In this document: positions 1 through 64,000 of the stretch, in pieces | Numbering within the stretch: position 1 is the first letter of the stretch | Layout of the letters: every line of letters starts with the position of its first letter | NCBI RefSeq assembly: GCF_029892605.1 | Contig: NZ_JARXWF010000008.1 | Span: 1 to 64,000, forward strand | Direction: 5' to 3' | Source of the DNA: Parabacteroides sp. PM6-13 | Lineage (GTDB): Bacteria; Bacteroidota; Bacteroidia; Bacteroidales; Tannerellaceae | Length of the DNA stretch: 64,000 bases | The notes under the pieces: generated by a model | What the model saw: the letters and a program-made list of their open reading frames with translations, nothing else | Databases searched by the model: none | What the model was told of the DNA's origin: nothing | Program-made: the position numbers and the translations under genes

Positions 1-60
1 AATCTCTTCAAAATTAAAATCTTCCATAAAAAAACTGTGTTAGCAAAGTTAATACTTTTA

Positions 61-1050
61 TTACGCTTTGCTGACACAGTTCAAATTACAGCCTCTGTTT
101 TTTGAATTTCGTTTTTCATATAGTTTCAAAACACGAGGTAAATTCGCTTTGTACTTCTCAAGATCCCATTCCATGTCTTCCTCTCGAAGATAATCGTTCA
201 GTGGTTCTAAACCAACCTCATGTCTTAATTCATCAACTTTTTCGGGATTTTGCAATGGAACAATATAGCTGTCTTCGGGGTTTTCTCCTATTATCATTTG
301 AGTACCATAAACCTGAAATTTCCCTTGATTCATTAATATTCTGTCTGTTAGAAAAGCAAATTGCCATGCTTCTGCATTACCCTCCTTAACCGCTTGCTCC
401 AAAAGAGGCAAATATTTTTCCTGAACAATTAAATCATCAACGTGCTGAATTGCCAAAAATAGAGTTTGGTTTGCTTCACTGCCAATTTCAGATTCCCCTA
501 ACCACCCAAATTCATCTATCAATTGCTGAACTCTAATAGCATTTATACTATCGACTTGCTCCATCTCTTCTCTGATTAAAAGAGTAGTTGGATTACTCAG
601 TCCTTTCGATTTTTGAACATTTAGTAACAACAGCCGAATACCTTGGTCTTCATATTGTATTTTATTTAGTTCTTTCCGTAACTCATTATTATAGTTAGCT
701 GTTATCGAATCGATGTAACCAATAAAATTCCCCCATTCATCCAAACCATGTAAGTTTTGAAAGTTATTGTCATTCCTAATTTCATCAAACATATAACCTT
801 CTGAAATCAACTCGTAAAGGTTGGAAAATGCTTGTTTATAATCCAAGTTGCTGACACTTTTTCCTGCATTAATATAATTAGGCTCAACTTCCTTGACAAA
901 CTGTAAATAGAGGGTAGGATACTCTTTCCTTAATGTTTGAATATCTTTATTTTCCAATGCTTTCAAGCAATTATCTACAATCTCATTCACTGTTTGCGCA
1001 TGAGCTAAAGTGGCTATAAATAAGAATATTAAACAAAATATTTGTCTCAT
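61..1050 (-). CDS. hypothetical secreted protein (N-terminal signal peptide)
   Basis: 329-aa ORF. N-terminus MRQIFCLIFLFIATLAHAQ is a signal peptide. No recognisable catalytic motif. Confidence 0.5.
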   Translation of the reverse strand: MRQIFCLIFLFIATLAHAQTVNEIVDNCLKALENKDIQTLRKEYPTLYLQFVKEVEPNYINAGKSVSNLDYKQAFSNLYELISEGYMFDEIRNDNNFQNLHGLDEWGNFIGYIDSITANYNNELRKELNKIQYEDQGIRLLLLNVQKSKGLSNPTTLLIREEMEQVDSINAIRVQQLIDEFGWLGESEIGSEANQTLFLAIQHVDDLIVQEKYLPLLEQAVKEGNAEAWQFAFLTDRILMNQGKFQVYGTQMIIGENPEDSYIVPLQNPEKVDELRHEVGLEPLNDYLREEDMEWDLEKYKANLPRVLKLYEKRNSKNRGCNLNCVSKA

Positions 1051-1272
1051 TTGCTTGTTATATTTATTATGGTTCCCATCTAAAAAAGACTTTTTTTACG
1101 CCTACAAATGTAGCAAATATCTGTCAGCTCGGCATAATTGCATCATAACACCTATACACCTCCTCCACCCTATTCATCGATAAAAAGGCATGATTCATCT
1201 ATTTTGTTTTTACCCCTACGGCAAAGCGACTAATATTGAAGTCTCTTTTACAAACACATAACACAATAGAAG

Positions 1273-1842
1273 ATGATGATGAAAAAAGTATGCTTATTAG
1301 TGGTATTATCCGTTTGCATAACAGCGGCTTTATCGGCACAGACAGACAGGCGGATGCCCCAAGCCCAGATGGAGCCGAAAGAAATAGCGGAACAGAAAGC
1401 GGAATTCTACCGGCAGGAGTTGGGGCTCGATGACAAACAATACAAAAAAGTGTATAAGGTCTACCTGAGCCAAGCCAAGGCTTTGCAGCCGAAAGAGAGC
1501 GAGATGCCTGCCTTCTCGGGCGAAAGACCTGCCGGAGGCCCTCCGGGTGGTGGGCAGCCAGGTGGCGGTAGCTTCGGCGGTGGGCGACCGAGTGGCGGTA
1601 TGCCTCCGGGGGATGGCGACTTCAACCGGGAAGGACGGGGCACTATGCCCGGCCGGGCCATGCCTCAGATCCCGGTAGAGTCTGAGAAAGATATCGCCAA
1701 GCGCGATAAGAAGATGAAAAAGATCCTCTCAGAAGGGCAATACCTCATCTGGCTCGATGTGGAGCAGGAGATCCAGCGGAAAGAGGAAGAGAGGAAACAA
1801 AAAGAGGAAAGAGTCAGGATGTTTACGCCTCCTGCAGAATAG
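1273..1842 (+). CDS. secreted Gly/Pro-rich low-complexity protein with Lys/Glu-rich helical ends
   Basis: Signal peptide MMMKKVCLLVVLSVCITAALSAQ. Central GGPPGGGQPGGGSFGGGRPSGG tract. Hairpin terminator follows. Confidence 0.5.
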   Translation: MMMKKVCLLVVLSVCITAALSAQTDRRMPQAQMEPKEIAEQKAEFYRQELGLDDKQYKKVYKVYLSQAKALQPKESEMPAFSGERPAGGPPGGGQPGGGSFGGGRPSGGMPPGDGDFNREGRGTMPGRAMPQIPVESEKDIAKRDKKMKKILSEGQYLIWLDVEQEIQRKEEERKQKEERVRMFTPPAE

Positions 1843-1856
1843 GTCGTTAGTCGAAC

Positions 1857-1890
1857 GAGGGTGCATCAGTCAATGCACCCTCTTCTTTTT
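1857..1890 (+). terminator. rho-independent terminator hairpin (10-bp stem gagggtgcat/atgcaccctc, then T-run)
   Basis: Perfect 10-bp inverted repeat with a 6-nt loop, followed by ttcttttt. Lies between convergent genes. Confidence 0.6.
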
Positions 1891-1891
1891 C

Positions 1892-4800
1892 TTATGGCTT
1901 TAGCACCACGCCCAGGCTTTTCTTTCCGTTCATCTTGGCTACGACGGGTTGTTCGAAGCGCACATGCCGGAGGAAATCCGATTCATAGACCGCCGGTTGC
2001 TCGTTGAGGAAGGCCTCGTCGAACCAGCCATCGCCCCGGAAGGGGTTGATCGTGAAGTAACCTACGCCAAACGAAGTGAGGTTCTGGAAGAAGTGGGTGC
2101 CCTGACTTGGGTCGATCCGGTAGTTTTCTAAGCCACATTCTACAATCACACGGGCATTGCTGATATGCGGCCATTTCACCGGGATGCCCAACCAATGGTC
2201 GCTGCTCCCCCAACGGCCGGGACCGACTAACACATAGCCTTGCTCCCTGTCGGTGAACTGCCGGTTTACCTTTTCTATTTCATAGGCGATCAATTGGTTG
2301 TTCGATGAATTGAACGCACTGGTCTTCACATAGATCACATCGTAGACATCGCCTATGATGCCGTGTCCCAACACGCTGGTGGAGGAGATAATCGTATCTT
2401 CCTGGGGAACAAACGTAAGGTCTTCCTCCATAATCTCCTTATTGTCGACAGTCGGACGTATCTGCAACAGATAGAAGGTCGCCTTGGAGGGATCGTCGGG
2501 GTGGATATTGACCGCGAACTCGATCTCGATCGGCCGTGCCATCTCCGCCTGCCCGATATGCAGAAGCTCATCCAATGTCTGCGCCAGCGGGAATACATCG
2601 TGTTGCAGGATATTGACAAAAGAGAGGATTTTCCGCCCTCCGTCGTAATAGCCGTCGCGGATAATCTGATCATAGGGGTCGTAGGTCGATACAATATAGC
2701 GCAACGACCCGTCGGCATCGGCCTCTTTCAGGGAGAGACGCAATAGGTTGAAAGAATCATCGACCGAGAAATGCTCCGCCAGGTTATCCAGATCGAGCGC
2801 GTAGAAACGGGTTTGCGTTTCACGAAGCGCAAAATCCATCGTGCTCATCTGAAGGATATTATGCGGATAGCGGGGCGAGAAACGAAGGGTTTGTCCCCCG
2901 TCAACAATATATTTCCCCAAGCCAAGGGCGATATTGACGATGCCGTCTTCCGCCTTTTCGTTACCGATCGGGTAGAAGTTGAGCGAACGCCCCACGCCGG
3001 AAATGGTCGGGTAGTAATGGTTGTTATAGCGTGTCCCAACCACCTCCTGCAAAACGATGGCCATTTTCTCCTGGTCGATCAGGTTGGAGGTAGCCGTCAT
3101 ATAGGCCTTACTGTCGGTATAAAAAACAGAGGCATAGACCGCTTTGATCGCATCGCTCACCGTGCGCAGCATATCATATTTATCTTCGGTCTTGGGAACC
3201 ATATAGGTCGAATAGATCCCGGCAAACGGTTGGTAGTGGGAGTCCTCGAGCAGACTGGAGGAACGCACCGCTAACGGTCCCTTCACTACGTCGAAGAAAG
3301 CCATCAAATCCTCGATCAATTCAGTCGGCAGGCTGGCACGTAGGAAATGATTCAGAATCACTTCGTCATTGTCCTCATGCAGGGCAATCGGATAAAGATC
3401 GTTGGATTCCATGAAATCGTCGAACACATCCGTACAGATCACCACCGTTTTGGGAATGGTCACGCTGAAATTCTCCCTGTCTAATTCGGGATAACGCTTC
3501 ACCATCGCCCCGATAAACGCCAGACCTCTCCCTTTTCCTCCCAGCGAACCGTTGCCGATACGGGCAAAGTTACTGTATTCGTCGAAACGCTCCTTCTGGT
3601 AGACAGCGACTACCCCGGAGTTTTTCATGCGGCGGTATTGCACGATCAGGTCGAAGATCAATTGACGCGCTTCATCCATGTCTTTATAATCGCTGACATC
3701 CACATTCTTTAATACCTCCGCAGGAGGGAACATGGCGCGTGAATAGAAGAAGCGCGAGAAGTGATTGCGCGACAGGTGGTAGATCAATGACTCGTCGGGT
3801 ATATCGAATATCTTCTTCTGCAAATCCTTCAGATCCTTGATGCGCATGATCTCCTCTTTGGTTTGTGGGTTGAGGATCACGAAATCACCAAAGCCGAAGT
3901 GGCGCATGATCTTCTTTTTCAGGTCCTGCGGATAGCTCTTCGAATTCTTATCGATGAAAGAGGCTTGCAGTTCTTTGGCGTATACACTGTTGGACGATTC
4001 GGACGATTCCAGGATGATGGGGATCACTAAGCCCGATTTGCGCACATAATGGCCGAACTTAAACCCGGCAAGCGGGTCTTTCATGCCGTCGTTCGTGAAG
4101 CTCATATCGGAGATAATACCCAGAATATGATTGCGGTATTGGTCGAAAATACGGACAGCCTCTTCATAGGTACGTGCCAGTTTGATCTTCGGACGACCAC
4201 GCATACGCAGCGTTCGCTGGTGGTCGTTGAGCGCCTCTTTGGCAAACTCCCGGCTCTGTTCCAATACGAAACGATACAAATGCGGCAGGGCGGACGAATA
4301 GAAACGGATCGAGTCCTCGACCAGGAGGATGATCTGCACGCCGACACTCTCGACATCGTCGGGCGCGTTCATCTTGTCTTCCAGTAGTTTGATGATGGCA
4401 AGCAAGAGTTCCGCATTGCCCAGCCAACTGAAGATATAATCGATCGCCTCCATGTCTTCGCTGGCCACGCGCTTCGATACCTCTTTGGAAAAGGGGGTCA
4501 ATACCACGATCGGGATCGCAGGATAATGGCGTTTAATCTCTTTGGCGGCGGCAAAGATGTCCTTGTCGTCCATATTCGGCATGCAGATGATCAACTCGAA
4601 ATTACGATCGGCCAGCTCCGCAAGCGCCTCCGCCTCGGTAGTTACCTGCGTGAACCGCGGAGGATAGCGCAGGCTAAGGGAGGTATATTCATTGAATAAC
4701 TGTTCGTCGATGCGTCCATCGTCTTCCAGCATAAAAGCATCGTACTTGGTTGCAATCAACAACACATTAAAAATACGCTTATTCATCAGGTTCGCAAACG

Positions 4801-4915
4801 AGGTGTCGCGAAAAACTAAATTTTTGAAGTCCGGTATACCACTCATAGGATATTTAACACTTTTACTATCCAAAAGTAAGCAAAAAAGTTTGCCAATCCA
4901 CAAAATTGCATACAT
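1892..4915 (-). CDS. PEP/pyruvate-binding (PPDK N-terminal-like) domain protein with N-terminal receiver-like domain; putative phosphotransferase
   Basis: 1007 aa. N-terminal CheY-like segment. Central GNGSLGGKGRGLAFI motif typical of the pyruvate phosphate dikinase / PEP synthase nucleotide-binding domain. Confidence 0.5.
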   Translation of the reverse strand: MYAILWIGKLFCLLLDSKSVKYPMSGIPDFKNLVFRDTSFANLMNKRIFNVLLIATKYDAFMLEDDGRIDEQLFNEYTSLSLRYPPRFTQVTTEAEALAELADRNFELIICMPNMDDKDIFAAAKEIKRHYPAIPIVVLTPFSKEVSKRVASEDMEAIDYIFSWLGNAELLLAIIKLLEDKMNAPDDVESVGVQIILLVEDSIRFYSSALPHLYRFVLEQSREFAKEALNDHQRTLRMRGRPKIKLARTYEEAVRIFDQYRNHILGIISDMSFTNDGMKDPLAGFKFGHYVRKSGLVIPIILESSESSNSVYAKELQASFIDKNSKSYPQDLKKKIMRHFGFGDFVILNPQTKEEIMRIKDLKDLQKKIFDIPDESLIYHLSRNHFSRFFYSRAMFPPAEVLKNVDVSDYKDMDEARQLIFDLIVQYRRMKNSGVVAVYQKERFDEYSNFARIGNGSLGGKGRGLAFIGAMVKRYPELDRENFSVTIPKTVVICTDVFDDFMESNDLYPIALHEDNDEVILNHFLRASLPTELIEDLMAFFDVVKGPLAVRSSSLLEDSHYQPFAGIYSTYMVPKTEDKYDMLRTVSDAIKAVYASVFYTDSKAYMTATSNLIDQEKMAIVLQEVVGTRYNNHYYPTISGVGRSLNFYPIGNEKAEDGIVNIALGLGKYIVDGGQTLRFSPRYPHNILQMSTMDFALRETQTRFYALDLDNLAEHFSVDDSFNLLRLSLKEADADGSLRYIVSTYDPYDQIIRDGYYDGGRKILSFVNILQHDVFPLAQTLDELLHIGQAEMARPIEIEFAVNIHPDDPSKATFYLLQIRPTVDNKEIMEEDLTFVPQEDTIISSTSVLGHGIIGDVYDVIYVKTSAFNSSNNQLIAYEIEKVNRQFTDREQGYVLVGPGRWGSSDHWLGIPVKWPHISNARVIVECGLENYRIDPSQGTHFFQNLTSFGVGYFTINPFRGDGWFDEAFLNEQPAVYESDFLRHVRFEQPVVAKMNGKKSLGVVLKP

Positions 4916-4918
4916 TTG
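4911..4918 (+). promoter_or_regulatory. Bacteroides sigma-A -7 box (TAcaTTTG) for gdhA
   Basis: Matches the TAnnTTTG consensus 37 bp upstream of the gdhA ATG. A TTTG (-33-like) lies 23 bp further upstream. Confidence 0.4.
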
Positions 4919-4954
4919 TGAGCATATTGTTATTCCTTTAAAACATTAAACACT

Positions 4955-6289
4955 ATGAAGACAGATGAATTCATGAACGCCTTAGAAGCAAAGCATCCGG
5001 GAGAAAAGGAGTATTTGCAGGCAGTAAAGGAGGTTTTAATCTCCATTGAAGAAGTGTATAACCAACACCCTGAATTTGAAAAAGCAAAAATCATTGAACG
5101 CCTTGTAGAACCCGATCGTATCTTCACGTTCCGGGTGGCTTGGGTAGACGACAAAGGAGAGGTTCAGGTAAACCTGGGCTATCGTGTACAATTCAACAAT
5201 TCCATTGGCCCGTATAAAGGGGGATTGCGTTTCCATCCTTCTGTAAACCTGTCTATCCTGAAATTCTTAGGATTCGAGCAAACATTCAAAAACGCGTTGA
5301 CCACGTTGCCTATGGGTGGTGGTAAAGGCGGATCGGATTTTGCTCCCCGTGGTAAAAGCGATGCGGAAATCATGCGTTTCTGCCAGGCTTATATGCTGGA
5401 GTTGTGGCGTAATATCGGCCCTGATACCGATGTGCCTGCCGGAGATATCGGCGTAGGTGGTCGTGAAGTAGCTTATATGTATGGTATGTATAAGAAGCTC
5501 GCACGCGAGAACACCGGTACGATGACCGGTAAAGGCATGGAGTTCGGAGGTTCTATCCTGCGTCCCGAAGCAACCGGTTTTGGCGCGCTCTATTTCGTAA
5601 AACAGATGCTCGAAGCGAATAATATCGACATAAAGGGCAAGACAGTGGCTTTGTCCGGATTCGGTAACGTAGCCTGGGGTGCTGCTCTGAAGGCGACCGA
5701 GATGGGTGCGAAAGTGGTAACGATCTCCGGCCCCGACGGATATGTGTATGATCCCGATGGCATCTCCGGCGAGAAGATCGATTATATGTTGGAACTGCGT
5801 AACTCAGGAAACGACATTGTCGAACCATACGTACAAGAATTCCCGAATGCCCAGTTCTTCGCAGGCAAACGTCCTTGGGGACAAAAGGTGGACATCGCGC
5901 TTCCTTGTGCTACCCAAAACGAATTGGGTGAAGCCGATGCTCGTCAATTGATCGAGAACAAGACGCTTTGCGTAGCCGAAGTATCCAATATGGGATGTAC
6001 GGCAGAAGCAGCCGATCTGTTCGTTGAGCATAAGGTATTGTTTGGCCCCGGAAAGGCGGTGAACGCAGGTGGTGTGGCTACTTCCGGTCTGGAAATGACA
6101 CAGAACGCCATGCATATCTCCTGGACAGCCGAAGAGGTGGATGCCAAACTGCAACAGATCATGACCGCTATCCACAACCAATGTGTGATGTATGGTCGCG
6201 AAGGCGAATATGTAAACTACGTGAAAGGCGCCAATGTAGCCGGCTTTATGAAAGTCGCCAAGGCTATGATGGCACAGGGAGTCATCTAA
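4955..6289 (+). CDS. gdhA: NAD(P)-dependent glutamate dehydrogenase
   Basis: 444 aa. Classic GDH motifs PMGGGKGGSDFAPRGKSD and a Rossmann GFGNVAWG. Confidence 0.95.
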   Translation: MKTDEFMNALEAKHPGEKEYLQAVKEVLISIEEVYNQHPEFEKAKIIERLVEPDRIFTFRVAWVDDKGEVQVNLGYRVQFNNSIGPYKGGLRFHPSVNLSILKFLGFEQTFKNALTTLPMGGGKGGSDFAPRGKSDAEIMRFCQAYMLELWRNIGPDTDVPAGDIGVGGREVAYMYGMYKKLARENTGTMTGKGMEFGGSILRPEATGFGALYFVKQMLEANNIDIKGKTVALSGFGNVAWGAALKATEMGAKVVTISGPDGYVYDPDGISGEKIDYMLELRNSGNDIVEPYVQEFPNAQFFAGKRPWGQKVDIALPCATQNELGEADARQLIENKTLCVAEVSNMGCTAEAADLFVEHKVLFGPGKAVNAGGVATSGLEMTQNAMHISWTAEEVDAKLQQIMTAIHNQCVMYGREGEYVNYVKGANVAGFMKVAKAMMAQGVI

Positions 6290-6296
6290 ATAAATG

Positions 6297-6370
6297 AAGA
6301 ATGAGGGATGAAGAATGAAGAATTTTAAGATTCTTCGATTCCTCATTCTTCATTCTTCATTCTTCATTCT
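6297..6370. terminator. REP-like palindromic hairpin (gaatgaagaat repeats), bidirectional terminator between gdhA and the Lrp gene
   Basis: Imperfect inverted repeat of gaagaatga(g)ggatgaagaat / attcttcattc. The same motif family recurs at 43326..43379. Confidence 0.55.
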
Positions 6371-6372
6371 CT

Positions 6373-6834
6373 TCAGATTCCCACCCCATAACCATGCTTC
6401 AACTCTGCCATGACAAACGTGCTGGTCAGCGAACCTAAGCTCTCGATCGTGCCCAGAACATTCAGGATAAACGCCTGGTAGTATTTCATGTCCGGCGCAT
6501 GGATCTTCAGTAGAAAGTCATACTCTCCCGACACATTGTAACACTCGGTCACCTCAGGAATCTCCTGTATGATACGGGAAAATTCGGCAGCGATATCGCG
6601 GTTGAGCCTCCTCAATTTGACACTACAAAAAACCACAAACCCGAGGTTTAGCTTGTCGGCATCCAATATAGCTACATACTTCTTGATATACCCCTCTCCT
6701 TCCAAGCGTTTCAAACGCTCGAATACCGGGGTGGTCGACAGATTCACCTGTCCCGCCAGCTCCTTGGTGGTCAGCTTGCAATTGTTTTGCAAAATGCGCA
6801 AAAGCTGTAAGTCAATTTTATCCAACGTCTCCAT
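6373..6834 (-). CDS. Lrp/AsnC family transcriptional regulator
   Basis: 153 aa. N-terminal HTH (DLQLLRILQNNCKLTTKELAGQVNLSTTPVFERLKRLE) plus a C-terminal RAM/ACT-like domain. Confidence 0.85.
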   Translation of the reverse strand: METLDKIDLQLLRILQNNCKLTTKELAGQVNLSTTPVFERLKRLEGEGYIKKYVAILDADKLNLGFVVFCSVKLRRLNRDIAAEFSRIIQEIPEVTECYNVSGEYDFLLKIHAPDMKYYQAFILNVLGTIESLGSLTSTFVMAELKHGYGVGI

Positions 6835-7013
6835 AGAATATTATTCTGTTTAGGGTTTCTTTTTCTTTTCCAATTAGAATATTTATACTACACAGAAAGC
6901 AAAAATAGTTATATATTCCATATTTCAACGTTTTCTTGTTTGATATTTCTGCACCCCATACCTTTGTCGGAAAATAATCAACACGAGTCAATCACTCTTA
7001 AAAAGAAAAGAAT

Positions 7014-8300
7014 ATGGAAACAAGAAAATGGCATTACGAAACACTGCAGCTTCATGCAGGACAAGAAACACCCGACACTGCTACCGGCGCACGGGCGGTC
7101 CCTATCTACCAGACTACCTCCTATGTTTTCCACGATTCGGCGCATGCCGCCGCCCGGTTTGGGTTGAGCGACGCGGGTAATATCTACGGACGCCTGACCA
7201 ATCCTACCCAGAGCGTTTTCGAACAACGGATGGCCGCGCTCGAAGGGGGTGTTGCCGCCCTGGCTGTGGCCTCCGGAGCCGCCGCCCTCACCTATGCCTT
7301 TGAGAATATCACCCGGGCAGGCGACCATATCGTCTCCGCCAAGACCATCTATGGGGGCACGTTCAACCTCCTGGCGAACACCCTGCCCGCTTACGGAATC
7401 ACGACCACCTTCGTCGATCCCTCCGACCTCTCTCATTTCGAAGAGGCGATCCAAGAAAATACAAAGGCTGTCTTTGTGGAGACATTAGGCAATCCCCACT
7501 CCAATATCATCGACCTGGAAGCAGTGGCAACCATCGCCCACAAACACCATATTCCCTTGATTGTCGATAATACGTTCGGCACGCCCTTTCTGATTCGACC
7601 CATCGAGTGGGGAGCGGATATTGTCGTACATTCGGCCACAAAGTTTATAGGCGGCCACGGCTCTTCCCTGGGTGGGGTAATCATCGATGCCGGCCGGTTC
7701 GACTGGAGCGCCACCGGTAAATTCCCGCAGCTGACGGAGCCCGACGCCAGTTACCACGGGCTCCGTTTTGTCGAAGCAGCCGGAGCGGCAGCCTACATCA
7801 CCCGCATCCGGGCCATCCTGCTCCGTGATACGGGAGCAGCCATCAGTCCCATCAATGCGTTTATTCTGTTGCAAGGCCTGGAAACGCTTTCGCTCCGGGT
7901 GGAGCGGCATGTGGAAAATGCCCTGGCAGTCGTCCATTTCCTAAAAAACCATCCGAAAGTAAAACGGGTGAACCACCCCGTCCTGCCCGAGCATCCGGAT
8001 CATCACCTGTACGATCGTTATTTCCCGCGCGGTGCAGGCTCCATCTTCACCTTCGAAGTAGCGGGAGGGCAAGAGGAGGCACATCGTTTCATCGACAGCC
8101 TGGAAATCTTCTCCCTGTTAGCCAATGTAGCAGATGTGAAATCGCTGGTGATTCATCCGGCCACCACCACCCATTCGCAACTGAGTGAAGCGCAACTGGC
8201 CGAGCAGGGCATCACACCGGGCACGGTACGCCTGTCAATAGGCACGGAACATATAGAGGATTTATTAGCCGATCTGGAACAAGGGCTGGCTGCCCTGTAA
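7014..8300 (+). CDS. metY: O-acetylhomoserine aminocarboxypropyltransferase / sulfhydrylase (PLP-dependent)
   Basis: 428 aa. Cys/Met-metabolism PLP enzyme family. N-terminus WHYETLQLHAGQ and the PLP-lysine region SATKFIGGHG. Confidence 0.85.
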   Translation: METRKWHYETLQLHAGQETPDTATGARAVPIYQTTSYVFHDSAHAAARFGLSDAGNIYGRLTNPTQSVFEQRMAALEGGVAALAVASGAAALTYAFENITRAGDHIVSAKTIYGGTFNLLANTLPAYGITTTFVDPSDLSHFEEAIQENTKAVFVETLGNPHSNIIDLEAVATIAHKHHIPLIVDNTFGTPFLIRPIEWGADIVVHSATKFIGGHGSSLGGVIIDAGRFDWSATGKFPQLTEPDASYHGLRFVEAAGAAAYITRIRAILLRDTGAAISPINAFILLQGLETLSLRVERHVENALAVVHFLKNHPKVKRVNHPVLPEHPDHHLYDRYFPRGAGSIFTFEVAGGQEEAHRFIDSLEIFSLLANVADVKSLVIHPATTTHSQLSEAQLAEQGITPGTVRLSIGTEHIEDLLADLEQGLAAL

Positions 8301-8307
8301 GGCCGCC

Positions 8308-8865
8308 CTATTTCACCTTTCCCGGATTGCGGGCGATATAGTCTTTCCAGCCGGTATATTTCTTGTCGGAGACTGGGTTGTTGGCCTGCAGGTAATGGCA
8401 GACAGCCGCCGCCAGGCCGTCGGTCGCATCCAGTTCGGGAATCATCGATTCGTTGGGGATATGCAGGATCCGTTGCAACATAGCCGCCACCTGCTCTTTA
8501 GCGGCTTTCCCGTTGCCGGTGATAGCCATCTTGATCTTCAATGGGGCATATTCAAAAATAGGGATATCCTTCGCCAGCGCTGCCGCCATGGCTACGCCCT
8601 GCGCACGTCCCAATTTCAGCATACTCTGCACGTTTTTCCCATAAAAGGGCGCTTCGATAGCCAGTTCGTCGGGATGATACTCATCAATGAGCGCCGATAC
8701 GCGTTCGAATATCTTCCGCAACCGCAGGTAATGGTCGTCGTATTTATTGAGCTGAAGCACCCCCATGACGATCAGTTGCGGACGGTTACCGGTCACTTTC
8801 AATAGGCCGTATCCCATCACAATCGTTCCCGGGTCGATGCCCAATATGATGCGTTCCTTACTCAT
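8308..8865 (-). CDS. ruvC: crossover junction endodeoxyribonuclease RuvC
   Basis: 185 aa. [17 protein letters not shown]-terminus and RNase-H-like catalytic acidic residues. Confidence 0.9.
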
Positions 8866-9178
8866 GCGCCCAGTCTATTTCATCCAACAGGGTAGTAAAG
8901 CCCACGATCTTACTGCCAAAGCGTTCGATCAGCTTTTGATGCAACATATTACCTTCTCCTTCCAGCCAATATTGCAGGGTCTCAATATTTTTCACATGAA
9001 ACTGAACAGAATAACTCTCGCCTTCTCCCTCCTCACTCATCTGAATCACCCGGCGCAAACAGGGAGCATGAAGGAAACCGCTGGCTGCCGCCTGCGGAAT
9101 ATAAATCTTTCGAAGATGCAAAAGAGCCTCCTCCAGAATCTCTTTCTCTATATGAAAAGTGGTATTATAAACTATCAT
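8858..9178 (-). CDS. small conserved hypothetical protein overlapping the ruvC start
   Basis: 106-aa ORF with an 8-nt overlap onto ruvC, suggesting an operon. Confidence 0.45.
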
Positions 9179-9328
9179 GGTGTCTATGCGCTATCTTTCC
9201 CACAAAGGTAGTGAATTAACCATCGCACCGCAACGTCTGAGGCAAACTCAAAAAAAATATACCTTCGCGAAACAAAAACCATGTAATATAAGAAAAATAA
9301 CTATATTTGCACCGCAAACGACCGATAT

Positions 9329-9402
9329 GGGGCATTAGCTCATCTGGCTAGAGCGTTAGACTGGCAGTCTAAAGGTGATCGGTTCGAGTCCGATATGCTC
9401 CA
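9329..9402 (+). tRNA. tRNA-Ala (anticodon GGC)
   Basis: Manual cloverleaf. Acceptor GGGGCAU/AUGCUCC, D-stem GCUC/GAGC, anticodon stem UUAGA/UCUAA with loop CUGGCAG, T-arm AUCGG-UUCGAGU-CCGAU. CCA not encoded. Confidence 0.85.
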
Positions 9403-9407
9403 CAAAT
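9391..9407. repeat. attL core (17 bp cgatatgctccacaaat) overlapping the tRNA-Ala 3' end
   Basis: Identical 17-mer recurs at 23669..23685 in direct orientation. Confidence 0.8.
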
Positions 9408-9566
9408 AAGGCTAAGTATTAGCGAGTTACAAAATTTACACCCAGATTTACACCCATAAATGTAGATTTGGGTGTTCTTTTTGAATAAAAATCCCCCGAA
9501 CCTCAACTGAAATCCGGGGGCAACCTGTCGTTTCAACAAAAATGTTGAAGCGTACAATGGCTTCTG

Positions 9567-9836
9567 TTAGTTCTCAATCTGCTTATCGATCTCTTCTTCT
9601 GCCCTATCAAAGAAGAAAACACCTATCAGTTCCGCTATATCAGTCCCGAACTCGCATAAGGTGTCGCTTATGTTGCCGAGCTTCTCGGTGCGTTTAATAT
9701 AAGGCTCTAACTCTTCTGTGTCCATAAGTGCATTTACTTTACTACGTGCTTCTTTTAACGCTATAATCACTTCGAGTAATCCGGTATGCACAGCTTCGAT
9801 CTTTACTTTGTCTATGTCTATGTCTATTGTTTTCAT
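9567..9836 (-). CDS. hypothetical small protein (element-borne)
   Basis: 89-aa ORF overlapping the next ORF by 4 nt in a compact operon. Confidence 0.4.
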   Translation of the reverse strand: MKTIDIDIDKVKIEAVHTGLLEVIIALKEARSKVNALMDTEELEPYIKRTEKLGNISDTLCEFGTDIAELIGVFFFDRAEEEIDKQIEN

Positions 9837-10069
9837 ATTGTTTCATCTATTTGCTTTTCAAATCTATACCCTGCTACCGACCCAATAAATTTAGCTACTT
9901 GGGCGATCCATTCATTTAGATCGGTGTGCATATCGCAGAGGTCTTCTTTACAATAGTCTATCTCTTGATCTTCTTGCAACTCCATAGCTTTGTTACGTGC
10001 TTTAATAATTAGCTCTTCCAACTCTAATAACCCCTCGTGTAAAAGGGTGTGTGAAATGTTTGTTTTCAT
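9833..10069 (-). CDS. hypothetical small protein (element-borne)
   Basis: 78-aa ORF with an overlapping stop/start. Confidence 0.4.
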   Translation of the reverse strand: MKTNISHTLLHEGLLELEELIIKARNKAMELQEDQEIDYCKEDLCDMHTDLNEWIAQVAKFIGSVAGYRFEKQIDETI

Positions 10070-10095
10070 ATCTATATCAATTAATTATTATTACT

Positions 10096-10278
10096 TTATT
10101 GTTCTTCGCTCAATATGCGGATGACCCACGCCAAGTCGCAAAGATTATCCATTTCTAACGGCAGGTTACCTGTTGCGTCCACCATTAGGTTGATTAAACC
10201 CTCTCTTATCTTCTTGACACTTCCTTTGTCTACGACTTCGGGATCAATCACTACTTTACCGTCAATTTCTTTTACCAT
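10096..10278 (-). CDS. hypothetical small protein
   Basis: 60-aa ORF. Confidence 0.3.
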   Translation of the reverse strand: MVKEIDGKVVIDPEVVDKGSVKKIREGLINLMVDATGNLPLEMDNLCDLAWVIRILSEEQ

Positions 10279-10426
10279 GATTATACGTTTTTAATGTTGT
10301 TTTTAATAGGGGGAAATCCCATCTTTAATTTATAAGCCATTTTAAGGCGATTTAAGACATTTTCTTTTCAAATCATACATCTATACCGTAAATCCGAAAT
10401 ATCACCGCAAATCGCCCCTAATAGCT

Positions 10427-10756
10427 TTAGATTGCTTGAATATTAAACCTCTTGAATGAGCGGAACGCTTGTTTCTCGGTGTCGAAGTAGGTAAAAAGTA
10501 GGTCGTTCTTTGCCCTCTGTGAGCCTTTCACCTCAACATTGATATACTTGTCAGACAAAGTGCCAAACGCCTGTCTAACCTCTCCGTTTACCTTCTGATA
10601 GTAGAACTTTACAATACCTGTTCTCATTGCTGCCGCCAGCTTGAAGTTCGCCCATGCTTTACGCAGGCAATCTGCGAAGGCTTCACCGGTTACTCGGAAT
10701 AAACGCCATGCCATTGCCATGATTCCTTTTAACTCGTTTCTTTTTGATGTACTCAT
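10427..10756 (-). CDS. hypothetical protein
   Basis: 109-aa ORF. Confidence 0.4.
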   Translation of the reverse strand: MSTSKRNELKGIMAMAWRLFRVTGEAFADCLRKAWANFKLAAAMRTGIVKFYYQKVNGEVRQAFGTLSDKYINVEVKGSQRAKNDLLFTYFDTEKQAFRSFKRFNIQAI

Positions 10757-10821
10757 AATCGTGTATATTAAAGTGTTTGTATTTAATTGACTCAGCCGAA
10801 AAGTCGGCTCAGTACTATGTA

Positions 10822-11115
10822 TTAATCCCCGAAGTAACGATACCGTGATCCTTCACCGTGATAGTAGTCGTATAGATCGACCTTTCTTGGTTGGGCGCAT
10901 AACGCTTTATATTCGTCAGATGCGTGCCACTTAGCTAATCTTTCTTTCTCTGCTTCGATAGCTGCCTGCTTAGCGTTGTAGATGATAGTTTCTTTCTCAA
11001 CCCACCAAGCTCTTGACAGGCACTCTCCGAAGTTCTTAGAATAACTTCCACGACGGTAGATGTTCCATGCCCGGATCATTACGGCTCTCTTGCTTATTTT
11101 TGATGTTGTTGTCAT
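10822..11115 (-). CDS. hypothetical protein
   Basis: 97-aa ORF. Confidence 0.4.
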   Translation of the reverse strand: MTTTSKISKRAVMIRAWNIYRRGSYSKNFGECLSRAWWVEKETIIYNAKQAAIEAEKERLAKWHASDEYKALCAQPRKVDLYDYYHGEGSRYRYFGD

Positions 11116-11140
11116 GTCTATACGTTTTAATGTTGATTTC

Positions 11141-11264
11141 TATACTGCAAATATACACTATAATGTATATCCAGCCAAACAAAAAGTGTTAAAAACATAC
11201 ATTATGATGAATTTATCTAAATATTATCTACATTATGATGAATTTTCAGTACATTTGCAGTATA
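11141..11264. promoter_or_regulatory. switch-like intergenic region: 12-bp inverted repeat (tatactgcaaat/atttgcagtata) flanking two 16-bp direct repeats (acattatgatgaattt)
   Basis: Direct repeats at 11199..11214 and 11230..11245. Inverted repeat arms at 11141..11152 and 11253..11264. Located between divergent transcription units upstream of an XRE regulator. Confidence 0.45.
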
Positions 11265-11281
11265 ACATTAAAATGTATAGT

Positions 11282-11524
11282 ATGAATTTAAGAGTAAAAG
11301 AAGTATGTAAAGAAAGAGGTATGACTATGGAGGCTTTAGCGAAGTTGTTAGATATTACTCCAAATACCCTCACTCGGAATATCAACGGCAACCCCACCAT
11401 TGAAACTCTCGGTAAGATCGCCTCTGCTTTGGAAGTCCCGGTAACGGATCTTTTCGAGCAACCGGCAAAAGATGTAGTGAACTGTCCGTATTGTGGTGGG
11501 AAGATAAAGATAGGGAAGGAATAA
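11282..11524 (+). CDS. XRE-family HTH transcriptional regulator with C-terminal zinc ribbon
   Basis: MNLRVKEVCKERGMTMEALAKLLDITPNTLTRNINGNPTIETLGKIASALEVPVTDLF is a Cro/C1-type HTH. CPYCGGKIK at the end. Start chosen at an internal Met of ORF 11060..11524. Confidence 0.6.
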   Translation: MNLRVKEVCKERGMTMEALAKLLDITPNTLTRNINGNPTIETLGKIASALEVPVTDLFEQPAKDVVNCPYCGGKIKIGKE

Positions 11525-11545
11525 TGATACATAAAGACAAATGAG

Positions 11546-11989
11546 ATGGTAGATCGAAATGAATTGCGAGTAGGGAATAGGTTAGCTTTAAGCCCGTCGG
11601 GCTTTTTTTGCGGCAATACAGTAATAGTTGATGAGATATTGAAAGATGGTATAAACTCATTAGAACTTGAATTTTACGACAGTAGCGAATTTTATAAATT
11701 CGAGAATTTATATCCTGTAGATATCTACCACTACGATTTGCGTGATTTTTGCGGATTTGATATTGTTGAATTTAACGAAGATGATTATGATGATGATGAA
11801 TATGTTCATTGTATACTAAAACATAGGGTTTCAGGGACATTAGTTCATGTTGTCCGTGACATATGGGAGGTGTATGTTCAAACTTCTGTTATCAATAAAT
11901 TATGGCGAAATGGAGCAATTAGGGTTAATAGTTTTCATCAATTAGAGAACGTTATTTTTGCTTTAACAGGTGTGGATATATCTGAATAA
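11546..11989 (+). CDS. hypothetical protein
   Basis: 147-aa ORF co-directional with the XRE regulator. Confidence 0.4.
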   Translation: MVDRNELRVGNRLALSPSGFFCGNTVIVDEILKDGINSLELEFYDSSEFYKFENLYPVDIYHYDLRDFCGFDIVEFNEDDYDDDEYVHCILKHRVSGTLVHVVRDIWEVYVQTSVINKLWRNGAIRVNSFHQLENVIFALTGVDISE

Positions 11990-12172
11990 TCAGTTAGACC
12001 CTCCAATATACTCTTCCAGAATCTTAGGCCGTCTAAATTGAGAAGTCTTTAGTGACATGTCGTTTCCACAGAATTGTGAAAGCGGGCCAAGGGTGTTAAA
12101 TTCTTTACGACCTATCAAAAAGAAAGGGCATCCCATCACAGAACACCCCTTAACGCTGAATCAAAGCACACA

Positions 12173-12364
12173 TCAATCGTCTACCTGTTCTGCCTTGTCG
12201 ATCACCTCAATGATAATATCTTCGCCGATATGGTCGCAAAACACCTGCTGTAATATCTTCCCTCTGCCATCCGTAGTGTTATCAATTACCGTGATAGTGT
12301 GCTGGTCTATCGGGTTGCCCTGAATGTGAGCAATGAGCCGCTTTACTTTCTCTTCACTTGCCAT
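12173..12364 (-). CDS. hypothetical small protein
   Basis: 63 aa, overlapping the upstream ORF. Confidence 0.3.
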   Translation of the reverse strand: MASEEKVKRLIAHIQGNPIDQHTITVIDNTTDGRGKILQQVFCDHIGEDIIIEVIDKAEQVDD

Positions 12365-12611
12365 CTTGCGCTGGTTTTATAACTTTCCATCCGAGTTTTT
12401 CAGACAGATCGTCAATTCTTGATTCTAATTCTTCATCCGTCAATCCTTCCAGTTCAAGAGCGGCAGCAATCTTCTTTGCCATACCTATTGGCATCGGTTT
12501 TAATCCGGTAAACGCTTCATACCACTCTGGAAACTCGCTCGTGTCCAAAACTCCAGTTGCCACAGATGACAACAATTTTGCTTTCTGTTCTTTTGATAGT
12601 TTAATCTTCAT
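12354..12611 (-). CDS. hypothetical small protein
   Basis: 85 aa, overlapping starts/stops in a minus-strand operon. Confidence 0.4.
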   Translation of the reverse strand: MKIKLSKEQKAKLLSSVATGVLDTSEFPEWYEAFTGLKPMPIGMAKKIAAALELEGLTDEELESRIDDLSEKLGWKVIKPAQDGK

Positions 12612-12936
12612 GATTCAAATTATTTAATGTTTGTATTCGCTCTGCCAGCCTATCCACAACCTCATCAGGAGCAGATAGTAACAGCTTCTCTAACTCTTTA
12701 TATTCGCAGGCAATCTGCGCATCAACACTCACAGACTGCTGCTTTGGCACAACGTACTGCATCAATTTCTCAAGTACCTGCACCCTGTCTTTAGGATCTA
12801 ACTCTTTCAAATCCTTTTCAAACTGCACTCGGTTACCATCAATAACCTGCTGAATCCAGCTTTTCAATTCCCCTGTTATCTTATTTGGCACTCCTTTAGG
12901 TCTGCCATTGGGGTTATTCGTCTGTCCTTTCTTCAT
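12601..12936 (-). CDS. hypothetical protein
   Basis: 111 aa. Confidence 0.4.
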   Translation of the reverse strand: MKKGQTNNPNGRPKGVPNKITGELKSWIQQVIDGNRVQFEKDLKELDPKDRVQVLEKLMQYVVPKQQSVSVDAQIACEYKELEKLLLSAPDEVVDRLAERIQTLNNLNHED

Positions 12937-13067
12937 CTTTGTAAATCTTTGTTGTTTTCAAAGCTTCCCGTGTACGCAAATAAGCAATTTTATTTTTCAA
13001 ATGATACCACGATCACCTAAGCGGAGAAAGTGGCTGAAATCTCTACCCTTCTCTCAAATATGAGATT

Positions 13068-13346
13068 CTAAACACCATTATCGTAGTACTGTTTTGCTTT
13101 TTCACGGTCTCGGCAACATTTAGCCCACTTTCCAAAGTCTTCGTTCCCAGGATAGCGAACACACTTTTTGTCCGGCTGTTTATATTCGTTGCCAATCTTA
13201 CGCTTAAAAACTTCGTAGTATATCACGCTCGGATCAGCTTCTAACGTACGACTGTATAGATACATCTCTGTTGCCGGGTTATAGCCTTCTTGTCTGAAGG
13301 TATCGCCGAACTTTGTAAATTCTTTGGGTAGTTCTCTAATATTCAT
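13068..13346 (-). CDS. hypothetical protein
   Basis: 92 aa, immediately downstream of the giant ORF. Confidence 0.4.
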   Translation of the reverse strand: MNIRELPKEFTKFGDTFRQEGYNPATEMYLYSRTLEADPSVIYYEVFKRKIGNEYKQPDKKCVRYPGNEDFGKWAKCCRDREKAKQYYDNGV

Positions 13347-13396
13347 CTGTCTTTATATTATGCCCCCGGATGAAGTTAATCACCCGGAGGTTGTTG

Positions 13397-16300
13397 TTAT
13401 AAACCTAATCCTCCGCCTTTCATCTTCACCTCTATTGACCCCTTTAATGAGTTGGCAGCACTATCGGTGTTTCCGGCAATAGCTTTTCCAGATTCCGCTA
13501 TGCCTTCTAACTGTGATAGCCGTTCGGTGTTAGCTACTATCGAGCGATTAGCCTCAGCTATCTCCTTTGACGTAGAATTGAGTTGTATCATATTCTGTTC
13601 GATCTTGCTGTTCAAATCCCGGATAGCAGTAAGCTCGCCGAAACTATTAGTCATAATATCTCGGTTCAACTGAAAACCATCCTTTACAGAATCTATTGCT
13701 GTCATGTCAATCCCAAACCCTTTTCCACCAAATATTTGCTGCATTATTCCATTCATCTCAGCATTGATCTTTTCTGAATCGACCTTTAGACCTTCTTTAA
13801 GTATATCTCGAATGCTTTCAGCAGCATTTGCGCCACGCTCCAGAGCAACCCTTCCTGCTCCCATCTGCCCGGCTAATAGATCAATACTTTGTTGATTGGC
13901 TTTCCCTAATGCTCCGGCAAGTGAGTTATCAGACGTTGATGCCTCATTTTTGAGTCTATCTATTTCCCATCCATTTGCTTTCGCCAACTCATCCCAATCT
14001 TTGGCTATCGACATCCAGCTATCAACCACAGTAGGAAGGCTATCGAAAATACCAGAGGTTATAGAAAGAAGTTCTTCTTGTACCGCCTTAGGATCGCCTA
14101 ATGAAAATGCGTCTCTAATCTTTGGTTTATATTGCTCAAGGTACTCTCCTAAGATCATTTCCTGTAGAAGGGCTTTCCCGAGTGCATCAATCACCTTTAG
14201 TCCTGAATCCTCAAATAAATCCCAGGCGTCTGACCCATTACGAACAGCGTCAAATATTATATCAGTCAAATCAGAAGCTATCCCGCCAAAGGTTGATTCG
14301 ATGTGATCATCAAGGACTTTCATCGCTTCATCGTAAGCCTCTTTCTGATCAATAGCAAGTGCAAGCTGTGTGCGTAATTCTTTGGATATTTCTTTGTGGG
14401 TTTCCAGGAACAGCCTTGCTGCTTCAACATCAAACTCACCATTCAAATCACCTCCCCATATTTCAGGAGCAAAATCAAACAAGGTGGTGAATTTATCTTT
14501 TGAGCCTTGCTTATACCATACGTGTTTTGCGGTCTGAATAAGACTTCCTTGCAGTACTGTCATTTCACGCTTCATGGCGTCAATCAAAACTTCATCTGCA
14601 TAGGTTCTGCTCCAATTGGCCAAACTAAAGCCCTGATAGCTATCCATCCCGTACGGCTTTATATTGAGTTTTTCATTTACAAAATCATTGTAATCACCAA
14701 TGGTCTTTTTATAGCTATCGTAAGCCTTGATCGCCTGTTCAATACCACGCTTTCCGAAAAATGAAGAGTATTCCTCTTCGAGATAGTTTCGCTCTGACAA
14801 AAGAAGATTGAACCGATGCTGCCAGTCGTATTGTTCATTCTGCATTCTCCGGATTCGCTCTTCCTCTTCTATCAATCCGTTAAATACCGATGATCCTATA
14901 CCGGCTACCGCTCCGGCAACAGCACCCCAAATACCGCCTGATTTAGCACCTGAGATGGTCTTCTCTAATATGTTCCCCCAATCTTTTAAAAGGCTTGTAA
15001 AATCTGATAGACTTTGATCTCCGGTTGCATCTGCCAGTTGTCCAATCATATCAGATAACTGAGACACTCCCTGCACTGCCTCCAATGCTCCATCATAGAT
15101 GTAGTTCAATCCTTCCTGCCGGGATGTTTCCGCATTATCTTCAAACAGTTTCTTTTTTGCCTTGTCTGCCTCCGTAAAGGCTTTCTCTGATAGTTTGGCA
15201 GATTCCTTTAGTTTCTGCAAACCTTTAACAATGCCGGAGAACGGGTAATTAGTTCTGCTGTCTAACTCATTTTGTTTATCGATCAGTGCATTGTAAATGT
15301 CTTTTATTTCGTCAAATGGTAAGCCTTTGAGTAGGTCGCTTGGATTGTCAATAAGTCTTTTCGTTTCATCGATTATGCTTTTGAGCTGTTTACGGCTCAT
15401 ATTAGCAGCATTGGAGAATAGCTTCGTGAAAGTGTCAGAGGCCTTACTCAATTCGTTGAACTCAGAGCTGTTGATATCTTTAAGCCCTTTCTCATACTGC
15501 TTCTTCGCTACTACTAATGCCCGGTTTATTTCCTCTGCGTTTTCTTCTGTACGCTGGCTATTCAAGAAGGAAACAGTATCGTTGTACTCTTCTTCCAGCT
15601 TCTCACGCTGCTTAGCAAAGTCCTGGTATTTGTCGAGAACAGAATCAAGCAGATCCTTTTCACTTTTCGCCCGGTCTGCGGTGTTGGCTTGAAACAGACC
15701 GGCAAGGAGATTTTGCTTTTCTTCCGGAAGGTCTGCAATGACATTTACAGAGGAAGTGAATGTCATTCCCTTATCTTTCCAATCAGGGTTAGCGGCTTCC
15801 CATGTTTTACGCTCAAGTTCCTGCTGTTGCTTGATAAGAGCGGCTCCACGCTTCATGATCTCCAATTCCCGTTTGTCATAATCGAGATTGATTTGAGCAA
15901 GAGTTTTATCTGTACCTTCTTCCATGAGGTTGATACGTTGCTGCTGTAATTCGTGTTCAGCCTCTCGCTCTTCAACAGCAAGCTTCTTGCTCATTTCCTC
16001 AATCTCCCGGAGACGATCAGCAGTTTCAGATTTTAGCCGGTTGGTATCTAAAGCAGACTTTTTAGCGTCTTTATCCTGCCCGGTCATGGTTTCCAGCTTT
16101 TTTTCTGCCTCTTGCAGGGCTTTAACCTCATCCTCAATAGCTTTCGCAAAATCAAATTGTTCTCCCGGTTTTAATTCGATAGGGGCTATTCCTTTTCTGA
16201 GATTCTCAATATTTTTTTTCAGGTTATCGATTTCCCCCTTGGTATCAGCAAGCTGTTTGTCGAAATCCACGAAAGGAGCTACTTCCTTTTGATCCTCTTT

Positions 16301-18148
16301 CTTTGAGAGTTTCCCGTAGATTGATTCCAGGTCACTTATTTCATTATCGAGTATCCCTTTTGATTTGCGGATATTCACAACAAGCAGATCGATAGGGTTT
16401 GTTTGGTATGAAGAAGCACCTCCAAACATTCCTTGTGATACATAAACGGTCTTGTTGAATTTATCAATAGCATCCTGTACCTCTTTGCTAAACTCACTTC
16501 CGGAGCTTAATGATTCTTTCAGGGAATCAAGTAAAAGTGTTCCTTGTGCTTCTCCAAACTCTTTATTGAACGATTTGCGGATCTTATCAATGTTCTTCCC
16601 CCATTGCTCGGTGTAATTATCCACAGCAGATTGTGTGCCTTTTTCAATGGCTCTGTCTTTGGCAGATTGGATAGCGGCTTCTGATATGGCTTTATAAGCT
16701 CCTTCTATGTCTTTGAGGGTGCGTATCTCTTCATTTAAGCCATCAAGGTAGTTGCCGTATTTATTGATGATATTGTCCTTTGCTTTTTGATATGCCTCCG
16801 TCCCTTCCTTAGCGTTTTTGAGCCTCCCGAAAAGAATATCAATATTTACAGACTCTTCTTCTGTACTCTTGTTGAAGTCTTTCATTGTCTCCGCAAGCCT
16901 CTTTTGCGATTTCTCTGCCTCGGTTTGATATGTGCTCAATTTGTAGATGCCATAACCAAGACCTACAACTGCTGCTGTAAGCACAACATAAGGATTGGTA
17001 ACTAATAATGCTGCTGAGGCTTTTAATGATTTGGATAGGCTGGCCTGCGCAAGAGTAAACATCTTTGTTCGAGCGGCGGCAATGGCTTCTGCATTGGAAA
17101 GTTGAATACTGGCAGCGGCGGCAAGATGCTTCTCGACTACGGCCTGACGCATGATCTTTGTATTGAGGGACTGCAAAGCGGAGATCGAAATAAGAAGAGC
17201 TTTGTAGCTGCCATAGACAACAACTAATTCCGCTATTGTCTTGCCGATTATCTCGTAGTTCTCAACCATGAGAGTAGCACTCTCTATCGCCTTACCGATA
17301 ACACCTTCCGAGCTTTGACCAATCTCATTAAACATCACCTGAATGTTATCCTTAAGTGCTTCGATCTGCCCTGTAATGGCTTTAGATTGGTTCTCCATCA
17401 ATCCGCCATACATACCACCGGAAGATGTCATGTTCTTAAAGGCCTGTTCAACCTCTTTGAATCCAACCTTCCCGGCAGAGACAAGATCATTTACTTGACC
17501 TTCTGCAACTCCTAATACATTTGCAAGCTCTTTATAGATGGGGATACCACGCCCGGCAAACTGGCGTATATCCATGAGATAAGCCCTGCCTTGCATACGG
17601 AGTGTACCGTACAAATAAACGATGTCTCCGATAGACTGACCTGTTCCGGCTGCCACGTCGCCAAGCATTGTCATCTCCTGAATCACGCTATCCGCTTGCG
17701 ATCCGTATGCTATAAGCTGCTTTGCTGCTTCGGCTGCTGATTGCAAACCGAAAGGAGTACGTGCGGCAAAGTCTGTTAAGTCTCCAATGAGAACTTTAGC
17801 TTTATCACCACTCTTTAGCATAGTACCAAAGGCGATTTCTAATTGCTGGAACTCGCCACGAACATTTACCACTTCTTTTGCAAAAGCTGTGAGGGCTGCT
17901 GTACCACCAATACCGGCTAATGCTTTTTTGAAGTTACTATTAATGGATGCGCCAGCTTTAGAAGCTTCTTCCGCTAAACGGTTAAACTTCCCTTCAAGGG
18001 ATTGCAATTGCTTATCAAGCTTATTGAATGCTTTCGGATCGGCGGCCTTATCCATGCCTGAAAGTTTTGTTTTCAGGTCATCTATTTCTTTTTTTAGCTT
18101 CTTCAATGCCTCAAAATCGGCGCCTACACGAAAATATAATCCACTCAT
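13397..18148 (-). CDS. phage tail tape-measure-domain protein (1583 aa, long coiled-coil)
   Basis: N-terminal region (EFQQLEIAFGTML...LTDFAARTPFG...LIAYG) matches the conserved tape-measure domain of TP901-like phages. The remainder is an extended Lys/Glu-rich coiled coil with two hydrophobic segments. Confidence 0.75.
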   Translation of the reverse strand: MSGLYFRVGADFEALKKLKKEIDDLKTKLSGMDKAADPKAFNKLDKQLQSLEGKFNRLAEEASKAGASINSNFKKALAGIGGTAALTAFAKEVVNVRGEFQQLEIAFGTMLKSGDKAKVLIGDLTDFAARTPFGLQSAAEAAKQLIAYGSQADSVIQEMTMLGDVAAGTGQSIGDIVYLYGTLRMQGRAYLMDIRQFAGRGIPIYKELANVLGVAEGQVNDLVSAGKVGFKEVEQAFKNMTSSGGMYGGLMENQSKAITGQIEALKDNIQVMFNEIGQSSEGVIGKAIESATLMVENYEIIGKTIAELVVVYGSYKALLISISALQSLNTKIMRQAVVEKHLAAAASIQLSNAEAIAAARTKMFTLAQASLSKSLKASAALLVTNPYVVLTAAVVGLGYGIYKLSTYQTEAEKSQKRLAETMKDFNKSTEEESVNIDILFGRLKNAKEGTEAYQKAKDNIINKYGNYLDGLNEEIRTLKDIEGAYKAISEAAIQSAKDRAIEKGTQSAVDNYTEQWGKNIDKIRKSFNKEFGEAQGTLLLDSLKESLSSGSEFSKEVQDAIDKFNKTVYVSQGMFGGASSYQTNPIDLLVVNIRKSKGILDNEISDLESIYGKLSKKEDQKEVAPFVDFDKQLADTKGEIDNLKKNIENLRKGIAPIELKPGEQFDFAKAIEDEVKALQEAEKKLETMTGQDKDAKKSALDTNRLKSETADRLREIEEMSKKLAVEEREAEHELQQQRINLMEEGTDKTLAQINLDYDKRELEIMKRGAALIKQQQELERKTWEAANPDWKDKGMTFTSSVNVIADLPEEKQNLLAGLFQANTADRAKSEKDLLDSVLDKYQDFAKQREKLEEEYNDTVSFLNSQRTEENAEEINRALVVAKKQYEKGLKDINSSEFNELSKASDTFTKLFSNAANMSRKQLKSIIDETKRLIDNPSDLLKGLPFDEIKDIYNALIDKQNELDSRTNYPFSGIVKGLQKLKESAKLSEKAFTEADKAKKKLFEDNAETSRQEGLNYIYDGALEAVQGVSQLSDMIGQLADATGDQSLSDFTSLLKDWGNILEKTISGAKSGGIWGAVAGAVAGIGSSVFNGLIEEEERIRRMQNEQYDWQHRFNLLLSERNYLEEEYSSFFGKRGIEQAIKAYDSYKKTIGDYNDFVNEKLNIKPYGMDSYQGFSLANWSRTYADEVLIDAMKREMTVLQGSLIQTAKHVWYKQGSKDKFTTLFDFAPEIWGGDLNGEFDVEAARLFLETHKEISKELRTQLALAIDQKEAYDEAMKVLDDHIESTFGGIASDLTDIIFDAVRNGSDAWDLFEDSGLKVIDALGKALLQEMILGEYLEQYKPKIRDAFSLGDPKAVQEELLSITSGIFDSLPTVVDSWMSIAKDWDELAKANGWEIDRLKNEASTSDNSLAGALGKANQQSIDLLAGQMGAGRVALERGANAAESIRDILKEGLKVDSEKINAEMNGIMQQIFGGKGFGIDMTAIDSVKDGFQLNRDIMTNSFGELTAIRDLNSKIEQNMIQLNSTSKEIAEANRSIVANTERLSQLEGIAESGKAIAGNTDSAANSLKGSIEVKMKGGGLGL

Positions 18149-18170
18149 GATTCTTCTTATTTATTTGTTA

Positions 18171-18431
18171 TTACTTTTTTATTCCATCCCCGAACAGTTC
18201 TTTGCCCGGGTTCGCCTCTTTCCAGTGATTGATCCCGTCTAACCCCGCATCGCTGGAAAAGTAATCTTCCGTTGACTTGTAGCCCATGAGTTGGAATACA
18301 TCGTCGGTAGAGAACAGCATCTCACCGGTAACTTTATCTTTGGTCGCTCTAATCGTTTTGCCCTTCGCCACTAAAAAGAGATAGTGGCGCAGCTTATCGT
18401 CTTCTTTATACTCTATTAAAATTGGTTTCAT
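18171..18431 (-). CDS. hypothetical small protein
   Basis: 86 aa, directly upstream of the TMP gene. Confidence 0.4.
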   Translation of the reverse strand: MKPILIEYKEDDKLRHYLFLVAKGKTIRATKDKVTGEMLFSTDDVFQLMGYKSTEDYFSSDAGLDGINHWKEANPGKELFGDGIKK

Positions 18432-18450
18432 ATCTTTATCTGTTTGATTG

Positions 18451-18693
18451 TTAGTTTAAACTCCCACTCTCATTTAGCATATCCAAAACCACTTGCTTAT
18501 TGATTTGGCGATCATGTATAGCATCATTTTCGTTTAAAATTGTTTTTGCCAAATCAAATGCATCATTCGTCCGACCTTCGGTTATGGCCTGCATGATCTT
18601 GTAGGCGTTTGATACGTTCCGGCAGATCTCTCCGAATGTCACCTCTAAGGGTATATCCACTAATCTGATTTTTATTTCTTCTTCTGTTTTCAT
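18451..18693 (-). CDS. hypothetical small protein
   Basis: 80 aa with a 4-nt overlap onto the upstream ORF. Confidence 0.4.
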   Translation of the reverse strand: MKTEEEIKIRLVDIPLEVTFGEICRNVSNAYKIMQAITEGRTNDAFDLAKTILNENDAIHDRQINKQVVLDMLNESGSLN

Positions 18694-19193
18694 TTTGTGT
18701 CCTTTTTTATAGTGTGCAAACTGTGCAATTCTTTCAAGAAATCATCATAGCATTTCACCACAGCGTAATGCCCTCCGGCAGCTATGATTTGTTCCTGCAC
18801 TTGCTTCTGAATGTCGCTTTGTTTATCTCGCCCTATCTTGATCTCGAAATTGTAAACTTTGCCATTGTGGGTTACTTGTACATCGGCAATCCCTTTAGTG
18901 CTGCCTGATTTACGCCACATCTTTAGGCGGGCATCATATTGACCTTGTGAGTTCTGCCGTTGGTAAAAAGCTCCGTTAATCTTCGACCATATAGACAGGC
19001 ATTCGGTTAGTCCGTTCGCTGTATCGTCTCTAAATTTCTTTACAAACCGGCAGTTCTCAGGAATGGAACTATTACGATACTTAAACTCGAAATAGTCCTT
19101 CTCCAGTCGCTTAACTGATTCCGGCTTCTGATACCGGGCCACTACTTTACGAGGCTTCTTTTCTTCTCTTGGGATAAAGTCTTGCATATTCAT
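18690..19193 (-). CDS. VRR-NUC domain nuclease (PD-(D/E)xK)
   Basis: GIADVQV...FEIKIGRDKQSDIQKQ fits the VRR-NUC GxPD / ExK / D..S..Q pattern. 167 aa. Confidence 0.5.
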   Translation of the reverse strand: MNMQDFIPREEKKPRKVVARYQKPESVKRLEKDYFEFKYRNSSIPENCRFVKKFRDDTANGLTECLSIWSKINGAFYQRQNSQGQYDARLKMWRKSGSTKGIADVQVTHNGKVYNFEIKIGRDKQSDIQKQVQEQIIAAGGHYAVVKCYDDFLKELHSLHTIKKDTK

Positions 19194-20116
19194 ATAGCTT
19201 GTCGTTTACAGGTGAGTCCATACTGTTTGCAATACCAAAAGAATGTTCTAATGGATTTACGAGCGCAATGCTTCAGGCATCGGTCATATTGCTCATCGCA
19301 CTGCCAGTCCTCATACTTATCAGACTGCCTACTAACAATATGAAAGTAAGCTCTTCCACTCTCGCCAAACTCATTGGCCAGCGATTGACCAATAGCGTAC
19401 CAATCATCATACCGATCTGTCATGTCTATGCCTCGGACTGAAATGTCAGATACCAGCTTGTCTACCCAATACTCTACATCGTTATCCGGATTCACCTCTC
19501 TTGTCTTATATTCCTTCGGCTCGATCATATCGGTAAACACACCAGCCTCTTCATCCATATGAGGAAATTCATCGTATGACGCCCCACGTAGACGGGCAAC
19601 ATCTCTGCATTGTTTATCGACAACCAAACCACGCACTCTCAATACCTCAGCTATTGCCTGAAAATGCTCTTTATGCTTCTCCGGGTTAGCTATCTGTATA
19701 ATCATATACATTCCTTTCCCCGATGCAGATAAAGCGCCATAGCAATAGCCTGGGATATTAGGAAGGTTATGCTTAAGGCGATCCCAGTTCTTTATACTTG
19801 GGTTATCCTGTGCGTCCAGGTCGATGCAGATAAAGCCGGAATGTTTGATTAGGCCTTTATTACTTCGTTTAGAAAATACGCCTGAAACAGTAATGCAGGG
19901 TAGGGATGCCTTTATGCGCCTACGTTCATCTTTATCGGTGCAGCCTCTTACCACTTCAACCTGTCTTCTGTATTCTCCAGACAATAGCCAATCGAATAAG
20001 CTGACGGTCTTTGTAGGAGTGGCATCAAAATAATTTCTAAAAAAAGAGATAGGAACGGTCTCGAACTTTGTCAAAAGGTCGAGCCTCCATATTCTATCTA
20101 AATTGATTATGCTCAT
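19190..20116 (-). CDS. replication/primase-like protein (BT4734-like N-terminal domain + PriCT-like C-terminal domain)
   Basis: LPCITVSGVFSKRSNKGLIKHSGFICIDLD resembles the VirE/BT4734 N-domain. The C-terminus DDWYAIGQSLANEFGESGRAYFHIVS resembles a primase C-terminal domain. Start set at an internal Met; the ORF track starts at 20191. Confidence 0.6.
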   Translation of the reverse strand: MSIINLDRIWRLDLLTKFETVPISFFRNYFDATPTKTVSLFDWLLSGEYRRQVEVVRGCTDKDERRRIKASLPCITVSGVFSKRSNKGLIKHSGFICIDLDAQDNPSIKNWDRLKHNLPNIPGYCYGALSASGKGMYMIIQIANPEKHKEHFQAIAEVLRVRGLVVDKQCRDVARLRGASYDEFPHMDEEAGVFTDMIEPKEYKTREVNPDNDVEYWVDKLVSDISVRGIDMTDRYDDWYAIGQSLANEFGESGRAYFHIVSRQSDKYEDWQCDEQYDRCLKHCARKSIRTFFWYCKQYGLTCKRQAI

Positions 20117-20151
20117 GATAATGCTTATGATAATGATAATGTATATGTATA
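20114..20151. repeat. iteron-like ATGATAATG tandem repeats at the 5' end of the primase-like gene
   Basis: catgataatgcttatgataatgataatgtatatgtata, followed by the ttgaatac x2 direct repeat (20161..20180). Confidence 0.35.
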
Positions 20152-20205
20152 GGGTAGCCGTTGTATTCATTTGAATACTGTTGAATACCAATGTATACCG
20201 TAGTA

Positions 20206-20484
20206 TTATTTATTGCTGTTCCTCCCATCCCAATACTCTTGTATTTTCTTCCTATTGTCCTCTCGTTTCTCTTCATACTTCTTGTTGTCTTCATCTATAA
20301 ACGCTTGGAGCAAGTGAAAAACCACCGAAAGTTTCTCCGTGAAATCAGAAGGGAGTTCACTGCGCCATTGGTAGGCCATAATAGCCATAAATATCTTGCC
20401 ACGTTCGGAATCTGTTAGTATGGAGAGAATTGTCTCAAATTGCTCACGAACGAGTAAGGGTGGTTGTTTAGGTTTATTTGCCAT
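20206..20484 (-). CDS. hypothetical protein
   Basis: 92-aa ORF. Confidence 0.4.
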   Translation of the reverse strand: MANKPKQPPLLVREQFETILSILTDSERGKIFMAIMAYQWRSELPSDFTEKLSVVFHLLQAFIDEDNKKYEEKREDNRKKIQEYWDGRNSNK

Positions 20485-20485
20485 C

Positions 20486-20767
20486 TTATCGCCCTCCTTT
20501 AACCTTAAAGTACCACACTTTATTTTCTTTACTTATTGGGCAAATTCCCTGATGCGTCCGCTCGATCAGTCCGTCATCTTCCAACTGCCGGATAAGTCTT
20601 GTACAGTTAGGCCGGGTTATGCCTGTCGCCTCTGCTGCGTGGTAAGTAGTAGAATGATTGTCAATAAAGAAGGCAAATAAGGCTTGCTTTTGCAAACGGA
20701 TTCGTTTATCTTTGTGGTGATCTTCTTGCCCTTGCTGCCCGGCGGGGCTTTCTTTTTTTAGTTTCAT
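20486..20767 (-). CDS. HTH DNA-binding protein (winged-helix/MarR-like)
   Basis: FFIDNHSTTYHAAEATGITRPNCTRLIRQLEDDGLIER is an HTH. 93 aa. Confidence 0.5.
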   Translation of the reverse strand: MKLKKESPAGQQGQEDHHKDKRIRLQKQALFAFFIDNHSTTYHAAEATGITRPNCTRLIRQLEDDGLIERTHQGICPISKENKVWYFKVKGGR

Positions 20768-21066
20768 GCCCTGCGCCCTCCTTCTTTACGTCCAGCTAAC
20801 TCAAGTGCTAGCTCGGCATCAACTACAATCTTGCGCCCTATCTGCTTAATTGCTTTGTCTATTTTCCCGCTTGCCTTGATCCGGCTTGCGGTAGGAATAG
20901 AACAGTTAAATAGTCGGGCAATTCCAGATACACCATAGACATATTGTTTCTCTTGTGCTGTTTGAGCATTCACGTTCTGTCTAAAGTTTCCATGCTCCTG
21001 CAAGAAAAGAAACTCTTCACCAGTCATTTGCCAAATTGGTTTGGCTCTTAATTCTACAATATTCAT
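20764..21066 (-). CDS. excisionase-like HTH protein (MerR/HTH_17-like)
   Basis: VYGVSGIARLFNCSIPTASRIKASGKIDKAI is a phage excisionase-type HTH. 100 aa, overlapping the upstream ORF. Confidence 0.5.
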   Translation of the reverse strand: MNIVELRAKPIWQMTGEEFLFLQEHGNFRQNVNAQTAQEKQYVYGVSGIARLFNCSIPTASRIKASGKIDKAIKQIGRKIVVDAELALELAGRKEGGRRA

Positions 21067-21274
21067 AATCTACTTTTTTATTATCGTTAATTACTTGGTG
21101 CGTCCACCTGTTAGTAATCGATTACGATAGCAAATGTATAATTCCGAGTATCAGTAGAAAAGGAAGAATTGTGGGAATAAATATAAAAACAAAAAAGGCT
21201 AACTATCAATGTGTTAACCTTGCGTTTTTTGTGATTTGGGAAAGATTGTTTGGCGGTTTGGGAATATTTATGAA

Positions 21275-22237
21275 TTATTTTGATTCCTCGTAGTATTTGG
21301 TGATTGTGTTTTTAAAGGTTTTTGGGAAGCTATCTTCTAATAGTTTAATCTTTTTCACATTATTACTGTCTTTATTTACTTGTGGAAACACCCCTGAATC
21401 TATTAGTGGCATTACCGTTTTTGCGATAATATCCGCCGTTACACCTTTCTTTATTTTTAGTTTATCAAGAGTATATCCATGTTCTAAAAATTGCTTTATG
21501 GTTTCTTTGTTGTCATCACAAATAAATTGTAACTCAGTAATATGCTTTGATATATCCCTTGGCTCTTTCTTTGACTTAGGTAGAACCCTGTATTTGTCAT
21601 ATGATCCGAAGTTTTCTTCATAGTCACTATTTTCTTTTAAGATGTCTACTATGTCGATATCGAAATGAGCATAAATTGATGAAATGTCATAAAGAATTTG
21701 TTCTATGTCATTTGTTAAAAAAGTAACGTGATATCCGTTTTTTTCTAATGTTTCCAAACTGAGATAGGAGCAATATAATAGAGCATCTAACTGCTTTGCA
21801 AATAATTTAGCATATAAGATGCGATTGTGATGAGATTCTATTTTTAGCAGTTTCTCTGTTAGGTTTTTCTCCAATGCTAACCCTACTTTATAATTGAGAC
21901 CCTCGACAATTTTCCCCTCTATGTAGTAGAATCTTGATTTAGCATCCTCTATTTTCTTACGGAATGCGCTGGGCTTTTTTTTGCTTACGTCTGGCATTCG
22001 ATGTTTGGCTTCGTCCGAGTCAAGATATTTAAGATGTTCGTCCATGTTGAGAAGCTTCCACAATACGTCTGGATTTTTCATAAAAAAAACATAGTGCTGT
22101 ATTTGCTTATCCAGTAGCTTTACAATCGTGCGATAAAGGAAGCCATAAAATCCCTTTTGGTTTTTATAACGATCATAATGAAAGGCGTCATCGATTAGAA
22201 CATTTATTTCATCAAATACATATTCTAAATATTTCAT
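21275..22237 (-). CDS. AT-rich hypothetical protein (element cargo gene next to integrase)
   Basis: 320 aa, Lys/Ile/Tyr-rich with no recognisable motif. Clearly lower GC than its neighbours. Overlaps the integrase stop by 4 nt. Confidence 0.5.
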   Translation of the reverse strand: MKYLEYVFDEINVLIDDAFHYDRYKNQKGFYGFLYRTIVKLLDKQIQHYVFFMKNPDVLWKLLNMDEHLKYLDSDEAKHRMPDVSKKKPSAFRKKIEDAKSRFYYIEGKIVEGLNYKVGLALEKNLTEKLLKIESHHNRILYAKLFAKQLDALLYCSYLSLETLEKNGYHVTFLTNDIEQILYDISSIYAHFDIDIVDILKENSDYEENFGSYDKYRVLPKSKKEPRDISKHITELQFICDDNKETIKQFLEHGYTLDKLKIKKGVTADIIAKTVMPLIDSGVFPQVNKDSNNVKKIKLLEDSFPKTFKNTITKYYEESK

Positions 22238-23565
22238 ATTCCATCAAATTTACTCATTGCACTTGCTTTTATCTCATCCGCTATGTCTATGTACGGCTTC
22301 ATTGCTTTGTAGTCGCTATGCCCTGTCCACTTCATTACAACTTGTGCCGGGATACCTAATGACAACGCATTACAGATAAATGTTCGTCGTCCGCAATGCG
22401 TACCGATTAAAGCGTACTTGGGTGTAACCTCATCTATACGTTCATTTCCTTTATAGTATGTTTCCCGGATTGGTTCGTTTAGTTCTGCCAGCTCACAAAG
22501 CTCTTTTAGGAACTCATTCATCTTTTGGTTACTGATAACCGGCAGCACTTTACTATTAGGTAAATGCACGTCTTTGTACTTCTCCAGTATTGCCCGGCTA
22601 TGACTATTCAGCTCAATGATGAGGCTATCGGCTGTTTTTACGGTTGTTATTTCGATATGGTCCTCTTTCACATCACTACGTTTGAGGTTGTACACATCGG
22701 AATACCGTAGGCCGGTGAAGCATTGGAACAGGAATACATCCCGGACACGTTCAAGGTATTGTTTACCTTCCGGTATCTTATATTCTCTAAGCTGGGTAAG
22801 TTCTTTCCATGTGAGGAAGATTATCTTCTTTTTAGTCGTTTTCAATTTCGGCTTGAACGCCTCGAAAGAAGTGTTTTCGCAATGTCCTTTAGAAACTGCC
22901 CAGCGAAGGAACCATTTTAATAGATTGATCTGTTTTTCTATGGTGCTATTCCTCATCCCCACACTATAAAGGTAAGACACATATTCTCGAAGTACATTTT
23001 CATTCAACCTATCAAAGGTTAATCCAGGATCAAAATCTTTTATGTGTCCTTTTACTACATTGAGTTTTTTTATAGTTCCTAATGCCCAGTTGTTCTGCTC
23101 CCCACATTCAGCCATAAAGAGGTCAAAGTACAGATGAATGTTTTTTTGTTCTTGTCTATCATCGCCATTTTTCTTCCCAAAAGCATCTTTTAATTGATCC
23201 GGTGTCGGCGTCGTATCCTGTACCTCAAACTCCTTAAAGACAGCCTCTATTTTAGAATATAGATCCGATAGATCCGAGTTGATTTCGGACGCACTTTGTT
23301 TAAGTTTATTTGTACATCCTTTTTTTACTCGCTGTTTATCCAAATCCCATTTTGGCGCATCAATTCGGTAGCCGGTGGTAAACTCTATTCGGTTGCCACA
23401 ATAGACTACACGCATACGGATAGGCACATTCTCTGTAATAGGAATACCGTTTTTCTTTCGGCTTTCAAGTGAAAAGACTATATTTCGCTTTATATTCATG
23501 GGTGCAAAAGTGGGTGTAAAATTAAATCCACACCCAAAAGTACACCCATTTTTTGAGATATGCAA
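22234..23565 (-). CDS. int: site-specific tyrosine integrase
   Basis: 443 aa. N-terminal SAM-like and core-binding region plus a C-terminal catalytic domain (HCGRRTF, RYSDVYNLK) typical of Bacteroides phage/CTn integrases. Adjacent to attR. Confidence 0.9.
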   Translation of the reverse strand: MHISKNGCTFGCGFNFTPTFAPMNIKRNIVFSLESRKKNGIPITENVPIRMRVVYCGNRIEFTTGYRIDAPKWDLDKQRVKKGCTNKLKQSASEINSDLSDLYSKIEAVFKEFEVQDTTPTPDQLKDAFGKKNGDDRQEQKNIHLYFDLFMAECGEQNNWALGTIKKLNVVKGHIKDFDPGLTFDRLNENVLREYVSYLYSVGMRNSTIEKQINLLKWFLRWAVSKGHCENTSFEAFKPKLKTTKKKIIFLTWKELTQLREYKIPEGKQYLERVRDVFLFQCFTGLRYSDVYNLKRSDVKEDHIEITTVKTADSLIIELNSHSRAILEKYKDVHLPNSKVLPVISNQKMNEFLKELCELAELNEPIRETYYKGNERIDEVTPKYALIGTHCGRRTFICNALSLGIPAQVVMKWTGHSDYKAMKPYIDIADEIKASAMSKFDGI

Positions 23566-23668
23566 CGATATTCTAATATATTTTATTTATCTTTGCGCTT
23601 CATAAAAGGCTGGTTAATAGCGTGATTTTAAGATGATATGATATTTTGCAATATAAAAGGTTAAAGAG

Positions 23669-23685
23669 CGATATGCTCCACAAAT
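23669..23685. repeat. attR core (cgatatgctccacaaat)
   Basis: Perfect 17-bp direct repeat of 9391..9407. Confidence 0.8.
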
Positions 23686-23715
23686 CATCAAAAAAGGAGG
23701 CTTTCTTTCGAAAGT

Positions 23716-23766
23716 CTCCTTTTTTGATTACCTCTTCCTGCGGATAAACAGCACTGTCAGGGCGAC
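23716..23766. repeat. 51-bp direct repeat copy 1 (ctccttttttgattacctcttcctgcggataaacagcactgtcagggcgac)
   Basis: 50/51 identical to 24274..24324. Begins with the descending arm of a terminator-like hairpin (aaaaaaggaggctttctttcgaaagtctcctttttt). Confidence 0.8.
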
Positions 23767-23919
23767 AAATAAGGCTCACTCCCAAAAGCAAAACCCCACA
23801 ATAGCATTTGTAAAAACAAAAAACATATTGTATATTTGTACTTAATATGACCTCCCACGCTTCCCGTCAGAACAGCGCACCCGGGGAGGTCTTCGAGTTT
23901 CTATATCATTCCTACTACT

Positions 23920-24270
23920 ATGAAATACATTAAGCAACCTCTCTCCATTCAGCAGCAAATAGACAAACTAAAATCCAGAGGATTGATCATTGATAATGAA
24001 GAAATTGCAGCTGGCTATCTATCGAATATTAGCTATTATCGCTTAAGAGCTTACACCTATCCATTCCAAAACAATACAGATGAAGAAAAAGATCACCACT
24101 TCACTCGAAGCGATATACATTTCAGAGACATCCTTGACATAATCAGCCCTCAGAGTGATTTCAAGAAAAATCTTATTAGCATTATTCAAGACGGTGGGAA
24201 TTTATTAAAAATCAAAGATATGGGATTCCCTGAAAACTGGGCACATCTTGATGTGTGGAAAGAAATATAA
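23920..24270 (+). pseudogene. Abi_2 (AbiD/AbiF-like) abortive-infection protein, N-terminal fragment only
   Basis: IQQQIDKLKSRGLIIDNEEIAAGYLSNISYYRLRAYTYPF matches the Abi_2 family N-terminus. The ORF stops at 116 aa against about 300 aa for the family. Confidence 0.5.
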
Positions 24271-24273
24271 AGC

Positions 24274-24324
24274 CTCCTTTTTTAATTACCTCTTCCTGCG
24301 GATAAACAGCACTGTCAGGGCGAC
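24274..24324. repeat. 51-bp direct repeat copy 2
   Basis: See 23716..23766. Starts 3 nt after the Abi fragment stop codon. Confidence 0.8.
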
Positions 24325-24369
24325 GAAGAAACAAACCACCACCAAACATTGGGGGATAAAGTCTACTTA

Positions 24370-25077
24370 TCAAGCATTCATTTTCTGCTTATTCTTGTCA
24401 TAAGGGGTTTCGCAATATTCACAAAAAGGTGCGGTAGTGCCATCATAGACAACTTCATTAAAAGCTCCACAAGCTTTACAGTCCCAGGAAATAACTTGCT
24501 CTAAGGCGATTGGTTTCTTCAAATTATTCATATTAAAAAAGAAATTCACATAATCTTCTGATGGGGAAAGAGTTAGTATCCCACAATCCTGAAAATCCTG
24601 CAGAATGGGCCAAAGTTTTTCAAAAGAATATTTTTCTCCTTTATGATTTATCTGAAAAGTATGTTTGTTGATCCTATTCTTCTCCAATTTCAAAATTTCT
24701 AATAAAGAATCTGCCAAAGATGTATATTGTTTATATTTCCCATATTCGATTAACATGAAAAAACCTGCGATCACCCACGAAAGAACCATTGAACGGGGAA
24801 GATACTCTTCAAAAGAGCTAAAAGAAATACCCTCCTCTTTCAGAGGCAAAAACAGGCAAAAGCCAATAGTAAATATCAAAAAACCCCAGAACAGAGAGGA
24901 GCCCAATGATATTTTATCTGTAATCAAAAACCGGGGGACCTTGCGTAAAGAATTCTTTGAGAAGGCCCGATATATAGCGACCAACGCACCTAAAGGGGCA
25001 AAAATAATGGAGAATAAATACATCAAGATAGCACCTATCCCTACTTTATGCACTATTACAAATTTATTTAACATCAT
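24370..25077 (-). CDS. membrane protein with C-terminal zinc ribbon (partner of SPFH/COG4260 protein)
   Basis: Three to four hydrophobic helices. C-terminal CKACGAFN...CEYCETPYDK zinc ribbon. Tightly linked to the upstream gene. Start trimmed to an internal Met to avoid overlap. Confidence 0.5.
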   Translation of the reverse strand: MMLNKFVIVHKVGIGAILMYLFSIIFAPLGALVAIYRAFSKNSLRKVPRFLITDKISLGSSLFWGFLIFTIGFCLFLPLKEEGISFSSFEEYLPRSMVLSWVIAGFFMLIEYGKYKQYTSLADSLLEILKLEKNRINKHTFQINHKGEKYSFEKLWPILQDFQDCGILTLSPSEDYVNFFFNMNNLKKPIALEQVISWDCKACGAFNEVVYDGTTAPFCEYCETPYDKNKQKMNA

Positions 25078-25085
25078 ATTTCCGT

Positions 25086-26384
25086 TTATCTCAAATGGGT
25101 TCCACAAGTGGAACAATATTTTGATTCTGAGTCAGTCGCTTTCCCGCAATTAGGACATTCCTTTTCCAATTTTTCCCCACACTCCGGACAAAACTTACCT
25201 CCGGGACTAAGAGTAAAATTACATACAGGACATTTTTTAGGCATAGCACCACCACATTTGGTACATATCATATTGTTTTCATCATTATCTGCACCACATG
25301 TAGGACAAGGATAATACAAATCTCCGCAGTCAGGGCAATATTTTGAATTCCGAAAAATTTTCCCGCCACATTTATTGCAAATAGTAGTGGCCGTTTTTTC
25401 TACTGCTGAAGCAGAGGCTATACCTTTACCACAGATGGGGCAAAAATGATAATGATCCGATATGGAGGCATTACAATAGGAACATGCTCTCTGTTTTCCG
25501 ACTACTTGTTGATTTACATTTTGCATCATGCCACCAACAGCACCTCCTACCCCAAATCCCATACCTAAACCCATACCTGCATTCATGACAGAACCGGTTA
25601 TTCCTTCATTTTTTGAGGCATTCTCCAGCACATCAAATGAACGTTGTTCTTGATAATTAAACCCCAAAAGATCCATTTCGGCTTTTCTGGATAATAATTG
25701 TTTTAAGTGATTTACAGCCGTATCCTCTTCAGGAATGCTAATAGAATTCGTATAAAAATTCAATAACTTAACGCCATACTCTTCGAATAAACGTTCAATA
25801 TCCTTTTTAATATGCTGAGATATATCAAGCAGGTTTGCCGAGATTTCTAACAAGCTGATCTTCTCTTCAAGTATTTTCTTTGATATGGAAGATTGTATAT
25901 GGCTTAACAATATCCCCCTGAAACACTGTATTAAATTCCTACTATTAAACGAAGGCAACGTACCAACCAGTTTTATCAAAAAAGATTCCGCATCAGAGAT
26001 CTGAATACCCATTTGTCCATTAGCCCGTACCGGAACCATTACCCCATAGACGGGATCTTTCAATTGGATAGGTATAGGTGTCCCCCATTTCACATCTAAA
26101 TTCATTACTTTATTTACAAACCAGACTTCAGCAGTAAAGGGGTTCTTTCCTCCAAAAGGGATGCCATAAAAATTTTCTAATAAAGGTATATTCTCGGTAG
26201 ATAAAACATGTTTTCCGGCAGAGAATTTTTGAAGCAATTTCCCCTTTCTAAACAGAACGGCCTCTTGGGATTCATTTACTATCAATTGTGTAAATGTTGT
26301 CAGGTTTTCCTCTGGAAATTTATAAGCAAAAATATCAGGAGTTCCATCCCATTTTACTACATCTATAAATGCCATAATGATCAT
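25086..26384 (-). CDS. SPFH/Band-7-like (COG4260 'virion core protein'-like) protein with Gly-rich linker and five C-terminal zinc ribbons
   Basis: N-terminus FIDVVKWDG...LIVNESQEAVLFRKGK...TENIPLL...PFTAEVWFVNKV...KWGT matches COG4260/SPFH. GMGLGMGFGVGG linker. Five CxxC-(n)-CxxC units. Start chosen at an internal Met; the upstream ORF extension crosses an IS-like repeat. Confidence 0.65.
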   Translation of the reverse strand: MIIMAFIDVVKWDGTPDIFAYKFPEENLTTFTQLIVNESQEAVLFRKGKLLQKFSAGKHVLSTENIPLLENFYGIPFGGKNPFTAEVWFVNKVMNLDVKWGTPIPIQLKDPVYGVMVPVRANGQMGIQISDAESFLIKLVGTLPSFNSRNLIQCFRGILLSHIQSSISKKILEEKISLLEISANLLDISQHIKKDIERLFEEYGVKLLNFYTNSISIPEEDTAVNHLKQLLSRKAEMDLLGFNYQEQRSFDVLENASKNEGITGSVMNAGMGLGMGFGVGGAVGGMMQNVNQQVVGKQRACSYCNASISDHYHFCPICGKGIASASAVEKTATTICNKCGGKIFRNSKYCPDCGDLYYPCPTCGADNDENNMICTKCGGAMPKKCPVCNFTLSPGGKFCPECGEKLEKECPNCGKATDSESKYCSTCGTHLR

Positions 26385-26462
26385 TTTATGAATTTGTCCA
26401 ACAAAAATAGAAAATAATTCGGGATCGAACACTCGTACGAAAGGGAATGACGCCTCCCATCC

Positions 26463-26532
26463 TGAACCGGCAGTTGAAACTGCCGGCAAGAGATAGGCCT
26501 GCGGCCACTCACTCTGTTCGCAGAGAAGAGAG
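26463..26532. repeat. solo IS-terminus-like repeat with palindrome ccggcagttgaaactgccgg (copy A)
   Basis: About 52 bp near-identical to 32004..32070 and related to the left terminus of the IS at 27511..27555. Confidence 0.7.
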
Positions 26533-26615
26533 ATGTGCACCATTTGGGAGAAAAAAACATCCATGACCTTGCGCATGCGACTAAAAATAGTTACATTTGT
26601 ATAAACAATCAAGCC

Positions 26616-26879
26616 ATGACAGCAAAAGACAAGTTGATAACTCGCTTTAAGACTTTGCCTAAAGACTTCACCTATGAGGAATTGTGCAAGCTCTTGAAAG
26701 GGTTTGGATTTGAGAAAAGCAACAAGGGTAAGACGTCTGGCTCTCGTGTCCGCTTTATTAACTCAGAAAGCAATACTATTATAGATTTGCACAAACCTCA
26801 TCCCGGTAGCACTATGAAAGAGGGAGCTTTGAAAGATGTTTATGTTAAGCTTGTTTTGAATGGTTTTATAAATAAATAA
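26616..26879 (+). CDS. hicA: type II toxin HicA family (mRNA interferase)
   Basis: GSRVRFINSESNTIIDLHKPHPGSTMKEGALKDVYVKL matches the HicA GSH...H motif. Followed by HicB. Confidence 0.65.
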   Translation: MTAKDKLITRFKTLPKDFTYEELCKLLKGFGFEKSNKGKTSGSRVRFINSESNTIIDLHKPHPGSTMKEGALKDVYVKLVLNGFINK

Positions 26880-26896
26880 TAGGAGGTGAAATTATT

Positions 26897-27241
26897 ATGG
26901 ATAATTTGGAATACAAAGGATACTTTGGAAGTGTCGAATATAACAAAACAGACGATTGCCTGGTTGGTAAAGTTCTTGGCATGAGCAAAGATTCTATCAC
27001 CTATGAGGGAAAGGATATTACAGAACTCAAAGCCGATTTTGAGGCAGGAATAGACAGCTATATTGAAGGATGTGAAGAATTAGGCATTAAGCCGAGAAAA
27101 GCCTTTAGCGGCTCTCTAAATGTGCGCATTTCATCCGAAATACATAGCCGGGTTGCTATGCTTGCGGAAAAAGCGGGTATTTCGATTAATGCTTTCATCA
27201 AAGAAACATTGGAGGAAAAAGTTTCAACTGCCGGCTTTTAA
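26897..27241 (+). CDS. hicB: type II antitoxin HicB family
   Basis: N-terminal HicB fold (YKGYFGSVEYNKTDDCLVGKV) and a C-terminal RHH-like DNA-binding tail (ISINAFIKETLEEK). Confidence 0.65.
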   Translation: MDNLEYKGYFGSVEYNKTDDCLVGKVLGMSKDSITYEGKDITELKADFEAGIDSYIEGCEELGIKPRKAFSGSLNVRISSEIHSRVAMLAEKAGISINAFIKETLEEKVSTAGF

Positions 27242-27510
27242 GTTTGCCATTCTCATAAATATGATCTATATACCCTCCTATATGGTCTATAAAGATCTCT
27301 TTCGAGTGGGCATATTTGCGGATATGCGTATAGAGTTCATACCGATGATGTGAGTTTTGCAAATAGGGAATCCTGTTTTTAGTAATCCAGACACAATGAA
27401 TAGGAATAGATAAGTAAGGCATAGTTTTTGGTTTTGTGTTAATGACATAAATATAGGAATAATATTGTTTAAACAAATTGCACACTATACACCTCTTTAG
27501 AGCAAGCGAA

Positions 27511-29333
27511 GCAAGTGGCCGCAGGCCTATCTTTTGCCGGCAGTTTCAGAGACTGTGTAAAAAACCATATTCACCATGCCTGCCTGTAGTGCTTGCGTAG
27601 TGTACACGCATAAAAAGATGAGAGCGTGAGCCACCGGTTCATTCTTAACAATAACCTTGTGTCTCATTTTTGAGGGAGAGCCTGCTTGGACAAATGATTT
27701 TCCAAAGTATATTTTGCTCTTTTCCGACAAAAAAGGCTCCCCAGAGTATGTTTTTTGCCTTTTGGGCATAATTTGCTATTCTTTCCAATAATTTGGACAT
27801 GTCTTCTATATTCATCAAGCGCTTGAGGTTATAGCAAGATGCGTACAAGTCTATTTCAGCCTGTACTTTTCTTTTGCCTGTCAATAGGAGTGGGACTTTG
27901 CCCATCCACCGTTTCATGGTTCCAAAAATATGTTCGATATGATCCTTCCTTTCTTTGATAAGAGCCTGGTATTTTTCTGTCTCCATGCGCTTCGCATATT
28001 CCTCCCGGAAGGGATCCTGTATCTTGACTTTCAGTCGCCTACCATTTCTAAATGTGGTACATCTTCCAAATAAAGCACAATGCCTGCAATCGGAGGCTTT
28101 AGCTTGATAAATAAGATATTCAGCACTCTCTTGCTTGACATTCTTTGGCTTGCGTTTCAATAATTTTCCTTTGCTGCAAGTGTAGCTATCTGTGGACTGG
28201 TCATATCTAAATTCAACGCCTGCTTTCTTGTCATGACTACTTGAGGTCCCTTCTTTCAATGGTATAGCGCAAGATGTTATCCCGTTTGATTCGATGGATT
28301 TGATTTGATCAATATTATCATATCCTTTATCGGCTTCTACTATTTCGGGAACAAGGCCCAGTTGCTCTTTGGTCTTGTTTACATTATTTTCAATACAGTC
28401 TAGGTCAATCACATCGGGAGTCAACTCGGCTAAAACAATCATTTTATGTTTAGCATCTGTTCCGCCTTGAAGGTTGTAAGCGGGAATAAATCCGTCCCGG
28501 CTTTTCATCAAGTGGGCATCCGGATCTGTAGGACAATAACTGCTATGATCACTCTGTTTGATTTGACTCTTAATTTCTTCCAGCTCTTTTATCTTTTGCC
28601 GCAGACTGACGATTTCTTCCAACAAAGATTTATTGATATCCGCGCTCAGTTCACAGCTATCGAGTGCTTCGGTCAGTTCGTCTGTGTGATCATTGTTGTT
28701 TAACTCAGAAAGCCAAGTATGTAATTGGTCTTCCATTTTCTTTATGCGACTAGACAATGCCTTCTCTGTTAAAACCTTTTCTTTAGAAACACATGCCTTT
28801 ATTTTACTCCCGTCATAAATAATCTTTTCTCCACTGATAAAACCTTCGTCGCGCAAAAAGCGGCGAAAACTCAGCGTTACGTAACGAATTGCTTCTGTAT
28901 TATCTTTACGATAGTCCGCAATTGTTTTATGGTCAGGGTGAAGATCATGCAACAACCATTTTACTTCGATATTGCGATAGGTTTCAGATTCCAATCGACG
29001 ACTACTGCTTATCCGATTTAAATAACCATACAGATACAGTTTCAGTAAATCACAAGGATGGTATGACTTACGACCTTTTTCTTTGGTGCCTCTATATTGA
29101 AACTTTTCCGGGGATTGCCCATAAAGCATCTCAACCAAAGCATCTATCAGGCGAACGTAATTCTGTTCACCGATACTCTCGTCAAGGGTATTGAAAAGAG
29201 AGGCTTGATGGCGAGAAACGCCAGTTTTGTAATGCATAGCTGTTGTTTGTTTGTCTGAATAAATGTAAGAAATTTTATCCAATTTAGCTAATTTGCCACA
29301 ATGCATTTTTACACAGTCTCTTCAACTGCCGGA
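27511..29333. mobile_element. IS1182-family insertion sequence
   Basis: Single 553-aa DDE transposase flanked by imperfect inverted termini (27511..27555 and 29311..29333, cacagtctct..aactgccgg). Confidence 0.65.
27645..29306 (-). CDS. IS1182-family transposase (DUF772 N-domain + DDE)
   Basis: SYHPCDLLKLYLYGYLNRISSSRRLE is the IS5/IS1182 N-terminal domain. DDE region downstream. Possible alternative start at Met24. Confidence 0.8.
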   Translation of the reverse strand: MHCGKLAKLDKISYIYSDKQTTAMHYKTGVSRHQASLFNTLDESIGEQNYVRLIDALVEMLYGQSPEKFQYRGTKEKGRKSYHPCDLLKLYLYGYLNRISSSRRLESETYRNIEVKWLLHDLHPDHKTIADYRKDNTEAIRYVTLSFRRFLRDEGFISGEKIIYDGSKIKACVSKEKVLTEKALSSRIKKMEDQLHTWLSELNNNDHTDELTEALDSCELSADINKSLLEEIVSLRQKIKELEEIKSQIKQSDHSSYCPTDPDAHLMKSRDGFIPAYNLQGGTDAKHKMIVLAELTPDVIDLDCIENNVNKTKEQLGLVPEIVEADKGYDNIDQIKSIESNGITSCAIPLKEGTSSSHDKKAGVEFRYDQSTDSYTCSKGKLLKRKPKNVKQESAEYLIYQAKASDCRHCALFGRCTTFRNGRRLKVKIQDPFREEYAKRMETEKYQALIKERKDHIEHIFGTMKRWMGKVPLLLTGKRKVQAEIDLYASCYNLKRLMNIEDMSKLLERIANYAQKAKNILWGAFFVGKEQNILWKIICPSRLSLKNETQGYC

Positions 29334-29357
29334 ATACAAAGAATAAAATAATGACGT

Positions 29358-29837
29358 ATGAAAAGAATACTTTGTCTATTATTCTGTTTACTGTTAGTAA
29401 CAGCTTGTGAAAGAGAAAAAACACCGCCGTTTGATCATCCGATTATGGGAATTTGGGATGCTAAAGAATATTATATCCCTTATGACGGGAGGACTATTCA
29501 AGGTTCCGGAGAGGGTTTTTCTTTTGATGAATACTGGAATGTTATTCAGGTAGCAAGCAACGGACGTTTTATCTATTCTTCTAAATTCGAATTAATAGAT
29601 GACAAATATCTCTTCCTCAACTTCAACGGGAAATATAAATTTGATGGTAATCTAGAAGGTGGAAGTTGCTATTTGGAAATATTAGAATTTACTCAAGACT
29701 CCTTAAAACTTTACGAACACTGGGACAATCCTCTCCAAACCCGTATCTGGACCTTATATCTTCCTGTTTTTTTACTTTGCATCATTACAACATCAGTTTC
29801 AAGGTTGATAACTTCACTTGGAAACCCTTCTTTCTGA
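29358..29837 (+). CDS. lipoprotein of unknown function
   Basis: MKRILCLLFCLLLVTACERE is a lipobox. 159 aa. Confidence 0.5.
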   Translation: MKRILCLLFCLLLVTACEREKTPPFDHPIMGIWDAKEYYIPYDGRTIQGSGEGFSFDEYWNVIQVASNGRFIYSSKFELIDDKYLFLNFNGKYKFDGNLEGGSCYLEILEFTQDSLKLYEHWDNPLQTRIWTLYLPVFLLCIITTSVSRLITSLGNPSF

Positions 29838-29983
29838 TTGTTTCTTTGCCATAGGAAATAAAATATCCACTAATATTTTAGCACTATGACAGAAGAAATA
29901 CAAACACATTATGTATGGCATTGCTTTGAGAGTAAGCAGGAGAATCTAAACCAGATACCAAACCTTTTAAAGACATTTTCGGT

Positions 29984-30247
29984 ATGAGCATGCGAACACG
30001 TTATGAGGGTTCCTTTTACAGCGTAAAAGGGATTCTCTACCGGATCGAGCTCCTACAGGAAGGGTTTATGGGGAATGCTTCTACTGTAGCATTCGGCAGC
30101 GCTCCGTTGGAAATCGAATGGACAGAAACGGATAAACTGGAACCGGTACAAAGCAGTAAGGCTACGCTTACCCTTTTCTCGGATAACGACCGGCAGTTTG
30201 TTAATCTCTACACGGTTAAAGCCGGTGATATCCGCCTGGATGAATGA
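29984..30247 (+). pseudogene. gene fragment, possibly frameshifted (33-aa ORF 29886..29987 overlaps in another frame)
   Basis: Short ORF with no stop-proximal features. An upstream mini-ORF ends with its TGA overlapping the ATG in a different frame. Confidence 0.25.
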
Positions 30248-30341
30248 TGGATATAGAAGTAAAGAGAAAAAATATTCACAAATAGGCATATTTAACATTC
30301 CAGCATTTGCAGGCAGGTAATTTATAAATTACCTTTGCGTT

Positions 30342-30722
30342 ATGAAAAAGGTTAGAGAAGTCATAACCTACAAAGAACACTTTGATAAGTTCTTCGTCAA
30401 GCAACCACAAAAGGTACGTGACAAGATTATCAAAGTATTGGATATTATTGAGCAGATCGACCGCATTCCGTCTACATACCTTAAGTATATCGAAGGTACA
30501 AACGGATTATTTGAGGTTCGTATTCAGCTTGCAAATAATATCTTTCGCATATTCTGTTTTTTTGACGGCGGAAAACTGGTTGTATTGTTAAGTGGTTTCC
30601 AAAAGAAGACACAAAAAACTCCTGCCGGAGAAATAAAAAAAGCGGAGCGACTTATGACTGAATATTACGAAGAGAAAATAAAGGAAGTACAATATGGAAA
30701 CAAAAACATTAGATCAAATTAA
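30342..30722 (+). CDS. RelE/ParE-superfamily toxin (phage Gp49-like / HigB-like)
   Basis: 126 aa. Followed with overlap by an XRE antitoxin. Features KYIEGTNGLFEVRI and FRIFCFFDGGKLVVLLSGFQKKTQKTP. Confidence 0.6.
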   Translation: MKKVREVITYKEHFDKFFVKQPQKVRDKIIKVLDIIEQIDRIPSTYLKYIEGTNGLFEVRIQLANNIFRIFCFFDGGKLVVLLSGFQKKTQKTPAGEIKKAERLMTEYYEEKIKEVQYGNKNIRSN

Positions 30723-30984
30723 AGGGCAGTATTATGGAGAGATAGGCACGCCTGAACGTGATCGGATTGAAAGGGAACTCGAATCTTTACGCATTGGTTT
30801 CAAAATCAGGAATGCCCGTGAACAAAAATCAATGACACAAGCGGAACTTGCCGAACGTATAGACAAAAAACGCACATTCATATCAAAGGTTGAGAATGAC
30901 GGAGGGAATATTACTCTTAAAACACTGTTCGATATTGTAGAGCGTGGGCTTGGCGGCAAGTTGATTATTGAAGTGCAAATATAA
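30694..30984 (+). CDS. XRE-family HTH antitoxin (HigA-like)
   Basis: MTQAELAERIDKKRTFISKVENDGGNITLKTLFDI is an HTH_XRE. Overlaps the toxin gene 3' end. Confidence 0.65.
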   Translation: METKTLDQIKGQYYGEIGTPERDRIERELESLRIGFKIRNAREQKSMTQAELAERIDKKRTFISKVENDGGNITLKTLFDIVERGLGGKLIIEVQI

Positions 30985-31223
30985 AAACAGCCCGGACGCT
31001 TTCGGAAGGATTTATTATATTTGTGCATGAGAACTATATATCCCACAGGTATGGGATGATAATCTCACTGATATGGGATATTGATCTCTCAATTGGGAGA
31101 TATTAATCTCACTGCTGGGAGACTATTAGTTATGTATTGAGAAATACTTAATTACTCCACAGAACGAAAGAGAGATCTTACAGATATGAAAAAATTAGTG
31201 TATACACATAAAAACCAGTAACT

Positions 31224-31817
31224 ATGGCTCGTTATAAATTAGTACGTAATCCTAACCTGGGAGAAGAGGGAAAAGAAATGCCTTATCATGCTCGTTATGT
31301 GGCGTATGGAACGGTGGGGTTGGATGAGATGATTGAAAAAATGTCGGACCGGACATCGTTTTCCAGTGCCGATATCAAAGGGATGGCCCAATTGTTTCAA
31401 GATATGATTGTCGAGGAGTTACGGTTTGGTAACAATGTAGAAATAGATGGGATCGGTATTTTTACAGCCTCACTTCAATGCCCTCCGGTAATGAACAAAA
31501 AGGAGATCAGGGCAGAGTCCATCAGTTTCCGCACCGTGAAATTCCGCCCCTCGATTAAATTATGTAAACGTTTGAAATCACTGCCGCTTTATAAAGCGCC
31601 GGAAGAAAAAGAAAAACAGTCGTTCACTCGGGAAGAGAGACGACTGCGGGTATTGGATTATCTTACGCAAAAAGAGCGGATAACAGGGAGTGAATATATG
31701 CGGTTGAACCATTGCAGCCGCGCTTGTGCCAGCCGAGACCTTATCGATTTCCGGGAAGAGGGCCTGGTCAAACGACAAGGTAGGGGGCCGACACTCTATT
31801 ATGTAAAGATGCAGTAA
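31224..31817 (+). CDS. HU-like (Bacteroides histone-like) DNA-binding domain protein with C-terminal winged-helix
   Basis: N-terminal YKLVRNPNLGEEGKEMPYHARYVAYGTVGLDEMIEKMSDRTSFSSADIKG is typical of the Bacteroidales HU-family protein. C-terminal region RITGSEYMRLNHCSRACASRDLIDFREEGLV. Confidence 0.5.
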   Translation: MARYKLVRNPNLGEEGKEMPYHARYVAYGTVGLDEMIEKMSDRTSFSSADIKGMAQLFQDMIVEELRFGNNVEIDGIGIFTASLQCPPVMNKKEIRAESISFRTVKFRPSIKLCKRLKSLPLYKAPEEKEKQSFTREERRLRVLDYLTQKERITGSEYMRLNHCSRACASRDLIDFREEGLVKRQGRGPTLYYVKMQ

Positions 31818-32003
31818 CGAATTACTTATTATCTACTATTGTTAAACAGAGATGGAGATAGAGTGAGCATACGCATGAATACGATGAGGTGATGGAGTTG
31901 AGAGATTGCGATTATGTAAATTATAATTATTATATTTACAATAATCACAGGTCGTATCACCCCAGCCGTATGGAAATGACCGGGTATTCTGTTCAATTCA
32001 TGA

Positions 32004-32070
32004 CAAGCAGTTTCAACTGCCGGCAAGAGATAGGCCTGCGGCCACTCACTCTGTTCGCAGAGAAGAAGCG
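32004..32070. repeat. solo IS-terminus-like repeat (copy C) with palindrome gcagtttcaactgc
   Basis: aactgccggcaagagataggcctgcggccactcactctgttcgcagagaaga is shared with 26463..26532. Confidence 0.7.
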
Positions 32071-32094
32071 CATACAATTTTCAGGCTTCGCCTC

Positions 32095-33615
32095 CTACTG
32101 ATGCTCTGCCCGTAACAGGTCGTTGACTGTTTTGACGGGGTTGAAGGTTTCGGCGGGGACCTCCACGAAGAGGGTGGTCCAGTCGCTCATGGCGCCGTTC
32201 CAGAGGCCGGGGAGTTCCAACGCTTTCAGTTCTTTGCCGTCTTTACTCTTTTGGGAGATGAAGCCGGTGTTCTTGTCGATGTAGTGGGGAAGGTTGTATT
32301 TATTTCCCTTATGGTCGCGCACGGCACAGACAAGGTCTACCGGGTTGAAATGGGTGCCCTGGTCGAACAGTTTCTTTTTGACCGGGTCGCGCATATCGAT
32401 CTGCGAGCTTTCGAGTATCTGCAACGAGATAGTACCGTCGGGATTGGTAGCCAGGAACGGGCCGCCTCCCGGTTCGCCCACGTTGCGCACCATACCGCAG
32501 ACGCGGATCGGACGGGCGAGTTTGTCTTTTATATAGAGGATCAGTTCGGCATCTTCGAGGTATTTGATCTCCGGATTGCGGATGCAAAGCTCGTCTTGTA
32601 GGAAATAGATCATCTCTTCCACTTGCGTACGGGTGTATTTGCCGCTCTCGATCAGGTGGAGGTAACGGAAGATACGCTCCTGCAGATGCACCAGTACCCC
32701 GCCAATAATCTTCTTATGAATAACCGTGGCAAACTTAAAGCTATCGGGCACCACATTGTCGATGTTCTTGATAAAGATCACATCAGCTTCTATATCGTTG
32801 AGGTTCTCGATCAACGCGCCATGTCCACCCGGACGGAACAGGATGCTTCCGTCGGCTTCGCGGAAGGGGCGATTTTCCATATCGACGGCAATGGTGTCGG
32901 TACTTGCCTTCTGCACACTGAAGGTGATGTCATATTCGACCGAGAATTTCTCTTCATACACACTTTTCTTTTCCGCCACCAGCTGTTGGAACTGCTCCTG
33001 ATGCTCCGGAGAGACGGTGAAATGGATGTTTACTTCACCGGTGTGGTTCTTGGCATAGCGGGCACCTTCCGCCAGGTGTTCTTCCATGGCGGTACGGGTT
33101 TTTCCGGGATAGTTGTGGAAAAGCAATAGCCCTTTGGGCAGTTGTCCGTAGTTGAGCCCTTTGGATTCTAACAGATTCGCCACGACCTCTTTGTATTGTC
33201 CGGCGGCGATCAACGAGGAGATCGATTTCTTTTCGTTCTCCAGGCATTTGGCATTCAACAGGTGATAGAAGGCAAAACGATTGATCTCGCGGAAAAATTC
33301 TTTGACCGCGGGCGTGTCCGGCTCTGTCGCCTCCGAAGAAAGGAAGGCATAGAGATCCTTAAACATACGGCTGGCCGCGCCCGAAGCAGGCACGAATTTG
33401 ACAATCCGATGGTTTTTCGAGAGATAGTTTTCCCAAGCCTCCATGTAAAACGCTTGTAACTCTTTGGGAATTACCTTAATTCCTTTTTCTACAGAGGCAG
33501 AAGCGACAATTTCCAGAAAAGGAAACCCTTTGGCAAAATGAGCCAGTTGCTCTTCAATGCGGTGTTTGCTAATTCCTTTAGCAGCTAATTGTTCTAAATC
33601 GTGTGCGTTCAACAT
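32095..33615 (-). CDS. conserved hypothetical protein (about 500 aa family common in Bacteroidota)
   Basis: 506-aa ORF with uniform coding signal. No motif I can assign with confidence. Confidence 0.5.
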   Translation of the reverse strand: MLNAHDLEQLAAKGISKHRIEEQLAHFAKGFPFLEIVASASVEKGIKVIPKELQAFYMEAWENYLSKNHRIVKFVPASGAASRMFKDLYAFLSSEATEPDTPAVKEFFREINRFAFYHLLNAKCLENEKKSISSLIAAGQYKEVVANLLESKGLNYGQLPKGLLLFHNYPGKTRTAMEEHLAEGARYAKNHTGEVNIHFTVSPEHQEQFQQLVAEKKSVYEEKFSVEYDITFSVQKASTDTIAVDMENRPFREADGSILFRPGGHGALIENLNDIEADVIFIKNIDNVVPDSFKFATVIHKKIIGGVLVHLQERIFRYLHLIESGKYTRTQVEEMIYFLQDELCIRNPEIKYLEDAELILYIKDKLARPIRVCGMVRNVGEPGGGPFLATNPDGTISLQILESSQIDMRDPVKKKLFDQGTHFNPVDLVCAVRDHKGNKYNLPHYIDKNTGFISQKSKDGKELKALELPGLWNGAMSDWTTLFVEVPAETFNPVKTVNDLLRAEHQ

Positions 33616-33767
33616 AATTATCCCGGTATTTGTAGTTAATTCCTGTATAGTTTATGTGCAAATGTAAAAAAATACGGGTAGATACGACAGGTTATGATAG
33701 GAAAAAGCTACTTTTACAACATGTTTTACCGTTTGTCCCGCCTAAGACAAACAAAAAAGCAATCACT

Positions 33768-35993
33768 ATGAAAGAGCAGGGGTTCTTTACGGCAGAAGAG
33801 AAGAAAGCGTTTTTTACCAAATACAGGTGTTTACTCGACAGTCTTTATTCTTTCCTTGAAAAGGAAGATATCTCTAAGATGAAGCGGTTGATGCGGCGCG
33901 TGGTCGCGTTGGATTGTTATGGTCGCGACCGTAATGGCATCAACGGATTGCTTCGTAACATCGATACCGCCTTGATTGCCACGACGGAGATCGGGCTGAA
34001 ACGGGCACCGGTGATCGCCCTGTTGCTTTACCGCCCGGTGATGAAAGAGCTGATCGACCTCAAAGAGGTGGAAAAGACCTTCGACAACGAGGTGGCACGC
34101 CTTATCCAGTTGTTATTGAAAACCTCCGATCTCTATGCCCGGAATACGGCGATCGATTCGGAGAACTTCCACCACCTGCTCTTCTCGTTTGCGGAGGATG
34201 TGCGGGTGATCCTATTGATGATTGCCGACCGTCTTTGCCTGATGCGCATGGGTAAGCTATTCGTACGCGAACAGGACCGCCTGCGGCTTGCTTCCGAGGC
34301 CTCTTTCCTGTATGCGCCATTGGCCCATCGCCTGGGGCTTTACGCGATCAAAAGCGAACTGGAAGACCTCTCCCTGAAATATACCGATCCGCAGCAATAC
34401 GATTTCATCAAGCAAAAACTGAACGAGACCAAGCGTTCGCGCGATGCCTATATCGCCGAGTTTATCGCCCCCGTCAAAAAGAAACTGGAAGAGGCCGGTC
34501 TGCGGTTCGATATCAAAGGACGAACCAAATCGATCCATTCGATCAACAATAAGCTGAAAAAGCAAAAGATCGAGTTCGAAGGCATTTACGATCTGTTTGC
34601 GATCCGGATCGTACTCGACACCCCGACCGAGCGCGAGAAGGCGGAATGCTGGTATGTCTATTCCATCATCACCGATATGTATCAACCCAATCCGAACCGG
34701 ATGAAAGACTGGATCTCTATTCCCAAAAGCAATGGATACGAGAGCTTGCACATCACCGTGATGGGACCCGGCAAGCGTTGGGTGGAGGTACAGATCCGTA
34801 CCGAGCGCATGGACGAAGTGGCCGAGCGTGGACTGGCTGCCCATTGGAAATACAAAGGGGTGAAAGAGGACAAAGGATTGGATGAATTCCTGACGGGCGT
34901 ACGCTCTGCCTTGGAGAACAAAGACAGCAGCCCGATCGACCTGATGCAGGATATCCGGATGAACCTCTTCAAGGATGAGATCTATGTGTTTACCCCTTCG
35001 GGCGAACTGATCAAACTGCCGCAGGGAGCTACCGTCCTGGACTTTGCCTTCGCCATCCATACCGGCTTGGGAAGCAAATGTATGTCGGCCAAGGTGAACG
35101 GCAAAAATGTGCCAATCAAGCATGTTTTGCAAAGCGGAGATACGGTTTCCGTATTGACGTCCCCCACCCAGTCGCCCAAACAGGACTGGCTGAATATGGT
35201 AGTCACCTCGAAAGCCCGCGCACGCATCAAGCAGGCCCTGCGCGAAGAGGCCGCCAAAAGTGCCGAATTTGCCAAGGAGACATTGCAACGCCGCTTTAAG
35301 AACCGGAAGATCGATGTCGACGAGTCGATCCTGATGCGTTATATCAAGAAGAAAGGCTTCAAGACCATCACCGATTTCTATGTGGAGATTGCGGCCGAAC
35401 GGCTCGATCCCAACGTCGTGATCGACGATTACCTGGAACTGATCCGCCGTGAGACAGAGGCGCATGACCCGACGGATGTGCGCAGCGCGGAAGAATTTGT
35501 ACCCACGCAGCATCTTCACGAAGAGGAGGCGACCGGCAAGGATGTACTGGTGATCGACCGCAACCTGACCGGTGTCGACTACAAACTGGCGAAATGTTGC
35601 AACCCGATCTTTGGCGACGAGATCTTCGGCTTTGTCTCTACCCAGGGCATCCGCATCCACCGCAAAGACTGCCGCAACCGCGCCGAGATGGAGCGCCGCT
35701 TTGGCTATCGCATGATCGAAGCCAAATGGAGCGGCGAAGGAACCAGCGGCTACCAGGTCACCCTGCGGGTGATCGGGCGCGACGACATCGCGATCGTGAC
35801 CAATATCACCTCGGTGATCGGCAAAGAGAGCAGTGTCACCCTACGTTCCCTCAATATCGACTCGGTGGACGGCCTGTTCCAGGGCAATTTCACCGTAATG
35901 GTCAACAGCACCTCCTCGCTCACCTCGCTGGTCAAAAAAATCAAAACAGTCAAAGGCGTCAAGTCCGTAGAACGACTGGATGCAAGGGGCTAA
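33768..35993 (+). CDS. relA: bifunctional (p)ppGpp synthetase/hydrolase RelA/SpoT family
   Basis: HD hydrolase region, synthetase motif (YESLHITVMGPGKRWVEVQIRTERMD), TGS and C-terminal ACT domain. Start at internal Met MKEQGFF. Confidence 0.9.
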   Translation: MKEQGFFTAEEKKAFFTKYRCLLDSLYSFLEKEDISKMKRLMRRVVALDCYGRDRNGINGLLRNIDTALIATTEIGLKRAPVIALLLYRPVMKELIDLKEVEKTFDNEVARLIQLLLKTSDLYARNTAIDSENFHHLLFSFAEDVRVILLMIADRLCLMRMGKLFVREQDRLRLASEASFLYAPLAHRLGLYAIKSELEDLSLKYTDPQQYDFIKQKLNETKRSRDAYIAEFIAPVKKKLEEAGLRFDIKGRTKSIHSINNKLKKQKIEFEGIYDLFAIRIVLDTPTEREKAECWYVYSIITDMYQPNPNRMKDWISIPKSNGYESLHITVMGPGKRWVEVQIRTERMDEVAERGLAAHWKYKGVKEDKGLDEFLTGVRSALENKDSSPIDLMQDIRMNLFKDEIYVFTPSGELIKLPQGATVLDFAFAIHTGLGSKCMSAKVNGKNVPIKHVLQSGDTVSVLTSPTQSPKQDWLNMVVTSKARARIKQALREEAAKSAEFAKETLQRRFKNRKIDVDESILMRYIKKKGFKTITDFYVEIAAERLDPNVVIDDYLELIRRETEAHDPTDVRSAEEFVPTQHLHEEEATGKDVLVIDRNLTGVDYKLAKCCNPIFGDEIFGFVSTQGIRIHRKDCRNRAEMERRFGYRMIEAKWSGEGTSGYQVTLRVIGRDDIAIVTNITSVIGKESSVTLRSLNIDSVDGLFQGNFTVMVNSTSSLTSLVKKIKTVKGVKSVERLDARG

Positions 35994-36256
35994 ATAGTAC
36001 CCATGCAAAGAGGGGCGTCCTTCGCAGGATGCCCCTCTTTGATTATCTTATGCTTACATAAATCAGTTAATCGGTTTTGGTTGCTTTCGATTATACTAAT
36101 AGTTTCGTTTGTATCACATGACAAAGGTAGCCGCTTCACCCCCGGCGGGCAATACCTACAAATATGTATTTTCCGCTGTCTGATACCTGAGCATAGGTAT
36201 AGTCTGTTGGCTAATAAGCTAATAATAACTACCTTTGAGTAGTAAAACAACATATT

Positions 36257-36955
36257 ATGTATAAAATCGGAAAATACCAGGAGACGGATAAGATGAGCGA
36301 CCTGATATGCGAAAACTATCCCATGGTGTTGGTCATGAGTCGTTTTGGCATCGCTTTAGGGTTTGGTGAAAAGAATATCGGCGAAGTGTGCCGGCAAAAC
36401 CAGGTAGACACCTGCACCTTCCTGACGGTGGTCAACTTCCTGGTCGAGGAAAAGAATACGCCATACGCTATGGGCGAGATAAACGAATGTCTCTCCCTGG
36501 AGACACTGATGAGCTACCTGCATAACGCCCACGATTACTTCCTCAACTTCCGCCTGCCACATATACGGCGCAAACTGGTGGAGGCGATCGAAGACTGTCC
36601 GAAAGATGTCGCCTTCGCCATCACCCGCTTCTTCGATGAATATGCCGGAGAGGTTCACAAGCATATGATGTATGAAGAGAAAAACGTATTCCCCTACGTG
36701 CGCGGCCTGCTCCAAGGCAAGAAAGATCCGAAATACAACATATCCATCTTTATGAAACGCCATGATCAGATCGAGATGAAGATTGTCGAACTGAAGAATA
36801 TCCTGATCAAATACTACCCGGGAACCGGAACCAATCTATTGAACAGCGTCCTGTTTGATATCTTCGCGACGGAATCGGATCTGGCCTCCCACAACCATGT
36901 CGAGGACTATCTCTTTGCACCGGCGATTAAGGCATTGGAAAAACAACTAAGCTGA
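36257..36955 (+). CDS. hemerythrin-like metal-binding domain protein (putative)
   Basis: Spaced H/E motifs (HNAHDYF, HKHMMYEE, KRHDQIE) consistent with an HHE cation-binding domain. 232 aa. Confidence 0.4.
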   Translation: MYKIGKYQETDKMSDLICENYPMVLVMSRFGIALGFGEKNIGEVCRQNQVDTCTFLTVVNFLVEEKNTPYAMGEINECLSLETLMSYLHNAHDYFLNFRLPHIRRKLVEAIEDCPKDVAFAITRFFDEYAGEVHKHMMYEEKNVFPYVRGLLQGKKDPKYNISIFMKRHDQIEMKIVELKNILIKYYPGTGTNLLNSVLFDIFATESDLASHNHVEDYLFAPAIKALEKQLS

Positions 36956-36962
36956 TCGACGC

Positions 36963-37568
36963 ATGGCAACCACACTGACTATCGCAATTGCCGAACATTC
37001 GGAGATCATCCGGCAAGGCCTGGAGCAAATCCTCAAACGATTGCCGGATTTCAAAATACAATGTGTCTCCATCGGAGCCTATGAGCAGCTACACGAGACA
37101 CTCAGCCTCTCGGATCCGGATCTACTGATTATCAACCCCACCTTCCCAGGTGCCTTCCCCTTGGAACAACTCAAGGAGACAACCGGCTGTACACAAATGA
37201 AATGTGTCGCGCTCATCTATGCCGCCTTCGAGAATTATCAGCTACGGGTGTACGACGAGCATTTCCATATCTACGACACCCCCGAGGAGCTCCTGCATAA
37301 GTTGGAACGAATGCACCTAAAGAAGAGCCCGACCGCCTTTCAGGAGAGCGAGCAACAGACCCTGAGTGCCCGGGAAAAAGAGATTGTCGTTTGTGTCGTG
37401 AAAGGAATGACCAACCGCGAGATAGCCGAACAACTCTTCCTATCGACCCACACCGTGATCACCCACCGCCGGAACATCGCCCGCAAATTGCAGATACACT
37501 CGCCCAGCGGCCTGACGATCTATGCGATTGTCAACAAACTGGTGGAGCTGAGCGATATAAAGCAATAA
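36963..37568 (+). CDS. LuxR-family response regulator-like transcription factor (atypical receiver)
   Basis: C-terminal LuxR HTH (LSAREKEIVVCVVKGMTNREIAEQLFLSTHTVITHRRNIARKL). The N-terminal receiver-like fold lacks the canonical acidic pocket (AIAEHSE). Confidence 0.7.
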   Translation: MATTLTIAIAEHSEIIRQGLEQILKRLPDFKIQCVSIGAYEQLHETLSLSDPDLLIINPTFPGAFPLEQLKETTGCTQMKCVALIYAAFENYQLRVYDEHFHIYDTPEELLHKLERMHLKKSPTAFQESEQQTLSAREKEIVVCVVKGMTNREIAEQLFLSTHTVITHRRNIARKLQIHSPSGLTIYAIVNKLVELSDIKQ

Positions 37569-37593
37569 TCTTCTATAATCATTACTTTTAGTT

Positions 37594-37601
37594 TATCTTT
37601 G
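37594..37601 (+). promoter_or_regulatory. Bacteroides -7 box TAtcTTTG upstream of the T9SS substrate gene
   Basis: Exact TAnnTTTG about 20 bp upstream of the ATG at 37622. Confidence 0.4.
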
Positions 37602-37621
37602 CGCAAAATAATTATTACATC

Positions 37622-40600
37622 ATGCGCAAGACCGTTTTATTGGGTGTTTTATTGATTGTGTGCACCACCCTGTTTGGAGAGAGTAGATACTATGTAAATG
37701 GAGAAATCGGTAACGATGAGACCCACACCGGGCTCTCCTGGGAACAGGCATTCGCCACGCTCGACAAAGCGTTGGAGATGACCGAAACGTTGGAGGATCC
37801 CGTGATTTATATCGCCCGGGGAACCTATTATCCGAGTAGTTATAGGGGGATTGATGGTTGGTTAAAGTATGATTATACTACCGACACACCCCTTTCCGAA
37901 AATGATTATACTTTCCTGATTCGTAATAATGTCAAGATATATGGAGGATTCCAAGGAGATGATCCCGATGAAACCATCGGAGATAGAGACTTGGTCACTA
38001 ATCGTACTATCCTAAGCGGGAATCTGAAAGAGGGGAAAATAACAGAGAATGATATTACAGCTTGCCATGTACTATTGCTGGTAGGTGACGATCCGGGATC
38101 GCCTATCAAACCCTACCTTGACGGGTTATATATAACCGGAGGAAAAGCAAAGGGGACAAGCATATTCTATGATGATTTTGAATATATTATGTATGATGAA
38201 TACGCTTATATAAAAGATCAGTTCATCTATTATAATTACGGGGGCGGTATATACGCCAAAAACGCTTCATTCAGCCTTACCCAGAGCGCAGTCGCCGGAA
38301 ATAATGCCTATATGCAAGGGGGCGGTATCTATATAGAATCCTCTTCGCCGGAGATCTCTTATACGACTATATCGGGTAACACATGTACACAATCTGGGGC
38401 TGGCATAGCCAACGATCAGGCTACACCGACACTCTCCAATGTGACAATAGCCGGCAACTACACGAAAGGTGAAGGAGGTGCTATTTATAATTATAATAAA
38501 TCCCACACAACTATACTCCATTCTATTATCTGGGGAAATATCAATTATGAGAATAAGGCCAGCAATATAGAAAATGATTGGGAATTGGATTGTTCTTTTA
38601 TTCTCTCCCATAGCTTGATAGAGGGTAGTAGTGAAGAGGGCTTTTTCAACGAGAACATGATACTGGGAGAGGAAGGCACGGTTTATGACCACGATCCGGG
38701 CTTTGTCAACTTTGTCAAACCGGTGCCGGGTGCTTCGCCCACCACCGAAGGCGACTATAGCCTGTCGCCTACCAGCCCTTTCTTCTTTGTGAACGGTATG
38801 TTGTTTGCGGAGGAGGAGATCACAGAACCCACCGTTATTCCCAGCGAAAACGGTATTATTTATGTCAAAGCCGGTGCCGAAGGGAAAGGGAGTAGCTGGG
38901 AGGATGCCCACCCGTCGCTGGCGGAGGCGATCCACTTCAACAACAAACAGGAAGAGCCTGATACTATCTATATCGCAGCAGGCACCTATATTCCGGAAGC
39001 TTTCAGCACAATAACATCAGAGGAACTCAGTAGCAGCAGTACCTTCCGGATCACTAAGAGTATGCATATCTACGGAGGATTCCGGGGCGACGGCGAGGAG
39101 ACGATCGAAGAGCGTGACCTGATAGCGAACCGGACCATCCTGAGTGGTAAGCTCTCTGAAGATGTCTTTGCCTATCATGTGATGGAGATCTATGGAGGGA
39201 AAGATGCCAATCTTCAACCCTATATCAACGGACTGACCATCCGCGACGGGAGAGCCGACGGAGAGAATAGAACAAGCATGAACTCCGCAGGCTTTGAAAA
39301 CAGTAACGGTGGCGGGCTCTATAACCACAACGCCGCCTCGACCTTCGAGCAGGTCACCTTCGAAAACAACTATGCGACAGGATATGGCGGTGCGATCTAC
39401 AACAAACGTATGTATGCTGATAAGAACCCATTGACACTCACCCTGCGCGATGTCGATATCCTACTCAATAAAGCGGAAAAGAATGGTGGCGGGCTCTGGA
39501 ACCAAGACCTGGTAGCAGGCGAAAGGGTACGGATAGCAGGCAACGAGGCAGGTGAGATAGGTGGTGGCATCTTCGAATCGGGCGTTACCTATCTTTGGTA
39601 CTCCTCGATCACCGGCAACAAGGCAGGTAAAGGGGGCGCCTTGGGCACGCATATGGTGAGTATGACCACCTATGAAGAGGATGTATTTCCGACGCTGAAA
39701 GAAACGTTTACCCGCGCCGGATCGAGCTCTTCCTGGGAGACCAATATCTCACTCAGCAAATTGGATAATACACTGATTGCCGACAACCAGGCAACCGAAG
39801 CGGGAGGAGCCATCTACACCGTACACAATACCATCTCCCCACTCTCTTTCCCTATGCGTATTCCTATCATCACCAACTCCATCGTCTGGGGGAATTATGC
39901 CGATGGGGTTGCCAATTCGGCGAATGTCGATTTAACGGTTTCATCGAACAGCCTTATCTACGGATCTACTTACCCCAACAACAACCTGTTTTCACAAGAG
40001 CCTATGCTTGTAGGGGGCGGCGACCCGACAGAAGATGGATGGGTACCCAATGCCGACGGTGACTATAAGGTGCATTACCTCAGCCCGGCTATCGGCATGG
40101 CAGACGACGGGGGCATATTGGCAGGCCTCCCGGTGTACGATCCATTCACGGCGGGCAAGGGGCATATTCTTTATGTCAATCAATACGCGAAGGGAGACGG
40201 CAGTGGCAAAGACTGGCAAAACGCCACGACTTCGCTGGCCGATGCCATTCTCCTGAACAATGCCCTGGAAGATCCCTATACGCTCTTCGTAGCCCAAGGC
40301 ACCTACCACCCGAAATACCGAAACGGCCTGGAGCCCTATCGGAACAGATCGTCGCTGACCGATCGCGACAATACCTTCCTGATCACCAACAACCAACAGA
40401 TTTATGGTGGCTTCAAAGGGAATGATATGAGCGAAACCATCGACAGCCGTAACCTGAAGCGCTATCGGACAATCCTCAGCGGCACCTCCTGCGACGAAGA
40501 GGCTACCGGCTCGGCCTACCATGTGGTGGTAGCCAGAGGCAACGACCCCGAAGCACCCATCACTCCCCTACTCGATGGCCTGACAATCAGCGGAGGCCGG

Positions 40601-41725
40601 GCAGATGGCGATCTTTCGGTATGCGGCAATCAGCTGGCACAATCGCAAGGAGGCGGTATCTATCATCTGTATGCCGACAGCAAATTGGTACGCATGCGAT
40701 TCGAAGACAATGAGGCCCTGCAGGGAGGAGCTATCTATAACGAACAAAGCGCGCCTCTATTGGTGAACGCGCTTATAACAAAGAATAAAGCGACAAAAGG
40801 CGGCGCAATGTATAACCAATCCTCTTCGCCGCTCCTGGTCAACGCGACCGTGGCCGATAACCAGGCAACCGAAGCCGGAGGAGGGATCTACAACCACGCT
40901 TCCGAGGCAGAGGTGCGCAACACGATTGTATGGGCCAACCGCAAAGCAACCGAGATCAACAATGTGGTAAACACGAACGAATCGGCCACCAATTATGCCT
41001 ATAGCCTGTTGGAGGGGGGAGCGGAAGAGGGAACCATCCACCTGAATCCGAAGTTCACCTCCGGCTATTATCCGCAGACCAACGAAGCAATCCTCTGGTG
41101 TTCCTCGGTGGAGATGTATAAAGAAAACGGCGTATCGCTCTTCGACCTGGACGGACAGCCGCGTCTGAGCAACAATGCCCGAACCATCTATATGGGCGCT
41201 TTCGAGACCTTGCTGCCTATCATAGAAAATAATCCGGCCATCGTTTACCATACCGTTATTGTGCCCGAGGAAAAAGGCGTGGTAACCGATCCTGTTCCCG
41301 GCACCTATGAGCTGCCGGCAGGAGATCGCTTCCTCATATACATCACGCTTGAAGAAGACTATTCCGAGTCGGACATCCGTATGTTCGTGAACGGAGAAGA
41401 GGTCAAATTGCAGGAGTTTACTCCCCGCCACTACCATGCCTCCTTCCCGACAAGCTGGACGACAAACAGAATCACCTTCGAGGGGATTGAAAAGAATATA
41501 CCCACTCACAACGCATCGCTCGAACAGGAATTATGGCAGGTATATGCCACTTCGGGCAAGCTACACATCGTTCCGTCAGGGAAAGCCACAGCGGTGTCGG
41601 TCTATAGCGCCGCCGGTATGTTGTGCTTCTCACAGACGCTACACGAATCGGTAACGATCCCGTTGCCCGCGGGTATTTACTTCGTGCGCGCTGAAGAGAT
41701 GAGTTGGAAGGTGATAATAAAATAA
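37622..41725 (+). CDS. secreted giant beta-helix (PMP/choice-of-anchor-like repeat) protein with T9SS C-terminal sorting domain
   Basis: 1367 aa. Signal peptide. Repeated GGGIY/GGAIYN right-handed beta-helix motifs. C-terminal about 80 aa (GKLHIVPSGKATAVSVYSAAGMLCF...IYFVRAE) matches the Por/T9SS CTD. Confidence 0.75.
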   Translation: MRKTVLLGVLLIVCTTLFGESRYYVNGEIGNDETHTGLSWEQAFATLDKALEMTETLEDPVIYIARGTYYPSSYRGIDGWLKYDYTTDTPLSENDYTFLIRNNVKIYGGFQGDDPDETIGDRDLVTNRTILSGNLKEGKITENDITACHVLLLVGDDPGSPIKPYLDGLYITGGKAKGTSIFYDDFEYIMYDEYAYIKDQFIYYNYGGGIYAKNASFSLTQSAVAGNNAYMQGGGIYIESSSPEISYTTISGNTCTQSGAGIANDQATPTLSNVTIAGNYTKGEGGAIYNYNKSHTTILHSIIWGNINYENKASNIENDWELDCSFILSHSLIEGSSEEGFFNENMILGEEGTVYDHDPGFVNFVKPVPGASPTTEGDYSLSPTSPFFFVNGMLFAEEEITEPTVIPSENGIIYVKAGAEGKGSSWEDAHPSLAEAIHFNNKQEEPDTIYIAAGTYIPEAFSTITSEELSSSSTFRITKSMHIYGGFRGDGEETIEERDLIANRTILSGKLSEDVFAYHVMEIYGGKDANLQPYINGLTIRDGRADGENRTSMNSAGFENSNGGGLYNHNAASTFEQVTFENNYATGYGGAIYNKRMYADKNPLTLTLRDVDILLNKAEKNGGGLWNQDLVAGERVRIAGNEAGEIGGGIFESGVTYLWYSSITGNKAGKGGALGTHMVSMTTYEEDVFPTLKETFTRAGSSSSWETNISLSKLDNTLIADNQATEAGGAIYTVHNTISPLSFPMRIPIITNSIVWGNYADGVANSANVDLTVSSNSLIYGSTYPNNNLFSQEPMLVGGGDPTEDGWVPNADGDYKVHYLSPAIGMADDGGILAGLPVYDPFTAGKGHILYVNQYAKGDGSGKDWQNATTSLADAILLNNALEDPYTLFVAQGTYHPKYRNGLEPYRNRSSLTDRDNTFLITNNQQIYGGFKGNDMSETIDSRNLKRYRTILSGTSCDEEATGSAYHVVVARGNDPEAPITPLLDGLTISGGRADGDLSVCGNQLAQSQGGGIYHLYADSKLVRMRFEDNEALQGGAIYNEQSAPLLVNALITKNKATKGGAMYNQSSSPLLVNATVADNQATEAGGGIYNHASEAEVRNTIVWANRKATEINNVVNTNESATNYAYSLLEGGAEEGTIHLNPKFTSGYYPQTNEAILWCSSVEMYKENGVSLFDLDGQPRLSNNARTIYMGAFETLLPIIENNPAIVYHTVIVPEEKGVVTDPVPGTYELPAGDRFLIYITLEEDYSESDIRMFVNGEEVKLQEFTPRHYHASFPTSWTTNRITFEGIEKNIPTHNASLEQELWQVYATSGKLHIVPSGKATAVSVYSAAGMLCFSQTLHESVTIPLPAGIYFVRAEEMSWKVIIK

Positions 41726-41805
41726 TTATCATTACATTTGTCTTGTTCCTGATTTCGATCAGAAGAGAAAACCAACTAATGTTCAACTAATTATTTCTTT
41801 GCACG

Positions 41806-43317
41806 ATGAAAAAAGTCTTTACCACCGTGCTGTTTGCCTTGCCGCTTACTCTACTGGCGCAAACAGCAAGCATCCGCGTCAACACGGAGCGGATTATCGG
41901 AGAAATCGACCCGAAAATTTATGGGGTGTTTATGGAACCTATCGGACGCGACACGGTGTTTCCGATAACTAACAATCTGTACGGTCCGCTCTATGACCCT
42001 GCCTCGCCACTGGCTAATGAGGATGGTTTTAAAACCAACTACATCGATGCCATGCGGGAGTTGAAGATCACGAATATGCGTTGGCCGGGCGGAAACTATA
42101 TCGCGAGTTATGACTGGCGCGACGGGATTGGGCCGAAAGCCGATCGTCCTGTCCGGAAAGACCTGGCTTGGGGTGGCTACGAAACGAACCATGTCGGCAC
42201 CGATGAGTGGATCAAATTGAACAAAGCCATCGGCAGTGAGAATGTAATCTGCCTCAACCTCGGACTGGGTGATGTGAACAACGCCCGTTTCTGGATCGAA
42301 TACACCAACATCTCCAGTGGAACCTACTACTCCGACCTGCGCATAAAATATGGCAATACGGAGCCTTATAAGGTGAAATACTGGTGTATCGGCAACGAGG
42401 TAGACGGACAGCCCTGGATCAACGGCTATAAGAACGCGGAAGACTATTGCAAAATCGGCCTGGAAGCGGCCAAAGCGTTGAAGAATGTAGACAACTCCAT
42501 CCAGTTGATTGCTAATGGTTCTTCCTATTATGAACCGACAGGTGTCTGGGTCGACTGGAACCGCCAGGTGGTGAATGCCTTTACGGGGGTAGCCGATTAT
42601 CTCTCGATCCACCGCTATTGGGGTGAAAAGATTTCCACCGACTATTATAACTTCATGGGCGAAGCGGCAATGGATTTCGAAGAAAAGATAACCACTGCCG
42701 CGGCACAGATCCGTATTGCCCAATCGCTCTATCCGGAGAAAACGCCCTTGAAGCTATCGGTCGATGAGTGGGCTGCCCGGGGAAGCGATATCAAAGGCGT
42801 ACTGGCCAATGCGATGTGTTTGAATTCATTCGTTCGTCACGCGGATATCGTGAAGATGGCCAACTTCACCATGATGACCTCGCTGTTGGCTACCGACAAA
42901 GATAAAGGGACTTATAAGTCGCCGCTGTTTTATGCCTATAAATTGTTCTCCAATAATTGTCACGGGAAAACGGTCGATGCCTATGTGGCATGCGAAACCT
43001 TCGACGCAGGACGTTTCTCGGATATTCCTTACCTGGATGTGACCAGCGTCTATTCCGAAGCGACCGGCACGGTGTATATCAACGTAATCAACCGTCACCA
43101 GGACAAAGGCATTAAGACAGAGATCGAAGATGTAAAAGGCGCGTTTACCGGCAAGGCAGCGGTTTCTCTGATATATGGGGAGTTGGGCGATAACTTCTCG
43201 TACGACAAGCAGGATAAGTATACCCCAAAAACAGAAGAGATCAGCCTGAAAAACAACAAGCTGACCTATACCTTCCCGGCACATTCCTTTACGCAGATTG
43301 CCGTTAAGGTGAAATAA
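41806..43317 (+). CDS. alpha-L-arabinofuranosidase, glycoside hydrolase family 51
   Basis: Signal peptide. YGVFMEPIGR N-terminus. WCIGNEVDG catalytic acid/base motif. C-terminal beta-sandwich. Confidence 0.8.
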   Translation: MKKVFTTVLFALPLTLLAQTASIRVNTERIIGEIDPKIYGVFMEPIGRDTVFPITNNLYGPLYDPASPLANEDGFKTNYIDAMRELKITNMRWPGGNYIASYDWRDGIGPKADRPVRKDLAWGGYETNHVGTDEWIKLNKAIGSENVICLNLGLGDVNNARFWIEYTNISSGTYYSDLRIKYGNTEPYKVKYWCIGNEVDGQPWINGYKNAEDYCKIGLEAAKALKNVDNSIQLIANGSSYYEPTGVWVDWNRQVVNAFTGVADYLSIHRYWGEKISTDYYNFMGEAAMDFEEKITTAAAQIRIAQSLYPEKTPLKLSVDEWAARGSDIKGVLANAMCLNSFVRHADIVKMANFTMMTSLLATDKDKGTYKSPLFYAYKLFSNNCHGKTVDAYVACETFDAGRFSDIPYLDVTSVYSEATGTVYINVINRHQDKGIKTEIEDVKGAFTGKAAVSLIYGELGDNFSYDKQDKYTPKTEEISLKNNKLTYTFPAHSFTQIAVKVK

Positions 43318-43325
43318 ATACAAAT

Positions 43326-43379
43326 GAAAAATGAGGAATGAAGAATATCAACCAATTCTTCATTCCTCATTCTTCATTT
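43326..43379. terminator. REP-like hairpin (17-bp perfect stem aatgaggaatgaagaat), bidirectional terminator
   Basis: Sits between convergent GH51 and binding-protein genes. Same motif family as 6297..6370. Confidence 0.55.
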
Positions 43380-44322
43380 AATAAGCGTACTTCTTATTCT
43401 GCCCTACATTCTCTTTATTGATAAGCGTCGCGGGCATAACGATTCGTTTTTCTTCCGGTTGTTTTCCATCCAACAGGTCGGCGGCGATATCAATACATTT
43501 GCTGATCATGGCCGGGGAATAAAGCGTCGTGGCCAGATCCACATCACGCACCTGCTCAATGTATTCCAGGTAGGTCTGTGCTCCACCACAGCCAACCACC
43601 ACCTTCACCTGGTGTTCGCCGACTGCTTTTAAGGCATCATATACCCCCATGGCAATCTCATCATCCTGTGCATAGATCGCCTCTACCTCCGGGTGTTCTT
43701 TCAACAACGCCAAGGTTCTCGCTTTCCCTTCGTTATAGGAGTATTTCTCTACTTCCCAATCGATCACGGAAGTCGCAGGGCTGTTTTCACGGAATGCCTG
43801 CTTGAAAGCCGTCACCCGCTGGTTGCTGGAGGCAGGGTCTTGCGCGACAGCGAATACAGCCACACTGCCTACCTGCTTATCTGCCACATAGACTCCGGCA
43901 TTGCGCCCGGCACCTACGTTATCGCCCTGAACAAGGGCTGTATAATCCACATCCAAGGCCTCCTCGAACAGGATCACCGGGATACGGCGTTTGATGGCCA
44001 CATTCACCTCGGCCAGGTCAAGACCCGGCTCGGGAGAAAGCACGATGACACGTACGCCCGAATTGATTACCATCTGAAGCTGCTCGGCCTGCTCCTCCGC
44101 GTTCTTCGCGCTGGTGAGGTAATAAGGTTTCAGGTTATGTTCAAGCAAACCACTCTGCGCATATAAAGCCATGGCTGCCCGCCAATCGTTGGATAAATGT
44201 TTCAGGTTGACACTGATTTCAGGTGCCCCCTTTTCATCATCATCGTTATCACAAGAGGTAAACACTACACCCGCTACTACTGAGACAGCTATTAAAGCCA
44301 TTACTTTCCAAATTGTCTTCAT
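43378..44322 (-). CDS. periplasmic sugar-binding (LacI/RbsB-type PBP) lipoprotein
   Basis: Lipobox VVFTSCDNDDD. Periplasmic binding protein type I fold motifs. Confidence 0.65.
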   Translation of the reverse strand: MKTIWKVMALIAVSVVAGVVFTSCDNDDDEKGAPEISVNLKHLSNDWRAAMALYAQSGLLEHNLKPYYLTSAKNAEEQAEQLQMVINSGVRVIVLSPEPGLDLAEVNVAIKRRIPVILFEEALDVDYTALVQGDNVGAGRNAGVYVADKQVGSVAVFAVAQDPASSNQRVTAFKQAFRENSPATSVIDWEVEKYSYNEGKARTLALLKEHPEVEAIYAQDDEIAMGVYDALKAVGEHQVKVVVGCGGAQTYLEYIEQVRDVDLATTLYSPAMISKCIDIAADLLDGKQPEEKRIVMPATLINKENVGQNKKYAY

Positions 44323-44431
44323 ACTTTTTCTTTTTTAAATTAAACGTAATTTGTAAGGTTTGTACAGGTATAACACTCCCCCGTTTGAAATGGTTTAATG
44401 GGATCATCCTGGCATATGGTGGGGGTATCAG

Positions 44432-44476
44432 GTTGAAGAAGTTGAAAGTTGAAAGTTGAAAATTGAAAATTGAAAC
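44432..44476. repeat. tandem heptamer (gttgaaa)n microsatellite
   Basis: ggttgaagaagttgaaagttgaaagttgaaaattgaaaattgaaac. Confidence 0.7.
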
Positions 44477-44575
44477 AACGTTCGCTTAGCGCAGCGTAAA
44501 GCAAAATGAAGGAAAAGGAGAAAGGGGAAGTGTTTTCAAATTTTGGAAAATTGGAAGGAACGGAGATATAAATGG

Positions 44576-44892
44576 CTGAAAGCCACAATGGGCCTGAAGG
44601 GCCGAGTTCCGGAGGGACGAAGACTTAGCCCATGGGTAAGCAGACTGAAAGTCTGCGTCACCCTGGGTTTAGAGGGTATATAAATAATGAGTTCTGAAGG
44701 AACGAAAGAAGAAATCCACTATTCACAGGCGCTATCACCATATATCCTATGATACTATCTATCGTTCCTTCAGAACTCGATTTCTTGTATTGTCATGATA
44801 CCCAGGGTAGCGCAGACCTCCGGTCTGCTTACCCATGGGCTAAGTCATCGTCCCTCCGGGACTCGGCCTTCCAGGCCCGCTGTGACTTTCAG
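44576..44892. repeat. 317-bp nested imperfect palindrome (outer arms about 70 bp, inner perfect 17-bp IR gagttctgaaggaacga)
   Basis: Outer arms 44576..44645 and 44823..44892 are near-perfect reverse complements. Inner IRs at 44651..44668/44800..44817 and 44690..44706/44762..44778. Confidence 0.8.
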
Positions 44893-45013
44893 CCATATAA
44901 AGAGAATCTTCCCCTTTTCTCCAATTTGAATTCAGTACCTATTGCGAATAAATAAAAAAAGCGTTTCCCATAGTTGTTGGGAAACGCTTTATATAGATAA
45001 GAAAATTGTCTAC

Positions 45014-45532
45014 TTAAAAATGGAAAGAGATACCTGCACTCAGGTAGGCAGCTCCGTAACCCAGTTCCGAATAAACGGCTACATTGGGTGAGAAGTAGTA
45101 GCGAGCACCGGCATACAAGCCCGGCAGGAATACGTTGTCCGCGCTACCGGAAACAGAGGTCTCGCCGTCGTAAGAGCTTGACGCAACATTATAACCGACC
45201 ATCAAACCGGCGTACGTATCCAGTTTTTCTACAAACTGATAGTGGAAAGCACCACGCACACCAAACACAAAGTGGTTGTAATTCCATTTCACACCACCAT
45301 ACTTTTCCGAATCGCCATACCAGGCAAAATAGCCTCCGATACCGATCGAGCCGTTTTCTCCTTTGATCAGATTGTCTTTGATGCAATGCTCATAAGAGGC
45401 TTCGATAGGGAAGTAATTACCTCCTAAACCGATACCTACATTAACATTGTTACTCCCTTTAGAAAATACATCTTGCGCCTGAACGGTTAAGGTTGCCAGC
45501 AACAAGGCAAATGCCAAAAATACTTTTTTCAT
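45014..45532 (-). CDS. outer-membrane beta-barrel protein (OmpA-like porin family)
   Basis: Signal peptide. Alternating amphipathic beta strands. C-terminal aromatic residue (F). Confidence 0.6.
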   Translation of the reverse strand: MKKVFLAFALLLATLTVQAQDVFSKGSNNVNVGIGLGGNYFPIEASYEHCIKDNLIKGENGSIGIGGYFAWYGDSEKYGGVKWNYNHFVFGVRGAFHYQFVEKLDTYAGLMVGYNVASSSYDGETSVSGSADNVFLPGLYAGARYYFSPNVAVYSELGYGAAYLSAGISFHF

Positions 45533-45580
45533 ACTTAAACAATTAAGTGATTATTAAATAGATGTAGAGTTTCCTTTCTT

Positions 45581-48500
45581 TCAACGATTTGCTTCAATCC
45601 ATTTGCGGGCATTTACGAAGGCTTCCATCCACGGAGTCACTTCGTCGGCCTTGCGATCAGCCGGGTAATAGCCACACTGCCACGGGAACACGGCGCGCTC
45701 CGGATGAGGCATGATAGAGAGGTGGCGACCATCGGCCGAAGCAACGCCGGCAACCGACCAGGGCGATCCGTTCGGATTGGCAGGATACCCTTCATAGTTA
45801 TATTTAGCTACCACGTTGTATTGCTTTTCTTCATACGGGAAAGCGAACTTACCTTCACCGTGCGCTACCCACGCGCCGATCTTTGATCCGCTCAGGGAGC
45901 CGAACATCACCGAGTTGTTTTTCGGGATCTCCAGTGTAACGAAGTTGGATTCAAACTTATGCGAGTCGTTGAATACCATCTTATGTTTCACCTCATGTTC
46001 GGGATAGAGCACTTCGAGCTCGGCCATCAATTGGCAACCATTACAAATACCCATACTCAAGGTGTCCTTGCGGGCATAATAGTTGTCGATCGCCTTTTTC
46101 GCCCGTTCGTTGTAGAGGAAGCCACCGGCCCATCCTTTGGCAGAGCCCAATACGTCGGAGTTAGAGAAACCACCCACAAAGATGATCATATTCACATCCT
46201 CCAATGTTTCACGTCCGCTTGCCAGGTCGGTCATGTGTACGTCCTTCACATCAAAGCCGGCCAGGTAGAGAGCATACGCCGTTTCGCGTTCACACTGCGA
46301 TCCCTTTTCGCGGATTACAGCCGCTTTCACGCCACTCCGTTCCTTGCGGTCGGCCGAAAGGCCTAAATCAGCCAGGCGTCCGGTAAAGTTTTTGTTGTAT
46401 TTGAATTCCAACGGTTGCATCTTATAGTTCTCAAAACGATTGCCAGCACAAAGGCTTCCGCTCTGCTTTCTATCCAACTGGTAAGAGGATTGATACCACA
46501 CATCGCGCATATAATCGATACCGAAGTGGTATTCCACGCCGTTCTTAGCCACCAAGATATGGCGCTCTGTCGTCGGTTTAGCGATAGCGGCAAAGCCAAC
46601 GCCACATTCCGTCATCAGTTGTTCGAACGCTTTCTTGTCTTTCACCTGCACCAGAATACCCGGGTTCTCAGCAAACAGGATCTTCATCAGATCTTCTTCC
46701 GCTACCTTATTCAGGTCGACTTCCAAGCCACCCTCTACGTTAGCAAAACACATCTCCAACAGAGCCGTGATCATACCACCGGCAGAGATATCGTGTCCGG
46801 CGAGGATCAGCCCATTTTCGATCGCCTCCTGAACAGCATTAAACGCGTCCGCGAAGTATTCCGAATCTTTCACCGTTGGCACCTCGTCGCCGATACGGTT
46901 CAATACCTGTGCAAAAGCAGAACCGCCCAGTTTCAGGGTATCGAAAGAGAAATCGATATAATAGACTGTCGTATTGTTTTCTTTGGCAAGCACCGGCGAC
47001 ACGATCTTCTTCACATCGCTCACCTCACCGGCAGCAGAGATAATCACCGTTCCCGGAGAGATCACCTTTTCCTGCCCGTATTTCTGTGTCATCGACAGGG
47101 AGTCTTTTCCGGTCGGTATGTTGATACCCAACGCAATGGCAAAGTCCGAACAGGCTTGTACCGCCTTGTACAAACGGGCATCTTCTCCTTCGTTGCGGCA
47201 AGGCCACATCCAGTTGGCACTCAACGACACGCCAGTCAGCTGATCGCTCAACGGAGCAAACACCAGGTTGGTCAACGACTCAGCAATCGCCATCACCGAA
47301 CCGGCCGCCGGATCAACCATCGCTACCTGCGGAGCATGCCCAATCGAGGTGGCAATTCCTGCTTTTCCTCTGTAATCGAGTGCCACAGCGCCCAGGTCGC
47401 TCAATGGCAACTGCAATTCACCCTGGCATTGCTGGCGGGCTACCTTACCTGTTACCGAACGGTCGACCTTATTGGTCAGCCAATCCTTACAGGCAACGGC
47501 TTCCAGTTGAAGCACATTCTCCAGGTAATGATGTATTTCAGATTCTTTGTAAACCACCGGTTGGTAGGCCTCATCCAGTGTATGGTCGACCATAACTGTC
47601 TTCGGCGCTTTGCCAAACATGTATTCCAGTTTCAGGTCGATGGGCTTTTCGCCGTCCGCCTGTTTGAATACCAAGGCCATATCGTTTGTTGTTTCCCCTA
47701 CCACATACATCGGAGCGCGTTCGCGTTCGGCAATGCGTTGGATACGTTCCACATCCTTTTCTTTCATCAGAAGCCCCATACGTTCCTGGCTTTCATTGCC
47801 AATGATCTCTTTGGCAGAAAGCGTCGGATCGCCGATAGGCAGTTTATCCATTTCGATTACCCCACCGGTTGCTTCGATCAATTCGGACAAACAGTTAAGG
47901 TGTCCGCCAGCTCCGTGGTCGTGGATTGAAATGATCGGGTTTTCATCGGCTTCCGCAATGGTACGGATCACGTTGGCTGCTCTCTTCTGCATCTCCGGAT
48001 TGGCACGCTGTACGGCGTTCAATTCAATGCCGCTGGCATACTGTCCGGTGTCGACCGAAGAAACAGCGCCTCCACCCATACCGATACGGTAGTTGTCACC
48101 ACCGATCACCACCACCTTTTCACCCGGTTCGGGATCGCCTTTCAACGCATCGCGTTTATTAGCAAAACCAACACCACCGGCCAGCATGATGACCTTGTCG
48201 TATCCATATTTCTTATTGTTTTCTTCGTGTTCGAAGGTCAGAACCGAACCACAGATCAGCGGTTGCCCGAAATGGTTCCCGAACTGCGATGCTCCGTTGG
48301 AGGCCTTGATCAGGATCTGTTCCGGTGTTTGATACAACCAACGGCGGGGATCCATATATTGTTCCCATTCGCGGGCGCCTTCCGTGCGCGGGTAAGAGGT
48401 CATGTAAACCGCCGTCCCTGCCATCGGCAAAGAGGCCTTTCCGCCAGCCAGACGGTCGCGAATCTCACCTCCCGAACCGGTAGATGCGCCATTGAAGGGC

Positions 48501-49264
48501 TCCACAGTGGTGGGGAAGTTATGCGTTTCCGCTTTCAGGGAGATCACGGTTTCGATCTCTTTGGTGGCGTAATAATCGGGCTTGTCTCCCGAAAGCGGAG
48601 CGAACTGCTCCATCTTCGGCCCTTCATTAAACGCTACATTATCTTTATAGGCCGATACCAATTTATTGGGATTCTCTTTCGAGGTTTTCTTGATCAGATT
48701 GAACAGGCTGCTTTCCATCTCCACCCCGTCGATCACGAAGGTACCACCGAATATCTTATGGCGACAGTGTTCGGAATTCACCTGCGCGAATCCATACACC
48801 TCGCTATCAGTCAGCTTACGATTCAATTTCTCACTTATTTCGTTCAGATAAGCCACCTCATCTTCGCTCAACGCCAGCCCTTCCTGTTCGTTGTAAGCCA
48901 CAATATCCTCAATATAGACAATCGGATCCGGCTTTTTGTTGATCGTGAATATCTCCTGATCCAACCCGTTATAGATGCGTTGCAACATCGGGTCATGATC
49001 CGCCTCCTTGCCGGAGACAGGGAAATATTCTTCAATACGCGAAATACCGGGCACCCCCATGTTTTGGGTGATCTCAACGGCGTTGGTACTCCAGGGCGTG
49101 ATCATTTCACGACGAGGGCCTACAAACCAGCCGTCTAAGGTGTCTACCTCTAATGGGGTCGCATTGCCAAACGCCCACACCAGTTTTTGGATATTTTCGG
49201 AAGAGAATGGTTGAGCTGCCTCAACAGCCAATACAGAACCGGAAGATCTGAAAAATAGAATCAT
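45581..49264 (-). CDS. purL: phosphoribosylformylglycinamidine synthase (single-chain FGAM synthase)
   Basis: 1227 aa. AIR-synthase-related domains and a C-terminal class I glutamine amidotransferase (GICNGCQ). Confidence 0.95.
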
Positions 49265-49353
49265 ACTTTTATACTATTGATATGTCTAACATCATGGCGA
49301 ACAACCCCATTTGTTTCGCACCGCAAAGATAATCAGAAATAATGAATTCCTGT

Positions 49354-50985
49354 TTATTTTAACGTGACAGATGTATTTAACACCTGATCCAGTAAATAAA
49401 GGACCTCCGCATGTTTATCAAACTCATAATGCCGGTAATCCGGGTAGGTAAGCATGATATCCGGCCAGAAGATGTTGGCACGACGATCATTTACGGGTAG
49501 AAACAATTGCAGAGAGTTGGAAATAGAACCTTTCAGTTGAGTGGCCGGAAGCTGGAAAGGCGTTTGCTCCATATAGGTATTGGGGGCTTGCATGCTGGGA
49601 ACGCCCACTACAACCGCTCCCATTTTCCAAAGATAAAAGGCAAAATGAAAAGCCGCGCTGAAGGTTCGTTCGTCGGTCAACACATATACTTTCTCTGGGT
49701 TGTAAACCGGCTTACCATCCTGTTTAACCAAGAGGTCGCGATTACTACACATGCTTTCAGCGATGAACTGCTGACGCAAGGAACGCATATCGCAGGTGTC
49801 ACCTATCAAATCTTTCATCGTTATATAGTCGCCCAGTTCATAATTCCCGCCATACACTTTATTCAAGCGAGCAAGACTCATATTTTGCTTTTTAAGGAAT
49901 AAATCAGATACAAGTCGATAGGTCGTGGCTTCCATATCCGTTTTCAGATACGCATCGCCATAGAGCTGATAAAGAACAGGCAGGGTGATAGGCGTCCAGC
50001 CCCCTCCGTTTTGCCTCAGATCGATAATCAACGCTTTGCTTTTATGTTTTTTCATCTCGGATAACATCTTATGGAACTCTTCCGTCAAAGAGGGAACACC
50101 CGCTATGGCCTCCAAGGTATCGGCCGGTATCTCTTTTTTCAACGCCCAACCATAAAAGCTCTTCAACTGATCGTATGCCCCCGCCCATTTACGGTTGATG
50201 CTATAGTCGAAATTCTCACGCGCCATGACGCTTGTCAGCCTGAAAAACATCACCTCCTTTTTGTTATCCAAAAAATTGTATGAAAGATAATCGGCTGATG
50301 GTATGTTCGCCCATTGCGGGAGCTTCGCCCATGCCTGCTTTTGCCATTCTTCACGGTCGATATAAGACAATAGAATCGCTCTTTTTTCATGGTCAGCCGT
50401 TTCAATGGCCAGGCGAACATTTTCCTGAGCGTCGGGAAACAGCCTGGTATTAATATCCGGAGACGAAAAACGGCTCGCCAGATGTGCATAACTGCCGAAC
50501 TCATTTTCACTGGCCTCAACCGCAGCCATGCGTTTCAATAACAGGTCGACAGCGCAACCGTTTATACTATCCACACGGCTCCCCAACAGCTCTTTATATT
50601 CGTTCGGCAGACCACTAAGTATCAACCCATCGGGAATCACTCTCATCTGAAGAGGCAGGTACCTTTTCAGGTCACTCACCGACGACTGAGGAACGCTTAT
50701 ATAGGTATGTCCATCCTGCAAGTTCGCCAGAAACCCGGAAACCTTCTCGGCAAAATCAGGAACAGTATACTCATTCGAAGCCAATTCATCCTTTACTTGA
50801 GCGGCCTGCTCATGAAAGAATACCTTCCCACCAAAACGGCTATACGGATCCGGATGAGTATCTTCCAGCAGTTTCACCAGACAGGCAAAATCAGCCACAA
50901 GCGAATCCCGATGAAACACCTCCTGAGCCATGCCGGAACAGGTGATGATCAGACTGAAAGAAACAACGGTACAAATCTTTTTCAT
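49354..50985 (-). CDS. S41 family peptidase (secreted)
   Basis: Signal peptide. LIIDLRQNGGGW and downstream TDERTFSAAFHFA Ser/Lys dyad region. Confidence 0.65.
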   Translation of the reverse strand: MKKICTVVSFSLIITCSGMAQEVFHRDSLVADFACLVKLLEDTHPDPYSRFGGKVFFHEQAAQVKDELASNEYTVPDFAEKVSGFLANLQDGHTYISVPQSSVSDLKRYLPLQMRVIPDGLILSGLPNEYKELLGSRVDSINGCAVDLLLKRMAAVEASENEFGSYAHLASRFSSPDINTRLFPDAQENVRLAIETADHEKRAILLSYIDREEWQKQAWAKLPQWANIPSADYLSYNFLDNKKEVMFFRLTSVMARENFDYSINRKWAGAYDQLKSFYGWALKKEIPADTLEAIAGVPSLTEEFHKMLSEMKKHKSKALIIDLRQNGGGWTPITLPVLYQLYGDAYLKTDMEATTYRLVSDLFLKKQNMSLARLNKVYGGNYELGDYITMKDLIGDTCDMRSLRQQFIAESMCSNRDLLVKQDGKPVYNPEKVYVLTDERTFSAAFHFAFYLWKMGAVVVGVPSMQAPNTYMEQTPFQLPATQLKGSISNSLQLFLPVNDRRANIFWPDIMLTYPDYRHYEFDKHAEVLYLLDQVLNTSVTLK

Positions 50986-51112
50986 AATGAGATCTAATGA
51001 TTAGAAGACAAAGGTAGTGAATTATTTAGGGCGCGAATGATGCCTTAATTGCCAAATTAGGAATATATTTGGAGGATTATTATGTAAAACTATTATTTAT
51101 ACTTAGAAAATC

Positions 51113-53563
51113 ATGAAAATGAAGAAGCTATTATTTCTGTCTGTTACGCTTTTAGCGAGCATGACAGCGGCTAGTGCATTTGCCTCCGGCCGCAAGGTAC
51201 TTTTCAATGAGAACTGGAAGTTTCACCGGGGAGGCGTAGCCAACGCCGAGCAGCCGGTGTTTAATGATGCCAAATGGCGTACACTGGATCTGCCGCACGA
51301 CTGGAGCATGGATCCGGCACCTATCCAGCGCGAAGGCATTACCGTAGGTCCCTTCTCCCAACTAAGCGAAGGGGGCATGGGCGGTGCCGATACGGGGCAG
51401 ACCCTGGGCGGAGAAGGATGGTATCGCAAGAAATTCACGCTTTCACCGGACGATGCCGGCAAAATCATTACCCTCTATTTCGAAGGTGTGTACAATCAGT
51501 CGGAACTCTTTGTGAATGGCAAGAAGATCTATTTCAATCCCTATGGATACACCTCCTATAAGGTTGATATCACGGACTACTGCCAGGCACCAGGCAAGGA
51601 GAATACCATCGCGGTGCGCGTACTGAATGTCGGACAGAACAGCCGTTGGTATGCCGGTTCGGGTATTTTCCGCCATGTGTGGATGATCAAAACAAACAAA
51701 ATACACCTGGAAGAATGGGATACTTTTGTGGATGCCTCTGAGGTGAAAGGCAAAGAGGCAACGGTCAAATTCTCAACCCTTATACACAACCCCGAGAACA
51801 AGTCTGACGAAGGCGAACTACTGGTGAAGATCTTCTCGCCGAAAGGGGAAGAGGTGTACGCTCGGATAGAAAAAACATCGCTTTCATCGACCGATCCCTA
51901 TTCGGCCTCTTTTGTTATCAAAAAGCCGGCGTTGTGGTCGCTCGAATCGCCACAGCTCTATCGGGCAGAGGTGGCATTGACCTCCGGAGGAAAAGAATTG
52001 GATAAGATAACGATCCCGTTTGGTATTCGCACGATCTCTTTCTCTGCGAAAGAGGGATTTCTTTTGAATGGGAAAGCGGTGAAATTGAAAGGCGGATGTA
52101 TCCACCACGATAACGGCTTATTGGGGGCAGCTGCCATCGACCGAGCCGAGGAGCGGAAGGTGGAATTGATGAAGGCCAATGGATACAATGCGGTGAGATG
52201 CGCGCACAACCAGGTGTCGGAGTATTTCTTAGACGCTTGCGACCGCCTGGGTCTATTGGTGATCCACGAAACATTCGACCAATGGCAACAAAATAAACGG
52301 GGGAATGACTATCACCAGTTCTTCGATGAATGGAGCGATAAAGACCTGATCGCATCGGTACGCCGCGACCGCAACCACCCCGCGATCATTATGTGGAGCA
52401 TCGGCAACGAAGTGGCACAGCGCGCCGATCAGCCCGAAGGCGATCTGATATCCAAAAGACTGGTCAATACGATCCGGCAATACGACACCTCGCGCTTTAC
52501 GACCATCGGTGCCAATGATTTCTGGGACAGAAGACAGTTCAAATGGGACACAGATGCCTACCGAGCCTTCCAGAACGTGGATGTGGCGGGCTACAACTAC
52601 GTGTGGTGGAAATATGAAAGCGACCATGCGGCCTATCCCGACCGCGTGATCTATGGTAGCGAGTCGTACCCGAAAGATGCGGCGATCAACTGGAACCTGG
52701 TGGAGAAACATCCGTATGTGATCGGTGATTTCGTATGGACCGCGATCGACTATATTGGTGAAGCCGGACTGGGGCATGCCCTGGAGCTGGCCGAAGGGGA
52801 ACATAATCCGCAGTTTATGGGCTGGCCGTGGTATAACGCCTGGTGTGGCGATATCGATTTCTGTGGCGATAAGAAGCCTCAGTCCTATTACCGCGATGTG
52901 GTATGGCGCGAACGGGAGATCGCGATGGCCGTACGTCCTCCGGTGGCTCCCGGCAAAAAGGAGGTAGTCAACGGATGGGGATGGACCGATGAATTATTGA
53001 GCTGGAACTGGCCGGGCCGCGAAGGGCAAACGATGCGGGTCAATGTCTATAGCCGTTCGCCCAGGGTGCGACTCTATCAGGATGGCCAATTGATCGGCGA
53101 GAAAGAGACCGGCAAAGAAGACTATACGGCCACCTTCGAAGTGCCTTATAAGGCTGGCGAACTGAAGGCGGTCAATATCGAGAAAAACCGCGAACGAGCC
53201 TCTACACAGCTCCGGACGGCAGGTGTTCCGGTAGCTATCCGATTGACAGCCGACCGTGATCAACTGAAGGCAAACAAAAATGATCTCTCGTATGTGAAGA
53301 TCGAATTGGTGGATGCCGATGGGTATGTGGTGCCCGATGCCGATCTGAACGTAACCATACGATGCGAAGGAGAGGGTTCGGTTATTGCTGCCGGTAACGC
53401 GGCTTACGATGATATGGCCAGCTTCCGCTCGATGAATCCGAAGACATTCCGGGGAAAAGCGGTGGCCATTGTGCAGCCAAACGGCTCAAAAGCCGGGCAA
53501 ATCAAACTGACTGTCACAGCCGAAGGGTTGCCCGATTCGAGTGTTTCCATCGATACTTTTTGA
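51113..53563 (+). CDS. glycoside hydrolase family 2 (beta-galactosidase-like)
   Basis: Signal peptide. NENWKFH sugar-binding N-domain. WSIGNE acid/base. GSESYP nucleophile region. Confidence 0.85.
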   Translation: MKMKKLLFLSVTLLASMTAASAFASGRKVLFNENWKFHRGGVANAEQPVFNDAKWRTLDLPHDWSMDPAPIQREGITVGPFSQLSEGGMGGADTGQTLGGEGWYRKKFTLSPDDAGKIITLYFEGVYNQSELFVNGKKIYFNPYGYTSYKVDITDYCQAPGKENTIAVRVLNVGQNSRWYAGSGIFRHVWMIKTNKIHLEEWDTFVDASEVKGKEATVKFSTLIHNPENKSDEGELLVKIFSPKGEEVYARIEKTSLSSTDPYSASFVIKKPALWSLESPQLYRAEVALTSGGKELDKITIPFGIRTISFSAKEGFLLNGKAVKLKGGCIHHDNGLLGAAAIDRAEERKVELMKANGYNAVRCAHNQVSEYFLDACDRLGLLVIHETFDQWQQNKRGNDYHQFFDEWSDKDLIASVRRDRNHPAIIMWSIGNEVAQRADQPEGDLISKRLVNTIRQYDTSRFTTIGANDFWDRRQFKWDTDAYRAFQNVDVAGYNYVWWKYESDHAAYPDRVIYGSESYPKDAAINWNLVEKHPYVIGDFVWTAIDYIGEAGLGHALELAEGEHNPQFMGWPWYNAWCGDIDFCGDKKPQSYYRDVVWREREIAMAVRPPVAPGKKEVVNGWGWTDELLSWNWPGREGQTMRVNVYSRSPRVRLYQDGQLIGEKETGKEDYTATFEVPYKAGELKAVNIEKNRERASTQLRTAGVPVAIRLTADRDQLKANKNDLSYVKIELVDADGYVVPDADLNVTIRCEGEGSVIAAGNAAYDDMASFRSMNPKTFRGKAVAIVQPNGSKAGQIKLTVTAEGLPDSSVSIDTF

Positions 53564-53725
53564 TGCCCTAAGAAGCTCCCATAAAATTCAAAACAACTTC
53601 TAAAAGAAGAAGCGATTGGCGCTCTACACTTAGAGCGGCCAATCGCCTTGGATAAATAAAATAATCATGAAACTTAGAGGGAATTGCTTCCTTCTTGGGG
53701 TGCGCTTTTCACAAAGGGCGATTTC

Positions 53726-56700
53726 TTATTTCATATCTTTCACACAGCGAACGGTTATCGCTGAAGTAAAATTATTCACTTCAAAACCGGGATAAGGAAG
53801 CTGCATTTGCGGGGTTTTGATCGCTGCGTTAAAGAAATATCCGTAACGCATATTATATGTCTTGTCGCCAGCCCCCTCTTTCTCTATTTTCAACGCTAAG
53901 GGCTCGCCTCCGAATGTGCCGTTTTTCTTTGTCCAGTCCCAAAGGGAAGAGTAGGTAGCAGCAAACAAGATACTGCTGTTTAAGCCCGGGTACTTCCCAA
54001 TGGTGGTGAGGAGTATTAATTCGCGTTGGTTGGGAGGACGCCATCCCCGCTCCATCTCTGTGTCTCCGGTGTTATAGTCGCTACACGGATTATATCCGTC
54101 TCTGACAGCATTGGCCAATGCAATCCAGGTCGCATAAGAGGTAGGCTTTATCAGTTTTCGCACGGCAATTTTGGTGTACAACCGGTTCTCCGGGTCATAT
54201 TCATTATGGGCCGGCAATGTACGGTTGGTAAAGATGCCATCCGGGCGATGCGAGGAGGATGTCAGGGCGCTGGCATCGATCACGATATAGCCATTACCAT
54301 CTTCCATCGTGCCTATTTCCACTTTCGTAGGACTACCGCTTCCCGCCGAGATATTCCGCGCGCAACGCACATGCTTTCTTCGTCCGCTTTCTCCATTGTC
54401 ACCCCATCCCCTGACGGCGCTTCCTTCATCCGCCTGGAAAGAGTGTCCGCCGCTGGCATAATAGGCAAATGTCTCTCGTTGCTGGATCGGATATCTGCCG
54501 CGCTGGGCGTAGTTCCATTCGCGTATCTCCTGCGGATAGAGAGTGACCCGTTCGGGTATGGCATTGGTGCCTACCCAGAAATGCTGGTATTGGTTGATCG
54601 AAGGCAGATACCATTCTATCTCATTTTCGTCGATCATACCGTTACCGTTTTTATCGCGGTTACGGCTCATGCAGGCGGCAAAGGCAGATGCCTTATGTTG
54701 ATCCCATGTGCCATCCGCTCGTTTATCGCCCATGATCTCGCGCTTAAACCATACCTTCTCCGTATTCAATTTGAGTGTCTCTTGAATCTCCTTTCTCATA
54801 AGCTCTCTTCCGTCGTAATCCGCCGTCAAAACGGGATTGGATCCGGTTCTACCGTACGGGATGGCGCAATCGATCGCTTTGTGGTCGAAATCCTCCTGCC
54901 CTGCATTCCGGGTGTAATAGCTTGCCGGTACATTCTCATTGATACATTCCAGTCCCCAGAAGAGACCCTCTTTCACCTGCTTCTTTTGCACATCGAAGAT
55001 GGTAACGATAGGCAATTGGTCGAGTACATATTTAGCCGAGATGACCGAGCTGTTGTAATCGGAGTTATCCTCTTTCCGGTAGGCCGCCTTCAGCCCTATT
55101 TTCATGCTGCGTGTGCGGCTCGACAACATATCCGAGCGGTAACAGAGATACTGCTCCATCGCCACATTGTCGCTCGCTTTATACGTATGTTCGTTTACAT
55201 AAGCGTAGAAAGTGACTCTCTCAGGTGCTTGTTGGTTGTTGGCATACCAGTTCATCAGGTCACGCACCGTGTATAAACAACCGTTCGGATTGTTGGCAAC
55301 ATAGTCGTTGGGATCTGAGAAGTTAGGGCCGTAAGGAGCGACTCTTCCGTTTTCTCTCTCGTCGATCACTTTCTTATCGGCAAACAATACCCAATCGATA
55401 TCCGCTTTCTCATCATTTTGTTTCGTCGGATCATTGGTGATAAAGGTCTCTCTCCACCCTGTTTTGGCCGTTTTCACCGAACAAAAATAGAAACCATCCT
55501 CGTTGATCAGGTCGCTTTTAGTGAATTCCAGCGGAATGCGTGAGTAGTGAGCGTCTAATTCGATGGTGATACCATCTTTGAAGACTACATCGCCATCGGA
55601 GCTGGGGGAGGGATCCTCGCCAATGGCCTCGATAATGATGCTATTGACCGATTTCACCGTTACATTATAGGTGTATTTATGGTTGCGTCGCACGCTAAAG
55701 TCGAATGCCGGATTATCGCCATAGACAAAGCCTAAGGGGATATAATAGGTCACGTCGGCCTTCGCTGTTTGCGTCGGGTTGCCGGGCAACAACGGGTTGT
55801 TCTCTTTTCCTTCATATTCTCCCTTGAGCACTATCATGGCGGTTTGCCCCGGCGCGTGGGTCTTACGCAGGTCGTTCAAAGAACCCGTTCCGGTGAAAGG
55901 ATTATCCAACTGACCGTTCTCCAGCATATAAAACTGGAAGGTGCCATTCTGTATCTTGCCATCAAACTGATCGGGATCGGGCGTAAAGGTGTCTGTGGTA
56001 AAATAGTTCCCCTCTTTATTCTTCCCGGTCATATCGCGCACATAGTCATTGTAGAAGAGTACCGTCCGGGGCAAATTGCGTATCTCCCAGGAGATCGGGT
56101 GGAAGATCACCTCCCGTTGGCTATCCTTATAGCTTTTGATGTTGAAGGTAACGGAAGAGATCGTACGATCCAGCCATATCTTACAATCCGGGGTCAGGGC
56201 ACTGCCATCGCTCTGCTTAATGATGCCTTTGCCTTGCTCATTCATATCAAACAGACATAATCCGGACGCATCAACCCGTCCGTCTGCCCCCGGCTTACCA
56301 AAACGGCCGCTCAACAGAAACTCAAGCGAAGTCCATCCAGTATAGTTATCCGCCATGGTCGCGCTTTCGCCCAGCCATTCTTCCAATCGTCTGTTGGGCG
56401 AAGCAAAAAAAGCGTCGATCTGTGCTTTCAGATCACCCGGTGATTGATTGAAGTTATTGGAGCCTACGTTGGCTACCGCGAAAAGACGTTTCATGCCTGT
56501 GGTGGTCTCCAATGTCAGCTTATTGGATGTCAGATCAGACTCCGTAAAATATTTTTTCTGCTTGTATTTCCCGTATCTGTCAAACACAATCACATAGAGG
56601 TCATACACCTCTGTCTCCTGATCGCTCTTGGTCTGTACCTTCGGACTATTCACCCCATAGGGTAAGTCTAACGAAATGGCGATCCCCTCTTTTACTTCTG

Positions 56701-56803
56701 CTGCCTGATGGTCGTATTGCGTTTCCTCGGCGCATGACTGGAACAGGCTCATCCCCGCCAACAACAGGCATAGTATAGATATCGTTGAATATATTGTTCT
56801 CAT
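53726..56803 (-). CDS. large surface lipoprotein, putative fimbrial tip/adhesin-like (Mfa-like operon)
   Basis: Lipobox LFQSCAEE. 1025 aa. Co-oriented and adjacent (19-bp gap) to an upstream fimbrillin-like lipoprotein gene. Confidence 0.4.
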   Translation of the reverse strand: MRTIYSTISILCLLLAGMSLFQSCAEETQYDHQAAEVKEGIAISLDLPYGVNSPKVQTKSDQETEVYDLYVIVFDRYGKYKQKKYFTESDLTSNKLTLETTTGMKRLFAVANVGSNNFNQSPGDLKAQIDAFFASPNRRLEEWLGESATMADNYTGWTSLEFLLSGRFGKPGADGRVDASGLCLFDMNEQGKGIIKQSDGSALTPDCKIWLDRTISSVTFNIKSYKDSQREVIFHPISWEIRNLPRTVLFYNDYVRDMTGKNKEGNYFTTDTFTPDPDQFDGKIQNGTFQFYMLENGQLDNPFTGTGSLNDLRKTHAPGQTAMIVLKGEYEGKENNPLLPGNPTQTAKADVTYYIPLGFVYGDNPAFDFSVRRNHKYTYNVTVKSVNSIIIEAIGEDPSPSSDGDVVFKDGITIELDAHYSRIPLEFTKSDLINEDGFYFCSVKTAKTGWRETFITNDPTKQNDEKADIDWVLFADKKVIDERENGRVAPYGPNFSDPNDYVANNPNGCLYTVRDLMNWYANNQQAPERVTFYAYVNEHTYKASDNVAMEQYLCYRSDMLSSRTRSMKIGLKAAYRKEDNSDYNSSVISAKYVLDQLPIVTIFDVQKKQVKEGLFWGLECINENVPASYYTRNAGQEDFDHKAIDCAIPYGRTGSNPVLTADYDGRELMRKEIQETLKLNTEKVWFKREIMGDKRADGTWDQHKASAFAACMSRNRDKNGNGMIDENEIEWYLPSINQYQHFWVGTNAIPERVTLYPQEIREWNYAQRGRYPIQQRETFAYYASGGHSFQADEGSAVRGWGDNGESGRRKHVRCARNISAGSGSPTKVEIGTMEDGNGYIVIDASALTSSSHRPDGIFTNRTLPAHNEYDPENRLYTKIAVRKLIKPTSYATWIALANAVRDGYNPCSDYNTGDTEMERGWRPPNQRELILLTTIGKYPGLNSSILFAATYSSLWDWTKKNGTFGGEPLALKIEKEGAGDKTYNMRYGYFFNAAIKTPQMQLPYPGFEVNNFTSAITVRCVKDMK

Positions 56804-56822
56804 CTTATACGTTATTTTTTAT

Positions 56823-58382
56823 TTATTCAAAAACCGGCAGGTCAACGTTTTTCCCTACCCAATTGCTTACTTTATACTCCAGGTCAACAAGGATCTCTTC
56901 CTCCTCTTCCGGTATCTCTGGTGCTTTATTGATCTTGGCGGTTATATCATATAGATTTCCGTGGAGCAGACCATAGGTGTTGTTGTTTCCCCCTTTGATC
57001 GGGTCGATATATACCCTGTATTTTTTAGGATATTCCAGTTTGTATTGATCCGTATTGAACGTTACGTAAGGGGCGACATCCGTATCCCGGACAAACTCGT
57101 CCAGATTGGCTATCACAAAGTTTTTCCCTTTGATAAGATCCTTCTGAGGAACGCCCTGCTCGTCGACCCATAAGCCATAGACGCCTTTTTCGTTTTTATA
57201 ACGCACTCTTTTCTCTTGGATGCCACGGGTGAGTATGCCCTCTACCTCCACCTTGATAGCCCCCTCCTCGGGTGTATTGTAATAGTAGTCTTTTTCGTAT
57301 GTATAGAATGTGATTGTCGTATCCGCTGTTATAGTGGGGGTTGTGTAGTTTCTCTGCCAGGGCGGAAGCAAGAAATCACTCTGATACATATTGACTGCCA
57401 TCACATAGTTTACATCCAGAGGAGGAAGCACTAACCAAGTTTTTGTTTGTATATTTTCAATTGTTATCTTTTCAATCGCCAATGCGTAGGTATAAGCCTG
57501 TTCGATCCGTTCAAAATAGCCTCTATTTAAGTGTACTTTTTTGACCGCTTCCTCTTTATAGTTTTTCCGGTTATTACCCTCTCCATACCAGAGGTCGTGT
57601 TTCATCTCAGCCGGTTCGATATCGCAAGGCCAGCCATAGATATCATTTCCGAATAGGGTTCCTATCTTATAATCCATCGAAGTGGACATGCCGGAAGAGA
57701 CATAAAGTAAAGAGGTCACCATATCACGGGTTAATAGATAATCAACGGAGTGGTCAATTTGCTCCGGCTCGATCGTGATCTTCAGGTTGAAATCCACCCG
57801 GGCAGCTAACTGGGTAAGCGGAATCATCACCACATTATCACCGGATTCGATGCGGTACTCTACATCTCCTGTCTTCACCAGGTTTTTAGGATCAAACGTA
57901 GCGGTGAAGAGGGTCGTTTCCGTCACATCCGGATTTGTTAGCCCTCCATAGGTATCGAAGGAGGCAAGATCTGTGCGCGCCGAGTTGGCAATCACCACAA
58001 TATAGACGTCACCCGGTTTCAATTCAATCCCCGGTATCTTATAGGTGGGTGTCGCCGGGTTGCCGGAATCGTCTGTTCGTTGCTCTGCTATCAGCCGATC
58101 AGCCGGATCGACAGCCCCTTTAGACACCTCTTTATAAAGCAATCGTTTCTTCGACTGCTTATCAAATATCGCCACAAAGCATTTGTTGATTTCTAATTCA
58201 TTCGAATTGGCATACTCATAATTCCCCTCTCCATTTATCGCGCGACTTTGTATTTCCGCTGACTTCAATAATAAGTCAATTTTGGCATTACCGGATTGGT
58301 TGATAGGCCCCTCTTCGTGATAGCATGACACAACACTTAATAACGTCAAAATGATGACGCCGAAACATACTTTTCCTTTCAT
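56823..58382 (-). CDS. fimbrillin-like lipoprotein (putative major/minor fimbrial subunit)
   Basis: Lipobox LLSVVSCYHEE. 519 aa. Size and organisation consistent with Bacteroidales FimA/Mfa1-type proteins. Confidence 0.4.
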   Translation of the reverse strand: MKGKVCFGVIILTLLSVVSCYHEEGPINQSGNAKIDLLLKSAEIQSRAINGEGNYEYANSNELEINKCFVAIFDKQSKKRLLYKEVSKGAVDPADRLIAEQRTDDSGNPATPTYKIPGIELKPGDVYIVVIANSARTDLASFDTYGGLTNPDVTETTLFTATFDPKNLVKTGDVEYRIESGDNVVMIPLTQLAARVDFNLKITIEPEQIDHSVDYLLTRDMVTSLLYVSSGMSTSMDYKIGTLFGNDIYGWPCDIEPAEMKHDLWYGEGNNRKNYKEEAVKKVHLNRGYFERIEQAYTYALAIEKITIENIQTKTWLVLPPLDVNYVMAVNMYQSDFLLPPWQRNYTTPTITADTTITFYTYEKDYYYNTPEEGAIKVEVEGILTRGIQEKRVRYKNEKGVYGLWVDEQGVPQKDLIKGKNFVIANLDEFVRDTDVAPYVTFNTDQYKLEYPKKYRVYIDPIKGGNNNTYGLLHGNLYDITAKINKAPEIPEEEEEILVDLEYKVSNWVGKNVDLPVFE

Positions 58383-58723
58383 AAATTACATTCTCTTCCT
58401 TTTTCTTTCTATAGATAGTCCTTCCCTATTGTATAGAACAATAGGGAGTTATGGCCATAAACGGATTTCTATAATTTAGTTTTTTAATTTAAGCGAGCCA
58501 AAATTATGGAAATAATATGGAGTAAAAAAACGAGTTTTGGAGGCTGAATTTTGCCTAAATTTATCGCACTTTGAAATTCATATTCTGCGTAAAAAACACC
58601 CCAAAAGAGAATTAAACATATTTAACAATTACAGGTAAAGTGGGCAGCTATCAAGCCATGCTATTGGGGGTGGTGTTCGAGTTTTGGAAGATGTGAAGAT
58701 GGGCAAGGTGCACTGAAATGAGT

Positions 58724-58930
58724 TAAATCCCGCAGGGATTTCCTATTCGTAACCCTCGGTAAGAGAGCGAAGCGAACGACCGGGGGTATTCCGCTAATAA
58801 TAACTAATGAACCCGGAATGGGTTCAACCCGCTTCGGGGTTGCTTGGAGAGTAGGTCTTGTCTATCTGCCTACCACGGGTTTGCTTCGCTACACCCGCGG
58901 TTACGAATAGGAAATCCCTGCGGGATTTAT
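58724..58930. repeat. imperfect palindrome (about 50-bp arms, taaatcccgcagggatttcctattcgtaacc...)
   Basis: Arms 58724..58777 and 58879..58930 are near-perfect reverse complements. Confidence 0.8.
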
Positions 58931-58945
58931 ATGAAAATCTTCCAA

Positions 58946-59213
58946 TTTTGGAAGATTCCCAAGGAGCGCTGCAAGCGCGATTCAACCCAGCCCATGGGTG
59001 ACCGAAGGGAACCCTGGGTGGTTTAGGTTAAAGTAAATGGAACTCTGAAAGAGTGACTATTAGGTATTTGTGTATATAGTCGTTCTTTGGCTAAGGCCGA
59101 TCTTCGATTCAGAACTCCATTATTATTATACTCTGATACCCAGGGTTCCCTTCGGTCACCCATGGGCTGGGTTGAACCGCGCTTACAGCGCTCTGTGGAA
59201 ACCTTCAATTTTT
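58946..59213. repeat. imperfect palindrome (about 72-bp arms sharing agcccatgggt...accctgggt motif with the 44.6-kb element)
   Basis: Arms 58949..59026 and 59138..59210. Produces mirror-image ghost ORFs (ERCKR.STQPMGDRREPWV on both strands). Confidence 0.8.
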
Positions 59214-59597
59214 CTCCCACTTGAAGATCCGCATCCATCAGAATAATCATATTAAATTAAATCAAACCAATCACATCCGGAAAATCCCAAAATCAGCGTA
59301 TTGCTCCCTTCGGAAGCGAACGGTGTTTCAAGGTTCAGACATTTTATCATTTTGTCAAAATCGCCCGACTTTTTTTCCGAAAACGTAGGGGTTTTTAAAA
59401 TTAGTCCTGCGAGTAACACTTTTTAACGTATCATATTGTAAAGCAAAATGGCGATTTTGCTTACACTTTGTATTTTGACATTTTCCTTCGGAGGGGGTTT
59501 CATCCCCTACCCCTTATGCCTAATTATTCACTCTTCATTCATCATTCTTCATCGGAATGGCTATCTTTGCACACAGAAGACAGCAAACGCATTCTGC

Positions 59598-60245
59598 ATG
59601 ATTGAACTAATTGGTAAAGGGTTATTGATAGGGATTCTTGTCTCCGCGCCTATGGGACCCATAGGTATGCTGGTTATTCGGCGCACGCTGAATAAAGGGC
59701 GATGGCATGGATTCGTCACCGGACTGGGCGCGGCTCTGTCGGATATCCTTTATGCTGCCGTGACAAGCATGGCGATGGGGATGGTGGTGAGCTTCGTAGA
59801 GAGCAACCACGACTACCTGCAGGTGATCGGGAGCTTGGTCTTGGCCGGCTTTGGGTATTACATCTACCAAAGCAACCCCGTAAAGGGTCTCCGCAAGCAG
59901 CAAGAGAGTAAGCTATCTTTTACGCAGGACTTCATCTCCGCCTTCCTGTTGACCTTCAGCAATGTCCTGATCGTACTTTTGTATATCGGTCTTTTTGCCC
60001 GCTTCGGCTTCGTACGGGCAGACTATTCCGCAGCCCAAGCGCTGGTAGGCGTGGCGGCTATTGGCTTGGGCGCGATACTCTGGTGGTTCGTGGTGACCTA
60101 TATCGTTGCTAAATTAAGACGCTGGTTCAATATACGCGGCATCTGGCTGATGAACCGGATTGTCGGCTCCATCATCATCGTGCTCTCTATCTTCGGGCTG
60201 TTGTCGGTGTTCCTATCGGCCTATGTGGATCTGCCAACCTTATAA
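59598..60245 (+). CDS. LysE/RhtB family amino-acid exporter
   Basis: MIELIGKGLLIGILVSAPMGPIGMLVIRRTL N-terminal motif. About 6 TM helices. Start at internal Met of ORF 59448..60245. Confidence 0.65.
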   Translation: MIELIGKGLLIGILVSAPMGPIGMLVIRRTLNKGRWHGFVTGLGAALSDILYAAVTSMAMGMVVSFVESNHDYLQVIGSLVLAGFGYYIYQSNPVKGLRKQQESKLSFTQDFISAFLLTFSNVLIVLLYIGLFARFGFVRADYSAAQALVGVAAIGLGAILWWFVVTYIVAKLRRWFNIRGIWLMNRIVGSIIIVLSIFGLLSVFLSAYVDLPTL

Positions 60246-61865
60246 GATCTCTTTCAATATCTTCTCCACCTCTTCGGCTGTCGGGTGAATAGCCAATAAA
60301 GTGCCCTTTTGATCGACCAGGAAGGTAGCTCCGCCTCCATTGCCTGCGCCATACAGGCTCCAGATACTGGCTCTGTCGTCCAGTTCCACCAGGTTTAACC
60401 AAGGGTATTTATCCTGCGCGATCGCCTTTTCCATCGCCTTGGTATCTCCACGCTCGCGGGCAACCCCTACGATGGTGAAGCCTTTGTCTTTGTATGCCTC
60501 ATACACCGGAATCATGCTTTTAGAGGTGCGTCGGCAGGGACCACACCAGGAGGCCCACAAGTCAATAAGCGCCACTTTTCCTTCGATCTCCCGGGAGAGT
60601 ATCACCGGATTGCCTTTCAGGTCGGGCGCGGTGAAATCGATGAATTTTCCACCGACAGCGATTTTAGAACCGATCAGTATGCGATCGAGGTCGTATGTCA
60701 ACGGATGATCCGGATACATATCCCTGTAAACAGCATTAAACACCTCTTCATACGGATCCAACGGCTGCGGTTCCAGTGGGTGGTTTGCTCTAAGAATAAG
60801 ATTACTCAGATAATAATAGCCCACCCAGCCCGGGTTTTCTTTGATATAATCGAGCGTATATTCTTTTTGCTTTTTGGCGAGTTGTTTTCCCTGTTCCATA
60901 TTTTCCTTTGCCTCTTCAGTAAAGGCCTCTCCCGTTTTCTGAAGATCTTCCAGTTGGCGGTATAAAATATTTAGTTCATCGTCGGAAGCGGTTCTTAATT
61001 TCTCGATCAACTGATTGAAAGCGGGTGTGTAATAGCGGCCCTCTTCACGTATTTTATTGGCCTCTGCCCATAATTCTTTGGTTGAAAACTTTTCACTCAA
61101 CAACTGATCCATGCGCATCCGCTCATTATTCAGCGGCTCATCTGTCTGAAGAACGAAAAAAGGCTCATGATCCATCGGATAAATGGTGTAGTGGAGCGTG
61201 CCATGTTCCGCGATCAAAGAGATATTACGCCAGGCACCCGACTGAAGCTCATCCCAGAAAGCGAGATCATATATATCGTTTTCATCCGCGTAAAGCGTAT
61301 AGCTGAATCGTCCCTCCCGTATCGGAATAGAGATAAATGGGTTGACACGAACATCTTTATTCTGGCGTATCAATATCAATCGGCTACTCTGCGGACGGTC
61401 GATCACCTCGCCCTCTATCCGGCAGACCACCTTGCCTTTCCGGACAGGTGCCGTCAAGGAGATTCCCCGGATTTGCCAGTCGCCTTCGTTGGTGCCTTCG
61501 ATGAAGTGAAACGCCTTTTCCTCCTTGTCTAATGGCTCAAACAACAGGGTCATCGCCCTATTGCCCGATTCCGGCATATAGACCTCTTGGTCGATGGCAA
61601 AATCAGGAGAGCTCAACAGGCGGTATTTCTTACCCGTCGTCGCTCCCTCCAGGTAGGTTTGCGAAGGAATACGTATCCAATTATTCGGGCGGAAATAGGC
61701 CTCGAAACAAAGCACCAGGGCAGAGTCTCTCTTTTCTACCCGAGAGATATCCAGGACATCCGTATTGCTTGATTCATATACCGGATACTCGATCACCTGC
61801 GGAGATTGCCCGCAGGAGAGAAGGAACAAGAAGCAGCATAACAAAAAAGGAAGTTTCGTTTTCAT
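60240..61865 (-). CDS. TlpA-like thiol-disulfide oxidoreductase lipoprotein (N-terminal DUF + C-terminal thioredoxin fold)
   Basis: Lipobox LLSCGQS. C-terminal WASWCGPCRR redox motif. Confidence 0.75.
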   Translation of the reverse strand: MKTKLPFLLCCFLFLLSCGQSPQVIEYPVYESSNTDVLDISRVEKRDSALVLCFEAYFRPNNWIRIPSQTYLEGATTGKKYRLLSSPDFAIDQEVYMPESGNRAMTLLFEPLDKEEKAFHFIEGTNEGDWQIRGISLTAPVRKGKVVCRIEGEVIDRPQSSRLILIRQNKDVRVNPFISIPIREGRFSYTLYADENDIYDLAFWDELQSGAWRNISLIAEHGTLHYTIYPMDHEPFFVLQTDEPLNNERMRMDQLLSEKFSTKELWAEANKIREEGRYYTPAFNQLIEKLRTASDDELNILYRQLEDLQKTGEAFTEEAKENMEQGKQLAKKQKEYTLDYIKENPGWVGYYYLSNLILRANHPLEPQPLDPYEEVFNAVYRDMYPDHPLTYDLDRILIGSKIAVGGKFIDFTAPDLKGNPVILSREIEGKVALIDLWASWCGPCRRTSKSMIPVYEAYKDKGFTIVGVARERGDTKAMEKAIAQDKYPWLNLVELDDRASIWSLYGAGNGGGATFLVDQKGTLLAIHPTAEEVEKILKEIL

Positions 61866-61950
61866 GGCGCGATTTATTTTTACGGATAAAGATACGAAGC
61901 GATTTGTTATGTTGTTACGATAGAATCGTTTTTTTGCAAAAAACAGCCGT

Positions 61951-62913
61951 TTAGGGACACGTAACGCGAGCTACCGGGCGATCGCCTTCGAGGAAACCGA
62001 TCACGTTGTTGCTCACGGCCCTGGCCATCTGAATGCGCGTTTCGGTGGTTTGCGTGCCGATATGGGGAGTCATCACGACGTTATCCAATTCAAAGAGCTC
62101 TTCGGAAGGGTAGTCGCCATGTTCGAATACATCCAATCCGGCGGCACAGATCGTTCCCTCTTTCAGGGCTTTGACAAGCGCTTTTTCATCCACCAGCGGG
62201 CCGCGGGCGGTATTGATCAGGATTGCCGAGCGTTTCATTTGCCGGAGTTCGGCTTCGCCGATGATATGGTAGGTTTCAGGTGTATAGGGAGCATTCAGGG
62301 AAACAAAATCAGCCTGTTTCAACAGCTCTTCTTTAGAGACATAGGTAACGGGCAGGGCTGCCTCTTCTTCCATTGATAGGCGGCTCCGGTTATGGTAGAT
62401 CACCGTCATGCCGCAGGCAATGGCACGAATGGCAAGCGCCTTTCCAATGCGCCCCATGCCGATGATGCCCAGTGTCTGTCCGGCAATCGGATAGGCCAGA
62501 TTTTCCAGGATTCCGATTTTCATGTCCTTACGAAGTAGGCGCAATTTGCGGTCACATTCTGTGATACGGCGGGCAGTGTCGATCAATAGGCCCAAAGCCA
62601 GGTTAGCGGTAGGCGCCGTCACCTGATCGGGCGTATTGGCAACCGTCAGCCCTTTCTCCAGGGCATACGCCACATCGATATTGTTGTAACCCACCGCGTA
62701 GTTGGCAATAAGCCGCAATCGCTTTCCTTTATCAATCAACGCTTTATCGACCGGGAAATCAAACATGGAACACAACACATCGTACTCGCCAATCATCTCC
62801 GACACCTCTTCATAGGTAAAATCTCTCCCCTCCGGAAAAGTCACTTCGTACCTGCTTTCCAACTCAACAAATCCCTCACGGAAGATGTCGTACGTAACCA
62901 AAACCTTCTTCAT
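61951..62913 (-). CDS. D-isomer-specific 2-hydroxyacid dehydrogenase (glycerate/glyoxylate reductase-like)
   Basis: NAD-binding GIIGMGRIGKALA. Catalytic R/E/H triad region (NTARGPLVDE...HIG). Start at internal Met MKKVLVT. Confidence 0.85.
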   Translation of the reverse strand: MKKVLVTYDIFREGFVELESRYEVTFPEGRDFTYEEVSEMIGEYDVLCSMFDFPVDKALIDKGKRLRLIANYAVGYNNIDVAYALEKGLTVANTPDQVTAPTANLALGLLIDTARRITECDRKLRLLRKDMKIGILENLAYPIAGQTLGIIGMGRIGKALAIRAIACGMTVIYHNRSRLSMEEEAALPVTYVSKEELLKQADFVSLNAPYTPETYHIIGEAELRQMKRSAILINTARGPLVDEKALVKALKEGTICAAGLDVFEHGDYPSEELFELDNVVMTPHIGTQTTETRIQMARAVSNNVIGFLEGDRPVARVTCP

Positions 62914-63064
62914 CTGACTAATAATTAAAACTCTAATGGGCGTCAAAATTACATAAACACCCCTTTAATGCCAAGAAGAATTCGTATTTTTGCCTGGTAA
63001 TACCAACTGTTGGCAGTTGATATTACCGGAATCCATTATCAATTATCAATTGTCAATTTAATAA

Positions 63065-64000
63065 ATGGTTCTAAATTACATTTGGATTGCCTTCTTCCTG
63101 ATCGCTTTTGTGGTGGCGGCATGCAAACTGATTTTCATGGGGGATATGCAGGTATTCACGGAGATCATCAATGCGACCTTTAGCTCTGCCAAAAACGGGT
63201 TCGAGATCTCCTTGGGGCTGACCGGTATATTGACCCTTTGGCTGGGTATCATGAAAATCGGTGAGCGAGGTGGCGTTATCCAGGCTTTTGCCCGGTTGGG
63301 AGCGCCTGTATTCAGCAAACTCTTCCCCGATGTCCCGAAAGATCATCCGGTGACCGGCTCTATTTTCATGAATATTTCAGCCAATCTGTTGGGGCTCGAC
63401 AATGCCGCTACACCGATGGGACTGAAGGCGATGCAGCAGTTGCAGGAACTGAACCCGAAAAAGGACACAGCCAGCAACGCAATGATTATGTTTCTCTGTA
63501 TCAACGCGTCAGGGCTTACTTTGATCCCAATCACCATTATGATGTACCGGGCACAGTTGGGGGCAGCCAATCCGTCGGATGTGTTCCTGCCGATCATGCT
63601 GGCGACCTTTACCTCTACCTTGGTAGCTATTCTGACGGTTTGCTTCAAACAGAAAATCAATGTGTTTCAAAAGAACCTGTTGCTCTTCTTCGGAGGGCTG
63701 GGCGCCTTGATCGGAGGATTGATTATATTGTTTAATTCGCTCCCGCAGGAGAAGGTCTCTTTATATTCTACCTTGTTCGCCAACGCACTGTTATTCACGA
63801 TTATATGTGGATTTATCGTAGCGGGGATGCGGAAGAAGATCAACGTATATGATGCCTTTATCGATGGAGCCAAAGAGGGATTCAAAACGGCGATAACGAT
63901 TATTCCTTATCTGGTGGCGATCCTGGTAGGCATAGCGGTATTCCGGGCGTCGGGAGCTATGGATTTCCTGATCGAAGGTGTGCGCTACGGTGTAGCTTCC
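63065..64000 (+). CDS. nucleoside-recognition (Gate) domain membrane protein, SpmA/SpmB-like; 3'-partial at window edge
   Basis: My own plus-strand translation from ATG 63065 gives an uninterrupted membrane protein (MVLNYIWIAFFLIAF...NISANLLGLDNAATPMGLKAM...) running off the window. Absent from the ORF track because no stop occurs. Confidence 0.55.
   Translation, partial: MVLNYIWIAFFLIAFVVAACKLIFMGDMQVFTEIINATFSSAKNGFEISLGLTGILTLWLGIMKIGERGGVIQAFARLGAPVFSKLFPDVPKDHPVTGSIFMNISANLLGLDNAATPMGLKAMQQLQELNPKKDTASNAMIMFLCINASGLTLIPITIMMYRAQLGAANPSDVFLPIMLATFTSTLVAILTVCFKQKINVFQKNLLLFFGGLGALIGGLIILFNSLPQEKVSLYSTLFANALLFTIICGFIVAGMRKKINVYDAFIDGAKEGFKTAITIIPYLVAILVGIAVFRASGAMDFLIEGVRYGVAS

Follow-up and report, generated by a model that had tools for sequence, protein, structure and literature searches.

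In the window analysed here, a stretch of DNA of 64,000 nucleotides, two adjacent genes on the minus strand encode a soluble YdjI-like SPFH protein ending in five zinc ribbons (gene A) and a membrane partner that carries a zinc ribbon of its own (gene B). With modest confidence, which extends to the mechanism proposed below as part of the same explanation, we favour the view that this pair represents, in Bacteroidota, the two-component version of an operon that is widespread but uncharacterised and is organized around a YdjI/SamI-like soluble SPFH protein. The analysis defines this conserved operon in hundreds of species, in which a YdjI paralogue whose five-ribbon tail is invariant is accompanied by unannotated membrane partners, and not by PspA.

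Architecture of the two proteins

Gene A (25086..26375, minus strand) encodes a protein of 429 aa when read from the ATG at 26375. The preliminary description of this DNA had located both reading frames correctly on the minus strand, except for the start of gene A, which it set at 26384; this upstream position adds the residues MII, and since every homologue in a 29-sequence cross-phylum alignment begins with MA(F/L/I)IDVVKW the start is most likely at 26375. The SPFH domain (25725..26315, minus strand; residues 24-220 in the 432-aa numbering) matches Pfam Band_7_1 (PF13421) with 149.1 bits against a gathering cut-off of 24. In the zinc-ribbon array (25089..25484, minus strand; residues 301-432), five tandem CxxC-n-CxxC units can be read directly from the sequence, and the Pfam models DZR (three stretches), Zn_Ribbon_1 (three stretches), Zn_ribbon_15, Zn_ribbon_3 and DZR_2 match, so that the combination of an SPFH domain and five ribbons reported earlier is confirmed. 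All 20 ribbon cysteines are invariant in the same alignment.

A conserved Gly/Met-rich, glycine-zipper-like motif, GAGMGLGMGFGVGGAVGGMM, lies between the two regions (25515..25601, minus strand; approximately residues 262-290). Across phyla G270, G272, G276 and G280 are invariant in the 29 sequences, while M267, G274, M275 and G278 are conserved in at least 90% of them; the Gly-rich stretch that had been regarded as a linker is therefore present, but with four invariant glycines it is not a loose one. The motif is also the most hydrophobic stretch of the protein, where the 19-residue Kyte-Doolittle mean reaches its maximum of 1.19, and no segment of transmembrane (TM) grade was detected in gene A with this window size. 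In the AF2 model pLDDT values are 80-93 over residues 100-230 and below 50 at the Gly/Met motif. Foldseek searches with this model retrieved the cages of HflK/C, stomatin, prohibitin, QmcA(-YbbJ) and flotillin, with E values of 1e-8 to 1e-5 over about 230-260 columns; a sequence search of the PDB gave no match, the similarity to SPFH cages being under the threshold of that search. Gene A is a Band_7_1 SPFH protein of the cytosol, the SPFH and helical parts of which share the fold of ring- and cage-forming SPFH proteins, and this structural match suggests that gene A may itself oligomerise into a ring or cage.

Gene B (24370..25077, minus strand) encodes 235 aa; three TM helices are followed by a small alpha/beta domain on the cytoplasmic side and by a zinc ribbon at the C-terminus. 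The hydropathy profile contains three hydrophobic segments, of which two are strong and the third is weaker, and the AF2 model, although of low confidence (pLDDT 61), displays the three helices, the small alpha/beta domain and the terminal ribbon. The latter (24403..24486, minus strand) follows the pattern W-x-C-x2-C-G-A-x-N ... C-E-Y-C in invariant alignment columns, and the residues invariant in the gene B family are W64, D161, C200, C203, G204, C219 and C222. The hydrophobic segments and the four cysteines at positions 200, 203, 219 and 222 bear out the earlier view of a small polytopic membrane protein with its own C-terminal zinc ribbon. Inspection of the sequence by the positive-inside rule places the C-terminus in the cytoplasm; the protein is integral to the membrane, and its C-terminal domain and zinc ribbon face the cytoplasm.

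No family of Pfam or PADLOC (both at E<=0.01) or of NCBIfam matches gene B. A word-index search retrieved only the protein itself, and seven matches when a profile was used, which could have made it an orphan; this was rejected, as phmmer and locus HMM searches reveal a superfamily. In an exhaustive phmmer search of 1.84 billion proteins the family has 22 representatives, and matches to its profile cover the greater part of the TM and zinc-ribbon proteins encoded in the Firmicutes operons (E 1e-17 to 1e-8). Sequence divergence is much more rapid in gene B than in gene A, with 23-35% identity as against 52-62% for the same pairs of loci, and gene B is often tandemly duplicated. Larger variants of this type of partner, scanned for enzymatic domains, contained Sel1/TPR repeats alone.

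A conserved operon in varied surroundings

The stop codon of gene A is separated from the ATG of gene B (25077) by 8 nt. The two genes are thus tightly coupled, as had been proposed under the term translational linkage, but an overlap between them exists only if gene B is read from an upstream TTG at 25116. Since no stretch of the gene B alignment is conserved enough for a locus search, co-occurrence was counted from the side of gene A and complemented by four reverse look-ups from gene B. By profile match, a gene B-like gene is found within 4 kb downstream of gene A and on the same strand in 74 of 88 loci. It follows gene A in eight of the nine Bacteroidota-type loci, and in the ninth (L092) a divergent TM and zinc-ribbon gene occupies its position. 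In the reverse direction, gene A is located directly upstream in every retrievable context of the gene B family. Co-conservation of the two genes, which had been put forward as a check, is borne out by these counts and, together with the clear TM segments of gene B, supports the initial idea of a membrane-associated module.

When the proteins encoded at the different loci were clustered by BLAST, only three clusters were recurrent, namely the SPFH protein (85), a 4-TM protein (71) and the TM and zinc-ribbon protein (70), the next largest flanking cluster being present in 12 of 85 loci. Intergenic gaps within the operon are typically 2-20 nt. The 4-TM protein, which also carries a coiled coil, is a third conserved member of the operon outside Bacteroidota and is not part of the Bacteroidota form. 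Judged by the recurrent clusters and, for PspA, by phmmer, the operon has no conserved association with a gene for an enzyme, a nuclease or PspA.

Homologues of gene A fall into 3898 clusters, the best 120 of which are full-length with 47-62% identity, and a GTDB scan detected the full architecture, including the 20 cysteines, in no fewer than 573 species, the majority of them Firmicutes. In Bacteroidota the distribution of the pair is patchy and resembles that produced by horizontal transfer. Many gut Firmicutes are among the carriers of the operon. The five-ribbon form is found in no phage or plasmid record and in five of 2.9 million viral contigs, and the possibility that the pair travels as phage or plasmid cargo was discarded on these counts.

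In the window the neighbours listed in the preliminary description were all recovered: an N-terminal AbiD/Abi_2 fragment, HicA and HicB, a Gp49 (HigB/RelE-like) toxin with an HTH_3 antitoxin, and a DDE-transposase IS that has 32-nt inverted repeats. The local repeats match no Rfam family. The att repeats bound a prophage at 9381-23685 and leave the pair 0.7 kb outside attR, and its assignment as prophage cargo was therefore rejected. The GC content of the pair is 0.35-0.37, compared with 0.48-0.49 for the core genome, and in five of eight Bacteroidota-type loci the GC content of the operon is likewise below that of its flanks. The pair probably entered this genome by horizontal transfer, into a variable region linked to tRNA-Ala, and its toxin-antitoxin, IS and prophage neighbours are explained by that insertion. 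Toxin-antitoxin and IS genes surround the pair because the site is an integration hotspot linked to tRNA-Ala, and they are no property of the pair itself; as neighbours in one genome, they constitute weak evidence for defence.

The contexts of the pair outside the window are of another kind and include polysaccharide-utilisation loci, BatA/MoxR, redoxin/DoxX, corrinoid methyltransferase, UvrD and similar genes. Defence families were not found at the eight other Bacteroidota-type loci, all of which lie in housekeeping surroundings, and in ten Paenibacillus species the operon occupies one syntenic site. A search of PADLOC-DB v2.0 with gene A and gene B returned no family for either (E<=0.01). 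Among 141 flank proteins, sampled within plus or minus 4 genes at 19 diverse loci, Pfam content is heterogeneous and of housekeeping type; strong defence matches occur at two of the 19 loci (Wadjet at one, Cas1 at the other), with a generic SNF2 helicase at one, among the best 25 of 144 hit families, an outcome that is indicative and not exhaustive because the sample is small and confined to these best families. No recurrent defence neighbour was found across loci, and a literature search on SPFH proteins, zinc ribbons and defence retrieved nothing relevant. The defence-island reading given in the preliminary description is thus not supported, given the housekeeping contexts elsewhere and the lack of enrichment in this sample; nothing beyond the neighbourhood in the window's genome points to an anti-phage role.

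A putative scaffold under the membrane and the competing explanations

Bacterial SPFH proteins are now viewed as cage-like organisers of membrane proteins and, to our knowledge, the partner systems studied so far are few: HflK/C-FtsH, QmcA-YbbJ, the flotillins and YdjGHI. Although no surprising new principle emerges from the operon, it may provide the SPFH field with a second, testable case in which dedicated membrane receptors recruit a soluble SPFH protein. In B. subtilis, YdjI reaches the membrane only via membrane partners encoded in its operon, which it restrains or organises (PMC8581546; bioRxiv 10.64898/2026.02.06.704340), and by analogy we hypothesize, considering it slightly the more probable outcome, that gene B anchors an oligomer of gene A under the membrane in a YdjI/SamI-like scaffold operon. 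Gene B would then be the membrane receptor that docks this oligomer on the inner face of the cytoplasmic membrane, and contacts between the two proteins may be mediated by ribbon-to-ribbon or ribbon-to-domain interactions. Together they would form a scaffold beneath the membrane by which the state of the membrane is organised or sensed, with a role in envelope stress or membrane homeostasis and not in phage defence.

A more tentative proposal, which we regard as possible though doubtful, is that the operon represents a self-contained, PspA-independent class of SPFH machine, in which a ring with a crown of ribbons docks on ribbon-bearing receptors to sense or remodel the membrane, or else that it acts in conflict, at phage or toxin entry. 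The latter role is considered because of the rapid divergence and tandem duplication of gene B and the patchy, HGT-like distribution in Bacteroidota; either way, the function would be unlike that of YdjGHI.

Three further explanations were weighed against the scaffold. In the most probable of them, itself unlikely, the pair would be a quality-control unit of the HflK/C-FtsH or SPFH-NfeD type: the cage of gene A would enclose or regulate a client whose gene lies elsewhere, such as a protease or transporter, and gene B would be the NfeD-like partner. Short NfeD proteins are small multi-TM partners in SPFH-NfeD operons, and gene B, which has three TM helices and a small soluble domain at its C-terminus and adjoins an SPFH gene, may be compared with them in layout; the fold of gene A is similar to that of the HflK/C-FtsH and QmcA-YbbJ assemblies. 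Nevertheless, gene A has no counterpart of the membrane anchor of HflK/C, QmcA and flotillins, and no protease or transporter gene is conserved near the operon. Gene B itself was rejected as an NfeD protein, as neither PF01957 nor any other Pfam family matches it at E<=0.01 and a profile search of the PDB returned generic zinc ribbons only, YbbJ and YuaF not being found.

An anti-phage or abortive-infection module is improbable. In such a module the SPFH zinc-ribbon protein would sense infection and the membrane protein, assisted in Firmicutes by a holin-like 4-TM protein, would permeabilise the membrane, and several observations are compatible with it: the neighbourhood in the window, with its AbiD fragment, HicAB, HigB/HigA-like genes, IS and prophage; Wadjet and Cas1, each beside one of the 19 sampled loci; the fast divergence and tandem duplication of gene B, which are features also typical of conflict systems; and an operon GC content under that of the flanks in several loci. 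The 4-TM partner, which has a weak, sub-threshold match to Phage_holin_6_1 (E=1.3e-3), is nonetheless missing from the Bacteroidota form, and the identity of gene A across phyla is above the usual conservation of conflict genes. The failure of PADLOC to recognise either protein, the housekeeping surroundings of all eight other Bacteroidota-type loci, the lack of a recurrent defence neighbour, the syntenic site shared by ten Paenibacillus species and the near-absence of the full-length form from phage, plasmid and viral sequences also argue against defence. An equally improbable explanation invokes a membrane-tethered nucleic-acid-binding or regulatory device. Here DNA or RNA would be contacted by the ribbon array and by a winged-helix-like domain in gene B, for instance in order to hold a nucleic acid at the membrane or to pass a signal on to transcription. 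Binding to nucleic acids is common among zinc ribbons, and a helix and beta-hairpin unit precedes the ribbon in the model of gene B, but this model is of low confidence and no HTH or DNA-binding family of Pfam or NCBIfam was detected in the protein. Likewise, the ribbon of YdjG was described as a TF_Zn_Ribbon by Popp et al. (PMC9239133) and loss of SamI causes global transcriptional changes in B. subtilis (bioRxiv 10.64898/2026.02.06.704340), whereas gene A has ribbons of the DZR/Zn_Ribbon_1 type, which is frequent among membrane-associated proteins of unknown role, and the operon is not accompanied by any conserved regulator or target gene.

Relation to YdjI/SamI and other SPFH systems

The closest characterised relative of gene A is YdjI (SamI) of Bacillus subtilis, encoded in the pspA-ydjGHI (samGHI) operon. 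In BLASTP, gene A and a YdjI sequence recovered from a B. subtilis-type contig (locus L096) share 25% identity over 238 aa (E=3e-23), in addition to ribbon-to-ribbon matches, and the Band_7_1 domain common to both scores 146.9 bits in YdjI and 149.1 bits in gene A. Both proteins are soluble, with no TM segment, and have the same layout of an SPFH domain, a Gly/Met-rich low-complexity stretch and C-terminal zinc ribbons of the CPxCG type, although YdjI possesses one ribbon and gene A five invariant ones. Both are also encoded in operons with membrane proteins, one of which bears zinc ribbons. YdjI oligomerises, and its foci at the membrane require the membrane proteins YdjG and YdjH (PMC8581546; bioRxiv 10.64898/2026.02.06.704340). 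This homology is in accordance with the earlier suggestion of a stress module.

The partners, in contrast, differ. YdjH, a TPM-domain (TPM_phosphatase) protein, has no homologue at any of the 88 loci. In YdjG the order of domains is the reverse of that in gene B: two N-terminal ribbons, an NTF2-like domain and a C-terminal TM segment, as opposed to N-terminal TM segments, a small domain and a C-terminal ribbon, and hhalign aligned the gene B family with only 34 columns of the second ribbon of YdjG (probability 78%). Conversely, B. subtilis does not have the 4-TM and coiled-coil protein of the non-Bacteroidota operons. A linkage to PspA, considered because of YdjI, was discarded: phmmer searches with the PspA of locus L097 detected a homologue at one of 88 loci, about 6 kb from the SPFH gene, and pspA was not found in the region of the window. 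Given the absence of PspA, and partners that are non-homologous to YdjG and YdjH except for one ribbon, the downstream function of the operon may differ from that of YdjGHI.

The SPFH-NfeD pairs, QmcA-YbbJ of E. coli and FloT-YuaF and FloA-NfeD2 of B. subtilis, share the SPFH fold with gene A, and in them too the SPFH gene adjoins that of a small multi-TM partner with a soluble C-terminal domain; however, gene B displays no detectable NfeD/OB-fold signature, gene A is devoid of a membrane anchor, and in the present pair both proteins carry zinc ribbons. The SPFH1/2 and helical regions of the HflK/C, stomatin, prohibitin and flotillin cages align structurally with gene A, which differs from them in having neither a TM segment nor a hairpin anchor and in that the Gly/Met motif and the zinc-ribbon array take the place of the C-terminal cap region. 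A comparable arrangement is found in the Band_7_1 + SHOCT proteins, in which Band_7_1 is followed, in one polypeptide, by a small C-terminal module with a presumed role in oligomerisation or binding (Eberhardt et al. 2013, PMC3581485), the module of gene A being a five-fold zinc-ribbon array in the position held by SHOCT in those proteins.

The two proteins and their families

Gene A, which encodes the SPFH protein, and gene B, which encodes its membrane partner, are two ORFs arranged head-to-tail on the minus strand. Since all 28 aligned homologues of gene A begin with MA(F/L/I)IDVVKW, its start is likely at position 26375 and its product 429 aa long (25086-26375); the ORF placed at 25086-26384 in the preliminary description is present, and its start probably has to be moved. 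Pfam assigns a Band_7_1 domain (PF13421) to residues 24-220, at 149 bits against a cut-off of 24, and the zinc-ribbon models DZR, Zn_Ribbon_1, Zn_ribbon_15, Zn_ribbon_3 and DZR_2 match residues 297-431. The five CxxC-n-CxxC ribbons already described are readable straight from the sequence, and their 20 cysteines are all invariant in a 29-sequence cross-phylum alignment. The same alignment revises the reading of the 'Gly-rich linker' as a spacer: the glycine-zipper-like GxGxGxGxG run GAGMGLGMGFGVGG (25515-25601, residues ~262-290) contains four invariant glycines (G270, G272, G276 and G280) and is therefore a conserved motif, which may serve in membrane contact or oligomer packing. This run is among the best conserved stretches of gene A and is also its most hydrophobic segment.

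Among 5.8 billion clustered proteins, relatives of gene A form 3898 clusters at E<=1e-5, the best 120 of which are all ~430 aa long, with 93-100% query coverage and 47-62% identity; named members come from Lachnospiraceae, Oscillospiraceae, Ruminococcus, Fusibacter, Erysipelotrichaceae and Deltaproteobacteria. A scan of GTDB, with one genome per species, found a relative in at least 573 species, the best 80 being chiefly Paenibacillus, Clostridia and Oscillospiraceae, with some Deltaproteobacteria and Synergistaceae and one Alistipes. Judged by these comparisons, the gene A family is large and sharply conserved.

Gene B (24370-25077, minus strand, 235 aa) begins at an ATG 8 nt past the gene A stop. 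It yields nothing above curated cut-offs in Pfam, NCBIfam and PADLOC, and a word-index search returned only gene B itself. An exhaustive phmmer search of 1.84 billion representatives detected 22 full-length relatives of ~225 aa, which, together with profile matches, rules out that gene B is an orphan. In the Bacteroidota-type loci, those around the closest homologues of gene A, gene A is directly followed by one to three genes, 204-249 aa in length; they have no Pfam match above threshold and align with gene B along their own full length. Residues W64, D161, C200, C203, G204, C219 and C222 are invariant in the family, and in Firmicutes and Deltaproteobacteria its profile picks up the TM and zinc-ribbon proteins encoded downstream of gene A (E 1e-17 to 1e-5), many of the matches spanning most of the profile. 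For gene B, AF2 gives a weak model (pLDDT 61), in which there are three TM helices and one long helix besides a small alpha/beta unit and a terminal ribbon. Loop 1 is rich in Lys/Arg, loop 2 is acidic and basic residues follow TM3, a charge distribution from which we infer a cytoplasmic C-terminal domain. In the Deltaproteobacteria loci the partner is enlarged (L050:6338-7630, L085:7934-9934, L089:7878-9896 and L036:7557-8453, named by locus), with no enzymatic domain found in these four. Those of L050, L085 and L089 (430-672 aa) bear a weak similarity to YdjG of Bacillus subtilis (E 1e-7 to 3e-5), an N-terminal ribbon is present in those of L050 and L085, and that of L036 (298 aa) carries Sel1 repeats.

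Conservation of the operon and its genomic setting

ORFs were called and clustered in 85-88 loci, and only three gene families recur: the SPFH protein with five zinc ribbons (85 loci), a 4-TM protein of ~232 aa with a C-terminal coiled coil (71/88 loci) and the TM and zinc-ribbon protein (70 loci by BLAST clustering), the next largest cluster covering 12 loci. By HMM, 74/88 loci have one to four gene B-like genes downstream of gene A, within 4 kb and in the same orientation, and the gap behind gene A is mostly 2-20 nt; several of the 14 loci without a detected gene are contig ends or hold divergent copies (e.g. L092). In the reverse check, gene A stands immediately upstream in every retrievable gene B family context; by the criterion set in the preliminary description, the co-conservation of the two genes holds. 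The 4-TM gene, the third conserved member of the operon outside Bacteroidota, is absent from all nine Bacteroidota-type loci, and the window consequently represents a reduced two-gene form. No Pfam model exists for the 4-TM or the TM and zinc-ribbon family. The 4-TM protein (e.g. L088:6316-7014, L021:3767-4456) has a conserved YSDP motif in its coiled coil, and its only match, to the holin-like Phage_holin_6_1, is sub-threshold. Ten Paenibacillus species share the flanking genes of the operon, a sign that this chromosomal site is stable and inherited vertically.

Beyond the operon the surroundings are not conserved. In the other eight Bacteroidota-type loci the neighbours are SusC/D and PorV, alginate-lyase and glycoside-hydrolase genes, a BatA/MoxR operon, UvrD and HhH-GPD, corrinoid methyltransferases, peptidase M48, redoxin, DoxX, MarC and TPR-OmpA genes. 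When 141 flanking proteins (+/-4 genes) from 19 taxonomically spread loci were scanned with PADLOC, the strong matches among those listed were Wadjet, Cas1 and an SNF2 helicase, each in 1/19 loci, and for these flanking proteins Pfam returned unrelated housekeeping families. The suggested enrichment in defence islands thus fails across these loci.

The core genes assign the window to Parabacteroides sp. PFB2-12 or a strain nearly identical to it. The neighbours previously named in the window are real: an AbiD/Abi_2 N-terminal fragment (truncated gene, 23920-24270), HicA, HicB, a Gp49 (HigB-like) toxin with an HTH_3 antitoxin, and an IS element (27537-29332) with 32-nt terminal inverted repeats, 88% complementary, and a 553-aa DDE_Tnp_1_6/DUF772 transposase (27645-29306, minus strand). 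The 3' end (9381-9407) of a tRNA-Ala gene (9329-9403) recurs at 23659-23685, with a 17-nt exact core CGATATGCTCCACAAAT, adjoining an integrase (22234-23565); repeat and integrase mark the bounds of a prophage-like integrative element inserted in the tRNA gene (9381-23685), which carries a tape-measure protein (13397-18148), a PriCT-2/BT4734-like primase (19190-20191), DUF3853 and DUF6291. Between integrase and DUF3853 lies a 320-aa ORF (21275-22237, minus strand; GC 0.32 in the 1-kb stretch over it) without a match in Pfam, PADLOC or NCBIfam, which may be cargo.

The pair lies 0.7 kb past attR, outside this element, in a second low-GC mosaic (23.7 to 32.07 kb) holding REP-like repeats, a Y1-transposase fragment, the IS and two toxin-antitoxin pairs; GC is 0.386 in the mosaic, 0.35-0.37 in the pair and 0.48-0.49 in the core genome. 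The mosaic and the adjacent element identify the site as a tRNA-linked integration hotspot, in which the pair was probably acquired horizontally, and this accounts for the defence-island appearance of the neighbourhood. The pair recurs, together with HicAB, at 100% identity in two metagenome contigs. A 62-nt direct repeat, 94% identical, lies on either side of the truncated AbiD/Abi_2 gene (23711-23772 and 24269-24330), its second copy directly downstream of the gene B stop; it may go back to an earlier insertion/deletion or belong to a repeat-element family. A 60-nt REP-like element, with a CCGGCAGTT..AACTGCCGG hairpin and no family in Rfam, occurs at 26470-26529 (+), 27486-27548 (-) and 32007-32066 (+). 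The first two copies are inverted around hicAB and the Y1_Tnp (IS200-like) fragment (27198-27485, minus strand), an arrangement resembling REP/RAYT units, and the third marks the right edge of the island, near an HU-HIG protein (HU domain fused to wHTH; 31224-31817, +). Two further ORFs of the island, of 159 aa (29358-29837, +; signal-peptide/lipoprotein-like N-terminus) and 87 aa (29984-30247, +), have no family match.

Possible role of the operon

The AF2 model of gene A (pLDDT 72 overall, 80-93 across the SPFH and helical parts) has its PDB matches among the assemblies of HflK/C, stomatin, prohibitin, QmcA-YbbJ and flotillin. Gene A has no hydrophobic segments, gene B has clear ones, and gene A is soluble and probably oligomeric. 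Gene B, the integral membrane protein encoded next to gene A and co-conserved with it, has a ribbon predicted to be cytoplasmic, and no enzyme, nuclease, protease or PspA gene was found conserved with the operon. We lean slightly towards the hypothesis that gene B would be the membrane receptor to which an oligomer of gene A docks beneath the cytoplasmic membrane, where it would form a scaffold organising or monitoring membrane state, as proposed for YdjI/SamI of B. subtilis. A cage that regulates clients, as in the HflK/C or NfeD type, appears unlikely, and a nucleic-acid-binding or regulatory device is still harder to credit.

Anti-phage defence or abortive infection is just as improbable as the latter, given that neither gene matches PADLOC-DB, that the flanks are housekeeping, and that the full-length form of gene A is absent from the phage and plasmid records searched, in which only distant matches to the SPFH domain alone were seen; a relative is encoded in only 5 of 2.9 million viral contigs. 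Nevertheless, the operon could have a conflict-type role, as the divergence of gene B far outpaces that of gene A (23-35% versus 52-62% identity in the same locus pairs), gene B is tandemly duplicated, and operon GC is below flank GC in 5/8 Bacteroidota-type loci. The difference is 3-10 points in these five (L003, L008, L010, L093 and L094), and operon and flank GC are equal in the three high-GC loci; low GC may reflect repeated horizontal transfer of a cassette or just AT-rich membrane-protein codon usage. From the earlier interpretation, a co-conserved membrane module, plausibly stress-related, is retained, and the defence-island system is abandoned in favour of the putative docked scaffold.

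Comparison with the YdjGHI system of B. subtilis

YdjI is soluble, forms membrane foci only together with the membrane proteins YdjG and YdjH, interacts with YdjH and PspA, assembles into higher oligomers, and is proposed to restrain SamGH signalling (PMC8581546; bioRxiv 10.64898/2026.02.06.704340). In the description by Ravi et al. (PMC11237479), YdjG combines two zinc ribbons with an NTF2-like domain and a TM segment, and YdjH has a TPM domain. For comparison, a YdjI operon was recovered from a metagenome contig with the published ydjI primer. Gene A and YdjI are 25% identical over 238 aa (E=3e-23), with matching ribbons as well, and score almost alike against Band_7_1 (149 and 147 bits), but gene A has five ribbons and YdjI one; on this basis gene A belongs to the YdjI-like Band_7_1 family. 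In contrast, gene B and YdjG have only one ribbon in common (34 columns, probability 78%), a TPM protein is found in 0/88 operon loci and a PspA homologue in only 1/88, and the operon is consequently not the PspA-YdjGHI system. The five-ribbon SPFH operon appears to be undescribed in the literature searched, and is a paralogous, PspA-independent YdjI-like SPFH variant with partners of its own.

Follow-up and report, generated by a model that had tools for sequence, protein, structure and literature searches.

The window, the whole stretch of 64,000 nucleotides of Parabacteroides sp. PM6-13 analysed here, carries a large imperfect palindrome, named E1, in the 691-bp spacer between two genes. 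Downstream of E1, a minus-strand gene (43378-44322) codes for a member of the periplasmic-binding-protein family (Pfam Peripla_BP_4). The upstream gene codes for a protein of 172 amino acids without a Pfam match. Its intrinsic terminator is located at 44958-44990 on the minus strand. An earlier note on this DNA had named the neighbours as a binding-protein lipoprotein gene and an outer membrane protein gene; Pfam agrees with the first annotation and provides no match for the second. The five neighbours scanned against Pfam comprise the binding protein, a Chlam_PMP-repeat protein, an arabinofuranosidase, PurL and the 172-aa protein of no known family. No recombinase was among them. In a terminator test on E1, the sole strong terminator-like site was the one at 44958-44990 (minus strand), which falls outside the inverted-repeat body (44517-44922); a weak 6-bp terminator-like site coincides with the outermost hairpin of E1, H1. 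The promoter motif TAnnTTTG is absent from both strands of E1 and of two related composites in the window, E2 and E3.

The palindrome is real and extends further than the 317 bp (44576-44892) first assigned to it, with self-complementarity running past both ends. The inverted-repeat search located the main arms at 44569-44668 and 44800-44899. They are 100 nt long, where about 70 bp had been proposed, 87% complementary and 131 nt apart. An inner inverted repeat measures 21 nt (44689-44709 / 44758-44778, 95% complementary); the earlier note had listed inner repeats of 17-18 bp. A weaker outer repeat lies at 44526-44557 / 44908-44939, and weaker pairing reaches 44517/44922. The single-strand fold of 44500-44950 has a free energy of -250.5 kcal/mol compared with -125 kcal/mol for shuffled sequences (z = -19.7), which is beyond chance. 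The arms have a G+C content of 58-63% in a window of 45.6% G+C.

A heptad microsatellite near E1, also recorded in the earlier note, was read from the sequence at 44431-44476 on the plus strand, with about six GTTGAAA/ATTGAAA-like copies. Its link to E1 is uncertain because heptad arrays are common in the intergenic DNA of the window. Microsatellites with a 7-nt period and differing units are located at 1778-1813, 6293-6370, 43355-43378, 44432-44475 and 63031-63058. The array at 6293-6370, between convergent genes, is itself palindromic, with AATGAAG repeats facing ATTCTTC repeats. A TTSAAAC heptad run in a Limisphaerales locus (L009, approximately 6620-6650), some 300 nt from a foldback pair of units, recalls the GTTGAAA run beside E1 and may be a coincidence. 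The only Rfam match at the gathering threshold in the window is a tRNA gene (9329-9402), which starts a 1.2-kb stretch without a called gene.

Modular anatomy of E1, E2 and E3

Each arm of E1 is a directional unit and not merely half a palindrome. On its own strand, the unit consists of the hairpins H1 and H2, hairpin A (GUUCC-gga-GGGAC in E1), a linker, the core with hairpin B, a spacer of about 22 nt in E1 and hairpin C (GUUC-ugaag-GAAC in E1). The core is a 9-bp G+C-rich helix, AGCCCAUGGGU...ACCCUGGGU, with one bulged U. It encloses the variable hairpin B. The linker between hairpin A and the core comprises 8-11 nt (8 nt in E1) and ends in YAG. The 5' foot of the helix is GTAG in Bryobacterales copies, immediately 5' of the helix, ATAG or GTAG in Terracidiphilus, TTAG in E1, CCAG in E2 and GTAA in E3.

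The left arm of E1 is one sense unit (44574-44712, plus strand). H1 (44574-44584), H2 (44590-44603), hairpin A (44606-44618) and the linker (44619-44626) precede the core (44627-44668), whose 9-bp helix with one bulged T is formed by AGCCCATGGGT (44627-44637) and ACCCTGGGT (44660-44668) around hairpin B (44640-44656). Hairpin C follows at 44691-44703. After a non-conserved central spacer (44713-44755), the right arm provides the second unit on the minus strand (44756-44894), with hairpin C at 44764-44776, the core at 44800-44841, then the linker and hairpin A (44850-44862), H2 at 44865-44878 and H1 at 44883-44894. The inverted-repeat search also paired two outer segments, GGAGAAAGGGGAAG at 44517-44530 (plus) and CTTCCCCTTTTCTCC at 44908-44922 (minus). 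On one side only, E1 has a tail at 44464-44487 (minus strand), adjoined by the palindrome GCTTAGCGcaGCGTAAAGC (44482-44500), which was read by eye from the sequence without folding.

Four occurrences of the pattern CCCATGGGT N(4-34) ACCCTGGG are present in the window, with zero expected from shuffles: in both arms of E1 (44.6-44.8 kb) and in both arms of E2 (58.99-59.17 kb). The earlier note was correct in seeing a common core in the palindromes at 58.9-59.2 kb. E2 is an inverted pair at 58944-59213 with cores at 58989-59019 (plus) and 59138-59168 (minus). The covariance model R1, which covers hairpin A, the linker and the core, was built with E3 left out, and every position of the window was scored. 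R1 singled out exactly six sites, the arms of three inverted pairs. In E1, it matched 44599-44671 on the plus strand with 46 bits and 44797-44869 on the minus strand with 47 bits. E3, a diverged third composite with perfect 31-nt terminal inverted repeats (58724-58929), was found with E values of 0.015 and 0.1; the next best match in the window had an E value of 1.8. The E3 cores, AACCCTCGGT..ACCGGGGGT on the plus strand and AACCGCGGGT..ACCCGTGGT on the minus strand, keep the helix by compensatory changes.

E1 and E2 share more than the R1 region. The spacer and hairpin C region, an outer TTTTGGAA-type repeat and the one-sided tail are common to both; blastn aligned the E1 tail to an inverted segment beside E2 (59314-59337, plus strand) with 87.5% identity over 24 nt. 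Because of these common parts, E1 and E2 are copies of the same asymmetric element, about 450-550 bp in size, and lie in opposite orientations.

The differences between copies preserve local hairpins. Between the two arms of E1, hairpin B shows a compensatory U-A to C-G change, which keeps the local hairpin and leaves the long foldback mismatched and weakened. Single transitions in H1 and hairpin A result in G-U pairs in the sense orientation of each arm. The two E3 cores are unlike each other and unlike the canonical core, and each is fully paired; the G-U pair at the helix base becomes A-U. Among 10 natural core variants from four phyla, 96.7% of the cells are paired and 4/9 pairs change on both sides. 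In hairpin A, 98.6% of the cells are paired and 5/5 pairs covary. Both counts lean toward structure as the two alignments were registered by hand before pairs were counted. MAFFT with RNAalifold did not bring hairpin A into register. What is under selection is the set of local hairpins in each arm and not the long palindrome. Over five phyla, a 20-nt core stays the same and the other hairpins vary. Sense and antisense strands of the unit have similar minimum free energies and fold about equally well, and decayed Bryobacterales copies have 5 G-U vs 6 A-C mispairs. Neither observation points to a strand; both are as expected of DNA repeats, not of a strand-specific RNA.

Empty sites and mobile DNA in the window

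In two sister Parabacteroides genomes, PFB2-10 (L107) and OttesenSCG-928-J18 (L117), the same two genes are separated by 153 bp, compared with 691 bp in the window. The binding protein of PFB2-10 is 92% identical to that of the window, and the one of OttesenSCG-928-J18 belongs to the same 90%-identity cluster. Alignment with PFB2-10 and a Logan contig (L108) defined a lineage-specific insert of approximately 540-550 bp at 44401-44952 that contains the whole of E1. About 13 nt stand in its place in the sister genomes. On both sides of the insert, the terminator and the promoter-proximal DNA align with 85% nucleotide identity. A more distant relative has the same surrounding synteny as the sister genomes, which makes the state of the window the derived one.

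No target-site duplication was found at the junctions set by alignment to the two empty sites, and the borders are outside the inverted repeat, which starts 116 bp and 22-30 bp inside them. Since the insert borders do not coincide with the ends of the inverted repeat, the indel of about 550 bp may comprise more than one event, and the lack of a duplication is a weak argument. In independent short-read assemblies of two close strains, contigs stop at 44502 and 58717, exactly where E1 and E3 have their edges. For the E2/E3 site, a relative with 68% identity has another arrangement of neighbours and offers no clean empty-site comparison.

The wider neighbourhood also differs. In the comparison of 41806-49264 with L107, L117 and L110, only the two-gene block of the 172-aa gene and the binding-protein gene is syntenic. 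It is flanked by PurL and the arabinofuranosidase in the window and by Gate/YbeY/GidA and GerE/hemerythrin/RelA in the sisters. As both flanks differ from the sister genomes, the block seems to sit at rearrangement breakpoints.

A second repeat occurs elsewhere in the window, at the remnant of a transposase gene. A truncated IS200-like Y1 (HUH) transposase is encoded on the minus strand at 27198-27485; Pfam PF01797 matches its N-terminal half only, with 25.9 bits. The locus is bracketed by 56-nt inverted multi-hairpin repeats (26475-26530 / 27493-27548). Their grammar of an 8-bp hairpin, an 8-nt linker and a TAG-footed GC hairpin is the same as that of E1, and neither R1 nor Rfam detected homology to E1-E3. 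A third, orphan copy between convergent genes (32015-32046) is identical to the left arm in 32/32 nt. The Y1-flanking repeat is a second REP-like family in this genome. Beside the remnant are a HicB-family gene (26897-27241, PF05534) and an upstream ORF (26535-26879) without an NCBIfam match, and 26475-27548 as a whole looks like a REPtron/TIRtron-like locus. A 553-aa DDE transposase (DDE_Tnp_1_6 / DUF772) is encoded directly beside it (27645-29306), forming a small cluster of mobile DNA.

The remnant lends circumstantial support to a Y1 route, as it shows that Y1-type systems exist in this genome; it does not follow that the remnant moved E1. A homologue search with the truncated fragment retrieved only the same truncated gene in a close strain. 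When all fetched loci and the window were screened with a regex for the motif, no unit had a HUH-Y1 ORF beside it. Y1 transposase subclasses of Bacteroidetes and Acidobacteria are reported to be flanked by 'atypical secondary structures' (PMC6006769, PMC3733652).

Relatives of the unit in other genomes

A scan of species-representative genomes found the exact core in at least 104 stretches. A minority are chance matches inside genes of Pseudomonas and others; the remaining matches are intergenic units of the same grammar. A single 7.1-Mb Bryobacterales contig has at least 54 exact-core copies. Units were also present in Terracidiphilus, Limisphaerales, Chthoniobacteraceae, an unclassified Verrucomicrobiia MAG, Hydrogenedentota and Nitrospirales, and a unit of about 100 bases recurs in at least five bacterial phyla. 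Core variants include bulge-less cores and a compensatory GGC/GCC variant.

The Bryobacterales copies are intergenic and have about 180 nt in common and no more. Among the matches listed, no neighbouring gene is constant across them. The units lie in the sense of the upstream gene in 47 cases vs 18 in the opposite sense, and in 19 convergent vs 6 divergent spacers, each among the matches listed. For the matches listed on the 7.1-Mb contig, a replichore test revealed no switch in orientation, and local GC skew was only weakly associated with orientation (19/54). Hairpin C varies in three Bryobacterales loci (L008, L012 and L057), where its loop carries an extra hairpin (ATCTTGCCATATGGCAAGA) or runs into a different shared sequence. 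These forms are sub-variants or nested insertions.

DDE insertion sequences are abundant near the units in Bryobacterales. As partners of the units, IS1595, IS4-like elements, a group II intron reverse transcriptase and pseudouridine synthase were rejected; they occur near units without a fixed distance or orientation. Units adjoin genes of pseudouridine synthases (S4 + PseudoU_synth_2) in Bryobacterales and Terracidiphilus (L010, L037, L082, L097 and others), an adjacency that may be due to chance.

In other genomes, units are arranged singly, as head-to-tail tandems or as inverted pairs. Tandem arrays are present in L065, with a period of 80 nt, L025 and L067. In L065, hairpin C of one unit doubles as hairpin A of the next. 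Inverted pairs with two differing cores were found in L064, L067 and L009. By analogy, the tandem arrays and the inverted pairs of differing cores can be regarded as a BIME-like mosaic.

Other searches returned no further relatives. An E1-specific 19-mer had no match in metagenomes. The pattern of core plus TCTGAA retrieved only Hydrogenedentota and one high-GC contig, and no further Bacteroidota copy. No plasmid matched the element in blastn, a single match on a viral contig looks like chance, and a literature search with the core sequence found primer coincidences only.

At the gathering threshold, Rfam identified only tRNAs in the window and 12 loci. The known self-cleaving ribozymes and riboswitches of Rfam 15 gave no match at E values up to 10 over E1 and up to 1 over E2/E3. 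Below threshold, cmscan aligned one family consistently, Acido-Lenti-1 (RF01687, gathering score 37 bits). E1 has four symmetric matches (23.5, 19.1, 15.6 and 14.5 bits) and E2 has two (23.6 and 23.1 bits). A Bryobacterales unit scored 28.6 bits. In the Limisphaerales locus L009, a canonical unit has an inverted partner that reached 35.7 bits. The alignments comprise CCCA/UGGGCUA, the linker and CGUCCCUCCGGGACU, with the first hairpin interrupted by extra structure. All matches are on the strand opposite to the reading of the unit favoured by G-U pairs.

Weinberg et al. described Acido-Lenti-1 in 2010 on the basis of 89 copies from Acidobacteria and Lentisphaerae and noted that it is "sometimes near group II introns" (PMC2864571 and supplement). 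It is a candidate sRNA with no known function (Rfam; PMC2864571). Matches have been reported in Tannerella, of the same family as the host of the window (bioRxiv 10.64898/2026.02.09.704811). The units resemble the motif in the GC hairpin, the sequence ...GGCUA followed by a linker of 9-12 nt and a second hairpin of 5 bp with a 3-nt loop, in being multi-copy in Acidobacteria and PVC bacteria and in having no fixed gene association. The alignments agree with the layout of the motif, two hairpins on either side of a linker of about 12 nt with GGCUA after the first. The units differ in having, in place of the first hairpin, a longer, bulged helix around one more variable hairpin, and in the further hairpins C, H1 and H2. 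The evidence on the units points to a mobile repeat, unlike the classification of Acido-Lenti-1 in Rfam as a candidate sRNA. The units are thus expanded relatives of Acido-Lenti-1, and by the curated test they are not members.

Nature of the repeat

E1 is real and non-coding, a foldback composite made up of a repeat of hairpin modules that is widespread. It reads as a foldback mobile element on account of the repeat family and of its absence from the orthologous site in two sister genomes, and it is probably mobile. Of the three candidate identities in the earlier note, a foldback or MITE-like mobile element fits best, although E1 is not a textbook MITE, as neither a target-site duplication nor terminal inverted repeats were seen at the borders. 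The favoured identity is a selfish, non-autonomous repeat akin to REP/BIME-REPIN elements that a Y1 (HUH) transposase may move, with a probability of roughly 0.55.

REP sequences and their RAYT transposases are treated in PMC3116915, PMC3733652 and PMC6006769. Like the units, REP, BIME and REPIN sequences are short, imperfect palindromes that have a bulge and lie outside genes. Their conserved 5' foot, GTAG/GTGG, is approached by some of the units, and their tens to hundreds of copies per genome are paralleled in Bryobacterales. They are found as single copies, as inverted doublets able to fold into one long hairpin and as mosaic arrays. They generate no target duplication and prefer 3' ends of genes and convergent spacers. 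Among the units, doublets folding into one hairpin are E1, E2, E3, L064, L067 and L009. At least 54 copies lie on the one Bryobacterales contig, and three composites are visible in the 64-kb window of the source genome. The units differ from REPs and REPINs by their greater length, by having several hairpins and by a YAG foot that is not strictly GTAG. No cognate RAYT was found beside a unit in the fetched loci or the window. REPs normally co-vary with the RAYT of their lineage, unlike the 20-nt core of the units, which is common to several phyla.

The ends of IS200/IS605 elements, their gene-less derivatives (PATEs) and integron attC sites are recognised as folded single strands. The likeness of the units to them is a structural analogy only: a conserved helix, an extrahelical base and a variable distal stem-loop, and similar hairpins at the two ends of a unit. 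Unlike in these systems, neither tnpA/tnpB nor intI is associated with the units. The attC sites have a conserved sequence, e.g., GTTRRRY, which the units lack.

In the proposed course of events, E1, composed of two inverted copies of a directional unit of about 100-140 nt plus the one-sided tail, landed in neutral DNA that separates a terminator from the promoter region that follows. The unit may be recognised as a single strand, on the lagging-strand template or as other ssDNA, by an enzyme encoded in trans. The most plausible candidate would be a RAYT/TnpA(IS200)-type Y1 HUH transposase able to copy or move the unit without target duplication. Inverted doublets such as E1 may arise like the doublets of REPs (REPINs/BIMEs). 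Resident hairpin clusters may secondarily affect neighbouring transcripts, e.g., by protection of 3' ends. Several observations sit less easily with a selfish REP-like repeat. In the fetched loci and the window, no transposase gene has the units on its flanks, and the Y1 remnant is bracketed by another repeat. Metagenome and plasmid searches yielded no additional Bacteroidota copy, and the matches listed for Bryobacterales show no strand switch linked to the replichores. The invariance of the 20-nt core across five phyla is not obviously expected of a fast-evolving selfish repeat, and the orientation bias toward the upstream gene in Bryobacterales (47 vs 18 among the matches listed) could reflect a role at the RNA level.

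The second candidate of the earlier note, a large structured RNA, keeps some plausibility for the units, whereas nothing backs the 317-nt hairpin as a functional fold. The unit could be a functional structured RNA, either an sRNA related to Acido-Lenti-1 or an element that acts in cis at 3' ends to protect or terminate the transcripts from upstream. The palindrome would then be two convergent copies. A functional RNA is possible but rather unlikely. The strong covariation in the helices of core and hairpin A, the 20-nt core unchanged across phyla, the Acido-Lenti-1 matches of up to 35.7 bits vs 37 bits (L009), the G-U pair at the helix base turning into A-U in E3 and the stem transitions between the E1 arms that yield G-U in sense orientation would all suit an RNA, as would the position of the Bryobacterales units listed, mostly downstream of co-oriented genes and more in convergent than divergent spacers. 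Yet E1 is located downstream of an intrinsic terminator and without a recognisable Bacteroidetes promoter motif, both strands fold equally well, and decayed copies show no preference for G-U over A-C. The Rfam orientation is opposite to the one favoured by G-U pairs, and no known ribozyme or riboswitch matched E1 at E values up to 10. Repeats, and not an sRNA gene, are also typified by what is seen here: dozens of nearly identical copies in one genome, arrays both tandem and inverted, and presence or absence between sister genomes.

Descent from a DDE-transposase insertion sequence by deletion, with cut-and-paste movement via terminal inverted repeats, would make E1 a classical MITE. MITEs such as Correia, Nezha and RPE-type elements are small, non-coding, intergenic, capable of foldback and polymorphic between strains. 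E1 shares these properties, with a size of about 400-550 bp, long inverted arms, an intergenic site and an insertion polymorphism. DDE insertion sequences are at hand in the window (27645-29306) and abundant near Bryobacterales units. Such a descent is nevertheless improbable: the inverted repeats are off the insertion borders, a target-site duplication is lacking, and in most phyla the unit is single or head-to-tail, with single-orientation and tandem forms dominating, rather than a pair of terminal inverted repeats. No insertion sequence with the same ends was found, the IS1595, IS4-like and reverse transcriptase genes near units have no fixed geometry, and the divergence of the arms preserves local hairpins, not arm-to-arm identity.

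An inverton controlling the downstream binding-protein gene is very improbable. Its appeal lies in the position upstream of a gene and in the long inverted repeats flanking a 131-bp segment, and the earlier note had listed an invertible segment as its third candidate. This proposal finds no support: TAnnTTTG is missing from E1 and E2/E3, and the Pfam-scanned flanking genes include no recombinase. The native promoter-proximal DNA is conserved outside E1 and present in genomes without E1. The centre is nearly palindromic, so inversion changes little, and the same units are single and in tandem elsewhere. Chance, an assembly artefact or an inverted duplication of purely local origin can be dismissed as the source of the palindrome. 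Short-read assemblies do break at E1, as an artefact might suggest, but membership in a cross-phylum family and the compensatory differences between the arms exclude these origins; foldback artefacts do not make imperfect arms (87%) with such differences. The fold (z = -19.7) and the three related composites in the window also speak against chance, which the earlier note had already considered unlikely.

Through the REP-like reading, the long palindromes at which short-read assemblies of Parabacteroides-like genomes break acquire a concrete identity. The reading ties them to an Rfam motif that has had no known function since 2010 and suggests that Acido-Lenti-1, too, is a mobile repeat of the REP type and not an sRNA acting in trans. 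A single feature, the sameness of the 20-nt core in different phyla, is hard to explain by ordinary repeat biology. Acido-Lenti-1 and the palindromes might form one cross-phylum superfamily of folded single-strand elements, in which the 20-nt bulged helix, invariant amid hairpins that all covary, docks a conserved partner, either a new class of REP-type transposase or a host factor or RNA function. This idea is speculative and doubtful; if true, the partner would keep the core constant from Acidobacteriota to Bacteroidota. The combination of hairpin, linker, YAG foot and bulged helix defines a testable substrate in the search for an enzyme that mobilises repeats of this sort outside Proteobacteria.

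Follow-up and report, generated by a model that had tools for sequence, protein, structure and literature searches.

Paired palindromes between divergent genes of Parabacteroides are built from a dispersed multi-hairpin unit resembling REP and REPIN elements

Introduction

Bacteroidales commonly use invertible promoter switches, and long inverted repeats upstream of a surface-protein operon in these bacteria raise the question of whether they form such a switch or something else. This question arises in a 64,000-nt stretch of the genome of Parabacteroides sp. PM6-13 (hereafter the window), where two long palindromes, A and B, lie side by side upstream of a gene for a 519-aa protein. A sequence-only reading had proposed a phase-variation switch of a fimbrial lipoprotein operon or a MITE pair, and had connected B with a third palindrome at 44.6 kb, here called C. 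The analysis described below leads us to favour another reading, in which A, B and C are probably non-coding repeats of the REP/BIME/REPIN type.

Results

Three palindromes in the window

Two long palindromes are indeed present where they had been placed, and both their repeats and their folds lie far beyond chance (Table 1). The arms of A pair perfectly over 31 nt (58724-58754 with 58899-58929), with 144 nt between them in which there is further imperfect pairing, and the fold has a dG of -111/-105 kcal/mol (z -10.5/-10.3 against dinucleotide shuffles). The arms of B are 99 nt long (58951-59049 and 59108-59206) and 81% complementary, with a perfect core of 39 nt and a fold of dG -161/-167 (z -17/-20). 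Both palindromes fold into a rod on either strand. The arm sequences of A and B occur only as these pairs, 0 matches being expected from 100 shuffles. The palindrome at 44.6 kb exists as well; its 100-nt arms (44569-44668 and 44800-44899) are 87% complementary and its z-scores run from -22 to -24, so that the three elements together span z-scores of -10 to -24 relative to shuffled sequence. That B and C are members of one family, as had been proposed, is borne out by alignment and by a covariance model, and A belongs to this family too. C lies at an intergenic site unrelated to that of A and B, between a terminator-ended gene for a 172-aa outer-membrane-barrel-like protein and a periplasmic-binding/LacI-like gene.

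The mirror-image ghost ORFs noticed earlier, with ERCKR[D/G]STQPMGDRREPWV, are present on both strands; the ghost ORFs in the palindromes match no family, and the elements are otherwise without coding capacity. A, B and C have in common with MITEs a small size, terminal inverted repeats and no coding capacity. Short-read assemblies break at palindrome edges (58717 and 44882), as happens at any inverted repeat that is k bases or longer.

Table 1. Coordinates of palindromes, repeat units and promoter motifs in the window
Feature	Position	Strand	Basis or remark
Palindrome A, doublet of two diverged units head-to-head	58724-58929	.	inverted repeat, folds, R1 matches both arms, local hairpins per arm
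Unit A-left	58727-58787	+	R1 25.8 bits, E 8e-5
Unit A-right	58872-58926	-	R1 20.1 bits, E 0.002
Palindrome B, doublet of two units head-to-head, ~118-nt A/T-rich centre	58951-59206	.	inverted repeat, folds
Unit B-left	58966-59019	+	R1 39.6 bits, E 2.5e-8; outside training set
Unit B-right	59138-59191	-	R1 39.3 bits, E 3e-8
hpC of B-left, GGAACTC-TGAAA-GAGTGAC	59041-59059	+	
Doublet C, same family as A and B	44569-44899	.	
Unit C-left	44606-44668	+	R1 57.5 bits; in training set
Unit C-right	44800-44862	-	R1 64.8 bits; in training set
Two hpC hairpins of C, GAGTTC-TGAAG-GAACGA and complement, 48-nt centre	44689-44778	.	
Left-flank motif ATTTTGGAAGAT	58945-58956	+	
Promoter motif of 519-aa gene, TAATTTTG	58499-58506	-	117 nt upstream, outside palindromes, kept in sister species
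Promoter motif of LysE gene, TATCTTTG	59562-59569	+	29 nt upstream of start, in 95%-conserved block 59554-59597

A modular multi-hairpin unit

Comparison of B with C, and then with A, reveals structure within the arms, every one of which is a copy of a modular multi-hairpin unit of ~100-130 nt. The unit begins with hpA, a 13-nt hairpin of 5 bp with a 3-nt loop, which a ~10-nt linker joins to AGCCCATGGGT. Between AGCCCATGGGT and ACCCTGGGT stands a variable mini-hairpin with G.A/A.G or U.U closing it, and ~22 nt of A/T-rich linker then lead to hpC, a hairpin resembling hpA. AGCCCATGGGT and ACCCTGGGT form a stem with one bulged U, and the core of the unit consists of a foot, (Y)AG, this GC-rich stem (CCCA(U)GGGU/ACCCUGGG), a purine-rich internal loop and the variable mini-hairpin. 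In B-left the modules read GCGCT-GCA-AGCGC (hpA), GATTCAACCC (linker), AGCCCATGGGT, GA-CC-GAA-GG-GA and ACCCTGGGT; the hpC counterpart in B-right (59108-59124) is degenerate. The arms of A have the layout of B and C with a different stem sequence. Specifically, A-left comprises hpA AAATCCC-GCA-GGGATTT, linker CCTATTCGTA and a stem ACCCTCGGT/ACCGGGGGT around a GCGAAGC mini-hairpin, and A-right has the same hpA and linker, a stem ACCGCGGGT/ACCCGTGGT and again a GCGAAGC mini-hairpin. The two stems differ at three positions per side (six P1 positions), and both pair locally.

Within the window the foot varies (TTAG in C, CCAG in B, GTAA in A), and the outer ends of the three palindromes are unlike one another. 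The left-flank motif of B recurs to the left of A (58681-58692) and of C (44540-44551), and at these three places are its only matches in the window with at most one mismatch. B and C share no left/right asymmetry of the kind that would prove the doublet to be the replicating unit.

A covariance model, R1, was built from 13 units, none of them from A or B. Run over the 64-kb window with filters off, it finds exactly six units, all in the three inverted doublets, and nothing beyond them (next match, E = 0.33); a further ~7.5 kb of flank on the same contig adds no units. The four units of A and B alternate in orientation (+,-,+,-). Across 33 distinct units, 99.5% of pair cells hold standard pairs, and eight of the 13 pairs (all five of hpA and three of the core) change on both sides; none of 500 shuffles reaches these values, and slid partners pair at no more than 57%. 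The counts were taken from a model-fitted alignment, MAFFT having misplaced hpA in some rows, and because the core pattern described below fetched most of the units, the invariance of P1 is partly by construction. Compensation in the core is seen independently at loci L064, L067 and L079, and P1 has compensatory variants (CCCCGGC/GCCGGGG, CCGTGGGT/ACCCACGG and GGCT/AGCC). Differences between the two arms of B, and between those of C, fall mainly in loops and linkers and leave the local stems intact; in C, the two arms agree at only about one-third of the positions of the linker that separates core from hpC. This distribution indicates that the local hairpins have been preserved, and not the long rod. 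A comparison of G.U with A.C in the Bryobacterales copies offered too little variation to tell the strand.

Relatives in other genomes

A scan for the core pattern in one genome per species returned more than 104 loci dominated by Bryobacterales, dozens of them on one 7.1-Mb contig among the Bryobacterales MAGs; ~34 chance matches are expected, and matches in coding regions (L028, L047, L051, L062, L068, L088, L093) were set aside. Among the matches listed, the module order of the unit recurs in Bryobacterales, Terracidiphilus, Verrucomicrobiia, Limisphaerales, Chthoniobacteraceae, Hydrogenedentota and Nitrospirales, and there are no further Bacteroidales copies. The unit is present in Acidobacteriota, Verrucomicrobiota, Hydrogenedentota and Nitrospirota, and in at least five phyla besides Bacteroidota; a 20-nt core is identical across at least six phyla. 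Four arrangements are seen: solo after genes, in tandem (L065 has three units in an 80-nt tandem array), as inverted doublets of the kind seen here (L064, L067), and inside TIR-MITEs. In Bryobacterales very many copies are embedded in an element of ~290 nt, which has TIRs of ~20 nt (CCAATACTGTTCACTTAG) and is flanked by CTAG-like sequence; the Bryobacterales units, with some from Terracidiphilus, have a literal GTAG foot. For the Bryobacterales genomes, the position of the unit within a TIR-bounded MITE suggests a DDE transposase. A metagenome scan with an extended, overly specific pattern found 3 loci, and a scan of viral contigs yielded one doubtful locus only, which gives no link to phages.

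In the other phyla the units adjoin mostly housekeeping genes, with no recurrent neighbour family and no transposase. That members of the family elsewhere adjoin unrelated genes speaks against the proposed switch. The ~72 kb read of this Parabacteroides genome contains three doublets, which are mutually diverged (B and C are ~60% identical); this divergence indicates that their spread was not recent. Searches for a Y1/HUH gene, regex motif screens included, found none in the window or in ~1 Mb of other loci.

The A/B locus and its counterpart in a sister species

A and B sit in a 1215-nt spacer between two divergent genes, the 519-aa gene on the left (start 58382) and a LysE-family exporter gene on the right (conserved start 59598). 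The LysE protein and the 172-aa protein encoded beside C are both 100% identical to their counterparts in Parabacteroides sp. PFB2-12. The palindromes lie 342-831 nt from the start of the 519-aa gene, which agrees with the distances given earlier. The description of that gene as a fimbrial lipoprotein stands in part: the 519-aa protein has a lipoprotein signal (MKGKVCFGVIILTLLSVVSC), but it is without a Pfam or NCBIfam match. The 1025-aa product of the next gene has only sub-threshold FimA/DUF4906 matches, and 'fimbrial' is a plausible but weak label for the 519-aa/1025-aa operon.

Were A or B an inverton, a site-specific recombinase would flip the segment between the arms and toggle this lipoprotein/fimbrial-like operon on and off. 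The setting recalls the switches common in Bacteroidales, with inverted repeats flanking 118-144-nt segments upstream of a surface-lipoprotein operon and with short-read contigs ending at a palindrome edge, the latter being the general effect noted above. However, the Bacteroidetes -7 motif TAnnTTTG, which occurs 71 times in the window against 45.5 expected, is absent from 58724-59213 on both strands, and the promoter motifs of the two genes are fixed and lie outside the palindromes (Table 1). In the window no recombinase is nearer than 35 kb, the sole tyrosine recombinase (22234-23499) belonging to an integrated element at that distance. In an independent assembly, GCA_029893125.1, every base of A and B is the same and no spacer is flipped, its 19 differences all falling within 54608-57072; the two assemblies compared thus show one orientation. 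The arms are 3-5 times the typical length of inverton repeats and are built of local hairpins, and the family occurs also at the unrelated locus C and, beside housekeeping genes, in five other phyla. A sigma-70-type promoter match in the centre of B was discarded, as the number of such matches is that expected from shuffles and their consensus is not valid for Bacteroidetes.

A sister species, Parabacteroides sp. OttesenSCG-928-O15, has the same divergent order of LysE, 516-aa, 1025-aa and GH2 genes at ~81-86% nucleotide identity, with only 406 nt between the LysE and 516-aa genes. Two blocks of the window are kept there, 58386-58561 with its promoter motif and 59554-59597 with the LysE promoter. 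Between these blocks, 992 nt of the window (58562-59553), including both palindromes, stand against 187 unrelated bases, and in the sister spacer R1 finds no unit and there are no palindromes. The sister species carries a compact 89-nt relative on the other side of LysE. A and B are not part of the operon's conserved control region, and a spacer without palindromes, together with a relative elsewhere, indicates that the elements are dispensable, lineage-specific and shifting in position. Of all the evidence on a switch, this species, with the same operon and promoter block but no palindromes, is the most telling, and taking the evidence together we find a phase-variation switch at A and B scarcely credible.

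The proposal of a MITE pair comes near, the elements being non-coding, dispersed and of inverted-repeat form. They are, however, head-to-head doublets of a multi-hairpin unit, a form nearer to REPINs and BIMEs than to classical TIR-MITEs, and the window has no cognate IS. Classical MITEs would be deletion derivatives of a DDE-type IS, their long arms being TIRs that the transposase reads double-stranded. Small size, lack of coding capacity, inverted termini and presence or absence between species are all consistent with this, as are the TIRs and CTAG-like flanks of the ~290-nt Bryobacterales element, a possible ATAA direct repeat around C and the left-flank motif common to A, B and C. However, the sole IS in the window (27537-29332, DDE_Tnp_1_6) has an unrelated TIR, CCGGCAGTTTCAGAGACTGTG, A, B and C differ at their outer ends, conservation resides in the covarying internal hairpins and not in the termini, and units also occur solo or in direct tandem, without inverted ends. 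On balance we consider an origin as classical MITEs unlikely. The sister spacer is a replacement and not a precise gap, and it provides no clean empty site or verified target-site duplication; the possible direct repeats, ATAA flanking C and TA flanking A, had no empty site for comparison. Relatives found through LysE, at 81-88% identity, have other genes upstream and so reveal no empty site, and the 172-aa gene beside C has homologues of no more than 59% identity, too distant to help.

The position of A and B also invites a structural explanation, in which the doublets, adopted by the host, would extrude cruciforms or bind nucleoid proteins or gyrase, and would insulate promoters or end read-through. 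In the twin-domain model, negative supercoiling builds up between divergent promoters, which is where A and B lie, and C is directly downstream of an intrinsic terminator. E. coli BIMEs are bound by IHF, gyrase and Pol I (PMC2817692). Against this, the sister species keeps the gene pair without the palindromes, and we judge such a host role very improbable; it is compatible with the REP/REPIN reading and does not exclude it.

A link to the Acido-Lenti-1 motif

At gathering thresholds, Rfam searches of the window and ten related loci returned tRNA only. Below them, Acido-Lenti-1 (RF01687) matches both arms of B with 23.6 and 23.1 bits (gathering score 37), the stronger match lying at 59159-59192 on the + strand, within B-right. 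A match to MIR831 was dismissed as merely reflecting a long hairpin. Acido-Lenti-1 is an RNA motif whose function is not known, described only from Acidobacteria and Lentisphaerae, and as multi-copy, often closely spaced in the genome and 'sometimes near group II introns' (Rfam RF01687; Weinberg et al. 2010, PMC2864571); a 2026 preprint has annotated copies in Tannerella. When the Rfam seeds are reverse-complemented, they align with our units module for module, with two hairpins, a ~9-nt linker and GCU after the first hairpin, and one Lentisphaera seed even shares its linker octamer, CATAACAC, with a Nitrospirales unit. Judged from this alignment, the units belong to a wider Acido-Lenti-1 superfamily, of which the Rfam motif is a subset modelled on the opposite strand.

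The units could be thought of as genes for structured non-coding RNAs, Acido-Lenti-1-type sRNAs that would be transcribed from them and act in trans or in cis. Rfam lists the motif as a probable sRNA with covariation, covariation in the units is strong, and their GNRA/UGAA/GAA-type loops and tandem G.A internal loops are of kinds often met in RNA. However, hairpin covariation is equally expected for ssDNA, the six units here are located upstream of the flanking promoters with no promoter motif in or beside them, and an inverted doublet, once transcribed, would fold into a dsRNA hairpin of ~100 bp in which the local hairpins are lost. The window matches also fall below the Rfam gathering score, and the sister species dispenses with the elements. 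We think an RNA function improbable.

Discussion

Taken together, the evidence argues that A, B and C are probably REP/BIME/REPIN-type non-coding repeats, spread by a putative Y1-driven ssDNA route and with no dedicated regulatory role at this locus; the lesser rivals are movement as classical MITEs, a function as RNA and a passive effect on DNA structure. Like a REP, the unit contains a short imperfect palindromic hairpin kept by compensatory change. 'Atypical' REP classes comprise subclass 2.6, in Bacteroidetes and Planctomycetes, and class 3, in Acidobacteria (Quentin et al. 2018, PMC6006769). Those found beside RAYT genes of subclass 2.6 share with our unit a layout of foot, stem, purine internal loop and mini-hairpin, as in GGTAG-CCCGGGCAG..CTGCCCGGG, GTGG-CACGCTCT-GA-GG-TCCT-CC-GA-AGGGCGTG and GTGC-CATGCTTGC-ATC-GCGAAGC-AGG-GCAAGCATG (PMC6006769 Table S1), with feet GCTAG/GGTAG/GCTGG (PMC6006769). 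In Solibacter (Bryobacterales), class 3 Y1 genes are linked to hairpins in ~600 copies.

Each palindrome is a head-to-head pair of one ~100-130-nt multi-hairpin unit, and A and B together make a cluster of four. By analogy with REPs and REPINs, and given the likeness to subclass 2.6 REPs, the units may spread, or may once have spread, as folded ssDNA. Cutting and joining of the folded units would be done by a RAYT-like HUH/Y1 transposase with its gene in another part of the genome. At the A/B locus, the only effect predicted is whatever passive influence may come from the ~490 bp of cruciform-prone DNA that separate the divergent promoters. A broader idea, which we offer tentatively and with some doubt, is that Acido-Lenti-1, the Bryobacterales repeats and the Parabacteroides palindromes could be one ancient cross-phylum superfamily of REP-like ssDNA elements serviced by the little-known RAYT subclass 2.6/class 3 Y1 transposases. 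Their true substrate would then be the three-hairpin unit, in which two similar hairpins, directly oriented, enclose a conserved core.

These results have practical implications. The evidence does not make the lipoprotein/fimbrial-like operon a phase-variable one, which removes a false lead for this genome, and annotators should mask A, B and C, as these cause assembly breaks and ghost ORFs. An unexplained Rfam motif, Acido-Lenti-1, now has a link to REP-type repeats, and the reach of one hairpin module across at least six phyla, in four arrangements, is unexpected. If the link to Y1 transposases is true, the family would offer a tractable system for the persistence of REP-like elements and their movement between distant lineages. 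If the cross-phylum superfamily is true, this would be the first REPIN-type system in Bacteroidales, and a 'candidate sRNA' would be reassigned to mobile DNA.

Comparison with known systems

A and B resemble Bacteroidales invertons in being inverted repeats upstream of a surface-protein operon; unlike invertons, they have no internal promoter motif and no near recombinase in the window, their arms are longer and structured, and the orthologous operon does without them. They resemble, with C, the Correia/NEMIS, ERIC and BrickBuilt MITEs (the last from Porphyromonas gingivalis) in being small, non-coding and of inverted-repeat form, and bacterial MITEs in general in breaking short-read assemblies and creating ghost ORFs. 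In contrast to bacterial MITEs, A, B and C have no related IS ends in the window and no clear target duplication, and it is their internal hairpins that are conserved. BrickBuilt MITEs carry a minisatellite and, to judge by their description, have no sequence relationship to A, B and C.

With Acido-Lenti-1, its seeds reverse-complemented, the unit has in common a 13-nt hairpin, a 9-10-nt linker like GACATAACAC, AGC and a GC-rich hairpin. The Rfam model, however, is on the opposite strand and spans two of the unit's three hairpins, and Acido-Lenti-1 has not been described in the literature as inverted doublets or as REP-like.

To our knowledge, the three-hairpin unit is larger than any described REP. 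It has two extra hairpins, hpA and hpC, and measures 100-130 nt compared with 20-40 for REPs; the doublets, at 200-330 nt, likewise exceed the Pseudomonas REPINs (~70-110 nt). The Parabacteroides foot is YAG and not GT[AG]G, the core sequence is common to several phyla, which is unlike usual REPs, and no cognate RAYT is found in the window or the other loci examined. The likeness to REPs and REPINs lies in the architecture and the distribution. The core of the unit is a GC-rich, imperfectly paired hairpin that has a bulge and a purine internal loop, is topped by a mini-hairpin and carries a short 5' foot with AG at its end; the units are extragenic, dispersed, long-lived and diverged within the lineage; and, as in BIMEs, they come in inverted pairs and alternating clusters, here six units in three pairs.

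Flanking motif of the doublets and intergenic repeats

A search of the whole window for the motif ATTTTGGAAGAT, allowing at most one mismatch, returned three copies, all on the + strand and each immediately to the left of a doublet (an inverted pair of the multi-hairpin unit). This motif may be one outer portion of the doublet element.

Simple heptamer repeats of the GAAGAAT and GTTGAAA types recur in the intergenic DNA of the window, some of them folding into hairpins, and two lie near the doublets. The contig break of a 97%-identical genome falls at the 59.5-kb repeat, and a similar (ACTTCAA)n run is present in a Limisphaerales locus (L010), ~290 nt away from the unit.

Genes on either side of doublets A and B

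Public records give the LysE-family exporter 265 aa from an upstream ATG (window 59448-60245), while its homologues are 215-219 aa long. These lengths, the Pfam match and a conserved promoter block point to position 59598, rather than the annotated upstream ATG, as the true start. On the other side, comparison of the window (SRR35246373) with GCA_029893125.1 (SRR35247124) revealed 19 SNPs, all at 54608-57072 and within the genes for the 1025-aa and 519-aa surface proteins; the genomes are otherwise identical, with no SNPs in the remaining ~5 kb of the comparison. The segment appears to be an allele that has recombined or is diversifying.

Mobile elements in and near the window

The region at ~10400-24300 is probably an integrated mobile element or prophage remnant; besides a primase-like gene and a tyrosine integrase, it carries tape-measure, Gp49/HicB and DUF3853 genes. 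The window also holds a complete insertion sequence of 1.8 kb, which encodes a DDE_Tnp_1_6/DUF772 transposase, has terminal inverted repeats of 32 nt (88%) and shows no relation to the palindromes. The GCA_029893125.1 contig (L121) ends inside an IS256-type (Transposase_mut) gene, about 1 kb past the left edge of the window.

Coordinates of features in the window and comparison loci
Feature	Locus	Positions	Strand	Remark
tRNA-Ala	window	9329-9403		near ~10400-24300 element
Primase-like gene	window	19190-20170		within ~10400-24300 element
Tyrosine integrase, Arm-binding domain	window	22234-23499		within ~10400-24300 element
Insertion sequence	window	27537-29332
Motif ATTTTGGAAGAT	window	44540-44551, 58681-58692, 58945-58956	+	<=1 mismatch
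Heptamer repeats	window	6293-6370, 43322-43379, 44432-44475, 59520-59555		intergenic
IS256-type gene	L121	11024-11958
89-nt palindrome	L123	4752-4840
Perfect 80-nt tandem array	L065	4048-4262		3 units

Relatives of the unit

The sister Parabacteroides (L123) has an 89-nt palindrome that reads AAGTCC-GCAA-GGACTT, a linker, ACCCCGTGC...GCACGGGGT and then the inverse, and looks like a doublet collapsed to a single central hairpin, a ‘double-foot’ form. In other phyla, Nitrospirales and Hydrogenedentota MAGs (L065; L067/L113/L114) share identical units, and this identity suggests either recent transfer or a single organism that was mis-binned. In Bryobacterales MAG contigs (CBDDCL010000015, CBDDCT0100000xx; loci L004-L105), the unit is carried by a very abundant ~290-nt MITE with the TIR CCAATACTGTTCACTTAG and CTAG-like flanks. 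The first hairpin of this MITE, TTGA-GCCGCGAAGCGGC, resembles the CnGA-GCCGCGACC..GGGAGCGG hairpins that Quentin et al. (PMC6006769) associate with the class 3 Y1 transposases of Solibacter.
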